A stretch of 64,000 bases of DNA from Takakia lepidozioides (taxonomy: Eukaryota > Plantae > Bryophyta), in contig CM060733.1 in NCBI GenBank assembly GCA_030704615.1, positions 18,786,001 to 18,850,000 of the forward strand, written 5' to 3'. Shown here piece by piece: positions 1 through 64,000 of the stretch. Each line of letters begins with the position of its first letter. The first letter of the stretch is position 1. The translations under genes were made by a program, and so were the position numbers. A model generated the notes under the pieces. It ran no database searches, was not told where the DNA came from, and saw nothing but the letters and a program-made list of their open reading frames with translations.

Positions 1-188
1 GATCCCGGGGGTATGAAGTCTCCTAGTAGGGCAACACTCTCAACAGTGGAAGCTCTCCCAAAGCCCAGGACGTCACCCTATCGAGCTTGGCGGAATGACA
101 ATACGTGAAAGGTAAAAATGAATGTTCGCTAGACAGACAAACCGGACACCTAAAATGGTGAGATCTCAAATGGGGACGATCAACCAAC

Positions 189-868
189 CTGTGGGCCTGA
201 AGAAGTGCAGCAGGGCCAAGATACTTGTCGGGGTTCCACCAATAGCTTGGACAGGAGGTGGTGCAGCACGCACACAAAATACACTCGTACATGCCATCCA
301 GCTTCTTCCTGTCCTCTCTAGATTGCAAATACTCTTTCCCACCAGGAGGGGGCTTCTTCGGCTTCAACCAGGGCTCGATGCTCTTGTACTGGCTGTAGAA
401 CTGGGTCATGTCCACCACCAAATCTTTCACAACATACATATGCGGCAGGGGTGTAATATTGGTCTCGCTCGACGTATCTGTGTCTATTTTGGTCAAGCAT
501 GCCAGGCCGTTGACGCCCTGGATGTTCATGGCACATGATCCACAGATGCCTTCCCTGCACGATCTCCGAAAAGCAAGACCCGTGTCAACTTCGTTCTTGA
601 TCTTGATGAGTGCATCCAACACCATAGGCCCGCACTCGTTTGTGTTGATTGTGAAGGTCTGCAAATGGGGCTTGTCGCTGCGCTCAGGGTCCCATCTGTA
701 GATCGAAAACTTCTTCAAATTGGGGGGATTGGGGCTGGTCGTGGAAGCTGACTCCGTTCCCTCTGGGGCTGAAGGTGCTAGCGTACTAGACACCGATCGG
801 AGAGACAGAAGAGAGAAAGCACCCTTTGCCCTGCTCGCCAAAGGTGCCGCCCTGGTAAGAGCAGCCAT
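189..868 (-). CDS. SDH2: Mitochondrial succinate dehydrogenase iron-sulfur subunit, exon 1 (gene continues beyond the left edge of the window)
   Basis: ATG at 868. N-terminal transit-peptide-like sequence. Fe-S motifs [16 protein letters not shown] and [19 protein letters not shown]. Homology ends at LLQAHR with donor AG|GTTGGT at 189/188. Confidence 0.96.
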
Positions 869-2594
869 GGCTGCCAAACTCGAAATACTTCAACAACAAC
901 AACCCAATCGAGATATATGTCTCGGAACGATCAAACACCCAACTCGGTGCACGATGAGTGCAACAATACCCACCGGGAAGAGAGCACAGAGACTAGCCGT
1001 GTGAACTACAACAGTAAACTCTGACCCCCGAAGAGTCTGTGGTATTTTTACTCATGCATTCTATATGTTTGATCCACCGCTGTAGATGCCCTCACATCTG
1101 GATCAACTCTTATTTCATCACACGTGGAGGAATCGAACAGCACCGAGTACAGAACTGGATGAATTGAAAATGTACACATCAGCAAGGATGTGGCATCTCC
1201 CCCACCTTTCACCTGCAGTTTGCAAGAGATAAAGATAAAGATTCTTTAACGTCCAGTGAATTTACAGAGCCTACTGCTCAACACACAGGCCATCGAGGGC
1301 CCAATGGACGGTCTGAAGGCACATGTTGAAGGATTGAACCCAGGATCACCTAGGTTATGCACAAACACCCAATTACTGGGCTACCTGCTCAAGTGCAGGT
1401 AGAGGGAAGCTTCGGCAGAGATCAGTGGAGGTAAGTAGGTGTACAGGAGAGGAGAGCTGATCACCCAATCCATCCAGTTTCCAGTTTCCAGTTTCCAAGG
1501 AGGCATTCACAAGGGATGAGGAAGTAGTAAGTACATCTCAAACAAGGGAGGAAGAGCCTTTCACAAACAATTCCCAGTTGGATGCCACTGGTAGGAGAGA
1601 GGGAGGTTCTAATGAGGTTGGCAAAGGAGGAGGTGCCCATCTGTAGGTGACCAATTTGGCTTGCAGTCACTAGATTACTGTGAGGCTTCAGTGGGTTTGG
1701 TGAGTACAAAATGGTTTGAAACCCTAGAATGTATGGTTTCAAGTTGTTGAAGTATTGCATTGAAGTATGAAATCAATGAGGCGCACTAGAAGATATATGG
1801 CAAGAGGTTGAAGTTCTTATCAGTGAAATAGAACGTTTCATTGCAAAGTAATGGTGTGAGTTTCACATATTCCTATGATTGCAAGTCTCCAGGGCATTCT
1901 GTCGTTGGAGATGCTACATGTAGTATTGATTTAGCAGCTAAAGGTTTCATAGAAACCAGCACTTGCCTTGAGGAATTGTCAGAGGCTCAAGGACTAGTGG
2001 CGATGATTTTACAATGACATACCGGCAACCTCTGGGATAGGACAAACACAAGATGGTACTATATCTTGAGAGTACCTGCACAACAGTATAAACGTATAAA
2101 CATTGTTGTTCTAATTTGACATTAGTGTCCTCTTAAGTTTGCACTCGGATTCGAGACAAATCATGTAATGATATGGTTTATGGGAACTCCTTGCACAATG
2201 AACCTTAGCGAAGGCTGGATCGTATAGGGTTTGCAGAGCATCATATAACTAAAACAAAGGAGGATCATGTTATTGACAAAGGCCTTCCGGTACAGAAAGG
2301 AAGGCCTGCTTTTAGTTCCAACCCTAATAAAAACTTTTAGAGTATCAACCTTGGGCACCTGCTTGGAAAGTGAATAACCTTACCATATAACTGCAATCCC
2401 ACCAGTCTACAATGTGCAAGCCTGTGCTGTCCACAGCTCTAAAGTTGCATTTACTGAGATCATATTATCAGGGTGCATTCATAACCCACATTGGCCAGAC
2501 AACAACTTCCACTACAGGAAGGAAACATGCTATAGACACGTTGTCGCCAAGAAACTGACAAGATATAGAATGATGGAGACTCTTCTGCTTCAAG

Positions 2595-5500
2595 CTATCT
2601 CTTGAACATGAGTCTCTCGTACAATGCAAGGAGATCCTTCTTGGCAGGGTTGCGCAGTAGCAAAACTTCGTTCCCAAAACCAGCTTCAGTCAACTTGACC
2701 TTGAGCTTATTCACAGTGAACTTCGTGTAATCAGACGCCCGTTCCTTTGCAACCTCATTAGAGCCGTAGTCTTCCTCCACCTCCACCCCCTTAGCATGTG
2801 CCAAGCTACTGCCATTGTCGAAGTGCTGCTCCATCCTACCCCTTTTTTGGCTTGCAACCTCAATGTCCATATCCTGGGGTGCGGATTCGCCCCCCGTCTC
2901 ATCCATCCGAGGTCTCTTACTTCGTGACGAGGTAGCGGGCGTCTCTGTGTAGGCTCTTAGCCGTGTGTCAAGTGCCGCCTCATGGTTGCGCACAGACATC
3001 AGCTGTGTTTGAAGAGCATCAAGCTCTGCCTGGACAGTTTGGACTTGCAATGACAGCGCTTCAGCACGGCTGCTTGCCTCCACTTTTGCAGCTCTTTCAC
3101 TGGCCAACAAGCTTTCAAACGCTTCTACCGTTTTTGTCCCCTGCTCCTGTGAGGATTTCAACAGCTCTGCCACCTCCTGCTCCCTTTCATCTAGATGTCG
3201 TTCCAATGATGTGGCCCGCAAAATCGCTTCCCTCTCTGCCAGCTTTGCCCTTTCGATTTCCTGCTACCACAATTGCACAGAACATGTTTTTTCGGACATG
3301 TCAAATGGCACCTAACAAGCTTGGTCATGCTACTCTCTGACTCTGCCCTCATCAGCATGTTTAAGATCCAAGTAGGATGTAAAGCTTCGGGCTCTCACTG
3401 AAAGGGTCCCAAAAGATACCTGAGTCAACTCCTCTCTCTCTCTCTGGAGCACCTCAGACCGTCGCTCAGAACATTCCACTGCAGCCAGCCTTTCCACAGC
3501 CAATCGCTCTGTCTCCAGCTTCTCCTTCTCCATCACTGTTGCCTCAAGCTGGGCCTTCCCCGCCATTTCAATGGCACGTTTTGCATCTTGCTCAGCCTCT
3601 TGTTGCTTTTGTTTGGCTTCCTTCATGTGCTTCACCAACTCAGTCATGCGCTGTTCGACAATCTGTGTCTCTCCGTGGGACTTGGCCAGATCCTTCTCTA
3701 CTGTCGAAGTCAAAGATTTGGCAGCCTCTACCTCTAATTGAAGGAGCCGCATCTCAGACTTTAGCGTCCTCAACTCTTCTTCTTGACTGGTGACTTTGGA
3801 TTCGTGCTCCTAAGAGAGAAACACCCATACATCATTCATAATACTCAAATGACCACATACATATACATATATAAGCATGGTCAAGTGCGTTAGACATTAT
3901 CAAATATAAGGATACGTGTAATTGTTTCCCACACATGGGTTCAGACACGTGATACATGACTTCTAAATTAGTACTGCTCAATAGTGGCCCCCTGTGGAAA
4001 TTAATCCTGCCTCCAAAGCAAAGCAATGTAGCTAGTTCGTGATTACACTAGCTGTCAGGTATGGCCATCATAGGACCAGACCCTTGGACCAAAGGCAGAT
4101 TGGAATAAAGACGACATCGCATAAAAATTTAAAGTGTGAAGCCTTGTTGCACAGACCTCGAGACGAGCAGTTAATCCAGCAATATATTGCTCCCCTTGCT
4201 CGACCTTAGCCTGCAAATCCTTCAAGTCACCGTCCTGCCACAGCAGAACATTAAACTTCAGATATTGGCCCACACAAACTACTGCTATGACTCCATCTTG
4301 AGAGATTGTTCAGATGAATTAGAAGAAAACCAGCATTACTCACTACTTGTGAAGATATATGGACTACGGATATATGTGCATGATAAACCATAAAAAAAAT
4401 CTATGTAACTTTGTCACCCCTCTTGCTCGTGGAGGCCGACCAAGCCTCCTCCAAAAGGTGTGCTTGATACATAGCAAACTTTCTGACTGTGCCATCTTAC
4501 CTTTCGAGTCAGACCTTGCAAGGGATCATGACCATTATGAGTATCCAACAACAGTAATCTTCTATACAAAGCCATAATAAGAATCTACCTTCTGAGCCAC
4601 AATTGAGGTAAACTCTGCACGGACAGCGTCCTCTCGAAGTTGAGCCTGCTTGATAGCTTGATCTTTCTGAGCAGTTATACTATCCACTCTGGCCATCACC
4701 TGATCTGACACTGCATCATGCCTCCGTCGCCATTCAGCAGCCTCCTCTATCGCAGATCGAGACTGGTCTTGGATTTCTGCCAGACGTGCCTCTGCAGCAT
4801 TGCACCGGTTCTGCCTCAAATAAACACAACCAATTTATGTAGTCAGGATATATTTCCACTGTCCTCCCTCAACGTCTCCCCGCATTCTCCTCCAGTGTAA
4901 GCAGTCCTAGGGTTGGGACACACAGTGTGTAAGTGCTATGTAGACAATACAGATATTCAGGAAGATAGTGTCTGCAGACAGAGTACCTGTACTTCTACCA
5001 TTTTATTTACCAAAGTTATATGAAGTTGTTGGATATACTTAAAAGAGGCATAAATAGACAGTCCTTTTAACGACGTTGGAAATGTCATTGTTCACTTACC
5101 TCCACTGCAGCTTCAGTAAACCCACTATTTGGTGGTAGTTACCCCCATCGTACGTGTTACGCACTGTGTTTACAAACCATCTTTGTAAAGAAGTATGGAT
5201 TAAGCATGAGCCCTAAAAACCTTATGGCTTGATGACTTAGTTATGTTTCATAATGCCTTCCCTTCAGCAATTATATGGATGCACCTCAAAAGTCGCATAT
5301 TCAGACCCCATCCTTTCCTCCTGTCTCTGATGTTCCCTCAGAAGATGCTCGTGCTTGCTCTGCCACTCAGAGCCCTCTTTCTTGGCCCCTTCCAGCTGCT
5401 CCCCAAGATTTGCACGTTTCTCCTCTAAGGACGTGAGCTTCCGCTGTAATACACCATACTGAGCAGCTGCATTGTCAGACGATTTTTTGTAGTCGTCAAT

Positions 5501-8500
5501 TGACAGTTCATAGCGTTTCTTCCATTCTTGTGCATCCCGTTGTGCTGCATCTGCTTTCATCCCAGCAAAGGAGAGTCTTTCCTCCATGGACCGACCTTTC
5601 GTTTCCAGGCTTGAGTATGCTGCAGCTGCTTTATCAGTTGCACGCTTCACCAGGTCATGCAGTGGCCCTGCCAAACTGCAGCATCCAATAGACCACAAGC
5701 AACATCTCAGACATGGTAAATGCTTTAGTTTTCTAAAACCCCTATTGATACCCACATTAGCTCCCATCAATTCTTCTGACCCCCAACTGACCATGTTATT
5801 CTTCCCTGCTGTGATTCGTGACTTACAGTTGTGCCCATCACGAAAGCATGACGGGGTGGAAACAAACTCAAGGGTGCTCACCTAAAGACATGGAGAGCCT
5901 ACAAAAAGACGTTGATATACCTTTTCTGCAGAAACTTTGTAAGTTTCTGCCACTTGAAGGACCCAACTGCTGCCATCTCATACTCTGCCACCAATCCATC
6001 AAGAACCTGTGAAGGTGCAGTGTAGGCAGAGTTTGGTTAAAGCCCAAGAAGATTCCACCTTGTTGAATTATATCAGCATCATAAGAAAGAAGAAACTGCA
6101 AAGCTCCCTCATTTCCAAGAAATTTTGAACAACTAAATATGAGACCCAAGCATGCAGTATAGAGTATGGAGTATTACTTTCAAAGGGCATGTGCTGCTTT
6201 TCCCAATAACGACAAACACAAACAATGACACTCTGAACAAAGGAAAACTAACTTCCTTCCTCTTCTATACATAGCAGGTTTGGCTGGACAAACCCCTTCT
6301 GTAACTTCAGCACAGATGAAGGGCCTCCTAATTAGTTGCATAAAATCTCTTCGTACAGCAGCGATAAAGATAGCGAAGAGGAATAAAGCCTAAGAGAGTA
6401 CAAGAGAAAACCAAAACCCCAAACATGTCCCGTGGAGATAAGTGCCTCATGAGAAAAGGAAAGACAGACAAGCCATACATAGTACATTCAGATCAGACAT
6501 TATTGATTGAGGTTGTTCCCAGAGAGACTAAACCTCCCACCTTCACAACAGAATCATAGGAGGCATTGGCATCATTGCATGCATTGCGCAATCTCTCTTC
6601 CATGCTGCCCACAGCTCTCAAACATTTAAGCTCAGATTCCATAGATGTCTTGCGCTTGTACTCCTGTCACATTTATCACCATTAGTTGCACGTGATATCT
6701 CATCAAAAGATCAGTCCTCAGGAGGCCAGATTACCTGCAGTTTACAAATTATCAGATTACAGACTTCAAGAACGTCAAAACATGCACTTTCAATAAAACC
6801 CCAGAAATGTTTTGCACAAAAGACAAGAAGGGAGAGAAATGGCCTTCCCAGTGAACTAACTACCTCAAATCTTTTCTTCACAGTAGAGTGAAGTTGCTTC
6901 TCATACTTCTTTCGTGCCATCCCTCCACCCACGGCTTCATTGTTATATGAAATCAGTGCTCCCCGGACGGCCTCCTCATGTGCCTCTTGTAACAAAGCCT
7001 GCAAAATCAGACATTAGTATACTATGATATCAAATATGTGGCTTTCATGTCTGTGGCTTATATGTAGCAAAGATCACGGGCACTCCTTGAAATGTGTTGG
7101 ATTGGTAGAACTACCTCCTCCGGAGGGGTTGATTTGTCGAAGGAGTGGATGTATGTTTCAACTGCAACATCATGAGCACGACGACACTCATTCTCCTCGA
7201 CATTCTGTCCCATCACCAACTTCCAACTTAGACCTCATCTTCATCTTGGTTCGAGCATTGTATTACTTGTCCACTCAGACTCCCCTGATTATATCAAATG
7301 ACAAGGGAGCTGCAGATAAGAGCTGATGGTCTAACTGTCTCCATGTACAAGGCATGATGTGCAGTTTCTTTGTCAGTCCTGACATAGAAACACTTCTGCC
7401 CTACAATGTGACCGAAGCACAGTAAATATGCTTTCAGCTCAATCAGGTACCTTGAAAGGTGGAGGAAATAGCGAAAGCTACCACAAACGAATACCTACGA
7501 TCAAACCAGAGCCATTGGCCAGCATGATTTGCCAAGGCATACAGGCAATCACAAGTTATTTCACCTCTGCAAACCATGGCATACCATGCCAAAGTCGGAC
7601 ACGAACCTGCCAAGATGTAGCTATGGTGGGCACAGCCCCAGCATTGATTGCATCCAGGAACGACTGAGTGAGGGCAGCAAACATGGGCCCTGTCAAGACA
7701 ATTGACCCCAGTTGCTTTGGTCTTGCCCTCTCAAAAATGACGTTCGTCAAAGCATCCAACCCTGATTGGAACTCTGGTCGCATTCGATCAATCTGCAAAA
7801 GCCAGTTTCACTATCAGCCTCTTCATCACCCCATACCTGTCCGTCAAACCAAGAGAAGAAAATAGAATGAGTGAGTACCATACCGGTATCTGGTCAAGGT
7901 GCTGCAACTCTTTCTCTTCATTGAGAGGCCGGACCAATGTGAAACAATCACGCTCTGGAAACAAGGCTCGGATAGAAGTTCGGATCTACAGTTCTCAAAC
8001 AAGCACCACCCTCTAGACATTAGTTCTAAAAAATCTCCAAACACAGCTGCGCACCTGGAAATCAGGTAAAACAATCTCCCAACATCAGTAAGCATGTCTT
8101 TCAAAGGTTGCAAGAACCACCCAGCTTCTCTTCAATGATAATCCCATTAGGTCCCAACAGGATTTTGGTAACATGATAGAGAGACAGACAAACCCCTTTG
8201 GAGAAGGGGCAAAAGGGCATTGAGAAGTGACCTCATTCTTGGCTGCAACAGCTTTTCCAGAGCCAGGAATGGATTGGAGTGCAGACTCGAGATAGTCCCT
8301 AGGGGTTATCCTCCGCCCATCTTCAGTAAGGTCTAAGTAAAAGTCCTGTGCAAGCCAAGGTAAATGCCTCGTGTAAGACATGTAATCCTGACCATTATTC
8401 AAGACATTTCAATAAAACTGTACTTGACACATAAACTACATCCAAGTACATCTCTGTACATCTCTGAGGATGCACACAAGTATAAGCTGGTAGGAATGAC

Positions 8501-10194
8501 CCACCCGTAGCAACCACAAAAAGAGCGGGGAGAATTGCCCAATCTCCGAAGCTGAGGCTTGGCCTTGAGTGGTAGAGGACGCTCGCACACGAATGTGCTT
8601 AGTCATCTCGGTCACCAATGACAATTTGTCCAATGCCGCCTCATCGATGCCACCCATCTGCAGAGTGAATGGAAACTTTAATGCATCGGATGGAAGAACA
8701 AAACACTTTGGAACCTAATCTCAATATATTTAACAGGCAAAGGAGGGCACTACATAGTCTAACCTTTTGACTCTTCAATGACATACTATTAAATAACTTT
8801 CAACCAAACGTGGCATAAAAGAGACAGTGCAAGAAAGTCGTCTTCAATCAACATACCTGATTGTAAACAAACATACTCGACAAAAGAACCGCCAATGAAA
8901 AGATTTGAGTGCTGTAAGTGCCCTGCATCCAAATGGGCATTAGCTCTATTTGACATATGATGGGCTGTGACAGCCAAAGAACTGAACAGGCAATCTCTAT
9001 ATCACATAGTAGTCTAGAGCCTTGCCTACACATAGAAGGGACAGGAAATTACAGTTTGGTCGTAGGCATCAATGCCTTCACTATCAAGTAACAGGAGACT
9101 GTATTCGCTGCCATCTGCAGCTGTACGTTTCAGTGGGATACTCCACATCCATAGGCCTTTAGTGCAGGGCCTGTGAGTTGGCCCAACCTGAAAGCCACTG
9201 CTCTGACCAAGTAGCTGTCACATCCCTCCCCACCATCCCATGTCTCCCTATTGTCAGTCAAACATATTTATCTTAATGAAGCTAAAGGTTAACATTGTTT
9301 GTCAGACCTACCCAACACCCCTGCTGAGCATGTGTACAATATTGTTAAAAAGTACAGTCATTTAAGAACATTATAGCTTGTCAACATGTGCCAAACAAAA
9401 GTGACTGTGCAACATTGCATAAGGGCTGCTACTAAGTCACCTGCGCGATGTCTGAAGTATAGACAGTCCATTTTTCACAAATTTAAGGACAATTTAGTTT
9501 GACCAATTCTCTGACTGCAATGCCAGCCAGTAAGCTATGATGCAGGTAACATCCCTAACCACATCCAGGCTAGTCCCAACATGTACAAGGGAAAAGTATA
9601 ACACTCAAGAGTAGCAATAGATGCCAACATGCTTCTGCACGCAGATGGCTATCTCCCCATCCTATGTGCAATAATCTTTACCATGATCTAATGGCTTATG
9701 CACAGGTAAATTAGGTGGAGACTGCACTGCTGGTGGTTGTCAACAGGAGAATAGTCTCACAGGCGTGATGCAGTTATCCAACATTATACAAGCACGCACA
9801 ATGTGTTAGCAATTGTCAGTACCACAGAAAATAAGAAGAGTTGTTATAAGAAGAGTTCAGACATGTGACCCTGGACTTTATACTTCTTTCTGGACATACA
9901 CACCTGATTCAAGATGAAACTCTTGCCCTGGCGTGCACGCCCACACACCGAAACTACACCAAGAGGTCCTTTTACCATCTGCAAGGCTGCCACAGCCTCC
10001 GGATCCATCTTGAACTTCCCCCTCTCATCCGAATAAACTAGTCGAAGAGCTCGAGCTGGATTGCCCGTGACAAACCTATTGCTGTAAACAGGTGGTCGCC
10101 TGCTTTGAAGAACAACCGGTGGTTCGGTCTCCATGTCTGTCTCTAGTTCTACTTTCTGCTTCACACCTGTCCGTAATCCAAACATCTGCATCAT
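2595..10194 (-). CDS. GBPL3: Guanylate-binding protein-like GTPase (GBPL3/At5g46070-like), 16 coding exons, ~1084 aa
   Basis: Exons: 10194-9904, 9214-9053, 8922-8857, 8657-8505, 8345-8232, 7985-7884, 7792-7607, 7204-7115, 6998-6864, 6663-6541, 6006-5921, 5675-5285, 4810-4589, 4234-4157, 3809-3420, 3260-2595. All introns are GT-AG and the joined frame stays open. P-loop GRARQGKS, THRPCTKGLW, LLLDSEG, long coiled coil, C-terminal DYTKFTVNKLKVKL helix motif. Confidence 0.92.
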
Positions 10195-12730
10195 GCTTAC
10201 GATGCCGAGGGAAAATTTCTATCTCCCTTTGATGTGTGCTTCTTATAATTATTTTGGTAGAGAGGGAGAGAGAGGGAGAGAAGCAGCAAGAGGGAAGCAA
10301 TTTCAGCCCTGTAACAGTCACGAGGGATCCTAAATTCCCTGCATTCCCAGATACGCTTGTGCTCCTTGCCCTGAAGTGTGTTGCAAGCGTGGTAAAAAGG
10401 CCTAGTTTGTGTGCCCTCCCAACATCTGCATTTTTGTCCTCGCAGCTAACCTGTCTCCTTGTTTGAATGTCTCCCTGGACCGATAAAAGAGAAGTGAGAA
10501 GGTGAGGACAGCAGAGGAAACAGATGGACAGCAGGTAGCCTTTGTTAGAAGCAAAGAAAGCAGACAAGTTTCTTGCCTCTGTCAAACAGGGTGGGAAGAA
10601 CAGGGATGAGAATATAGTGCAACCAGCAAGCACAAAAGGAAAAGGAAGTTCAGGCTGCTACTTTGGCTAAAGCAGGAAACTAACTCATGTCCAAATAGAT
10701 GCTACAGTGAAGAGTGAATGTTAAGAAGGCAAGAATGGCGGAAATTTAAACACACAGTAGGGGACAGACAGCAACAGGTCCTTGCCTAGTGAATTGAAGA
10801 GTGCAAAAAGCAAGGCAAGGAACCAAGTTGATTGAAATGATTTGACATGGCAGAGGGGACTCAGAACGTAAGTGGGGAAAAAAACAGAGGGACTCCTTCC
10901 CTTTGTATAAATCTCTAGAGCAAATGAGAGGAAGACAGCAAGTTTTTACAGTAAGCATACAGGGATACCACCCTCCAGTAGACTGGAGACGTTTCTCAAA
11001 ATGACTACAAAAATGTGGAGACTAAATGACAGGAATTGCATCAGGAAGGGCAGCATAAAGGAATAACAGTGAAAACAAGGCGGCTGCAGGGAGGGAGAAT
11101 AAAGATTGAAGTTGTATCAACGACCCAGAGAGAACAAAACCATCTCATTGCAGATGAAAAGAAGCACACTGAATTCTCAGCTTTGATCTCAACCTTCACT
11201 TTAAGTTGAATTGGCAAGATAGACATAGACCACTACACCACACAAAACTAAGGACGCAATAAGTTAAAAAGCACTTCTTCACGTGAGGAGATGCAGGAAA
11301 AGCACAACCATTCAAAAGCCCCCACATACAAAGAGTGAAATTAGAAATTAAAAAACAACATACATTAATCAAGGAAAGAATTTCAAGGCTGGACATACTC
11401 GAAAACGCTTCTCTGAACATGATAAGGCAAATACAAGAGTATTTTGGAAGAATGCTTATCCTTCCCTTTCAGTAAGCATTCGGACAGAAAAAGAATATGA
11501 GACAACAAGGACAGATGTTACTGCAATGAGGGAGTGGGGAAGACGAGGACAAGTCAGGTACAGAAAATCGACTTTCTTGGAAAATCTCCGTGAATTTCTA
11601 AGGGAAACCAGATGCGAGACAAATAAAAAGAAATCTGAAAGGGTTAGCACAACGAATGGACGAAAGACCGTAATTTAAAAATGTGTACAGAATACGTTGA
11701 GGGACTCGCAGAGTGCTGACGCTGAGCACAATGGAGAAGCAGGAAAAGCTTCTAATCCACACCTTATTGTAATTGAAAACGTGAGGAAGAAGCAAATGGC
11801 AATTGCAAACGATAGACAGATATGAAAGAAAGAGAGAAACAGATAGTGAAGAAATCTTGAACATCCTGTACCTTAGATGCGGAACTGCTAGAGAGATCAA
11901 TCACGAGTGAATTGGCAGACACAATGACGAAGCCTGCATGAGATCGATAAAGAAGAAAGCGGGAAAACAAATGCGAAGAATGTCACGCTGTATACATCGG
12001 ATCGGACCGCTGAATTAGGGTTCACCAACAGCAACTCCACACGTGCCCCTCATTCCCTGCGTTTTCAGTTTACATTCATCGACATCTAGTGTTCCCAATG
12101 TGTAGGGTAGACAACCCATGCGGGGTGCTTCACACCTTGCCACGAGGGCGGAAAAACCTACGGGTTCTTGCCCTTTGTATTTTCAGGGAGCGTACCTGAC
12201 AGGTCAACAGGGGGGGGACCTTACGCAGCGTGGGACCATACGACCATACGCAGTGTCATCTTTTCCTTACTACTATTCTAGGGATCTCAGCCATCCACTG
12301 CGATCCTTAAAACATCTCAGCCATCCAACGCTGCGAAAAGAAACCCTACGTCTTTACGCAGGGTAAGTCCCCCAACCGGGGGGACTTACCCTATCGAACT
12401 CAAAGAATTTTCAAAAAGACAGTGACTTGCCAGGCTGGCGAGGAGCGTTACGGAAAGTAATTAGCGACGTGGTACTTTATTCGCTGAAGTAAGCCCACTC
12501 GAAACACAGGATCTTTTTTGGAAATTCTTCACGGAAATCATCCATTCTCTCTGTTCGTCACTACGGTAGTCTTTAGGGAACGCAACCCGGGATTAGAGCC
12601 TGCCCTAACATATCGTCTTCCATGCATCTGCAGTTTCTCGACCTGTATCTGGATTGATTGTCGTGGTCCAACTCTGCGTGTTTGGATCTCCAACTCTTCT
12701 CCCAGGTCACCGGCGTGCTCGTGTGTGGGG

Positions 12731-15700
12731 ATGGAGGCAAAAATAGGTGACATCACTCTTCTGTTCAATAAGTTCAAAGCTGCGTATACCAAGAATGACT
12801 ATGAAACCAGCTCCAACTTGCTTTCTCAACTAAAGGTTCTCATCACGACTGATCTCCTAAGCGGTAGCCCTCGTAATGTATGTGTGTTTCACCTAGGGTT
12901 CTGGGTGAATTGTTGACAATTGCCAATAAATCGAGGGTTTCAAGTTCGTGCGTCAAGAGGTGAGAAAGTAACAAAAGAAGCGATTGAAACAAGCCGCCGG
13001 ATCAGTTAAGGGAGGTGCCTTTGACTTATGTTTTGGGGGACTTTAGTTGGACGATCTCGCAATAACGGCCGAACCTGCTAAATCATAGGATGTATTTGCG
13101 CAAGAAATGAGACAGGGAGCCATTACTGCAGAGCTCGAATTGATGCCAGTGTTCCAGCCATTAGTTAACCTTGGATTGAATCCAAGGGTGACTGTTTTGG
13201 AGCAATAGATCGAGGGTTTATGGTGTTGTAACACGTTTGTTTCTTTATCTCGGTTTAGGCGTATTGTGAGGCAATTAGACTGGCATGCAGAGGTACTACA
13301 TTTAGTTCCTGAACAGGCACTCAGCTAAGCTGCCAATCGTGTACGGGAGCTGTGTTGGTGATGTGAGGTGGTTGTGTGAGTAGAATGGGCAAAGCCTACA
13401 AAGTTATATGGCTTTCAACTACCCGCTCGATCTGCGCAGAGCGCTGTGGTGATCGAGTAGGAGCAACTTTAGAGAATTTGAGATCATTCCTGGTTACATC
13501 ACAGGTGAAGTTAACCGAGTTGCCAGCTCTGCCGCCTCTATTCAAGACGACACATACTGCCGAGCAGGAGCTTCTTCTTGCAAGTAAGATTTTCCCCAAT
13601 GTTTTCTCTCTGGGGTTATTTCACTGCTGTGAAGGTGTGGAAATTTTGGACTTATGCAGTATTTGAAATACTCCCATGTTATGTGGCAAAAAGGTGTAAA
13701 TTGTGACCGCGCCTTTTACAAGGACTTCATTGTGTGCAGGGGACATATTTGAGCATGCGGTGGTTCTGAGTGTGAAGATGGAAGATCAGGATGCCTTTGA
13801 GCGGCACTTCCTACAGCTGAAGTCTTATTACACCGACACAAGGTAAGATTTCAGCACTCACTAGGTTGCACTCCGCCAAAGAGGTAGATATACAATTGGA
13901 AATGGTTCCCTTGCTCAATCCCTACTCTCCTTATCTACTACAGTATATGCAGTACCACATGCTGTAATGTGCTGGTCAGAGGAGTGCTGCTTTCCACAAC
14001 CTCATGGCCAGTTTACCATATTTTCAGACCTTGGTGACCACGGTCGTTCAAGGAGGTCTAATACTATGCCCTTTGGACACACAGCAAGGATTCAAGGGCA
14101 GAGTCAATGTGTAGATCTCTGTTTTTTGTCCTTGACTGAGCAGGGTGAAATCATTACAAGTCCCCTCTGCTCTAGCCAAAGAGTGGCAAGAGATCGTGAA
14201 CCAGATTTGTTGAACTCGTGATCACTGTCCAAAAATTTGCAATTTCTACCCAATTTTAACTTAATATGATTTTCATTGAAGAATCTGGGATGAATGCAGA
14301 GGTCTTATTCCTGCGTCGGAACAGGAATATCCAATTCTAGGGCTTAACCTGCTGCGGCTGCTGGTCCAGAACAGAATTGCTGAGTTCCACACAGGTGCAA
14401 AACCAGACCTTGAAACTACATTGTGTTGGATCAATTCTCTATTAATCCAGATGAGACTCTTAGCATCTGGTCCGCATTGTGCTTCTGACACAGTATATCC
14501 TATTTTCTGTACTATTCTATTTTTCAGGTGCACACTCACCTGATGTAAGGGGGTAGCAGACACTGCTACCTGCTTGTCATACAATATCCATTGCCAGGCA
14601 GATGCACATGATTCCAACTCAAAGCTCTGTATGTGTGTGGATCCCACCAAATGGCCCTGTAAAGTGCAGTTACTTGTACTGTAGCATTGGTATGGGGTAG
14701 ACCATGTGTTCTTCATATACTGTTTGCGCACCCTATACAACTGTCGTTGTGAGCAAGCCTATTCATTCAAACAAGCAAAGGCCTGCCTGGCCAACCCCTT
14801 GGAATTAGTTTCCAATTTCGAATTTGTATGAGTGTCTTGGATGCAGATTATCAGTAGAATATGAGTCATGCTTAATTTCTGTATGCAAGTGGCTCACAGA
14901 GCTGGAGCTTCTTGCCCCAGAGGCATATGAGAATGTCTGCATAAAGCATGCCATAGAGCTGGAGCAGTCATTTATGGAGGGGGCCTACAATCGTGTGCTA
15001 AGTGCGCGACAAGCTGTTCCTCATGACACCTATGTCTACTTCATGGATCTTCTTGCCCAGACTGTGCGGTACTCTATTTGCTCCCTTAACTGAGTGTTGG
15101 CCAGGCTATTATGGAAGGTTATATAAGTGCAATCTTCTATGTGATCATGGCAGAAAATGAGTGGACATTTAATGCTGAAATTCTTGGTTGCTGGGGTTTC
15201 TTAACCATTGATTATATGTGCAGTCACCAAGGTACCATCTTATTGGCATGAACTGTTTTTGCCATGTTATGTAATGACTGATTGATGGCTGCTGCTTTTG
15301 ACAGACATGATTGTGTGTCCATATCACATTTGTGACTTTTTACAGTACATCAGGGGGCAGATGGTAATGATGCTGAATTGATTCACCAGTAAAAATTCAT
15401 TGCATGTAGCTGACTGACTACAAACCTTGTGGAGAAGGCTTCTTACTTCCTTGTGGACTGTTTCTAGGGATGAAATTGCAGGCTGCAGTGAGAAGGCATA
15501 TGATTCGTTATCATTGAATGATGCAAAGAAAATCTTTATGTTCTCTTCTGATCGGGAGTTGCAGACATACGTGGCGGATGTAAGCACTTTTGTCCTCTCC
15601 AGTTTTCATGTGTGATGTTTCTCTTTCTCTTGCTCTCTTTCCTGACAGTGGAAGGAACCTCAGCCAGATTTGTCACAGCTGTTGAAATCTAGACGGGTAA

Positions 15701-16117
15701 AGGTGCAGTGCTGTGCTTTCTACTATGGCAACACAAATCAACGCACAATCCTCATAACAAGATTTCCTTCGTCAGTTTGCCCCCCCCCCCCTCTCTCTCT
15801 CTCTTTCCAAGGTTAATCTTGCTACCGGCGTCAGCCCGTAGGTTCCGTCCCTTTGTGTTCCCTCAAACTGGGCACGGGGTCAATGGCCACAAGGCTACTG
15901 CAAACAACGTCTTATGAGTGCTTTCTGGACAACTCCTATTTGGCTGACTAGCAGGTGAGGTTTGGGGGGTTGGCAGGATCATCCTGACTGGGAGATTCGC
16001 AGCGGCAGTGTCTATTTCCAAAAAGTGAAGGAGCTTGCGCCCTGTAGAGAGATCCCCTCCGTGCAATTGATAAACCAAACACTAGGCTATGCAAGAGAAT
16101 TGGAGCGCATTGTTTAG
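12731..16117 (+). CDS. RPN12: 26S proteasome regulatory subunit RPN12 (PSMD8), 7 exons, 267 aa
   Basis: Exons: 12731-12835, 13505-13583, 13740-13842, 14300-14394, 14900-15068, 15468-15579, 15977-16117 (sum 804 nt). Motifs LGLNLLRLLVQNRIAEFHTELE, LEQSFMEGAYNRVL and C-terminal YARELERIV*. Confidence 0.95.
15808..15921 (+). mobile_element. 5'-truncated 3' end of the RTEX-like LINE inside RPN12 intron 6, preceded by a C/(CT)n tract
   Basis: CGTCAGCCC...GTCCCTT matches 41638-41670. GGGTCAATGGCCACAAGGCTA...CGTCTTATGAGT matches the reverse complement of 62183-62290 and 63871-63937. Confidence 0.75.
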
Positions 16118-17248
16118 GAGCACTGCACTGCAGTGCACTCCTCATTGGCTTAAAGTTGAACTAGTGTGGTTATAATGGATAATGCAATTTCTTGTCATCC
16201 TTTGAGGACAACATTCTCATGGGTCAATTTCATACTTCCCAAGAATAAAATCCACATTGGCAGCTGCAAACATGTGCACTGGTTGTAAATTTCAGCTTGC
16301 TGGAAAGGGAAGGATTCCCCTAGTGAACTGAACTGCCAATGCATGATTGCAAACAGAGCTAGTTTGACATCAGTGAAGAACATCTTAGAGAAAGCTTATA
16401 CATCATGACTCTCATCTGCTTAGCTGCTTAGCTTATATAAGCTGCCTCTCTTAGCTTAGAGAAAGCTCTGTTCAAGTTTTCAAACTGTATTACCAGAGCA
16501 GGTATCCAAAGCCAGAGTGTCCACACTTCAGAGACATGTCTTGATGTAATGGTTGTTTGTGTATCAATCTCACACATTTCCAGTATGCCAAGTACAGTAT
16601 GGCACAGTTACACAGTATGGCAAGCCAGTTATCCAAGTCTTGTGCACACCAGGTTACTCACATAGGTGGGTCTCTCTCCCTCTGCACCATACATACAAAC
16701 AACCATGTCAATGTCGGAAATAGCCGACACAAGAGACACTGTAACGGACCAACAAATTCACCTTCAGTAGCCAAAAATCCAGTCGAGTCTAAGTTTCTTC
16801 TAATGCATTGCTGTAGTTCTTTCGCTCAACTAAGAATAGAACGGAGCTGCCCGGATGCAGCACATCTGTGCATCTGTGTGAACTTATTAAGCTACCCATA
16901 ATCTCACCATTGCGGCCCTTTAGGTCTTTGCTTTTGGTCTGCAAGACGGGTCTTCTCCGGTTTAATATAGGGCTTATAACGGTTAGCTACAACGTGGTGG
17001 CTACAATGGATGACAAATGGAAGCTAACGGGTGGATGAAATGCGTAGATGATGGATGAGCACCGCTTATTGCCAACAGGCCGGCCCTGACCCCTGACCTG
17101 GAGTTGTTGTAGAAGCGTGAGGGTGGAGCAGTAGAGAGGCATAGCGTAGCCGAGTAGCTGTTCCTTGGCTCTGCGACTCTGAAACCCCAGATTTTGTTGT
17201 ACCCCTGTGGAGAAGACGACCGTAGCGATTGTGAGAACAGACGGCTCC

Positions 17249-17350
17249 ATGTGCTCGCATCATCGGCCGTCTGCCGGGATCATCTGGTTGCTGGAGGCAT
17301 TCTTGATTGTTTGTTTGCTGTTAGTTGTGTGTTCGAGCGGCTGCCTCTAA
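17249..17350 (+). promoter_or_regulatory. Candidate uORF (33 aa, MCSHHRPSAGIIWLLEAFLIVCLLLVVCSSGCL*) whose TAA overlaps the cyclin L1 ATG (TAATG)
   Basis: ATG at 17249, open frame to TAA 17348-17350; A17350 is the A of the cyclin ATG. Transcription of this stretch is not shown. Confidence 0.4.
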
Positions 17351-20287
17351 TGATTTACACCGCTCTAGACACCTTCTATGTCTCCAGCGAGCAAATTGTT
17401 AATTCTCCTTCAAGGAAAGATGGCGTTGACGAGAAGACAGAAACGGTCTTGCGCCACTATGGCTGCGAGCTGATCCAGGAAAGCGGCATCTTGTTGAAAA
17501 TGTATCCTTCCATAAGTAGTCGTACTTCGGGAAAAAAATTCATGAAGGAAGAGGTTTTTTATCATCTATGCTGTAGTGTGTAGGCAGCGCGTTCGGGAAG
17601 AGTGAAGTGTAGCTTCGGAACATGGTGGTCCTGGTGATCGTTTAGGGTATCGGGATGAGCTTTCTCCTTGACGGAACTTTCTCAGGCCTCAAGCGGTCAT
17701 GGCAACAGGGCAAGTACTTTTCCATCGTTTTTATTGCAAGAAGTCGTTTGCGCGGTTCAATGTGAAGGTGCGTCCTCGTCTCGTTGAGATACTTGAGATG
17801 CTCGTGGTTTTGTAGTAGCATTGCGTTCATAGTTCTACTTCCTTGTCTCGCACCTTAGTCTGATGATTGTGGTATCGCTCATGCAGAGGGTGGCGGCAAG
17901 CTGTGTCTGGTTAGCTGCAAAGCTTGAAGAAAGCCCGCGGAAGATTCGGGAGGTCTTACAAGTGTTCAATCGAGTGGAGCGCAGGCGTGAAAACGCACCT
18001 CTTCACCTCTTGGAATTAACCACTCAGGTTGGTTCTCCCGGATTGCCACGTATATTTGTTGCATTCCGAAGCTAACTTTAAAGATAGCTTACACTGTGCG
18101 TGGTTTAACAGAAGTACGAAGAGATGAAGACCGATTTGATTAGAACGGAGAGGCATCTTCTGAAGGAAATGGGATTTATATGTCATGTGGAACATCCTCA
18201 CAAGTTCATCATGAGCTATTTGAAGGTGCTGGAGGCACCAGAACAGCTCATGCAGGTGGCTTGGAATCTTGCCAATGACAGGTAACTGTGCAGACTTAGT
18301 CATTGAATGTATTGAACATTATATTAGAGTAGAGTTTCCTGAAGGACACTGTCCCAACACTTCAGAGTCTATCACCCCATCATCTAGAGAAGCCTAGGAC
18401 AGCTCTGTCTGAAGGAGGTAGGGTTCCTACTGACGGGAACTTACCGACACTGTTCACGTCGTGCAAGTGCAAAGTTGTATCAATTTGGTACTGCAAAGTC
18501 AACACAAGCAAGGTGCCAATGTAGTTTTCCTAGTTTCATCTGCTGATGCTGAAAAGGCACCAGTTGTCCTAACAGACGTTCTCCTTTTTCTTGTATGCCT
18601 GCTTTTTTATCCTGCAGAAGCTGATGGTACATTGTCGTCGTTGCTGTAGCTTGCGAACAACACTCTGTGTCCGTTTCAAAAGTGAGGTGGTGGCATGCGG
18701 AGTTGTCTATGCTGCCACACGGCGATTCAAAGTGCCGCTTCCTGCTAACTGGTGGGGAGTATTCGATGCTAAATGGAGTGAAGTTAAGGAAGTTTGTCGA
18801 GTTCTTGCAAACCTGTATCGACAGCCAAAGGCTTCGTACATTGAAGTTGGAAGAGACTCCAAACCTTTTGTTTTAACAAGCAAAGCGTGGGATTTCCCCC
18901 CAGATGTACAGGCATGTTCTGATTCATGTGCCTTTATACTTTCTTACCATTGTAATGGGGGTTTAACAGAATGTCTGTCATTCAACCACAGGTTATGGTT
19001 TGGAATTACATTGTTGGTTATGCCTGTAAGGTCCTTAAAGTTTCTTGTTTTTGCAGGAAGGACTGTTGAAGAAAATTGTTAATGGAGCTGCCCCTGTTGA
19101 CCAGGTACTGATATCCATGACCTCTGATGGTGGGGTTGCGAAGGACCCTGCGTTAAAAGGGGCTTTAGACAAGTTGAAAAGCTCTGTGAAGGATTCGAGG
19201 AAGGAATTGGAAGAAGTTCAAGTTCTTCCTACTAACGGGGAGTTAAGGGATGATGCTTCAGCAGGGAAGGAAAAACCAGTTAATCATATTGAAGATGGAG
19301 CAGTGGACAAGAGTAGGGAAAAGGAGAGGGATAGGTCAAAGGTTCGCGAACGGGAGAGTGTACGAGTTTGGGATGCAGAAAGGGATAGAGAGCGTGGGAG
19401 GGCGCGCGAAAGGGAGCGGGATAGAGAAAGGATAAGAGAGAAAGAGCGGGAGCGAGAAAGTGCGAAAGATAAAGACTATCGCCGCAAGGAGAGGAGCAGG
19501 GACTCTGGTGAGCCTTGCAAGAATTGAAGCATATTTGTGGCTTTTGGCTAAATCTATGGAAATGCCATTTGCATAATCTTTTGTGCCAGCAGTAGTGATG
19601 CCTTGATGGTGCATGAAAGTTGAGAGGTCAATTTGTTAAGCATCTTCTTGCTGCTTCTTGTCATTCTTGATGAGGTTGGCTTGTCCCTACTTTAATGATA
19701 GGCCTGTGCTTTGTGCATTTCAGTGGATCTCACTGTTCTGCAGCTGCTGAACGGCCTTGGCTGCCAGTCCAGGAGCTTGGTCAAGCTTGTGTGTGGGAGG
19801 ATAAGTAGGTGACTGATATGTTGGCCTCAGCCTATAATAGCTTGAGGCATTTTCCCTAGGGATTGTCCCCTTTAGGCCGTTCAACAGCTGGGATCCTACA
19901 TAAGATACTCACAAACTACTATGGATTGAAGCAAGCTTGTCAATAATGTAAGTTTAGGATTTTACAGCCTGGATGTCGTTGTCACATTTGCAGGTCATCC
20001 CGAAAAACTGCGACATTACTCGGCATCTCGGGGTACTGTATCAGTATCTTTGGATTATAGCTAGGCTCTATGTTAGTGGGACAGATTATGTTATGTGAGT
20101 TACAGTACTGTTTTAGTACTTTGTTAACCACTTGTTAGCAATGGCTCTTACTTCTTGTTCACTTGGTAGCAACTGTATGGCTCATGATACTCACCTCTGT
20201 TTTGATTGGCCTACATTTTGTGCAGAGAGAGAGGTCCAGCTGGTTGTCCGAGAAAAGGAGCGGCATCGACATCATCCAAATGCCTGA
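17350..20287 (+). CDS. CYCL1: Cyclin L1 (MOS12-like) with RS/RE-rich C-terminus, 8 exons, ~452 aa
   Basis: Exons: 17350-17501, 17686-17767, 17887-18027, 18112-18281, 18650-18911, 19057-19507, 19994-20032, 20226-20287. Motifs MIYTALDTFY, PQAVMATGQVLFHRFY, LKEMGFICHVEHPHKF, AWNLANDSLRTTLCVRF, RE/RD repeats and terminal RHRHHP. Confidence 0.93.
17502..17685 (+). other. U12-type (minor spliceosome) GT-AG intron, cyclin L1 intron 1
   Basis: 5' splice site GTATCCTT; branch point TCCTTGAC at 17665-17672, 13 nt before the CAG acceptor. Removal restores ILLKM-PQAVMAT. Confidence 0.9.
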
Positions 20288-22983
20288 AGGAGCGCCACAC
20301 AGGAGTCGTGAGGGTGTTAATATGCTTCAGTGAAGATTTTAGTGCCATGTAGTCACAGCAAGGCATGCATGCATGCTTGACATCTCCTTAGGTTATGTTG
20401 CTACGTTGGTGACTAGCTGGAATACTGTTCCAGCTTGTATTCCTCTTCTTATCTCCATTGAGAGTTGCTTGTAGGATGAACTGATGTCCCCCAGCTTCAT
20501 CTGGCAGAAATGGCCTGACACAGAAATGGAACAAGGGCAGGAGAGGATTACCTGGCTACAAGCTTATGTGGCTGGATCTGTCGCCAACTTCACGGTCGGT
20601 TCCTGGACTCACGTTCAGTGTTATGGAGCGCTAGCTATGGGTGCTGAGTAGGATTGTTTGTTTATTATTGAACCATATTAAAAGTTCCCTACACGATTAC
20701 TGACATGCACTCTGGTTAGCATGTGAGATGCTCATTTATAACGTAGTTTCAGTGATGGAAGATGGGAAAGTATCTTGCATCCTTCGGTTACACTCATGTC
20801 CTGGCAAATAACAGGGGTGCCTTTGTGCAACTAAACATATGGTTTGTCACCCTCTACTAGTTTCTGAGAGCCGCAATGCATCTATCTTTGTGAAATCTGC
20901 TGTGATGGAAAATGTGTCAGCACGTTTCAAGATGCCCTGTAACTGTCTTTGTCCTTTTCCATGCATCTGAGGCTGAGTTATTAGATCCCTTTGTACCAGA
21001 TTGTATGATGTACTGAGCAGCCCTTACTGGTTTCTTGATTAGGTTGAGTTAGTAGTCCCTGTATTTCCCTTGTACTTCTGGAGGGGACAGTCACCTTACT
21101 AACCACAGATGTGCATGCATGTGCACGACACTGTAGCAGCCCCTCGTTCCAGCAAGAAGCACTATATGTGCTAACGAGGGACACCATGGCGTGTGCATCT
21201 TCTCTCCATCTAAGCTGGTGGTAAGTGCGGGCTCAATCAGTTTGTGCTGCATTTACACCGCTGCAGCAGGTATTCCTAACAGACCCCAAGCATAAGCTTT
21301 GGAGAAGGGGTATGTCCCCATCAATATGTTAGTGTGGGTGGGCTAGCCGCATGGGTGGGTGGCCATTTGTTTTTTGTTCCTGTCTCCTTCTGATTCATTC
21401 ATGAGGTGCGCTCAATCACCCCAAAAAGAGCAGTTTTCTGGGCTCAGCAAAGTTGGCATGCTGCTCTCTAAACCAGGCAAATGGCAACATTGAGACAATA
21501 CATATAAGCTGTACACGGAGATTTCAGCCTAGATCCATCTGGTCAAGTTACATTTTTATGTAGTTACACTTGTTCTCAAAAATTTGGGCCTGCTGGAACT
21601 TGATTTCTATTAAGTATTGTGCACTTGCAAATGTGTTGGTGCAAAGTGACAAGGTTGTGTGCGAAGGTTAGCGCAGCTTATGGCGGTTACAACTTGAAGC
21701 AACAGGTATGCAATGTTATTGTGTGTGAATATCATCTCGGAGTCAGATATTAAGGCACCATAGCTTCTTCAAGGAGTTTGGTGTCTCATGATAGCTTAGT
21801 GAAACCAAGTGTTGGTTCTGAAACCTCAAGCCAACCAATCGGTGATTCGAAGTTACTTTATGGAGATACAAAAGCTACAATTCTGCATAGGTTGTAGCTT
21901 GTAATGGAGGGCTCTGCTCCCTGTCTATCCAGTCCCAGATTCGTGCCTCAAAGTAGCTTAGTGCCTCAACGAAATGGGGTACCTGAGGGCACCTCTTTGG
22001 GAGGAGTTGGTGATCCTGGACAGTGATAGTACACTGTAACTACCTGACCCAAAGTCCTCGTCATCTAACTAGAGGCATTAGCTGTAGCCTGCGGTAGGCT
22101 TGTAGTACTGGCTTGAAGAGTCTGTTGGACGGCTGGGTTTCATGCTCAGTTGGTCAGTGGGTATCTCCCCTGGGCTCTATCATGTGCAAACTGAGCTCCA
22201 CTAGCAATGTAGTGAACTTGTGAATCTCCTACGCATTGCGCTGAAGTAATATAATTTAGGGATAGAAGCTGTTCACCATTTTACGATTCTAATTATGATG
22301 TTTCAGGTATGGCCCCATCTCATTTGGACGAAATTGAACTACGCTTATGGGAAAACCAGGTGTGAGTTGCACAGATGTTAGTTGTTGAGGCAGTGTTAGG
22401 TTTCCCTCTGGCTTTTCCGTGTTGTAAGGTATAGCAATTTGAGTGGACTATATATCATGTCATACCAGTATGAACGAGGTGGGCATGTAAGGAAGTCTTT
22501 TCAGAAAATGGAACTCAATTTGTGTTTGTCTTGGGATGCCGATGGCTAATCAAGAGATGAATTCTTCACTGTCTAATGTTTTCTGCATCTGTATTGTCTT
22601 CTCTCTTCTGGATCTTTGCGTGTGTCCACTCTCAGACCCTTGTCTTGGGGTATCTGTTCTTGTCTTCCTTGTTGTGCCTCGGTTTCTGTTTCCTTTTCTG
22701 TTTTTCAGGTTTGACTGGGACAATGGGAGAAGGAGCTTGACAAACCCCTGGCCAGAGACAGTGTGAAGAATGTGATTGGTAGAAACACTCGCGCATATGC
22801 AGATGTAGTGCAAAGTTTCTGAGATATTGCTTGCATGGAACTTGTCTTTGTGTGTGGATTGTTTGTTGAAATTGTGGCTAAAAGAGACGAAGTTTATGCA
22901 TGTCCATGTAACTGGTTTTTCAAATTGAAAAAGCTGGAAGGAGTGAGAATCATACCTCATTAGACATTATTGTGGCCTTCATG

Positions 22984-23020
22984 AGAATGTACTCATAAGA
23001 TGTTGTTTGCTGTAGCCTTC
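22984..23020 (-). mobile_element. Very short 3'-terminal remnant of the RTEX-like LINE
   Basis: AGAATGTACTCATAAGATGTTGTTTGCTGTAGCCTT matches 62180-62215 and 63871-63903. Confidence 0.6.
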
Positions 23021-24659
23021 ATGAGACAGGGAGAAAAAGAAAGAAGGCAACTTTCCACAGATGAACTGGCAGAAAGACTTGTGATCTAAGAGGTGGACAG
23101 TCATTCACAATGGCCTTGGATCTTTCTCTCCAGTGCTAGCATATATTTAGTGTGTGCATTGTGTGTAGTCCTGGTATTCACAGAGATCTTTTAATTCCCA
23201 TGCTATAATTTTTTTTTGTCAATTTTGCAGGCTCAATAGTGTTTCAGGGGACCTATACCTCAGAGAAAGAATCCAGCCATTATGGCCAAGATTGGCTGTC
23301 ACAGACTGAACCAGCACCTGACCGAAATCTAGCCTTCACAAGTGTCCCACTCTATACGATGTCACAGGTGGTGAAAAGGATCATGAGCTGCTTAGAACGT
23401 CTCTGATTTATATTGCTTTGGTGTCCTGTCTGTTTGTGTGGATGCAAGATCTAGGCTCAGCCAAGTTCTATTTATTTTCTTAAAAGTAGTTGGCACGCTC
23501 CTTACAGTTTTAGGTGTACCCATCGATGGGATTGCTCTGCGGAGCCTATGACGGCCCCAACACACTCAAAAGGTGCTTGCCTTAGAACCCATTTGACCGT
23601 GTTTCCTTGCCTACATTGAAAGGACCTTCTAGACAAGTCATATCAAGGTAGCATTGATGCGGCACGAAATTGCATCCTTTCAGGCGCGTTTAGCAGAGAA
23701 ACCAAGGGTTGAACTCCTGCTACTGCTCCAGCAAGTGGTATTGACTACCTAGCTAATATTTGCTTGGATGTTGGTGGTGGATGGGCTACGACAGTCGATG
23801 AGGGCCACAGTTTCTCCCATCATGAGCTGGGTTGGATTTATGTTAGTCAACCCTCTTGAGTACCACCCATGAGGAGTGGTTAGGGCCCAATGGCATGGTC
23901 TACACATGTTATATTTTCAGTTTGAATTAAACTATCAATCCCTGACAGGCACCCTGATTAGGAGCAGTCTAGGATCATCGGCTGATCTGATTAAGTAATG
24001 GTTGTGTAGAAGCCAGCTCTGTCTTTTCAGCTGGCCTGCTGAGATGCAGATATTCTTTCCTTGCTGCACCCCTTCCCTTTTAAGAAAACAGAAAGATCTA
24101 CCCCTCAACCACTTGTGCGCGCCAGGTAGTGTCTTGTGAGGCGGCCTGCGAGGTTCAAGAACTGCTAAGATGTCTTTTTTTTAAGGTAACAGATAAACCT
24201 AAGAGCATCTCCAGGTGGCCACACTATTTGCCCAGCAGTAGCTAAGTACCAGGAGTGGGGGAAAGGCGTCCCCACTCATGGGCCTGCACTTCAAATTCTC
24301 TGTAGGCCCTGCCTGTCTGGAATTGCTTGTGGAGGATATAGGTCTCTGCATTTGCCCGGTTAATACATTGCGTGATGCCAACATATAACATGTGCAGCAC
24401 AACCAACAACAAATATGCCGTGTCTGTCTGCCGAGCAATACTAAGCAAGGGACAATTTGATGGGAAGGAATGGGCTGAAAGTTTACCTGGGTGACACATT
24501 GTTGGAGTGTGACACCATGTGCAGCCCAACCAATGTTGTGGCTTGTGCGAGAGGAACAATACTATGCAAGGGATAATAATAATATACGACGACTCCCAAA
24601 AGTAGCGTAAATTATGGTGTCTAAATTATGGTGTCTCTTAACCCCGAAGGCCGACTGCC

Positions 24660-26560
24660 TTCTAGCAGGAAGGTGGATGCCCTTGTGACATCAATCAGGG
24701 GATTGAACCCACAACCATTTCCAAGGTGGTATGTGCCCATTACCATTGGACAACAACTTGGTTGTATATGCAAGGGACAATTAGCGGGAAGGGGTGAGCC
24801 AAACTATGGTGATCCGATATTTGTTTAGGGAGGAGACCAAGTGGGCTGCCTCAGCTTCAATATCAGGGCAGTTTTAGAGGTCACTAGGGTAGTGTGTGCC
24901 ATTGGCCCAAGTGTCAAGTGTCATCTAGCCCAAGTGCAATCTCCTATGTATGCAAGTGCGTCTCCTATGTCGAGGCCCAAGTGCGACCTGTAGGGTAGCC
25001 TCTGCTGTTGGCCCAAGGGTTCAATGTCATCTAAGTCCAAATGCATTTTTTTTTCCACAGAGCCTACGACCAGATTTGAACTGCAGACCTTTCCCTTGAT
25101 ATCTCTCTTCTTGAGGCTCCAACCATTGTCCAAGGAATTCCCACTTTGCTACTTTTCAGGAATTTCCAGCGACCCAAAGTATTTCAAATTCTACATCTCC
25201 CACACCGCAGGTCCAAAAATCATGAGACCAAGCCCGTGCACCCCTCCTCATCGAGGGTTTTCCAATGGTACCAAGGTTGGGGCCTCGCGCTTGGGGACAT
25301 CTCAAATCTACAAAACAAAACAAACGTCTCGCTTCATATATTGATAGGAGATGCTATAATCCCCAACTTGAAGGCTTTGCACTATAGTGTCACAAATGCA
25401 TGTTTTTTGAGTTGATGCAATGTCTGCATCTGCTCATAGACCTTATGTTCAAGTGGCATGATAAAGTATCTGTAGCATGATTCACTAATTTTTCATGAAC
25501 TTCAACATCGCCACCCGCACCTCATGTACGCGACACACAAATTCGCACAGATTCTATTGATTTGGTGGAGGTTTAGTGATCCAACTACGGTGAAAAAGAA
25601 TGTCAGACGTGCTCAAATAGGTGAAATTTCTGATCCGATTGCGCTATTTTTCGACAAATTATGTTCTCATGATATGTCATAACCAATGTTGAACCGGTAT
25701 ATGTATTTTTAAATACCAGACTGGTCCTGGTACGAAGGATCCCATCCCTTACGCATACTAGGCTAGTAAGGGTATGGGGGCAAGTATGACCTGGTAGAGT
25801 ATCAAATGGTATATATGAAGCGAGACATTTGTTTTGTTTTGTTTTGTTTTGTTTGTTTTGTTTGTAGCATCGTTGAGATCTCCCAAACCGTGGGGCCCCA
25901 GCCCGGCTTGGTGCCGTTGGAAAGCTCTCAATGAGGAGGGGTGCACCGGCTTGGTCTCATAATTTTTGGACCTATAGTGTGGGAGATGTGGAATTCCAAG
26001 TACTTTTGGTCGCCGGAAATTCGTGAAAGATAGCAAAGTGGGCTTTCCTGGAGCAATGATTGGCCATTCATGTGGGCGATTTGGCATTTCAAGTACTTTT
26101 GATCGCTGGAAATTCACGAAAAATTGCAAAATGGATATATCAATATATGAAGCTCGACAGGGAGATTGCAAAAATAGCATAGTGGGCTTTGGGATTACAC
26201 TTGGACTTAGGTGACATTGGACACTAGAGGTCGCACATGGATACATAGGAGATTGCACTTGGGCTTAGATTTCAATTCTTCACACATGGGCCAATGGCAC
26301 AGGCTGCTACCCTAGATCTCCCAAACAATCTCTGGATACATAGGGGATTGCACTTGGACATAGATGACACTGGACACTTGGGCCAACGGCACAGGCTACC
26401 CTAGTCAATATGATAAGATGACTTATAAAAATGGATGGTATATGAGTATGGTATTGGTATGTAATGGGCACATATAACCACGTTGGATGTGGTTGTGGGT
26501 TCAAACCACGGTCTGGTGTGTCATGAAGGAGCTGTCGACCCCAAAACCGAGGGAACAAGT
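24660..26560. repeat. Imperfect ~1.9 kb inverted-repeat (foldback) structure made of three mirrored repeat modules
   Basis: 24700-24750 is the reverse complement of 26460-26510; 24885-24960 of 26230-26405; 25150-25340 of 25810-26030. Confidence 0.75.
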
Positions 26561-26821
26561 GGGCCTATAGTCGTGGACGCGAACTCCACTGCAAGGATGC
26601 AGTGTCTGTTCAATCGGATCGAAGACAGACATACTCCATGACGACAATGTGGCACGAAAATGCGATGAAAAAGTTTTCGGATGAATGTATGTGGGATGAA
26701 CGTAAACGGGAATGGATGAACACTGGATGATTATAGGATGAAAAATTGCCCAGACGAGTAAACCATGGATGACTGCAACAACATGTATCATCAGGGATGA
26801 GCATGCGCAGGAAAGAAGGCA

Positions 26822-27336
26822 TTAAGCTATCGTCAACGACAGCTTAACTCGCAACCCATCTCAGCACATGTCAGCCCAAGAAAAAACCATTGGGGGGGGG
26901 GGGGGGTTTCATTTTTGTGTAGGGAAGCAAGCCTAAAGGTGCCCTCAACAGTAGCTCAATTCCGAACATGGGCACATGACATTTCAACTCAGGGAGCACA
27001 TGCATTACCGGTAAGTGAGTGTGTGGAGGGGCTACAGATTAAGGTGTCGTCAACAACATCTTAATTCCCAGCCCTGTGCCAACCTGAGAATTGAACCCAA
27101 CAGGGAAAAAAAAACAATCCCCGAAAATTGACAAATTAGATGTTATTGAAGAGGGAACACATGCCTTAGCGGTAAGCATGTGTGTGCAGTGGTTGGGGAT
27201 TAAGGTATCATCAACGATACCTTAATTTATGCCCTGTCCGAACATGAGAATTAAACCCAACAGACCATATATATATATACCCCCCCCCCCCCCCCCCCCA
27301 ATGTATCAGATTAAGGTGTCGTCAACAACATCTTAA
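26822..27336. repeat. Degenerate tandem repeat (~110-220 bp spacing) carrying four 26-bp palindromes, consensus TTAAGGTGTCGTCAACGACACCTTAA
   Basis: Copies at 26822, 27039, 27200 and 27311. Intervening segments are also duplicated (27071 vs 27231; 26990 vs 27152). Confidence 0.8.
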
Positions 27337-28279
27337 TCTGGTTGGTCTTCTGGTGTGCTATTTGGGATGAATGGCATCGACAAATTGCTCGGAGTACATA
27401 ACTTTGTTATGTCCTTCTTCCAGGTGACCAGAAGTTTGCTCATTGGTGTACGATCGTTGACCCCAGGATGATCGTTGACCCCAGGACGCATCGTTTTCAT
27501 ATTCATCTTTGGTGCACTCGTTTGGCATGCGGACTATTTGCGAAGTTTGCTCATTGGTGTATGAATGCAGGAGTCTCAGGACACCACGGTTTCTACTTTT
27601 CTTTGCCAACCCGGATTTTTTCCCAAGTCCTCCAACAAATTTTTATTTGCCATCTTATGCGGAGGCTGCGACTACGGAATATAGTCTACAAGCATCTCCC
27701 CCTTCTGTGCTTCACAACAGACATAGTTTTCTGAAGAGCGGGGCTAGCGTCTTTGTAGACAGTTCTGCCTTCGTTTTGAACAGTAGCTCCTGTAGCAGTG
27801 GATCTTCTTTGTCGGAATGAATCACATGTTTTGGAACGTTTATTTATGAAGCACCAGTTCACCTCTCTGCCTTCTTTCCAATTAGGTAAGAGCCTCACTA
27901 TCAACCATCCATACCCCTCCTCAATCAATTCAGCAATGTGGATTCATTGTTGCCAACATACTTTAGAATACACTGCACTAAGGCGTGAGCAGAACCGGTG
28001 AGCAGATTCCCTGATGCGTGAGCGGATTGAAAGCGTGAGCAGATTACTGAGTATAAGATAACAGTATTAGACGGATGCCTTAGAGGCAAATTGAGGAAGT
28101 CATTGTGTCAAACCTCAATGAACATGAGTCTACATAGGAAAGAAGCAAATGAAAAAGAGATAAAGGGCTGAGCTACATCTGCTTCGAAAGAGCTACATCT
28201 ACTTCTTGCTGATTCAGCTATCGAATAAGAATCGCACTTTGGACCTTCCTAGTTTCCTAAAAGATCTGCGGTGCCTCTA

Positions 28280-29220
28280 GTTACCTCGGGCTCCTCGCCC
28301 TCCAAAAGGGACATTTAGTACTAAGAGAGCTGCCAGCTTGCTGGGATGCTGTCACACCATTGTATCCTGGTATCCGACTGTCTAGAGCAGATTTGAGCCC
28401 ATGAGCTATCAAATTTAGCAGGCAGTTGAGATCGCCTCCTTTGATCACATTTGCGAATTGATAACCCCAACACCCGCCAAGCCTTACGAGCCTCAGACAT
28501 GATGTTTGAGTGAGTCTTGAACAATATCGACCTAAGACAAATCGGTTTTCCAACAAATATTATAGCACATCTAGCTTTCCAAATATTCCAAAGAATGTGA
28601 GCTCTGAGAGCAGCCCAGATAGGGTTAGAAGACCACAGAGTCAATCCACTAGCATAATTGAGAAGAATAATGGAGGGGCAGACAACAGACAAGAGTTTCT
28701 AGAAGGCATAGAAAAGCCTTGTCCTAGGAAACTCTGGTTGTCGGACAGCTGATATAGCAATGTTCGATGGTGTCAGCAGCAAGCAGGTTGCAGGAAATAC
28801 ATGAGGAGGAAGGACATGCAAGATTGCCTTGCACCGGCACGACCCGATTAACCAACTTCCAGAGGAAACCTTGAACTTTTGCAGCCCTATCTTTTCTCCA
28901 TACGTCCCCCCAAATAGGGGATTCAGTAACTCATTTAGAAGATTTATAGGAATTGGCCCTTGCCAAAATATTTCTTTTGTAAATTCTGTGAGCAATTTAA
29001 CATTTGGATATTATAGCTCCTACAACAAGTTTTTGAAAGACGTATGCATGATAGTTCTAAACTCTTATATGAAGACTAGCCTTGTTGAATTCAAGCATAC
29101 CGTAGAATATATAAACCCATTATCGATCACAGGGGAATACAATAGCATGAATTCTCTTGAGGGGTAGTTCCTGCTAACTTAGTAGATGGCATTTGCAAAG
29201 AAAGTTGAGGGTTTACACTT
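28280..29220 (-). mobile_element. Degenerate L1-type LINE ORF2 3' fragment (zf-RVT region)
   Basis: Frameshifted AAKVQGFLWKLVNRVVPV...CISCNLLADTIEHCYISC and PIWAALRAHILWNIWKARC; paralogous to 44295-44687. Confidence 0.8.
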
Positions 29221-29308
29221 AACACATATTGCCTCTAATGAAGAGGCAAAGAGACGAATTCCATGAGGACGGGGCACTGAAAAAAACGTTACTTAATAAG
29301 GAGTCAAA

Positions 29309-30080
29309 CACTATAGGAAAAGGGGGGCCTTTGCGACGCCCGCGCCACGCCGCGGCGTCGGGAAAACGCCCTTTTCGGGCACGCGGCAAGCGCAGAATTT
29401 GCGACGCCCGGCCGTCGCCCTGCAGTCGCAAGGGCGTCGCCAAAATGACGTCGCAAAAATGCGACGTATGGGGGTCGCGAGCCCCCGCCCCAACTCCCGC
29501 GACTGCTGGACGTCGGTTTTTCAGGCCGTCCACGCCGATGGCAGGGGCCTCTTCGAACGACGTCTCGCCGTCACGGCCCTCCAGCCGACGGCATTGGTGG
29601 GGGCGCCGGCGTGGCGTTGCATCCCCTTTTTTTTCTAACCTGCCCGGGAGTCCCATCCTAAAACCCAAAAACACGTGGCGTAAGCCGGGTGGTACGCCAA
29701 GCAACTATTGGGCGTGGCAAAAAACAGCAGGAGCAGGAATCGGTCTCCGCCACGCCCGGGCGTAGGTTGTTGCGACGCTCCGGCGTCGCTTTTGTTTTAA
29801 ATTTAATCAAAAAAAAAAACATGGCGCAGGCAGGGTGGCGGTCTCCGCGACGCCAGGGCGTCGTGGCTTGCGACCCCGGACATTAAAGTCAGTTCTTCGC
29901 GATGATGGAGCCAGAAAGAAGACATAACAAAATCCATTGGGAAGTACGACTTACAAATCGCAAGATAAAACCCTTGGATCCGCCGGCGCCCCACTTGTGT
30001 GTGGATTCGTGCTTGTCAAGGCGGACTGTTGTTGCTTCGCGTGCCCGGTCAAATTTGGCCTTGTTTGCAGCATTCATATA
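29309..30080 (-). mobile_element. CACTA (En/Spm) transposon terminus with GC-rich subterminal repeats and a possible TnpA-like fragment
   Basis: Starts CACTATAGGAAAA at 29309, followed by many GCGACGCC/GGCGTCGC motifs in both orientations. ORF 29889-30077 has NKAK...HKWGAGG, resembling the H-x-x-G-x-G-G motif of Ptta/En/Spm proteins. Second TIR not found. Confidence 0.6.
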
Positions 30081-30082
30081 TA

Positions 30083-30680
30083 GAATTAATCTGGGTTTTC
30101 CAGATATCCTCTAGAAATCCCTTCACACAAGCATCAAACTAATGTGTGTGATTTGCCCAATAACTAGGCCTCAGGAAGGCCTGGGCTTCTGGCTCAGCCT
30201 TGAGACTTTCAAAGTTGGTAAACAGAGGTACAGGCACAATTCCCTTGATAGATTTGAAGAGAGCGTCTCTTTGGTGAGAGAACCCCGGACAGTGTATCAA
30301 AAAATGAGTATTGTCTTCAGATTGCCCACACAACGGGCAATTGCACTCTCCCTTTCCTCTCTGCTTTTGTTTGTTGTTCAAAGGTAGGCTTCCTGCCCTG
30401 AGTTTAAATTTCAGTCTAGTGCCGAGAGTGGGTAGACCCTTGAGGTCATCCAAGATGTCCTCCCCCATGTCACTGACTGGAAACAAGTTCAGGGAAGTTT
30501 TTTGCCTAACTTCATTTTCATCAGACAATCTCATGGCAACAGACATGGCTTTGGACACTATAGCCTCTAAGTCAGATTTATCAACCCATATTGCAGATCC
30601 GTACTCCAAGGCAGGTCTAATAATGCGACAAAGCATGGTTTTCTTAACCTCAGAGTTGACCCCTCTGCAGAAAAAGTTAA
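30083..30680 (-). mobile_element. RTE/RTEX-like non-LTR retrotransposon C-terminal fragment, internally deleted
   Basis: IIRPALEYGSAIW (RT thumb motif) is fused directly to a C-terminal region with CPLCGQSEDNTHFLIHC. Near-identical inverted copy at 41110-41610. Confidence 0.75.
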
Positions 30681-33359
30681 AAAGAGAGAGGGAGAGGGAA
30701 GATATTCACGTCATGTCAAGACATGGACAGGTCCCATAAGGGTCATTGTCAATTAAAGACATAAACAGCCCTGGATAGGGCACTATCTCACATTTCCAGT
30801 CTTGTCAAATCATCCCAAAAGACACCACCCAATCATCCAAGACAAAACAGGGTGGGAGGGCGGGGTTTGTTCTTGTGTGGGACAAGATAAGATATTGCTA
30901 TCCCTGTGCATGTTGCAAGGCCTCTTGGTTCAGCCTGTACATATACCAGCAGCTTACCAATTCAGCCATTAATTATAGCAGGTCATGCATCAGCCAAGGC
31001 ATAAGGACCAGCCTGCAGTTTGTCAGAATCTCAGCATGCCACCAAGTAGTCCAACTTGAGCCAGATGAAGTAGATTCCATATCATTTGTATTCACCCCGA
31101 GACATGTGATCATACAAGGTATCAAGGGAATGTGAATGCAGCCTGTCAGATTGCAGGTTCAAGTCTTGTACCGACAAGCAACATGAACAGCCGAGATCCA
31201 TACTCTTTAGTATAAAAAACAGACTGCAGGTCATAGGCCTGATGTCATGACAAATCCAAAACAATAGGTAGGATTCCATTGCTGTTTACCATCCTCATCC
31301 TTCGAGAGTTCCACGCTAAGACATGCAAAGAACACCTTACTATGATCCAGTACACATCAGAAGTAGGCCTGACAAGGAGCAGGGCAGTACCCTACCAGGC
31401 TGCCACCTTAAACTTCAAGGCCATCAGATCCATAGTTACCCAAAACCGCCAAAAACATACCACCAAAAACCAGATCCTCTTTGGCCAAAAAAACTTACAA
31501 CCTATCTTAGTAATCCACAGGCTTTGTTGTCAAAGATTAAAAGGTAGGGTATGGTTTGTATGCAAGCCTCAGGAAACAAGCCCGTCAGGCCGAGCTGCGC
31601 ATCGGCGGCAGAACGACAAAGGCCAGAACGCAGGTTGTAGCATATCAAGTCAGGGGCAGTTGGGTTGAAATCGGGGCTGAAGTCAGCACCCACCTCACAG
31701 CGCGCAAACCCCTAGGTCTCATCAGCCCATATCCCAATCTGCATGCTCAAGAAACTTCAAAGTAGGTGAGGATCCTCACCTGGTCCCATCACAAGCCCCC
31801 ACAAAAACCAACAGGTTAGTGAGGATTGTGGAACCCCAGGTGAATCACAGACCCTCACACTTGTCATCGATGTCAACTAAGAAACTCAAAAGCAAGAGAA
31901 AGAGATAAGAACGTGAGAATCCCTAAACTCCAAAGGCACCTTAAGCGATTGGGGAAGAGGGTTATGCGCCATCACCACCCGTAGCAACACTAGAAGAGAA
32001 ACCGGCTTTTTCCATGGCTTTTTCCACACTTTTTGCTGTGGAATCAGCCGCAGTCCACACCTGCCAAAGGAACGACTAGTGCTTTCGGACACCCCGTGGA
32101 CGGCCTGGCTCTCGGGTGGCCCTGTGGAAAAGTCCACGGGAGGCTTTTTCCATGGGTGGGCTTTTTTCACGGGGTGCATGGTGACATGGCCGATGGCATA
32201 GCTGACATGGCAGAGTGTGAAAAAAGGCCAGTGTGGCATGTTTCACGGCAGATTTCACACCTTGAACAAGCCACTATGCGACACGTGTCATATTTCACAC
32301 CTTCGACAAGTCACTATGCAACACGTGTTCGTTCCTGTGTGGTGGTACACATTAATTAATTATTATTTGCTTTCCAATATTAAGTTTGAATATTAATGGA
32401 TTTAATTTATTGTTATTATTATTATTATTATAGGAAAAATGGACAGTGGCTTGGATGAGAATATTATTAAATAACAAAATATTGAAATTATGTTTTTAGA
32501 AATTATATTTATTCGCACAGATACCAAAACACACCCTTTGCAGGGAAGGAGAGTTTGCCTTAGTGTCTATGCTGAGTTGCGTCTCCTACTCTCTGTAATC
32601 TAATAGACATTCACCTTTTTCCCTCGGTTGTCCCACCCTTGATTGCGGTCAGAAAAGCATTCATTCCACAGCTTCTCCTCATCTCTGTTACATGCTTCTG
32701 GATACTTTCCTATTGTCACTTTGGTAGTATTATGTCAAAATCACTCCAAACTATGTACCATCTACCTAGGCAGGTTTCTTGTAGCTAACCCTCCACAGGG
32801 AATCATAAGTAATCTGGAGCTTGAAATCTGGCCCTCTTGGATGACACTCTATCCCTGCTCCTTCAGCTATCCATGCCTCTGCACAGATCATGCATACATC
32901 CTTGCATTGCTGTTAGCAGCTGACAATGGCAGCCTAGATTTGTTCTAGCAAACACCCAACTCATCTTATCACACCAAGTTCCTATTCTCAATTGCATCTA
33001 CCACTCTGTAATCCAAAGGCATTTACCTTCCAAGACGGTTGTCCCAACATTGACTGGGGTCAGAAAAGTATTCATTCCATAGCTTCTCCTCTCTGTTACC
33101 TATTTCTGGATACTTTCCTATTGTCACTTTGGCAGTATCATGTCAAAGTCACTCCAAACTATCAAAGGTTCACTCAACCAGCTAACTTGCAGAATTCTTA
33201 AAACATGAAAATTTAGGGCGATTCTGATAAGAGGGGAAAACAGAGTGAAATGGGTTGAAGAAGGTGCCTTGAATAGCATTGCCTGATTTTATCAATTGTG
33301 CCGCTGCTGCTGCGGCTTCCAGTTGACCATCTACCCATGCACGTTTCTTGGAGCTATTT

Positions 33360-33960
33360 TTTCCACGGGGAATCACCCCTTCCCGCATCATTGCTCATAG
33401 GTCTCCAAAGCCTCCATCTGCGCCCTTGCTGTGCATATCCTGCAATCATTGCACTCCACGACACCACATCTCATTCAGCCATACTGTCAAACACTTTCTT
33501 TGCATCCTCGATGCACCCACATTTGGCATACATGCAGTCCACCAGGGCAGTGTTCAGAATGACATTGGGTACAATTCCAGATTTGACGATGTCACCATGG
33601 ACCTCTTTGCCTTTTTCTAGAGCTCCCAGGCTTGCACATGCATTACAAACAAATGTGATGTGGTTGGGCTTCACCCCTTCGCGCAGCAGTTGCTCATAGG
33701 TCTCCAAATCATTCCTACCACACCCATGTTAAATCCTGCCAACATTATATTCAACGTGATCAAAGTTCGTTGAGGAATTCCGTTGAACACTCGGTGTGCA
33801 TTCATGATGCTCCTGCACTTAACATACATGTTCACAAGGGGGTTGAGGAGAAAAACACTTGGTGTGAATCCACTTTGGATAATGTGACTGAAATGCTCCT
33901 TGGTTTAAAGGGTGTAGAGCCTCTTTCAGTCTGCCTGCCTCACAAAGCATCTTCACATGC
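33360..33960 (-). pseudogene. Degenerate 5' part of a PLS-class PPR gene
   Basis: VKMLCEAGRLKEAL first-motif-like segment, then frameshifted S/P/L motifs (KPNHITFVCNACASLGALEKGKEVHG, LVDCMYAKCGCIEDAKKVFDSM). Indels and stops are present; no E/DYW domain is recognisable. Confidence 0.8.
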
Positions 33961-34047
33961 CCAAAAGAGCAAGAAGAGGCATTATGGACTCCCTCTCTTG
34001 ATCCTCTTTTAGAAGCTGTGGTATGGTTGAGGTGCCTGATTTAAATT

Positions 34048-37000
34048 AGGGCTGCCAGGCCTGCAATGCACACAAACATGATGTGGCCGAGCTGAACCCC
34101 TTCCCCCATCATTTGCTCATAGGTCTCCAAAGCCTCCATCCCACGTCCCTGCTGTGCATACCCTGCAAGCATCGCACTCCACGACACCACATCTCGTTCA
34201 GCCATAGTGTTGAACACTCCCTTTGCATCCTCGATGCACCCACATTTTGCATACATGTCCACTAGGGTATTGTTCAAAATGACATTTGGTACAATTTCAG
34301 CTCTGAAGGTGTCACCATGGACCTCCTTCCCCTTTTCCAGAGCTGCCAGAGCAGTGTTTCAAATGACATTAGGTACAATTCCAGCTTTGATGATATCCCC
34401 ATGCACCTCTTTGCCCTTCTCCAGGGCTGCCAGGCCTGCAATGCATACAAACATGATGTGGCCGGGCTGAACCCCTTCCCCCATCATTTGCTCATAGGTC
34501 TCCAAAGCCTCCATCCCACATCCCTGCTGTGCATACCCTGCAAGCATCGCACTCCATGACACCACATCTCGTTCAGCCATAGTGTTGAACACTCCATTTG
34601 CATCCCCGATGCACCCACATTTTGCCTACATGTCCACTAGGGTATTGTTCAAAATGACATTTGGTACAATTCCAGCTCTGAAGGTGTCACCATGGACCGC
34701 CTTCCCCTTTTCCAGAACTGCCAGGGCAGTGTTTCGAATGACATTAGGTACAATTCCAGCTTTGATGATATCCCCATGCACCTCTTTGCCCTTCTCCAGG
34801 GCTGCCAGGCCTGCAATGCATACAAACATGATGTGGCCGGGCTGAACCCCTTCCCCCATCATTTGCTCATAGGTCTCCAAAGCCTCCATCCCACGTCCCT
34901 GCTGTGCATACCCTGCAAGCATCGCACTCCACGACACCACATCTCGTTCAGCCATAGTGTTGAACACTCCATTTGCATCCCCGATGCACCCACATTTTGC
35001 CTACTAGGGTATTGTTCACAATGACATTTGGTACAATTCCAGCTCTGAAGGTGTCACCATGGACCTCCTTCCCTTTTTCCAGAGGTGCTAGGGCAGTGTT
35101 TCGAATGACATTAGGTACAATTCCAGCTTTGATGATATCCCCATGCACCTCTTTGCCCTTCTCCAGGGCTGCCAGGCCTACAATGCATACAAACATGATG
35201 TGGCCGGGCTGGACTCCTTCCTTCTTCAGTTGCTTATAGGTCTCCAAAGCCCCCATCCCACGTCCATGCTGTGCATACCCTGTAAGCATCGCAGTCCACG
35301 ACACCACATCTCGTTGAGCCATAGTGTTGAACACTCCCTTTGCATCCCCGATGCACCCACATTTTGCATACATGTCCACTAGGATATTGTTCAGAATGAC
35401 ATTTGGTACAATTCCAGCTCTGAAGATGACACCACGGACCTCCTTCCCCTTTTCCAGAGCTGCCAAGGCAGTGTTTCGAATGACATTAGGTACAATTCCA
35501 GCTTTGATGATATCCCCATGCACCTCTTTACCCTTCTCCAGGGCTGCCAGGCCTACAATGCATACAAACATGATGTGGCTGGGATGGACCCTTCCCCCAT
35601 CATTTGTTCATAGGTCTCCAAAGCCTCCATCCCACGTCCCTGTTGTGCATACCCTCCAAGCATCGCACTCCACGACACCACATCTCGTTCAATCATAGTG
35701 TGGAACACTCCCTTTGTATCCCCGATGCACCCACATTTTGCCTACATGTCCACTAGGGTATTGTTCAAAATGACATTTGCTACAATTCCAGCTCTGAAGG
35801 TGTCACCATGGACCTCCTTCTCTTTTTCTAGAGCTGCCAGGGCAGTGTTTCGAATGACATTAGGTACAATTCCAGCTTTGATGATATCCCCATGCACCTC
35901 TTTGCCCTTCTCCAGGGCTGCCAGTCCTGCAATGCATACAAACATGATGTGGCCGGGCTGGACTCCTTCCTTCTTCAGTTGCTCATAGGTCTCCAAAGCC
36001 TCCATCCCACGTCCCTGCTGTGCATACCCTGCAAGCATCACACTCCACGACACCACATCTCGTTGAGCCATAGTGTTGAACACTCCCTTTGCATCCCCGA
36101 TGCACCCACATTTTGCATACATGTCCACTAGGATATTGTTCAGAATGACATTTGGTACAATTCCAGCTCTGAAGATGACACCACGGACCTCCTTCCCCTT
36201 TTCCAGAGCTGCCAGGGCAGTGTTTCGAATGACATTAGGTACAATTCCAGCTTTGATGATATCCCCATGCACCTCTTTACCCTTCTCCAGGGCTGCCAGG
36301 CCTACAATGCATACAAACATGATGTGGCTGGGATGGACCCCTTCCCCCATCATTTGCTCATAGGTCTCCAAAGCCTCCATCCCACCTCCCTGCTGTGCAT
36401 ACCCTCCAAGCATCGCACTCCACGACACCACATCTCGTTCAGCCATAGTGTTGAACACTCCCTTTGTATCCCCGATGCACCCACATTTTGCCTACATGTC
36501 CACTAGGGTATTGTTCAAAATGACATTTGGTACAATTCCAGCTCTGAAGGTGTCACCATGGACCTCCTTCTCTTTTTCCAGAGCTGCCAGGGCAGTGTTT
36601 CGAATGACATTAGGTACAATTCCAGCTTTGATGATATCCCCATGCACCTCTTTGCCCTTCTCCAGGGCTGCCAAGCCTGTTATGCATACAAACATGATGT
36701 GGCCGGGTTGGACCCCTTCCCCCATCAGTTGCTCATAGGTCTCCAAAGCCTCCATCCCATGTCCCTGCTGTGCATACCCTTCAAGCATCACACTCCACGA
36801 CACCACATCTCGTTCAGCCATAGTGTTGAACACTCCCTTTGCATCCTCGATGCACCCACATTTTGCATACACGTCCACCAGGGTATTGTTCAAAATGACA
36901 TTTGGTACAATTCCAGCTCTGAAGGTGTCACCATGGACCTCCTTCCCTTTTTCCAGAGCTGCCAGGGCAGTGTTTCGAATGACATTAGGTACAATTCCAA

Positions 37001-38945
37001 CTTTGATGATATCCCCATGCACCTCTTTGCCCTTCTCCAGGGCTGCCAGGCTTGCCAATGCATACAAACATGATGTGGCCGGGTTGGACCCCTTCCCCCA
37101 TCAGTTGCTCATAGGTCTCCAAAGCCTCCATCCCATATCCCTGCTGTGCATACCCTGCAAGCATCACACTCCACGACACCACATCTCGTTCAGCCATAGT
37201 GTTGAACACTCCCTTTGCATCCTCGATGCACCCACATTTTGCATACATGTCCACCAGGGTATTGTTCAAAATGACATTTGGTACAATTCCAGCTCTGAAG
37301 GTGTCTCCATGGACCTCCTTCCCTTTTTCCAGAGCTGCCAGGGTAGTGTTTCGAATGACATTAGGTACAATTCCAGCTTTGATGATATCCCCATGCACCT
37401 CTTTGCCCTTCTCCAGGGCTGCCAAGCCTGCAATACACACAAACATGATGTGGCCGGGTTGGACCCCTTCCCCCATCAGTTGCTCATAGGTCTCCAAAGC
37501 CTCCATCCCATGTCCCTGTTGTGCATACCCTGCAAGCATCACACTCCACGACACCACATCTCGTTCAGCCATAGTGTTGAACACTCCCTTTGCATCCTCG
37601 ATGCACCCACATTTTGCATACATGTCCACCAAGGTATTGTTCAAAATGACATTTGGTACAATTCCAGCTCTGAAGGTGTCACCATGGACCTCCTTCCCTT
37701 TTTCCAGAGCTGCCAGGGCAGTGTTTCGAATGACATTAGGTACAATTCCAACTTTGATGATATCCCCATGCACCTCTTTTCCCTTCTCCAGGGCTGCCAG
37801 GCTTGCCAATGCATACAAACATGATGTGGCCGGGTTGGACCCCTTCCCCCATCAGTTGCTCATAGGTCTCCAAAGCCTCCATCCCATATCCCTGCTGTGC
37901 ATACCCTGCAAGCATCACACTCCACGACACCACATCTCGTTCAGCCATAGTGTTGAACACTCCCTTTGCATCCTCGATGCACCCACATTTTGCATACATG
38001 TCCACCAAGGTATTGTTCAAAATGACATTTGGTACAATTCCAGCTCTGAAGGTGTCACCATGGACCTCCTTCCCTTTTTCCAGAGCTGCCAGGGCAGTGT
38101 TTCGAATGACATTAGGTACAATTCCAACTTTGATGATATCCCCATGCACCTCTTTTCCCTTCTCCAGGGCTGCCAGGCTTGCCAATGCATACAAACATGA
38201 TGTGGCCGGGTTGGACCCCTTCCCCCATCAGTTGCTCATAGGTCTCCAAAGCCTCCATCCCATATCCCTGCTGTGCATACCCTGCAAGCATCACACTCCA
38301 CGACACCACATCTCGTTCAGCCATAGTGTTGAACACTCCCTTTGCATCCTCGATGCACCCACATTTTGCATACATGTCCACCAGGGTATTGTTCAAAATG
38401 ACATTTGGTACAATTCCAGCTCTGAAGGTGTCTCCATGGACCTCCTTCCCTTTTTCCAGAGCTGCCAGGGCAGTGTTTCGAATGACATTAGGTACAATTC
38501 CAACTTTGATGATATCCCCATGCACCTCTTTGCCCTTCTCTAGGGCTGCCAAGCCTGCAATGCATACAAACTTGATGTGGCCGGGTTGGACCCCTTCCCC
38601 CATCAGTTGCTCATAGGTCTCCAAAGCCTCCATCCCATGTCCCTGTTGTGCATACCCTGCAAGCATCACACTCCACGACACCACATCTCGTTCAGCCATA
38701 GTGTTGAACACTCCCTTTGCATCCTCGATGCACCCACATTTTGCATACATGTCCACCAGGGTATTGTTCAAAATGACATTTGGTACAATTCCAGCTCTGA
38801 AGGTGTCACCATGGAGCTGCCAGGGCAGTGTTTCGAATGACATTAGGTACAATTCCAGCTTTGATGATATCCCCTTGCACCTCTTTGCCCTTCTCAAGGG
38901 TTGCCAGGCTTGCACAAGCATTGCAATGCACACAAACATGATGTG
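34048..38945 (-). repeat. Tandem array of 13 near-identical ~375-bp PLS-PPR coding units (125 aa each), frameshifted; PPR pseudogene or satellite
   Basis: Anchor AAACATGATGTG (or a 1-nt variant) recurs at ~34074, 34449, 34824, 35191, 35566, 35940, 36315, 36690, 37066, 37441, 37817, 38193, 38568 and 38934. Units of 367, 374 and 376 bp break the frame. Confidence 0.95.
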
Positions 38946-40936
38946 AGAGGGCAAAACAGGTTGAAATAGGTCAAAGAAGAAGATGCGCTCACTACATTGT
39001 CCTTGAGGTTGTATCATGACTTGACCGACCATCAACCCAAAAGGACCTCTTGTGTGTGTTGCTTGTGTCTGTAGTCAGGTAATGTCGGATTGGTCTGTGA
39101 GATCGAACCACCACGGTGTAGCTAAGTAGGCAGAGATTGAAACACGGCCTGCTATGACCAAGCTAACTCTCCCAAGGACGGCAGGCTCGCAAGAATGTTG
39201 CGAGCTTCTCCTCGTCTCATCTCCTCCTCCTCTCCTCCTTCCTGCATCATTTGCTCAACGCCTCCATCCCACGCCCCTGCATATCTTGCGATCATCGCGT
39301 TCCATCCCTCAGCTACATGGTGTGGCGCAGGGAGACAAAAAAAAACGCCAAGTCCCAGCCCTCCTTTGTGTTCACGATTACCCTAATGGGCAACCTTATT
39401 AGCAACTTTTTGATTTTTTAACCTTTTGCACTTTGATTCATTTTAGGTCAGAGGCTAAAGTCCTGCTACCAGACTTGTCTAGAAAACCAAAACACCACGT
39501 AGACAAACATTTGATAATGGTAATAAAAAATATTACCATTGGGCTGGTTTGAACACTTGTTAGTAAATTTATGTTAGGATTTTTAGGTTAGGATTTTTTC
39601 GAAATATTCTGGTTTTTTCTTTGATGTGTGAGATGACAAAGTCCAAGCATGTCACATAAACAAGGAGTTCAACGTAAGGATGATGCAAGTGATTTGTGGC
39701 AAAAAGTGTAAATCATGCCTATGCCTATTTGTCCTAGTTGTGTCATAGGTTGCAACGGAACGGGGCCACCTTTGAATGCGATCCCCATGCTCATTTCACC
39801 AAGGGCATTATAGACTTCATAATGGAGAGATTGAAAATGGGGTGTATTCTTCACTTGCTAGTAGCCCATCGTATGCTTCCAACTCTTCCTGTTGAGCCTT
39901 AATACATTAGATGAGCTTTATTAGAACACATACTTTCTATTAAAGACTATTGCCTTTGATTTCTGCTACACTACGTGATGGTGCTGGATTTGTTGTTTTA
40001 CAGCACAACATAAGCTTTTTTCGGTTTATAGTACTGGTATGATGCTGTGGCTTGAATGATATCAAGCATCTAAGTAAGAGGACATAGGGAACCACAATCT
40101 TTTGTTTTTAGGCCATGTATGATGCCTGATGCAGACCATCTGGGTTCCTGTCCTTCTCTACTTGTTTGTGACCTTGCAAGTACCCTGCTAGAGCAGATAC
40201 AGATTGCCCCAAGACCTAAAACGGGCTCTGGGATAGACTGGCTTTACTACTAAGGCATATACCATGACATATTTTTCTGGATTTCTATATAGTCTGTGAT
40301 TATCAGTAATCACTTACTGCTCAAAACCTTTCGAATCCATTTATACACTGGCCCCAGATTGAAACTAGGTCTTGGGACAAAAAACAAGATGTGTGGACAT
40401 CCCCTTCATGTGTAAATAGTTTAGAAGCTGTTTATTGCTCTAATCTGACCATTATGGCTATATGAAAACTGGGACTTCTTCTCCAGTTTATTAATGGGAA
40501 CATGGGTGGTAAACTTAGCAAGTTAAACATAATTTTCTTGCTATGAAATGTTTCTAATATTCCGTATGAAGCATACCCTTGATTGGGTCCCTGTTTGTCT
40601 GAAACGGATGTTTATATGATCCCACCCCCCCTCCCAGAGATTTCATGAACTGTGAGATCTGTTATATGTCATCAGACTGGTTTATGAATGAAGAGTGATT
40701 GAAAGTGCCTCGTTATGAGGCTGATTTGTCATACAAATTGACAAAGACCTTGTTTGGTCTTGTCCATGTCTTGACAAGACATTTTATCTTCTCTCTCTCT
40801 CTCCTCTCTTTTGTGCTGCTCACAAAAAAAAAAAACCACAGAGGGAAAGAGGGGGTAGGAAAAGTTAATAAGAGAGAGAGGGAGACAGAGGGAGAGAGGG
40901 GGAACAATGAAAAAAAATGGGTTGGGGGGGGGGGGA

Positions 40937-42960
40937 GGTCAGATGGTGGGGTCAGCTGCAGCATATGTCCAACACCAGATATCCCAAGTTAATCGACTCT
41001 ATATCTTGGAAACAGGCCACCGACCTGTCAAACAGGCTAAGTCCTGGCAGAAGACAGTAGAAGAGATTCTCAAGGACCTGGACCTGGAACCGCAAGTCTT
41101 CACCCTGCTGGATAAATATGACTTAGAAGCTATAGTGTCCAACCGTGTCTGTTGCCATGAGATTGTCTGATGAAAATGAAGTTAGGCAAAAAACTTCCCT
41201 GAACTTGTTTCCAGTCAGTGACATGGGGGAGGACATCTTGGATGACCTCAAGGGTCTACCCACTCTCGGCACTAGACTGAAATTTAAACTCAGGGTAGGA
41301 AGCCTACCTTTGAACAACAAACAGAAGCAGAGAGGAAAGAGAGAGTGCAATTGCCCGTTGTGTGGACAATCTGAAGACAATACTCATTTTCTGATACATT
41401 GTCCGGGGTTCTCTCACCAAAGAGACGCTCTCTTCAAATCTATCAAGGGAATTGTGCATGTACCTCTGTTTACTAACTTTGAAAAAGTCGAGGCTGAGTC
41501 AAAAGCCCAACCCCATCTGAGGCCTAGTTTTTGGGCATCTCACACACAGCAGATTGATGCTTGTGTGAAGGGATTTGTAGAGGATATCTGGAAAACCCGG
41601 ATTAATTCTATATGTGAAGGTAAGTCTTACTACCAACGTCAGCCCCTGACAGAGGTAGGATCTGTCCCTTTTATTTCCCCAAGAGAGGGGGCAACAAAGA
41701 AAAAAAAAGAATGTGGGGGGGGGGGTGATCAGCAACAGCTGCTCAGTCACCCCCCCCCCCCACCTTTTTTTTTTTTTTTGTTGCCCCCTGATGTCTCCCT
41801 CTCACTCCCTCTCTCTGTCCCTCTCTCTCGCTCTCTCGCTCTCGCTCTCTCTCCCTCTCTTCTGTGCTGCTCTCTTTTAAGCTCCCGACGAGATAAATCC
41901 AAGGTCAGATGGTGGGTTCAGCTGCAACATATGTCCAACACCAGATATCCTAAGTTAATCGACTATATATCTTGGAAACAGGACCGCCCACCGACTTGTC
42001 AAACAGGCTAAGTCCTGGTAGAAGACAGTAGAAGAGATTCTCAATGACCTGGACCTGGAACCGCAAGTCTTCACCCTGCTGGATAAATCTGACTTAGAGG
42101 CTGTAGTGTCCAACCATGTCTGTGGGCAACCTGAAGACATTATTCATTTTCTGATACACTGTCCGGGGTTCTCTCACCAAAGAGACGCTCTCTTCAAATC
42201 TATCAAGGGAATTGTGCATGTACCTCTGTTTACTAACTTTGAAAAAGTCGAGGCTGAGCCAAAAGCCCAACCTTTTCTGAGGCCTAGTTTTTGGGCATCT
42301 CACACACAACAGATTGATGATTGTGTGAAGGGATTTGTAGAGGATATCTGGAAAACCCGGATTAATTCTATATGTGAAGGTAAGTCTTACTACCAACGTC
42401 AGCCCCTGACAGAGATAGGATCTGTCCCTTTTATTTCCCCAAGAGAGGGGGCAACAAAGAAAAATAGAGAATGTGGGGAGTGACTGACCCTCTCTTCTGT
42501 GCTGCTCTCTTTTAAGCTCCCGACACCCTAAATTCAAGGTCAGATGGTGGGTTCAGCTGCAACATATATCCAACACCAGATATCCTTAGTTAATCGACTC
42601 TATCTCTTGGAAACAGGACCGCCCTGTCAAACAGGGTGAGCCCTGGGAGAAGAGAGTAAAAGAGATTCTCAAGGATCTGAATCTGGACCCGCAAGTCTTG
42701 ACCTTGCTGGATAAACTTGACTTAGAGAGTGTAGTGTCCTTGAAAGCCATGTCTGTTACCAGAAAATTGTCCGATGAAAATGAAGTTAGGAAGAAAACTT
42801 CCCTGAACCTGTTTCCAGTCTGTGACATGGGGGAGGACATCATGGATGCGCTCAAGGGTCTATCCCACTCTTGGGACCAGACCTAAATTTAAAGTCAGGG
42901 CAAGAAGACTACCTTTGAACAGTAAACAGAAGTAGAGAGGAAATGGAGAGTGCAATTTCC
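40937..42960 (+). mobile_element. Three tandem, differently deleted C-terminal segments of the RTEX-like LINE
   Basis: Segments start GGTCAGATGGTGG at ~40937, 41902 and 42538. They encode KVRWWVQLQHMSNTRYPK (RTE-like W..L..M...R.PK) and CPLCGQSEDNTHFLIHC, and are separated by (CT)n and homopolymer tracts. Confidence 0.8.
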
Positions 42961-43319
42961 CTGACGTACCTCTGCTGCTGCAGGTGCTTGAAGCGAGTTG
43001 GGTCCCCGCCGCTTCAGGGCGTCTCTCCCCCGCTCACCACGGCTCTCTCTCTCTCTCTTCAGTTCGTTAGGTCGCGCCTCTGCGCGGCGTTCCTACCACA
43101 CAGGGGAGAGAGACATCAGCCTGTGCTTAGGGCAAGAAAGAAAGACAGAAAGTGAGGGAGGAGGCGGTGTTTACCTTGGGGCCTTGCGACCACCTCGGGC
43201 TCAGCAGCAGGTGCGTTTCTCCTCCACCCTAAACCCACTCTTTGAACTACCTCTCTCCCAAAGAACAAACGAAAACGGGAGGGGAAAGAGATGCTTCAAG
43301 CACTTAGGGGAAAAAAAGG

Positions 43320-43560
43320 GCGCGGCGCCCGACCGTCGCATGCCTGCGCCCGTCCTTTTTTGAAATGTAAAAATGAAGATTGCGACGGCTGGCCGTTGTT
43401 TCTTGCGACCCCCGGCCCCATAAATAAAAAAACATGTCGACCCCCGCGACGGCTTTCCGTCGCGGGGTGCGACCCCCAGGTTAAAAAAAAAAAAAAAAAA
43501 AAAAAAACTCGTCGTCCAATGCGACGCCAGGGTGTCGCAGGAGGCGATGCCCGACCTTTC
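43320..43560. repeat. GC-rich GCGAC-motif block related to the CACTA subterminal region at 29330-29885
   Basis: TTGCGACCCC and GCGACGCCAGGGTGTCGC match 29847-29880 (GCGACGCCAGGGCGTCG...TTGCGACCCC). Confidence 0.6.
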
Positions 43561-43594
43561 TGGATTTAGGGTTTAGGGCCTTTTCGGTTTCTTA

Positions 43595-46500
43595 GTTTAT
43601 ATTTATTTATATTTATTTTTTCATATGGTACTGGGTTAGAGTGTTTGCTTTTCTTTATGGTGTTGGGTTTTGGATTGGCGGTTTTGGTTGTGGGTCTTGG
43701 GGTTAAAAGGATAAACGGTGTAATTAGGATTCAGAGCCCTGTAAAGAAGGGATGGAGAGAGATCCAACTAAACGCTGGTGAGAGGGAGCTGCCATAACAT
43801 AGCAGCAAAACACATAAAAGATGAGCCAAAGTGCAAAACTGTTTGGATCCCAGCTGAGGGAGGAGAGAGTTCTAGAGTTGCTCACTGGCAGCAGCAAAAT
43901 GGGCTTTCCTATAAGAGCTAAAGATAGACTTGTAACAAACTGCTAACAGCCTAAGGTTGGTACATGACTAGAGTCCGAAAGTGAGCTGAATGCAAAATAG
44001 GCCCAAGTCTGAAAACAGGCAATGCAGCCCCAGGGATGCCTTCCCCAATTACCCTCCAAAATCCAGCTGCGCTTTAGACTTTGGTGGCCCCTGCTTCTGA
44101 TGGCGCCAATTGACGTCCGGTGCTTCGGAGTCAGCAGGTGATTTTCCAGGGCCTGGGGATGTCGTCATGCCAAACAATTCTGGATTCTGAGAGCCTGGAG
44201 CAGATGAGGTTGCCCTTTGCCCAGGTGAGGTCGAACTCCGCGAACAATCGTTGGCGCTTCCTTTCACTGCACCTGCTAGAAGCTGAAATCAAAGTCACCC
44301 AAGCTTACGTCCCTTAGTCATCAAATCAGCATACAATCTGGCAAGCAATGTTCTGATGCTGGGACTGCCTCCCTGGAAAATTAAGGAACACTTAGCTTTC
44401 CAAACTGTCCAGAGAGCATGGCCTCTGAGGGTAGCCCAGATGGGGCATCTGTCCCATGGAGATCCATTGTGCAGATTTAGTAATAGCAAAGGGGCAGAGA
44501 GAGGGGGCAACGCATTCCAATTGGCATAGAGGGCTTCCACGTAACCCCATATTCTTGAGGAAATGTGACATTGGAGTAGGCAGTGCTCCATTGTTTCCCT
44601 AACTCCACAGGAGCAGATTAAACAAGCAGGGTCCATGTCAATGAAAGAATCTGCCACATGTAAAATACGGTTCGCTATTTTCCACAAGAAGGCACTGACT
44701 TTGGCTGAACGGTGTTTGGTTCAGATGTCTCTCCACACCTTGTTCCAGCAGGAGATTGGTAGGTTGAGGGACCACTTGCTATTCCACCTTCACAAGCACT
44801 AGCGATATTGGCAGGGCACTCATTATTCAGAAGCAAAGTTGTACCATCAGCATACATTGACAATTTGACAGACGAGTCCTGAGAAACTTTCAGACCCACT
44901 ATGTCTAGAAGCAAAATAATGCCCTAGAGCGTCTGCTGCTATCAGGAACAGGTAAGGGGCTAATGGGCATCCCTGCCTTACAGACCTGAAGAGAACAAAT
45001 GGTTTTGCTATGGCCCCGTTAACAGAGACCCTGCTAGATGCTGAGCTGAGGAGAAGCCTTACCCATGTAGAGAAAGTTTCCGGCATACCAATTTTGTCCA
45101 TCACTTTTTGCAGGAAGCCCCACTCAATATTGTCAAAGGCCTTTTCAAAATCTAGCATAAGAATGGCCAGAGGCTGCTCCGTGTATTTTGCTTTGTGCAT
45201 GGCTTCATGAATGAGGAGCAGGTTGTTAAGGATCATTCTTCCCTTGAGGAATCCAGTTTGCTCTGGTCTAATAATCCGAGAGAGAACTGGTTGGAGCCTT
45301 AGGGCCAAGGCCTTGGCAATGATCTTATAAGTGGTGTTTAGCAATGTGATAGGCCTATAGTTGGATAGCTTACTCTTGTCCCTTTAAAAAAAAATCAAAG
45401 TGATCAATCGTGCGGACATTTGTGATGGCATAATGCCCTTCTAGAGTATATCCTTTGTCATAGCCACAAAATCATCCACTATGGTATGCCAAAGAGCCTT
45501 AAAGGATTCTATGGGAAGTCCATCCAAACTAGGCATTTTACCAGATTTCAGAGAATTCATGGCATGCGCCAGCTGACGAGCCCTGGTCGCGCGCGGCCAG
45601 GGTGACGGCATACTAGCCTAGGGGGTCGTGGCAAGTTGCGGTGTAGGTTGGGCTCAACGAACCGCCTACCCGGCTGCGGTAAGTGTAGGGGTCCGTGGCA
45701 ACTATGGACGGATCTAAACAGTCTAACTTCCTACCGGCAAAACAAAGCTTAACAACTCCACTTCACATGCCGATTTGTGTTTCCTAGTCCTACGTTTTGT
45801 TTATGGGTTTTCTACGTTTTTAATCGTAATTGCCTTCCAAGTCTTTGTTTATTACTACTTCTTACATGCATGGACTCCCAACACGCTTATAGCCGGGACG
45901 AACCTTCAAATCCCTGCACAAAACGAATCTCGAGCCCAGAAGAACGGGGATCATCTATCTCCCGCCCAATGCCCCCCCTAAATCCTGAGGTGGATTAGTT
46001 TCCTACCTCCTAGGAAGAGACCAGATCCGCTTTCCCAAGTCAGTCTCTCATGCTTAGAGCGATCCAAGTTTCAACCTCAATGGTCAGTCCATCGGGTGAA
46101 TGATAACTATTCAAACCTCTAGGTAATTCCCGAGATCTAATAAAACAATGGCCGTTCCTTGGCCCAAGGCCCCCCAGCGGCCGGGTACTTGACTTCAAAT
46201 ATCCTCGGCGGAAGGGGGCGATACCTCATTTAAAACTTCCGTTTTTAAGTTAAGGGGGTCCGGATAAAATCCCTTATTAAAGGCGAAATACCCTGCTGAA
46301 TAATAAAGAACAAATCATTAAAACCCTCCTACAAATGCATGAAATTCGTAGAAAATCGTAGGATGCTGGAGCTAACTAAATTACCCTCAAGGTACCAGGG
46401 GAACACCTTGGGAACACCCTTTATGTCGAACCGCTCTCCACTTGGGAGCGCCCCTAAATTCCTATACCAATCAATAACGCATTAGCAACTGAAACCATCA

Positions 46501-49500
46501 CCGGGCCAAGATGAATGAAATTTGCCGCCCATCAGTTTCTCATCTGATCGCTGCCCTGGTGTGTAAACAATGATTAAACATTCAGTGGGTCCCAAGGTCC
46601 ATTCCCTGCGCCTCTTCCACCTACTTCCAATATAATCTGATTAATTTATGCAAGCAACCAGCCTAGAACGAAGTTGGAACATGTCATCTTCTACCTTATG
46701 AAACCCCTACTGGGGATTCTCTCCTCCCTGTCTCTGGGCTCTCTCTCTCTGCCTGTGGCATCCACCCTGAGCCGTGCTTTCACAAGCCCCGGAATACATA
46801 TCAAACTGCTGGCCTCACTGGGGCCTATCCAATGGTTCCAACCATTCCTTATCCTTTGCTAAAACACGCCCTTATTCCCATGCAAGAAGCATGAATAGTG
46901 CACAAGAAATCAAAGGCATAGGGAGAAAACCCCCCTTAAAATACCCCGTCCTAGGGACCAACAGTCCCTGGCGGGGTCTGTCGTAATATGCAGCAGTTAA
47001 AACCGATACCCCGCGGCCAGCGCTACGTGGCACGACGTGACTGGCCCGCTGCCGGCGCGGGTCCAGTGGGTAATAACAGGCTCCGTCGTCTCTGCCGCTC
47101 GTTTCGTACCTGCGCGGGCCCAGCTATGGCACCTGGTGCTGCCACGCAGTGTACCAGCAACTCGTACTTCCAGGGGTCAACTCCCCCCACGGGGGAAGGC
47201 CGCGCCACCCGTGTTAGATGCGCCTTTCCATGGCAATTCTAGGCAACCTCCTTTGTTGACCTCCAGCCCAAAGGCGCCTAAGGTGCCGACACTTTAGTGT
47301 TGGGCTCTGCCTTTTTTGGCAGCTCTCTACAAAATAGCTTAACCACTTATAAAACTAGTTAGCACTACCTCTCATGGTCCTCTATGGCCAGGGGGCTTAT
47401 GAACATAGATATGAACTTAATAATATGGAAATTTTGGTGATAGCTTCGCCGTCTCATGCAATATGGCCGTTGCCACTAAACTAGAAAGGAAAATTTGACA
47501 AGAGCTTCGCCACTTCATGCAAGCTCGCCCTCTCCTTAAATATAATAATGGACATCTATCCTCACTTCCATGACGTAATTGGGTTAGATTCCTAAGGCCC
47601 TGTCTCCTGGGGCTTCACACCTGTGCTCTTCACACATGTACATAAAGATGCACACACATCATCTTTGAAAGATGGTTAGTTTTTATAGATTTTTAGCAAG
47701 CAATGCTACAAGGTCCTTTCTTGGAACAAACTTGAAACAACAAATGAAACAAATGAATTCAAAGGTCAAGATAGCATGGTAAGTCACCCTTTGAAACAAG
47801 TGGTGCTTGGGATGCATTAAATCGCTCGGTAGAATGGTACTCAAATCTGGTCCTCCTCCGAAATTTCTACTCGTCCTCAAGTCTCCCACTTCATGGAGCA
47901 CTTCCTCTACTTCTTGCCTCAAATGGCCACGAGGCCTTGAGCTAAGACTATCCTGCTCTCACTATGCTTGCTTCTATTAATAGAGAGCCACAAGCTCAAC
48001 TCTCTAGAAACTAGTTCCCTCAAGCTCAAAACTAACTACACAAGCAAGAGGCCAAAACAAGGAAATGAGACTAGATTGAAGAACAAGAGGAGCCTGCTCT
48101 TCTTTTATTGTGTTTTTGGGGGTCTCTTAAACTAGTGAATGATAGTCTTAAACTATTATTTCTTACATGAGTCTATAATTTAAAAACGATAGAACACCAT
48201 AAAATAATAACCATGGATGGAAAACCTTGGTGTTAATGATAAATTTGGTTTTTCATCCATCCAATGGATGACCAGTTGGCGCTAGGTTGTCTTCTCATCC
48301 CTCGAGCTTGCAGGTCGAATTTCCAGTTTTCATCCATTGGATGAACTAGAATTCCATTGAATCGCCTTTCGTAACTGCCTCCGGCCTGATAATTTGATTC
48401 CATCTTTCATCACCTCCAAAAATCCCCAAACTTGGTGACAAATTATAATTAGATGCCCAGCAGCTGTCCATAAAATCTCAAGGGAATCGGGGAAGAAAAG
48501 CCATACATTTGGTTGGTTTCCATGGTTTCGCCACATAGACAGTCTGCCGCTTCCTGGCAGTAAAAATACTGGTGGTGCTCCCAGGGGGTCTGCCCTGCCA
48601 CTGGGTCACAGATCATCTGGAGTTTCCTCCTACATACTTTGCATTGCTGAGGAGTTCAAAACTTTGCCGGGAAGCTTCTTCACCCGTCGTTTGCTCCGAT
48701 GCAGCACTTGCTTTGTCGCGATATTTCATCGCTATACAGATTGTTTCTTCCAATTGCCAAGACTCCTCGCCGCATGCTCCTACTAGACTTGAAATGCAGG
48801 AGAATAGAGAGATCGCAATCCGGGACTGGAACAGTCTCCATGTATTGTTTCGAACATGTGCATGTTGTCGTTACTAGTACCGAATTGATAACCTAACTCG
48901 CTGTCGATGCAGCTTCCTACGGTCATTTTGATGCCAAAGCTCCTCCATGGTCGTCTCAGACATAATCTAAATTCCTACGTGCTTTACCAGCGATTCCCAG
49001 ATAACTCGCAAACTGCCCTGCTTTGGCAGTATAATGCCAAAACTGTCTGCCTTAAGATCAAAAACGATCTGAAAAGAAATTTGTTCCAATATATGCATCT
49101 ACACCAGCTCAGAATCCGAGAGCGGGGCAGCCAAATCTACCTTCTAATCTCCAGTAAGAAGCGGGGGAATGTGTTGCAAGATAGCATCAGATGCCTGGTC
49201 TGATTCTGGAGAGATAGCTTTTTTTGAGAAGAGGGCGACAAAGTGCCGCTCTGCAATATGAGCCATTTCCTTCGGAGAGGTAGAGATCGAGCCATCCTCT
49301 CTTGAATGAGAGGCAATAGAGGAGGCCATCGTCCTGTGCTTGGCCTTAATGAAAAAATACCTAGACATTTTTTCCCCTTTAAGAGACCAATTGACCCCGG
49401 CTTTAAGCTTTAGGGTGTTCTCACTTTCCTGCTTAAAGTGCCAAAGGTTTTATTATAATTCTCTAGAGTACAGGGCCCTCTTGACCATTTTCCATAAGCT

Positions 49501-50790
49501 GTTGGCAAAGCTGAAGACACTTCATCAGGGATCTTTCCCTTTGCGAGAGAGCCAGTGCCAGGTCCCTTGAGAGCTCCTGGGCCTTGCTTCTCGCAGCCTC
49601 GAGCTTAGTGAGAAACCTGAGAGTGGGCGACTCAAAACTATTTCCTGTAGAGGACCAGACATGCGCTAGGGCTTCAACCAAGACCGCCTGGTTCCTGCGG
49701 ACAGCGCTTTCAGGCGTCCAATTGCATAACTTGAAGTGAGCAAAAGACCTTAACTCCAAGCATCTTGTGGCCAAATTTATCTGTGGGTCCTCAAGGGTAT
49801 TATTGAAGGGACATAAATCAAACACTGCATATGGGACGTGATGGTGGGGGGGGGTGTGTGCTTCCCTGACCACGGGGCAGCAGTACGAGCCGCGGGCGGA
49901 GTGGAGGAGAGGACACCGAGGGTGAACCAATTCTTTTCCTCTTAGCAACACGTCCTTCAGAGAGAGAGGGAAGCGAAGCTGCCGCCGTGCTTGCATCCAG
50001 TTCTGGCGATGCCACTGAGGGAGACCTGGGAGCCAGGACAATGGCATGAGCCAATGCGGAGGCCACCGCTTGGGCTTTCGATTCGCCTTTGCCTCTGTGA
50101 GGACAGTCAGCCTTGACATGTCCCTCCCCATTGCACGCAACGCTCAGGACTTCCTCCTTGATGAGCACCGAAATGAAAGAACCATCTAGCGTAGGCAATT
50201 TGATAGGGCTCCTATCTCAGGGAGCAAAATGCCAAATAGTTGTCTGGAAGAAAAGGTAGGGCGATAATTCTTGCCTTGCAAGTCGTTCTGTCCTTGTGCC
50301 CCCAAGCAGGAGACCATGGAAAGATGTTCACGCGACAACGGGATTTTCTCGTGTTGAAAGCCAGTGCCCTGTCCACTTCCTCTTTTGATCCAAATTTAAC
50401 AGCGTAGAATCCCCTACCCATGGAGTGCATGAAGTGGTGCTTGAGACCTCCTTGAGCACCAATGTATTCTATTACCCACTTCCTCGCCAAATCTTTGTCC
50501 TTGGGGCGCCCTGGGAAATGAACGAGGATTCCATGCTTCATCATTTTATCTGAATGAGCTCTCAGGCACTCCAAGTCAAGGGAGATGACGTCCTGTTAGC
50601 CCGACTTCGGAGCTGTCGATTCTGCCCATGGAACGATCTCTGCATAGGGCAGGGTGGCATGAGCAATTTCCGGTCCTTTGCCTAGAATAGAAGAAGAGGG
50701 GGTGGATGCCGAGGAGCGGGGTACCCAATTACCTCTGCCTCTAGCTGCCGATCCGGAGCCTGATCTCTTCTTACGGGGGGGCACCTCGCG
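43595..50790 (-). mobile_element. Degenerate L1 LINE (ORF1 plus deleted ORF2), interrupted by a 3.5 kb insertion
   Basis: ORF1 pieces at 50784-49860 (DUF4283-like MGRGFYAVKFGSKEEVDRAL; zinc-knuckle remnant CNGEGHVKADCP). RT at 45573-44820 (YRPITLLNTTYKIIAK, LDFEKAFD, VRQGCPLAPYLF, MYADG). zf-RVT at 44780-44295. A-rich tail on the minus strand at ~43595-43621. Endonuclease largely deleted. Confidence 0.9.
45574..49103. mobile_element. Solo-LTR-like insertion (3530 bp, TG...CA, 5-bp TSD CCAGC) inside L1 ORF2
   Basis: CCAGC 45569-45573 | TGACGAG ... CATCTACA | CCAGC 49104-49108. Removal restores the L1 frame PLSDSEL-AHAMNSLKSGKMP. No gag/pol ORF inside. Confidence 0.85.
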
Positions 50791-50871
50791 AGGCCATGGA
50801 AATGGTAGATGCTAGGGAGAGGATTCAGCGGGCCAGCAAGCTAGAACCGCAGAACTAGACAAGAGGCAGGC

Positions 50872-50873
<2 letters not shown>

Positions 50874-50922
<49 letters not shown>
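50874..50922. repeat. (GA)n microsatellite upstream of L1 ORF1
   Basis: About 24 perfect GA units. Confidence 0.95.
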
Positions 50923-50926
<4 letters not shown>

Positions 50927-51889
50927 GTCACCTTACCAGGCCAATTTGAAGGGGCCAACCGAGAACTGAGCCTGGGAGGAGGGGGAGGACTGCAGACGAA
51001 CCCGACAATGCATTTAAAAACGGCGGCTGAAGGAGATGAATGGGGAGGAGTCAGGAGCCGCAATGCAAGCTTTGGGCAGTCATGCTCATCTCGGGCCTAG
51101 GAGGTTTTGGGTCAAGGCAGGTCAGTCCATTAAGAAGCTCCAGCAAATGGAGACATTGTGCGATTGATTGGCATCTGACAAACTGCCTGAGAGAGAGAGA
51201 GAAGGGCGGCGGAGGCGAGCAGCCGTAACTGCGTCTAACCTTAGAGCGGCTGATCAGTAATCATCCTGCATCAGGCGGCAAGAGCAAGCAGAGAGGCGAG
51301 GTGCAGTTGGGTGAGGTGTCTTCCACTGGATCACCACCTTCACTTCAGGGAGAGGAGGAGGCGAACATGGGGAGCTTTGATTTTTGCAGGACTGCAGTCC
51401 TGAAGAGGGAAGGAAGGGAGAGCTTAATGCGCCGTCAAGGGGAAAAGAGACGGCGTGCGTGCATGCATGCATTAACTTTCAGAAATCATTCAGATATCGA
51501 CGCGAAGGCCATGCAGCGGGCCAGCGAAGCGTGACTATGACATCTGTAGGCCCGAATCGAAGAGCACTGGCTTGATCGGGACAAATAGCACGTAGGAGAG
51601 GGGTGCCTGAGAGAGTGAGGGTACGAGGCGAGGTAGCAGCTCTTAGAAAAAATTCAAGTCCCAGCGCTCCCCTCACCGCAAAATGCGGAGCTCCAAACCG
51701 GGCATCCGCCATCCAATCGTGCATTTCACTCCACTTTTTAATCTCATTGGCTTTCTGCCTTTTTCCAAAAAAATAAAATAAATTTCGCTCTCTGCTCTTT
51801 CCTGCTGATTACAATCTTTCTTCCCCATCTTTTGGTTATGAAGTAGTGCCTTTCTCCATCAACCTATATGGCACTTTACCAGAGGAGGA

Positions 51890-52556
51890 CCAGAGGTTAT
51901 TTTTCTGGTACTGAGACAATCCACACTCTGGCCCACCTATGGAAAGTGAGATGTGGCCGGACCCTGGGAAGGAAAAACACATCTGTTTCGATCTTGCTTA
52001 CCCAGGTTGTCTTCTTCGATCTCACAGTGGCTGCTAAAAACGCGTGGGTGGTTTTGTGTGCATCAATCGAAAAATACCCAAATCGTCAGTTCGCTCCTCG
52101 CCACCTTCAGGCCTACATAGGGAAAGTGAGATATCATTTGCAGCTGCATTGAAGCTCACTCCTGCCTTTGGCCCGAACGAATTCCTCAGCTATGGCAATC
52201 GCCGCAATGCCCTCCTCTTAGGCATCCCCGGAGTTCGACCAAAACACATCAAAGGGCCTCTAAATCGACACCCCTATTCCATAGATAGGATTTGCTGCTG
52301 CTGTCATCTTGGCCTGTTCTGTGTAGGTTGCTTGGTGTGGACGCTTTGTCCTCACCGGTATCTTTGGATACCCCTTCAAGCCTTGCTGCTTATATTAATT
52401 AGTTCATTGTTCGCTGGATTATCCTTCACGTTCTTCGTGAGTCTGTGCCTCATGGCTGCCTTTGGGCCTCAAGGGACATAGCCAGCAATAATATTCATAA
52501 TAAAGCTCTAAGGGGCTACCTCCCCTTTTCTCAAAAAAAAAGAAAGAGAAAAAGAA
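51890..52556 (+). mobile_element. Probable L1 3'-end remnant with AATAAA and an A-rich tail
   Basis: LAHLWKVRC resembles the L1 ORF2 C-terminal LW.IWK.RC motif. AATAAA at ~52499 and A-rich run at 52533-52556. Confidence 0.45.
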
Positions 52557-54621
52557 CATTATGGGACGTTTGGGTCCATTATCTATAAAATTTTGAGGGT
52601 ACTGTCCCTCTCAGTCTCAGAAAAAAAAGAAAAAGAAAAAGAACTGCACAACAGCTAGCCTGATTGAATGCAGATTAAATGATTTCCGGCTACAAAGTAG
52701 TGCCTTCCCTTATCAGCCTCTATGGCACCCTCACAGAAGTTATTTTTTCCTCCTTGTACTCTTGGGACGACTTAGGGTATGTTGGCCTATGGCCGTTCAA
52801 ATAATGATGGTGAAAAATCTAACGGTCATTTTTACCTCAGGTAAATTTCATAAGGTGTCCCACATATGGGGCAACCTACAAACTTGGAACTATTTGATTT
52901 CATGACTCCTACACAAAGTTGTAGGGTTTCAAAGTCAACCAACCAGAATGCTTGTATACACCAAGAGCCCTATGACCAATCACACATTTTGGGGGGTTAT
53001 ATCAAATGATTGTTTGCCAAGTGACAAAGCTTGGGACCAGCACTGCATGGTCATAGGTACTGACAGAAGCGTTAATGGGGTGTTCCGTCATAGACACCTG
53101 TTCGGTCATAGGCCAACTTACCCTAGTCCACCTGTTTATAAAGTTTAAGGGTGTCCACTCCCTTTCTCTATTTAAAAATAAATAAAAATTCCATCATCCA
53201 TTTTGTTTTTGGTTTCCAAGGTTGACTCAAGTTTGAACATAATCCCCCTGTTAACAATAAAAAGAAAAAGAAAAGTTTGAACATGATTTTGTTGTGGCTG
53301 CCCTCTGTAAGCCTCTATGTAAGCCTCTAGCCGCGCGTCCCCAAGTGGTAACTTAAAATTTTTGTTTTTTAAAAGGGAAACACCTGGGAGCGACAGCTCA
53401 CAAATCAGGCCCCTTAATAGTGAGAGGAGAAATCACAGTAACCCCGCCATGAGGCCTTTCAATTTCAATGCATTCTGGGCTCTGTCCCTTTTGATTTGTT
53501 TTTTTTTGTTTTTTTGTATTGTTAATTTGTATTTCATTCACATGATATATATATATTTGTGTAAAGAGGAAGGGTGATCTTCCTTTCACAATCATCCCCA
53601 CCCACTAAATCTGCCAGCTGTAGGTACAACCCAAATAGGCATTATCAAATCAGGCTGACAGGAACTGAAGCTTTCTTCTCACCCAACTCATCATATCAAT
53701 TCCCCCTCTCAAAAGTTGATGGCAACAGTACTGTTACACATCGCCCTTTCTGTCCCTTCAGATTATGTCATGGGTAAGTATTACACATGGGAATGTCTTG
53801 AGATAATGGACGAGTGGAGCTGGAAGAGAGGGTCCCAAAATATGGATGGCTTTGGGGAATTCTACTCAATTTTATTATACTCCCTCCACCACTGACCCCT
53901 GGTTGAAGAGGAACCCAGTATTAGACAAGAGGTTAAGGACTAGGGTTTAGGGCTAGCAAGCTTCCCTCCTCTATGGGCACATGAATTGCAGACCTTGCCA
54001 GTCTCTCCTCCTCTTCCTCCCCCTTGACCTTTTGCAGCGTCAGCTTTGGAGATCCCATACCTGAATTTGTCCGACGGTAGCCCTTTGCATGTGCAAGGGC
54101 ACCCATCTATTGATTTTTGTGTAACTGGTACTGGGTCCTCCCTCCCGGTCTCTCTTTCTCGTGCTCTTGCTGCCCTCCCGCCTTCCTCCTTCCCAATGGT
54201 CTGTTGAAACAAAGATTCATGGCTTGAATATCAGACCTGGGATCTGGCATAGCAGGGGCATCCTTGTTTGTGGAAGGGTGTCCACTCTTTGTGCCTCTAT
54301 ATGATTGCATGCTGTTTCCTTCATTCCTCCTGTGTTGGGTTTGGCCTCCCCTTCTTCCTTCCGGGTTTCGGATCATGATATTTGTGATTTGTTAGCCAGA
54401 GGGCGATTTACTCATAGCCCGCCTTCTCGGTCTCCACGAGCATCCATTATCGATCCATTTGTCTGTCGGTCTGTTTGCCTCCGACCTTCTGTGTCTATAC
54501 ATGGCACTATTGGCCCCTCCCTACTTTGCCTAATCAGCGGTCTTCAGATTATCATCTATTCCTGCCTATCTCTGCAGAAAGGATTTCTTCGTATCCAGCG
54601 TCTATCGGAGGTATCGGGGTC

Positions 54622-57600
54622 ATGGTAACTCCCGGATGTAACGGGGTGGATGCACGGCTTCAGCACTTGGAAGGTCTGGGAGACGACCCTGACTCTCCAG
54701 ACACTGATGTCATTGGGTGAGTTGTTTTTGGCTTTTAAATTGCCTTGTCTGCACTCATCAGCGTTAGATCTATGCTCGCCCTTTGCTTGACAGATTTGAC
54801 GTGCCAACGTTGAGTGTCGTACCCGAAATGGGCAATCTTCGGGTGGAAATTGAGGTGCTTTCTGTAAAGGCGTGCCCTGTTCTACTTGTGTTTCTTGTAA
54901 ACCGGCATAATTACATCTTCTGTTGCAAGTGTTGGTGGCATCTCACTGCCACTGAGTGTTGTTGGACACATATGTGATCTGACCTTGGAAATCCAAGTCC
55001 TTCCTTCTCCATTTTTCACAGTTTCTCCCTTATGTTTTGTACGTTCTGCATAATTAAGCCTTTCGTTGTCAGGATTTGGTAGATTCTCGCCGCGGGGAGA
55101 CATCGCATGTCACTGGCCTGAAGATGTTTGTTACTTTCGTGACTAATGGATTGTCATATTCTTGTTCTAACAATGATTTAGGTTTCAGACTGTTTATTGA
55201 ACCATTTGGTGAGGTCTGCCTTGCCTTTGCGCATGATACCCACCATGTGACCACAAAGCTTTTAAGGTGCCAGTTGTAGTTATGCTGTCAACTCGGTGCT
55301 TGAGACGAGGGAGTCACACCATGGACCCCCTTACATCACCAAGCCCCCAACAGATTTTGTGCATGGGTCCACAATCTTCACTTCATTGTGATTAAGATGG
55401 AGCCTTGGCTCTGATAGTTGTTGTCATGAGCTTACCTGCCAGGTCTGTAAGTACGAAATACCGCACACCTAGGAGGACCTTGCCTATAAGTGATTGGAGC
55501 AGAAGTGCAAATGGTTATTCTGGATGGTAATTCTAGTTGTGTTCATTGGTAAACTGGAAAGCCCGGTAGTTGAGTTTTTATTTCTTTACCATTTTTCTGG
55601 TAAAAGGGATGGCAAATTTTCACATGCCCTAGGTGTTTGACACCTATTTATCTTCTTTCTGCAATCAGTAATTGACCTGTTTTTTGGCATTTGGAATGAC
55701 AGAGGAAAGAAGAAGCGGGGTCAGCGATCCACCGGTGGAGAGAAGGGTGGGAAAGGTCTTCGTCATTTCAGCATGAAAGGTGTCCCTCTTCTGACTTTTT
55801 CCTTGTTTCAGAAACTTTTTCCAGTGTCCGTAGTAGTAGAGATCTGAGGGGGAAGTCTCAGTTTTTGCCATCTAAGGTTGCTCTGCCAGGTCATAGTTAG
55901 TGGCAATGTCTTCATCTTGGGCTTCACTTGTGTTGGGATTGTGCGGGTTGCTTTGGGGGTAGTGCAGGGCACATATTATGCAAATTTGCTGATATGTTTG
56001 TGCTATGCTTAAGGTGCTTGAAAGGACCTTCAGTCGTTGGAGGGCTTCCAGAGGCAGTTTCCTATGATCTGACTACTGGAAGGCCCCCACATCAGGCTAT
56101 AGGCTTTACGTTCTCTGGTCACTTCCAAGTACTGGTAGAGTGTGTTGGATGAGTAGCTTCCTTGCTGCTGCTGTTCGTCATTGGGAGATTAACAACAATG
56201 CTATTTATCAGGGAGCAATCCCTGAGAAATCCAGACTCGTGGTGAGGAGTGAAGTTAAAGAGAGACAGTTTGTGTATGCCTGGGAGATGGTTGTGTGCAA
56301 CAAGACTGGCAGGTCCACCAGTTTGTCCCAGAGCTGAACACCGCTCGTGTCACTGGGCGGCATGTCTATTGACCTACTGTAACGGTAATTGTTTCTTGGG
56401 CGGGGATGATGTGCAGTGTGCGAGAAGGTTGAGAGCAAGGGACGTACAACATACAATGAGGCAAGTAGTGGAGCCATGACTCATTAACTGATGTCATCTG
56501 CTCTTATCTATCAAAGTCGAGTAAAAGTGATTTCCTAGTCCAGATGAGGTGTCTTTGCTGCAAAATCTCTTGAGAAAGTTTCTGACTGTCCTGCTCAGAA
56601 TCGGAAGACTTGATATTGGTGATCATACTCCTGAGCACTTGATTAACATGACACATCAAGTTTATGTCTTGGTGCTTCTGGCTTTTGTACAAGCTAAGAA
56701 TTCTCATGGACATCAGGTGTCTCTAGGATACATGAGGTGCATGTTGGCTGCCATAGCATAAAACTCACCGTCTGTCAGGGCTTAGAAGCCAACAGGTCTG
56801 GGGATTCATAAATGGAATGGTCCAGGATATATGCCTCACCTTTTATACTTGCTTTTGACCTAGAGATGTACATGGGATTGGCACAGGTTGCTGATGAATT
56901 GGTGGCTGAATTCACGAACCCTGGTAGCCCTCACATTTCACCTGATCAGGTATGCTCTCTAATCCACTTATTCACCCTCCCCTACAAAGGCTGGCTACAG
57001 CATAGTCCTTGTGGAATACCAACTGGCAAAGCCAGTTCTAGTGTTTCACAATATATATCGGACTGAACCATGCATAGCGCTTGCACAAGGGGATGATAAC
57101 TTGGTTAGCTTGCAAGAGGTGCAGTAGTTGTGGCTGCGGTTGCAACACTGTTCACAGAGCTAATGTAGATAGCCAGGGAATGGTACTACCTGATTGCTAG
57201 TTGATTACATAGCATGCCTTTCTCACCTTTACATTTGCTCGTTGCTGGCCCCTTTGTGCTTATTCTAGTGCAATTGTTTTTCTGCATTAGTACTAATCTG
57301 CTGTATTCCTGAATTATTGTTGTTGAGTGGTTGTGTTCTGCAGCAACAGTATGATGAAAAGAACATACGGCGGCGGGTGTATGACGCCCTCAATGTACTG
57401 ATGGCTATGGGTATCATCTTGAAGGACAAGAAAGACATTCAATGGAAGGGACTTCCTTGTACTAGCCTTGATGATGTTCAAGAGCTTAAGGTGGCTTCCC
57501 CTCTTCTTCATGCACTCTCTCTGAGCTGAACTCCCTTGTTTGTTGGGTATTGAATCGTTGCAGCTTAGTGCTTGCAGACCATGCTTTGCAACTATTTTTT

Positions 57601-59475
57601 TTTCCACCACTTGACACGTTGTTGCTTGCTGGACATTTAGGTCCCCGTATGATCGGGGTTGTGAGCAGAGGGTTTTGCCACTGCCAAGTAGTGTGCAGGG
57701 CCCACATAAGTTATTTGAATGCTGCCTACTGTGCATTCAATGTAAGGTCCAAATATATACTTAAATCTGGTGGCGCCGAGTTGTTCCTCAATGATGCTCT
57801 TATCATGTCTGTGGCGTAACCTGCTGGTGTTATCATGGTCTTAGGGCACAGAGGAAATCTCTTCCCATGGACTATTCCTTGTGTGATGCCTATGGTGGTG
57901 CACAGTGAGCCAGCAAAAAAGTCATCCAGTTTCTCCTGACCCAACTGACAACTGCTGGCAATCTGTAGCCAACAGTTTTCAACCTGAAAATTTGAGGTGC
58001 AAGTAAGATTGGCCTTGTGCACTTGTAAGATACATGCATTCTGATTATTCAGGGATTCCTGTCACTGCAGGCTGAAGGTATGCGAGTAAGAGGGAGGATA
58101 GAGAGGAAGGCTGCTTATCTGCATGAGCTGCAAGCCCAGGTATTTCCTCTCCTGTACATTGGAGCTCTGACAAGTTGTCTTGTTGAATTCCATGGGCTCC
58201 ATGTGATTGCACACAAGGAGATCTTATCTTTGTCTAACGTATGTTTGTTGGTGACACTAACTTGTGAATGGGGTTGGAAATTGAAAGATGATAGGCCTCC
58301 GCAATCTGGTGAGTCGCAATGAGAGGCTTTATAATGGCAACAATTCTGTTCCGGCTGGTGGTGTGGCCCTCCCCTTCATTCTTGTGCAGGTGCAAGTCAA
58401 ACCTAACTGCCACATGGCTAGTCTTATGTTGAAAGGTTAGGGATTGGTGATGGTCCTGCGATATTGGTATTGCTCCCAGAGACTTCGAGTACCAAGTTGC
58501 AGCCCTTGGTTGGTAGGAAGATCAAGCCCCTATTGTTCCTAAGCTTTGGATCTTGCCGAAATTTTTATTGGAATGACAGCATTTGAATATTGCATGAAGT
58601 CCTAAATTTTGAATGCTGATGATGGGCCCAATTTTCAAATGTGTTTGGGATGGGCATCAGACACGACCTCAGGCAACAGTGGAGGTTGAGATATCAGAGG
58701 ATATGCAACTTGTGCACTTTGACTTCAACAGGTTTGTGTATCTTATTACTGTGTTCGGAGAGTACTTTGGTATGTACTGTATCTTGGTGGTTGCTGGGAC
58801 TTCCAGATTTGTTGAACAGACAATGTTAGGACCGCTTACAAGTGACAAAAGGCTGTAAACGCTACATGGAACATCAACTGGTTGCCAGGATCGCGGGATG
58901 ACCCTCACTTCTAAATGGCTTCATGCTGTTGTGAAGGCCTTTGTCTCTCAAATGTCATTGATAGTAGAGGCTGATTGGATTCGTTTTCTTCTACTAGCCG
59001 AAAATAAGAACCTGTACATAGGTCCTGCCCCTGAGGTTTCCCTACTAGTGCGTAGGAGCTGTATATGATCTATGTGCGGTACCAGCCTGGTCGCTGCAGT
59101 TTTGTCAAGTTGAGAGTGGCATACCCTTCTGAATTCTATGACTCCAATTTAACTTCCAATTCATTTGTTTTCTGCAGTACCCCCTTTGAGCTACATGATG
59201 ATGCATACGTGCTCAAGGCGATGAGCATGCAGGAGCAGCAAAGCTCTGATAGTACAGATGTTCTGGGACATGCCGATTTTGATGATGGGCTCGGTTGCAA
59301 TTTTGAGGAGGATTCCCCTCCTTTGTCTAGCATCTTCCAGTGCTCCTCCTTTCCACCCCACTGTCCAAGCTCCCCCTACTATGTGTCTTGTATGCCAGGT
59401 GGCGGCAAAGGGACATCATGGCCACCAATCCCGGGCATATTGAAGGCCAGGGTCAAACATGAGAACTTCTCCTAG
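54622..59475 (+). CDS. DPB: E2F dimerization partner (DP) transcription factor
   Basis: Confident exons: ~55703-55778 (KKKRGQR...[10 protein letters not shown]), 56417-56460 ([16 protein letters not shown] donor), 56887-56949, 57344-57490 ([19 protein letters not shown]), 58071-58139, 58288-58389 (LPFILVQ), 58661-58731, 59178-59475 (STPFELHDD...[10 protein letters not shown]). The 5' exons 54622-54716, 54794-54854 and possibly 55073-55104 are less certain. Confidence 0.9.
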
Positions 59476-62159
59476 CATCTGGCCTCTTGAACTTCTCTGT
59501 CCTCTCTCCATCCAAGGGGAGTTGGTGTATGTCAGGAATGGTTGTTCTCCTAATAACTGACATCAGGGATGCAGAGTGACCTTGGACCTACCCTCAGCTT
59601 CGTCCTTATCAGCTGAGTTCGCTGCATTCTTGCTTTCATTTCCTGACTTCCGTTATTGTATGGGGTCACTCTCATCTTATTTATTTAAAGATAGAGGAGC
59701 TTGTGAGGTTGGTCGCGGGCAGGGTCTGGCCCCCTCCTAACGGATGTGTACATTAGTCTTGAATAAATAGAGAGGGGTCTATTTTTCATGTTGTCTTGGA
59801 TGTGCCAGTCTGCAATAGATGTCTGTTGAGATCTCAAGCTCTGCTTTTGGCTCCTCTCTTTCTCTTTTGGAACTTTCACTTGGTCCCATAGGCCCTTTGG
59901 GCTTCCAGTGGGTGTAATAAAAACATTGTTCTTCTCTATTCTCTCTTCCTCTGCTGTCTAGCAAACTGCCCCTTGGTTGTGTGCAAGCCCGGCCATTCTT
60001 GCATGTTTGGTACCCTGGTGGGTTACAGCTCAGGCAGTGAAGGTTTTGTCTTGAAGTGCATTGGTCAGGCCAAGTCGGTCAACAGGGAAGGCTAATAATC
60101 AAGGAGTACATCTCTCTACTTCGGATCTTTGTCACCCTGCGCAAAAGTCAGTGTACCCAGTTACATTCGTCATCTGTATTAAGGGGAGGCCGACAGAAAT
60201 ATGAAGTCAACATACATCAGACCAAACCTTGTAATTGGTGTGTTGATGTTGCTAGTTGCTACCCTTCAACCATGCAAGGGCAAATTTGCACACCTGATGA
60301 GAGGAAACAGGAAACCCCAAGAAGTTTGGAGTCGCCAGATATCCCACAGGAACAAACAAACAAACAACCCTTCAATGGTATGCAAAACTGTACTAAAGAG
60401 ATGCTGACCTCCTCTTTGTCGACTTAACATTGCGAGAAAGTTACATGTCTCTCTCCCTCTATCTGAAAGTGGAGTACACTCGAGCATCATCTCTGCAGGG
60501 CCGCTGAGTGAGAGACTGCAATTGGACAGTGGAGCCCTCAATTTTTTGAACTAGCTAGGTTCATGTTACTTCGGCAATTTGAACCCCAACCTACACTTCG
60601 GCGCGAGATATAGAACAGCAACTCTCAAAGCAAGCTCTGAATCTCCTCTGTCATCTGTAGTAAGGAAGGAGAAAGACAGGCAAGGAGAAGCTCATCCCAT
60701 ACATACCCAGAGAGAGAGATACAGACACACACAGGCAGGCAAGGCTGCAGCACGGCAATATCAAAGGCAGCTGGGAAGCCACGCTCGCTTCCTGCCACGT
60801 GTTAGCTTGTGTGCGTGCACTTTATCCATATCCTTTCAAATATTAACTTTTTTAAATATCCGCCGGGTATTTGTTTTTTGGTATTACCTCGGTAACCTTG
60901 TTGGGTAACCTGGCCTATCACCGGCCGCCGGGATAATCGCCGCCGGGATCGAAATGTAGACGGGGAATCGCCGGCGGCCGGCCGCTTCCGGGGAGAGGTC
61001 GTTGGCGGCGTGCTGCGCTTCTTCTAGGCCCTTCGCTGTGAGCGCGCTTGTTGATAGCAATCTGCTGCCCAATTTCTTCCTCAATTTTTGTTTGAAGGGA
61101 AGATTGAACGCTCTGCAGCGGGGTGATCGAGAAGGTGTTTATCTAGTAGGGTTGTGGTCCTTGGAAGGATTGCGCGGGGGGTGGGTGCACGGACAGTGCA
61201 TTAGTCTGTGGCAATGGCGCCCGCTGCATCCCTCTGTGCTGCTCAGGGCCTGAGTGCAGCCGCTCTGCCTTCTTCCTCAGCAACAAGGGTAGGTGGTCCG
61301 GTTCATTAACTGTTTATATTGAGAGCATTTGCTTGTATAGTTGTTTTTCTTCTTTTTCAGTGAGCGGGCTGTGAATGGTTGGGTTGTGTGTAGGATCTGT
61401 GATTCTGTGTTGATTCCTCATTTTTTTTGCGGCATCAGGATTGTCAAGTTCAACTGGAGTTCGGCATCTCATTGGTTTTAGCTCTAGAATTCTAAGCATT
61501 AGCCAGGGTTTATCACTTGTCATGTGTACTAGCTTCTCGCTCGAGACAAAAATAAAAGTCGTCCATTTGCTTCTCCTGGCAAGTTTGCGTCGTAGCATGT
61601 AGCTAGGTTATGTCATTCTTAGAATCAGTTGTTTTTGTGTGGAGTGGAGACCACTCTAAAGTGCTTTTCAACTTTGATTAGAGCTCGCCAGACGAATCTG
61701 CGTGTAAATGTAGTCACTGATTTCCTGGGGTGCTTTGCTCCTTGTACCGCATTCGCCCCACTGAAATCTGACAAGGTCTTGGAGCTCATGGGTGACGACT
61801 GCCTATGTCTTCCTAGTCGGATTTTTTCTTACTTTATTGTCTGGGCCGAGCTGGACTGTTCGTCTTGAATTTACCTCTGTTTACCTCTGTGGTGCAGGGT
61901 TTTGCCAAACCCTAGAACCCTGTAGTAGCTTCCTAGTGTACAACAGGCCTTGTGTAGTGATATTTTGGGAGGAATTAGTACTCGAATCTGTTTTGACTCT
62001 GTCATATATGTGAAGGCGATGCACCTCTTATGGTTGTATCTGAGTTATCAATATTACCTCTTCTGAGGTCTTCAAATATTTGGAGGTGCTCCCCACGAGT
62101 TAGTTGTGTTCAGCGTGGGTAGCCTCTTGAAGTTATCTACGGGTCTTGTGTTATTGAGA

Positions 62160-62990
62160 GAGAGACACAGAGAGAGAGAGAATGTACTCATAAGACGTTT
62201 GTTTTGCCTTAGCCTTGTGGCCATTGACCCAGCGTCCACTTTGAGCTGAACACACAGGGACAGAAACTAACCTTTGTCAGGGGCTGACGGTAGTATGACA
62301 TAGTGAGAGTGTTACATAACATGTCAAAGCTAGACAAGGAAACACTAAACAGATTGTGCTGTGTTTGCCTTTATTTAACGACATCAGACAGTCTAATTTA
62401 GGCCCCATGAAACTGTCCTCCATATCTCCCTTTACATATCCTTTCTGGAAAACCAGGTTTAAGGCCTACTAAGTGGCAATCACATGCACACTCTCCTCAC
62501 TTCCGTAGCATAGGAAGCAACAGTAGAAGTAGGACGAGCACAAGTGTCTCCTTAAAAGTAACTCCTTTCCATGTCAGTACAAGCTCAGAGATCCATCAAA
62601 CCAAACACAGCAAAAACAGCAGTATTATGTGTACATAATCAACACATACAAACAGATTTGAGGTTTGGGAGAGCTCAAAGCCTCACTCCCTTAGTCTCTT
62701 GCCCTTAATAGCATTTCCTGCAACAAAAGAAGGTGAAGTGGCATCACCTGGATCCATCACAGCCAACCAACCAACCAACAGGTTAGTGTTCCCTGTGGAC
62801 CCCCAGGCTTAAACCACTTTACATTTGTTATCAATGTCATCCCTGCAACAGGTCATATTAGCAAAGAGAGGAGAGGTAAGGGAGGTCCTTTCAGCCATTT
62901 CAGTCAACATAGGTACAGAACTCAGTAGCACCTATTTCAGCCCTTAATCCAGAGGGAGGGGGGGGGTGGTCTCATGTCAGTAAGCACCCA
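62160..62990 (-). mobile_element. Degenerate, internally deleted copy of the RTEX-like LINE ending in a (CT)n tail
   Basis: Reverse complement TCATACTACCGTCAGCCCCTGACAAAGG...TCTGTCCCT matches 41626-41670 and runs into CGTCTTATGAGTACATT(CT)n. 62755-62840 resembles 31785-31875. The 5' boundary is uncertain. Confidence 0.65.
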
Positions 62991-63661
62991 TTCCCAAAAG
63001 GAAGGTGTCACTAGAGCCAAGTACTCAAGCAAGGGGGCACATGGAGGTCTTTTGTTTGCAAAATTATTCATAGAGTCAAGAGTAGAGCGTAACCCAATCC
63101 ATGTAAGTAAGCATGACAACAAGCACCTATTCCCAAAAGGAAGACCAAGTACTCAAGCAAGGACACTGAAGCCCTTGGTTTTGCACAAGTATTCGTAGAT
63201 TCAGAGTAGAGCTTAGTCAAGTCCATGTATGTTCCTCATGGTGTCAACTCTCTTTGTGTTGCCATACTAAGCAGCCCATCCCAGTGTTGAAGGAGTCTGC
63301 ATGGCTACCTTGCTTGTAGCCATAGTTAACTAGTCAGCTCCTTCAGCTCTTGCCTGCTCCTCTTCCAAATATAAAGATCTTAGCAGCATTCAAGGAAAAA
63401 CAGAGAGAGAGAAAAAATCCTCAAGCCTCTCATTTTCAGGTTTCCTAATTCTGATAGAAGGCATTGGCTACAGTAGACTGGCCAAGAGAGCAATGTACAT
63501 TGACCGAATCAGGGTCAGCATTATGCTGCTGCTACAGGGCTTAGCACAAGCTATCATGTATTGGTTTGCTATTAAAATGTCCTGTATGTTCAAGGGTGGA
63601 GAAAGAGCCAGAGACATCAGGCAGCTCTTCAGTGTTGTTACAAAGAATGTATACCAAATCA

Positions 63662-63820
63662 AGGGAGAGAGGGAGAGGGAGAGAGGGAGAGGGAGAGCGG
63701 GAGAGGGAGAGGGAGAGGGAGAGGGAGAGAGGGAGAGAGAGAGCGAGAGAGGGAGAGAGGGAGGGAGGGAGGGAGGGAGGGAGGGAGGGAGGGAGGGAGC
63801 GAGGGAGGGGGGGAGGGGGG

Positions 63821-63875
<55 letters not shown>

Positions 63876-63933
63876 CTCATAAGACGTTGTTTGCCGTAGC
63901 CTTTTGGCCATTGACCCCGCGCCCAGTTTGAGC

Positions 63934-63974
<41 letters not shown>
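63662..63974. repeat. Compound polypurine microsatellite (GAGGGA/GGGA/GA)n containing a ~67-bp LINE 3' end at 63871-63937
   Basis: Read directly. The insert TTGTACTCATAAGACGTTG...TTTGAGCGGG has (GA)n on both sides. Confidence 0.9.
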
Positions 63975-63977
<3 letters not shown>

Positions 63978-64000
63978 TTGTGGCCTGCTGGTATGAGGGA

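Follow-up and report, generated by a model that had tools for sequence, protein, structure and literature searches.

Architecture of the array and its repeat unit

Positions 34048 to 38945 of the window, by which we mean the whole 64-kb stretch of Takakia lepidozioides DNA analysed here, hold a 375-bp unit repeated head to tail, in 12 full and 2 partial copies, with its coding sense on the minus strand. Tandem Repeats Finder reported the array as 34048-38914 with a period of 375, 13.0 copies, 94% matches and a score of 8510, a regularity far beyond chance expectation, and the first partial copy reached 38945 when a clean unit was used as the BLAST query. A first-pass annotation, made from the letters alone, had described a 13-copy tandem array of 375-bp units, in agreement with these counts. 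Unit boundaries were set by BLAST with the clean unit and then by alignment, and the copy number is that of a single assembly. The features of the locus are as follows.

38946..39330, minus strand: decayed P-L-S-P motifs adjoining the array upstream (three-frame translation, read by eye, no Pfam test)
34048..38945, minus strand: whole array (Tandem Repeats Finder, BLAST, alignment, Pfam)
38945-38769, minus strand: U00p, partial; opens at the L motif, which is longer and ancestral-like, with 11 nt more than in the units, and carries a 20-nt deletion (alignment, BLAST)
38768-38394, minus strand: U01
38393-38018, minus strand: U02, +1
38017-37642, minus strand: U03, +1
37641-37267, minus strand: U04
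37266-36891, minus strand: U05, +1
36890-36516, minus strand: U06
36515-36141, minus strand: U07
36140-35766, minus strand: U08
35765-35392, minus strand: U09, -1
35391-35017, minus strand: U10
35016-34650, minus strand: U11, -8
34649-34275, minus strand: U12
34274-34048, minus strand: U13p, partial; ends after 227 nt within the L motif, at a breakpoint to unrelated sequence (BLAST, alignment, three-frame translation)
33354..33956, minus strand: second PPR gene fragment, of N-terminal type (BLAST, tblastn, Pfam PPR on 33471-33707)

The unit divides exactly into 125 codons, which, read by eye, comprise an S motif (31 aa), a P motif (35 aa), a shortened L motif (31 aa) and an extra half-motif of 28 aa that corresponds to an 84-bp internal repeat. 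The first-pass annotation had seen a single S-P-L block; the three motifs are indeed present, but the additional half-motif sets the unit apart from a plain PLS triplet (375 bp versus 303 bp). Since the 28-aa spacing of the ‘E.GK.VH’ motif was absent among the 120 best homologues, the half-motif is particular to the Takakia locus within that set. An AlphaFold2 model of a 238-aa two-unit ORF, computed without an alignment, had a mean pLDDT of 46, too poor to place the half-motif in a PPR solenoid.

Sense ORFs match the Pfam families PPR, PPR_1 and PPR_2 with E values down to 8e-25, and the P, L and S motifs follow one another in tandem in the fixed order of the PLS class. Five PPR-positive sense ORFs of 152-307 aa lie across the array; the longest (38112-39035) has the 307 aa given in the first-pass annotation, a figure that holds for the sense strand, as an antisense frame of 333 aa without a Pfam match is the longest ORF found mechanically across the array. 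No copy of the unit was found elsewhere in the 64-kb window. Pairwise identity among units ranges from 91.7 to 99.7% (mean 95.1%), so that the earlier description of the units as near-clonal is strictly true of U02, U03 and U05 (99.5-99.7%) and too strong for the rest.

PLS-class PPR proteins are organellar RNA-editing factors whose specificity comes from motif residues 5 and last. Across the units these residues are almost constant (N/D, S/G, V/N, T/N), which weakens the earlier suggestion of a module reservoir, because uniform specificity residues leave no diversity to donate. A functional role as a non-coding locus, whether it would supply small RNAs that target the PPR family or serve as a gene-conversion donor for working PPR genes, is in our estimation very improbable. 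Tandem direct repeats in plants often draw 24-nt siRNAs and methylation, and the CpG observed/expected ratio is lower in the array than in the window (0.27 against 0.45), although low CpG could alternatively derive from the codon usage of the ancestral gene. With 2,016 PPR genes in the Takakia genome (PMC13386178), potential targets exist, but the window contains no inverted unit copy able to form a hairpin, and even the nearest relatives in the database reach only 48-50% identity, so that there is no known recipient of a conversion tract.

Duplication history, lesions and selection

The unit-by-unit alignment and tree that the first-pass annotation had proposed located the indels and resolved a nested series of duplications. 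U01-U06 (36516..38768) form a young local clade with 97.1-99.7% identity and tree support of 94/89. U07-U10 (35017..36515) are a duplicated two-unit block of 750 bp, as follows from two interleaved sister pairs, U07 with U09 (98.1% identical, support 100/99) and U08 with U10 (96.3% identical, support 98/95), and U11 and U12 (34275..35016) share 97.8% identity. The tree thus supports stepwise duplications of one or two units, the pattern expected from unequal crossing-over, and we infer out-of-register recombination as the mechanism. The interleaved pairs and the young clade fit the earlier view that the locus captures PPR expansion by unequal crossover or slippage.

Five frameshifting indels interrupt the units, as the first-pass annotation had noted, and four stop codons come in addition. 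The +1 in U02, U03 and U05 is a 10-nt versus 11-nt gap that is the same in all three, the -8 in U11 is a deletion spanning codons 6-8, and the -1 in U09 sits within a run of G and is possibly the one lesion that resembles a homopolymer sequencing error. TAT has become TAG three times, at codon 8 of U07, U09 and U12, and a CGA>TGA change adds a second stop at codon 97 of U12. Five of the 12 full units (U01, U04, U06, U08 and U10) are free of lesions. One frameshift and one stop codon recur in sister units, so copying went on after inactivation.

Both ends of a PLS-class gene are missing from the locus. Pfam found no E or DYW match on the downstream ORF pieces, and tblastn with four natural C-termini against the 64-kb window returned PPR-motif matches only and no E1, E2 or DYW, which extends the earlier statement that no E/DYW domain follows the array to the window as a whole. 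Upstream, three-frame translation revealed no N-terminal region, with PPR similarity beginning abruptly at about 39330. The locus accordingly has neither a continuous ORF with an N-terminal targeting region nor C-terminal E1/E2 motifs, with or without DYW.

The units differ by 68 variant states, distributed over the codon positions as 23:21:24 (chi-square p = 0.90). Of these, 24 are synonymous, 42 are nonsynonymous and 2 create stops, where permutation predicts 20±3.6 synonymous changes and 2.6 stops (P = 0.16), and this variation is compatible with neutral drift. The pooled pN/pS among units is 0.57, which lies below 1 and by permutation is not significantly off neutral; there may have been weak residual constraint, or a brief coding phase early in the expansion. 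Purifying selection is evident only at an older level, in how the pair of 84-bp halves within the unit diverged; these are 77% identical and differ by 12.3 synonymous and 6.7 nonsynonymous changes (pN/pS 0.18; codon positions 3:5:11, binomial P = 0.002). Purifying selection acted while the halves of this older repeat diverged, so the ancestor was a functioning gene.

These data bear on whether the array might be a giant PPR gene that works now, or did until very recently, with lesions that are errors of sequencing or assembly, or whether the copy number might itself be an assembly artefact. The five lesion-free units, the unit length of 125 codons and the single-base loss in the G run of U09, a typical long-read error, would all suit such an explanation. 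Most of the lesions, however, lie outside homopolymers (the 10- versus 11-nt gap, the 8-nt deletion, the three TAT>TAG changes and CGA>TGA) and several are common to sister units; the start region, transit peptide and E/DYW domain are all missing, and the neutral variation among units is contrary to a working gene. An artefactual expansion, for its part, would not yield copies that differ by 0.3-8% in a tree-like and nested manner. We therefore consider both forms of this explanation exceedingly unlikely.

Origin of the array and its neighbouring fragments

We interpret the array as a minisatellite derived from a pseudogene, namely from a fragment of a PLS-class PPR gene, and not as a working gene, with a probability of roughly 0.8. 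On this interpretation it preserves, as a fossil, the way in which such repeat proteins grow. It consists of head-to-tail copies of one unit that carry no coding constraint, and of the three fates listed in the first-pass annotation (dead satellite, reservoir or conversion donor, siRNA source) the first is favoured by the neutral variation, the copied lesions and the loss of both gene ends. The word satellite is generous, as one 4.9-kb array in the window is of minisatellite scale. The locus makes no functional PPR protein, and no function is indicated for the array copy; we infer that no protein is expressed from it.

The array is flanked by further PPR remains, and tblastn found no PPR sequence in the 64-kb window outside 33354-39330. 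The motifs at 38946..39330 are legible only by switching among several frames. The fragment at 33354..33956 reads ..LCEAGRLKEAL.. and then L-S-P-L-S-P, is interrupted by stops and frameshifts, and is truncated at about 33354; its triplet shares 81-86% DNA identity with the array unit. It was labelled N-terminal by comparison with Diphasiastrum P0008 and by tblastx to the Diphasiastrum locus L001, described below.

This setting raises the alternative that the PPR fragments and the array are not a native gene locus but the cargo of a DNA transposon, of Pack-MULE or Helitron type, and that the array expanded within the element or by means of its rolling-circle or replicative activity. Incomplete gene pieces are strung together head to tail as a mosaic, comprising the array fragment, the N-terminal-type fragment and two copies of an OSB-like ‘PDF’ motif, which normally precedes such genes, and a 510-bp inverted repeat pair (30073-30582 and 41111-41618) flanks it on both sides. 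Yet these arms do not qualify as terminal inverted repeats: they code for the C-terminal portion of a LINE-like ORF, recur on one side at 42082-42378 and 42704-42962, and come with no target-site duplication. No transposase or Rep/helicase was found in the 10 ORFs scanned of the 13 long ORFs (>=160 aa) outside the array, and copying of a whole element does not account for nested duplications of one and two units at a period of 375 bp. We judge transposon cargo unlikely; it bears on where the fragments lie, and is compatible with the dead-minisatellite interpretation. A Pack-MULE specifically was rejected because the 510-bp pair lacks the 9-11 bp target-site duplication of such elements, has extra copies on one side and encodes a LINE-like ORF in its arms.

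The LINE assignment of the arms comes from a weak atlas lead (0.89, zf-RVT) and motif recall, and Pfam gave no match.

Under the minisatellite interpretation, a fragment of a PLS-class PPR gene would have borne the 125-codon block of S, P, short L and 28-aa half-motif, and recurrent out-of-register recombination would have multiplied this block head to tail, by one or two units per event. The exchange may have been unequal between sister chromatids or homologues, with replication slippage possibly contributing, and the homology for misalignment would have been supplied by a PLS tract that was already repetitive in the gene lineage. The 84-bp internal repeat arose and diverged while the gene was functional, whereas the 375-bp amplification is much younger and persisted past the breakage of the reading frame, after which the copies drifted neutrally.

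Comparable arrays and the expansion of PPR genes

The closest protein relatives, at 48-50% identity, are PPR-DYW loci of the clubmoss Diphasiastrum complanatum, and these contain tandem arrays of their own. In locus L001 (GCA_029204225.1 CM055101.1) a 303-bp PLS triplet occurs 5.9 times with 90% identity at 5980-7769, in a frameshifted gene that keeps its N-terminal part, E motifs and DYW domain (PF14432, E 2.6e-24), and locus L002 (MU834743.1) has at least 2.9 copies of a 303-bp triplet at 4337-5228. In five Diphasiastrum proteins successive triplets are 80-90% identical, so that the premise of the first-pass annotation, high divergence among the motifs of a normal PPR gene, fails for these closest relatives. 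Like the Takakia array, the Diphasiastrum arrays are made of head-to-tail PLS blocks, with 90% DNA identity and a frame split into several ORFs, but their unit is one canonical triplet (101 aa) in 3-6 copies, compared with 125 codons and about 13 copies in Takakia, and L001 retains its N-terminus, E motifs and DYW domain, whereas the Takakia locus has neither gene end. These arrays indicate that the array-forming process is not unique to the Takakia genome.

Gene- and pseudogene-derived minisatellites with higher-order structure are a general class, and the Takakia array resembles them: its head-to-tail copies drift neutrally, are locally homogeneous and younger at one end, and include a higher-order duplication of two units. 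It differs from a true satellite, which is multi-locus and high-copy, in being a single 4.9-kb locus in the window.

Among PPR genes, internal block duplication in PLS (PCMP) genes features in the model of Rivals et al., as cited in PMC2848758, a five-repeat block duplication has been described in radish Rfo genes (PMC2848758), and motif duplication through unequal crossing-over in rice RFL genes (PMC5075784). In these genes, as in Takakia, whole motif blocks are duplicated tandemly and in phase by out-of-register recombination. The published PLS (PCMP) and Rf-like cases, however, each concern a single old duplication, or a small number of them, in functioning genes, whereas the Takakia array has about 13 copies, 92-99.7% identical in DNA, within an already dead gene fragment, and its unit includes an aberrant 28-aa half-motif. 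The papers that we found in searching for tandemly arrayed PLS triplets or satellites of PPR origin made general statements only, about the internal duplication of motifs and about Rf-like genes, and none described the Diphasiastrum arrays.

Few plant gene families rival the PPR editing factors in size, and the gain and loss of their repeats has mostly been inferred from old, diverged duplications. The Takakia and Diphasiastrum arrays present an early stage, in which whole blocks duplicate in phase, singly or in pairs, and the order of events is still legible. The Takakia locus also reveals a cost of expansion, in that the runaway tract is located in a dead gene, and a hazard for annotation, as the strings of PPR-positive ORFs from such arrays could inflate the number of PPR genes when the family is counted. 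We speculate, while regarding it as rather doubtful, that tandem amplification of PLS blocks is a general and so far undescribed motor and by-product of the huge PPR expansions in editing-rich early land plants. If so, repetitive PLS tracts would recurrently run away by unequal crossing-over, lengthening working editing factors and killing others, and would leave behind a recurrent class of PPR-derived tandem repeats, of which Takakia and Diphasiastrum would be independent cases.

The array and its unit

Tandem Repeats Finder places the array at 34048-38914, with a period of 375, 13.0 copies, 94% matches and a score of 8510, and finds an 84-bp repeat nested inside each copy (1.8-2.0 copies, 79-83%). 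BLAST with a clean unit as query, which also defines the unit boundaries, carries the first, partial copy as far as 38945, in agreement with the array end given by the first-pass annotation, and together with alignment resolves 12 full units, numbered U01 to U12 in minus-strand order, and two partial copies. The G+C content is 0.49-0.51, above that of the surroundings, and the plus-strand GC skew is strongly negative (-0.21 to -0.30). Coding sense lies on the minus strand, whose ORFs match Pfam PPR, PPR_1 and PPR_2 (best E-value 8e-25); the plus strand also has long ORFs over the array, the longest of 333 aa, which read through it in antisense and match no Pfam family.

Partial copies (BLAST, alignment) and parts of the 375-bp unit (translation, putative parsing)
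38945-38769, minus strand: 5′ partial copy, U00p
34274-34048, minus strand: 3′ partial copy, U13p
Unit part 1: S motif, 31 aa, VILNNTLVDMYAKCGCIEDAKGVFNTMAERD
Unit part 2: P motif, 35 aa, VVSWSVMLAGYAQQGHGMEALETYEQLMGEGVQPG
Unit part 3: shortened L motif, 31 aa
Unit part 4: extra piece, 28 aa, VIRNTALAALEKGKEVHGDTFRAGIVPN

Translation shows that each unit spans 125 codons, within which we set the motif boundaries by what we take to be the published PLS definitions. The locus had been described as the amplification of a single S-P-L block; the array is confirmed and S, P and L motifs occur in every unit, but the canonical PLS triplet in relatives from the clubmoss Diphasiastrum complanatum is 101 aa (303 bp), so the unit is not a plain S-P-L block and its composition had to be corrected by the extra 28 aa. 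This 28-aa spacing is absent from all 120 best database homologues, and the extra piece may fuse the start of an S motif to the latter half of an L motif. The residues at position 5 and the last position of each motif, which presumably set RNA specificity, are N/D, S/G, V/N and T/N and are nearly invariant among units. Any protein translated from the array would presumably recognise one four-letter pattern a dozen times over, which hardly resembles the recognition tract for an editing site.

Duplication history and coding state

Pairwise identity among the units is 91.7-99.7% (mean 95.1%), and a maximum-likelihood tree joins U07 with U09 (support 100/99) and U08 with U10 (98/95). As alternate rather than adjacent units are sisters, a two-unit (750-bp) block must have been duplicated. 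Units U01-U06 form a young clade (94/89), in which U02, U03 and U05 are 99.5-99.7% identical, and the oldest units are the 3′ ones. These nested one- and two-unit duplications support the earlier proposal of expansion by misalignment. Unequal exchange between misaligned repeats would yield such nested local duplications and one younger end, and replication slippage, an alternative source of array growth, may equally have left this pattern in the present data.

Alignment places a +1 in U02, U03 and U05 (a gap of 10 nt, not 11 nt, relative to U00p), a -1 inside a G run in U09 and a -8 in U11, and translation adds TAT>TAG at codon 8 in U07, U09 and U12 and CGA>TGA at codon 97 in U12; U01, U04, U06, U08 and U10 are free of lesions. 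Because related units have disabling changes in common, the +1 in U02, U03 and U05 and the codon-8 TAG in the sisters U07 and U09 (also found in U12), the lesions were copied, and amplification outlasted the loss of frame. The longest sense ORF (307 aa, 38112-39035) consists partly of out-of-frame sequence. Upstream of the array, 39330-38946 (minus strand) holds decayed P-L-S-P motifs that are legible only by switching frames, and three-frame translation upstream of 39330 revealed no N-terminal region or PPR similarity. U13p stops at 34048, within its L motif; no E1, E2 or DYW domain was found by Pfam in the pieces downstream of the array, or by tblastn with four natural C-termini over the whole 64 kb.

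The 12 full units carry 68 variant states, split 23:21:24 by codon position (chi-square p = 0.90); 24 are synonymous and 42 nonsynonymous, and 2 create stops. For a neutral expectation, each observed base change was relocated at random among sites with that base; the expected counts were 20.0±3.6 for synonymous changes and 2.6 for stops (P = 0.16). The pN/pS pooled over units is 0.57 (Nei-Gojobori), which is indistinguishable from neutrality because the synonymous count fits the permutation. The two 84-bp halves of one unit are 77% identical, with 12.3 synonymous vs 6.7 nonsynonymous differences (pN/pS 0.18; 3:5:11 by codon position); at the neutral proportion, 12 or more synonymous changes among 19 would arise with a binomial P of 0.002. 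Fragment B, an N-terminal-type PPR piece 3′ of the array, has an L motif to which the two halves are 83% and 86% identical, a closer match than the halves make with each other. This proximity and the selected divergence indicate an old internal repeat that diverged within a functional gene. It goes back either to an ancient 84-bp duplication or to two successive triplets of which an in-frame internal deletion left a remnant. Amplification of the 375-bp unit is recent and free of constraint, and the locus is dead. Among the fates first proposed (a dead satellite, a module reservoir or gene-conversion donor, an siRNA source), a dead array fits best given the lesions, neutral drift and missing gene ends, and the others fit less well.

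Neighbouring gene pieces and flanking repeats

Fragment B (33956-33354, minus strand) begins ~90 nt past the array end at 34048, and comparison with the Diphasiastrum protein homologue P0008 and PPR locus L001 assigns it to the N-terminal region of a gene of this kind (..LCEAGRLKEAL.., then L-S-P-L-S-P). It contains stops and frameshifts, ends at ~33354, and its triplet shares 81-86% DNA identity with the array unit (BLAST). At the PPR locus, incomplete gene pieces follow one another head to tail as a mosaic, and PPR sequence in the window is restricted to 33354-39330. Past fragment B lie two copies of a 'EEKLWNEYFSDPSQCWDNR' motif ~420 bp apart (33094-33011 and 32677-32612, minus strand; consensus EEKLWNE(Y/C)FSD..Q.WDNR). 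A motif of this type precedes the broken PPR-DYW gene of L001 (5039-5122; tblastx 64%, E 8e-9), whereas in the window it lies 3′ of the PPR fragments, and because of this location the pair resembles the leading end of a third gene copy, the rest of which is missing. The mosaic could represent a decayed cluster of gene copies, or it could be the cargo of a Helitron-type element, which, if true, would alter the setting of the fragment and not the nature of the array.

An inverted repeat pair (510 bp, 94%) brackets the PPR locus, and two further copies are partial.

Copies of the ~510-bp repeat
30073-30582, minus strand: left-hand arm
41111-41618, plus strand: right-hand arm
42082-42378, plus strand: partial copy
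42704-42962, plus strand: partial copy

The repeat encodes a protein tail (..RPALEYGSAIW..CPLCG..HFLIHCP..) with a zinc-knuckle-like motif; this tail resembles the C-terminus of LINE ORF2 and gives a weak atlas lead to zf-RVT (0.89) and no Pfam match. The repeats are probably 5′-truncated LINE 3′ ends. A Pack-MULE reading of the bracketing pair fails, as the pair has no target-site duplication, two extra partial copies exist and the arms encode the LINE-like tail. Tracts of (GA)n (40872-40903) and (TC)n (41794-41860) lie 200-300 bp from the right-hand copy, and a near-palindrome adjoins the (TC)n tract (41686-41789; G-run/A-run vs C-run/T-run, with 43-nt arms that are 86% complementary and separated by 18 nt). 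A reverse-transcriptase ORF fragment (44847-45344, minus strand; RVT_1, E 9e-22) is oriented opposite to the neighbouring LINE-like tails. Elsewhere in the window, a 284-aa succinate dehydrogenase iron-sulfur ORF (23-877, minus strand; Fer2_3, E 1.6e-33) is uninterrupted and apparently intronless there; its best matches, 71-82% identical, come from mosses, Sphagnum, liverworts and Diphasiastrum, with no near-identical protein entry, which places the genome among bryophyte-grade land plants.

Relatives and the amplification of PLS tracts

In a word-index search covering proteins of 152-485 aa, such that longer kin are possible, a 277-aa two-unit ORF matched PPR proteins alone, with Diphasiastrum complanatum at the top (48-50% identity) followed by ferns and gymnosperms (~35%). 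In five of these Diphasiastrum proteins, each 101-aa triplet is 80-90% identical to the next, compared with a median of 47.5% over 119 matches of at least 210 aa. Locus L001 (GCA_029204225.1, CM055101.1) carries a 303-bp PLS-triplet array at 5980-7769 (5.9 copies, 90% matches) in a gene that is broken into several ORFs, each annotated as a separate hypothetical protein; unlike the window locus, which lacks E1, E2 and DYW, this gene has preserved the N-terminus, E motifs and DYW domain (PF14432, E 2.6e-24). A second locus of the same Diphasiastrum assembly, L002, has a 303-bp PLS-triplet array of at least 2.9 copies at 4337-5228 (90% matches), which meets the contig end. These two arrays indicate that a clubmoss, too, has undergone tandem amplification of PLS blocks with loss of frame.

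An accepted model holds that blocks of PPR motifs in PLS genes duplicate internally (Rivals et al., as cited in PMC2848758), and in Rf-like genes such duplication is documented together with unequal crossing-over (PMC2848758, PMC5075784). In the literature searched, we found no description of PLS arrays with multiple near-identical copies or of tandem repeats derived from PPR genes. We regard the locus as a new instance of a known process, caught in an unusually clear and extreme form, with no sign of present function. It shows a PLS tract amplifying stepwise, block by block and in phase, and points to similar arrays in a clubmoss. Takakia is reported to have 2,016 PPR genes (PMC13386178). PPR-positive ORFs out of tandem arrays of this kind can inflate gene counts.
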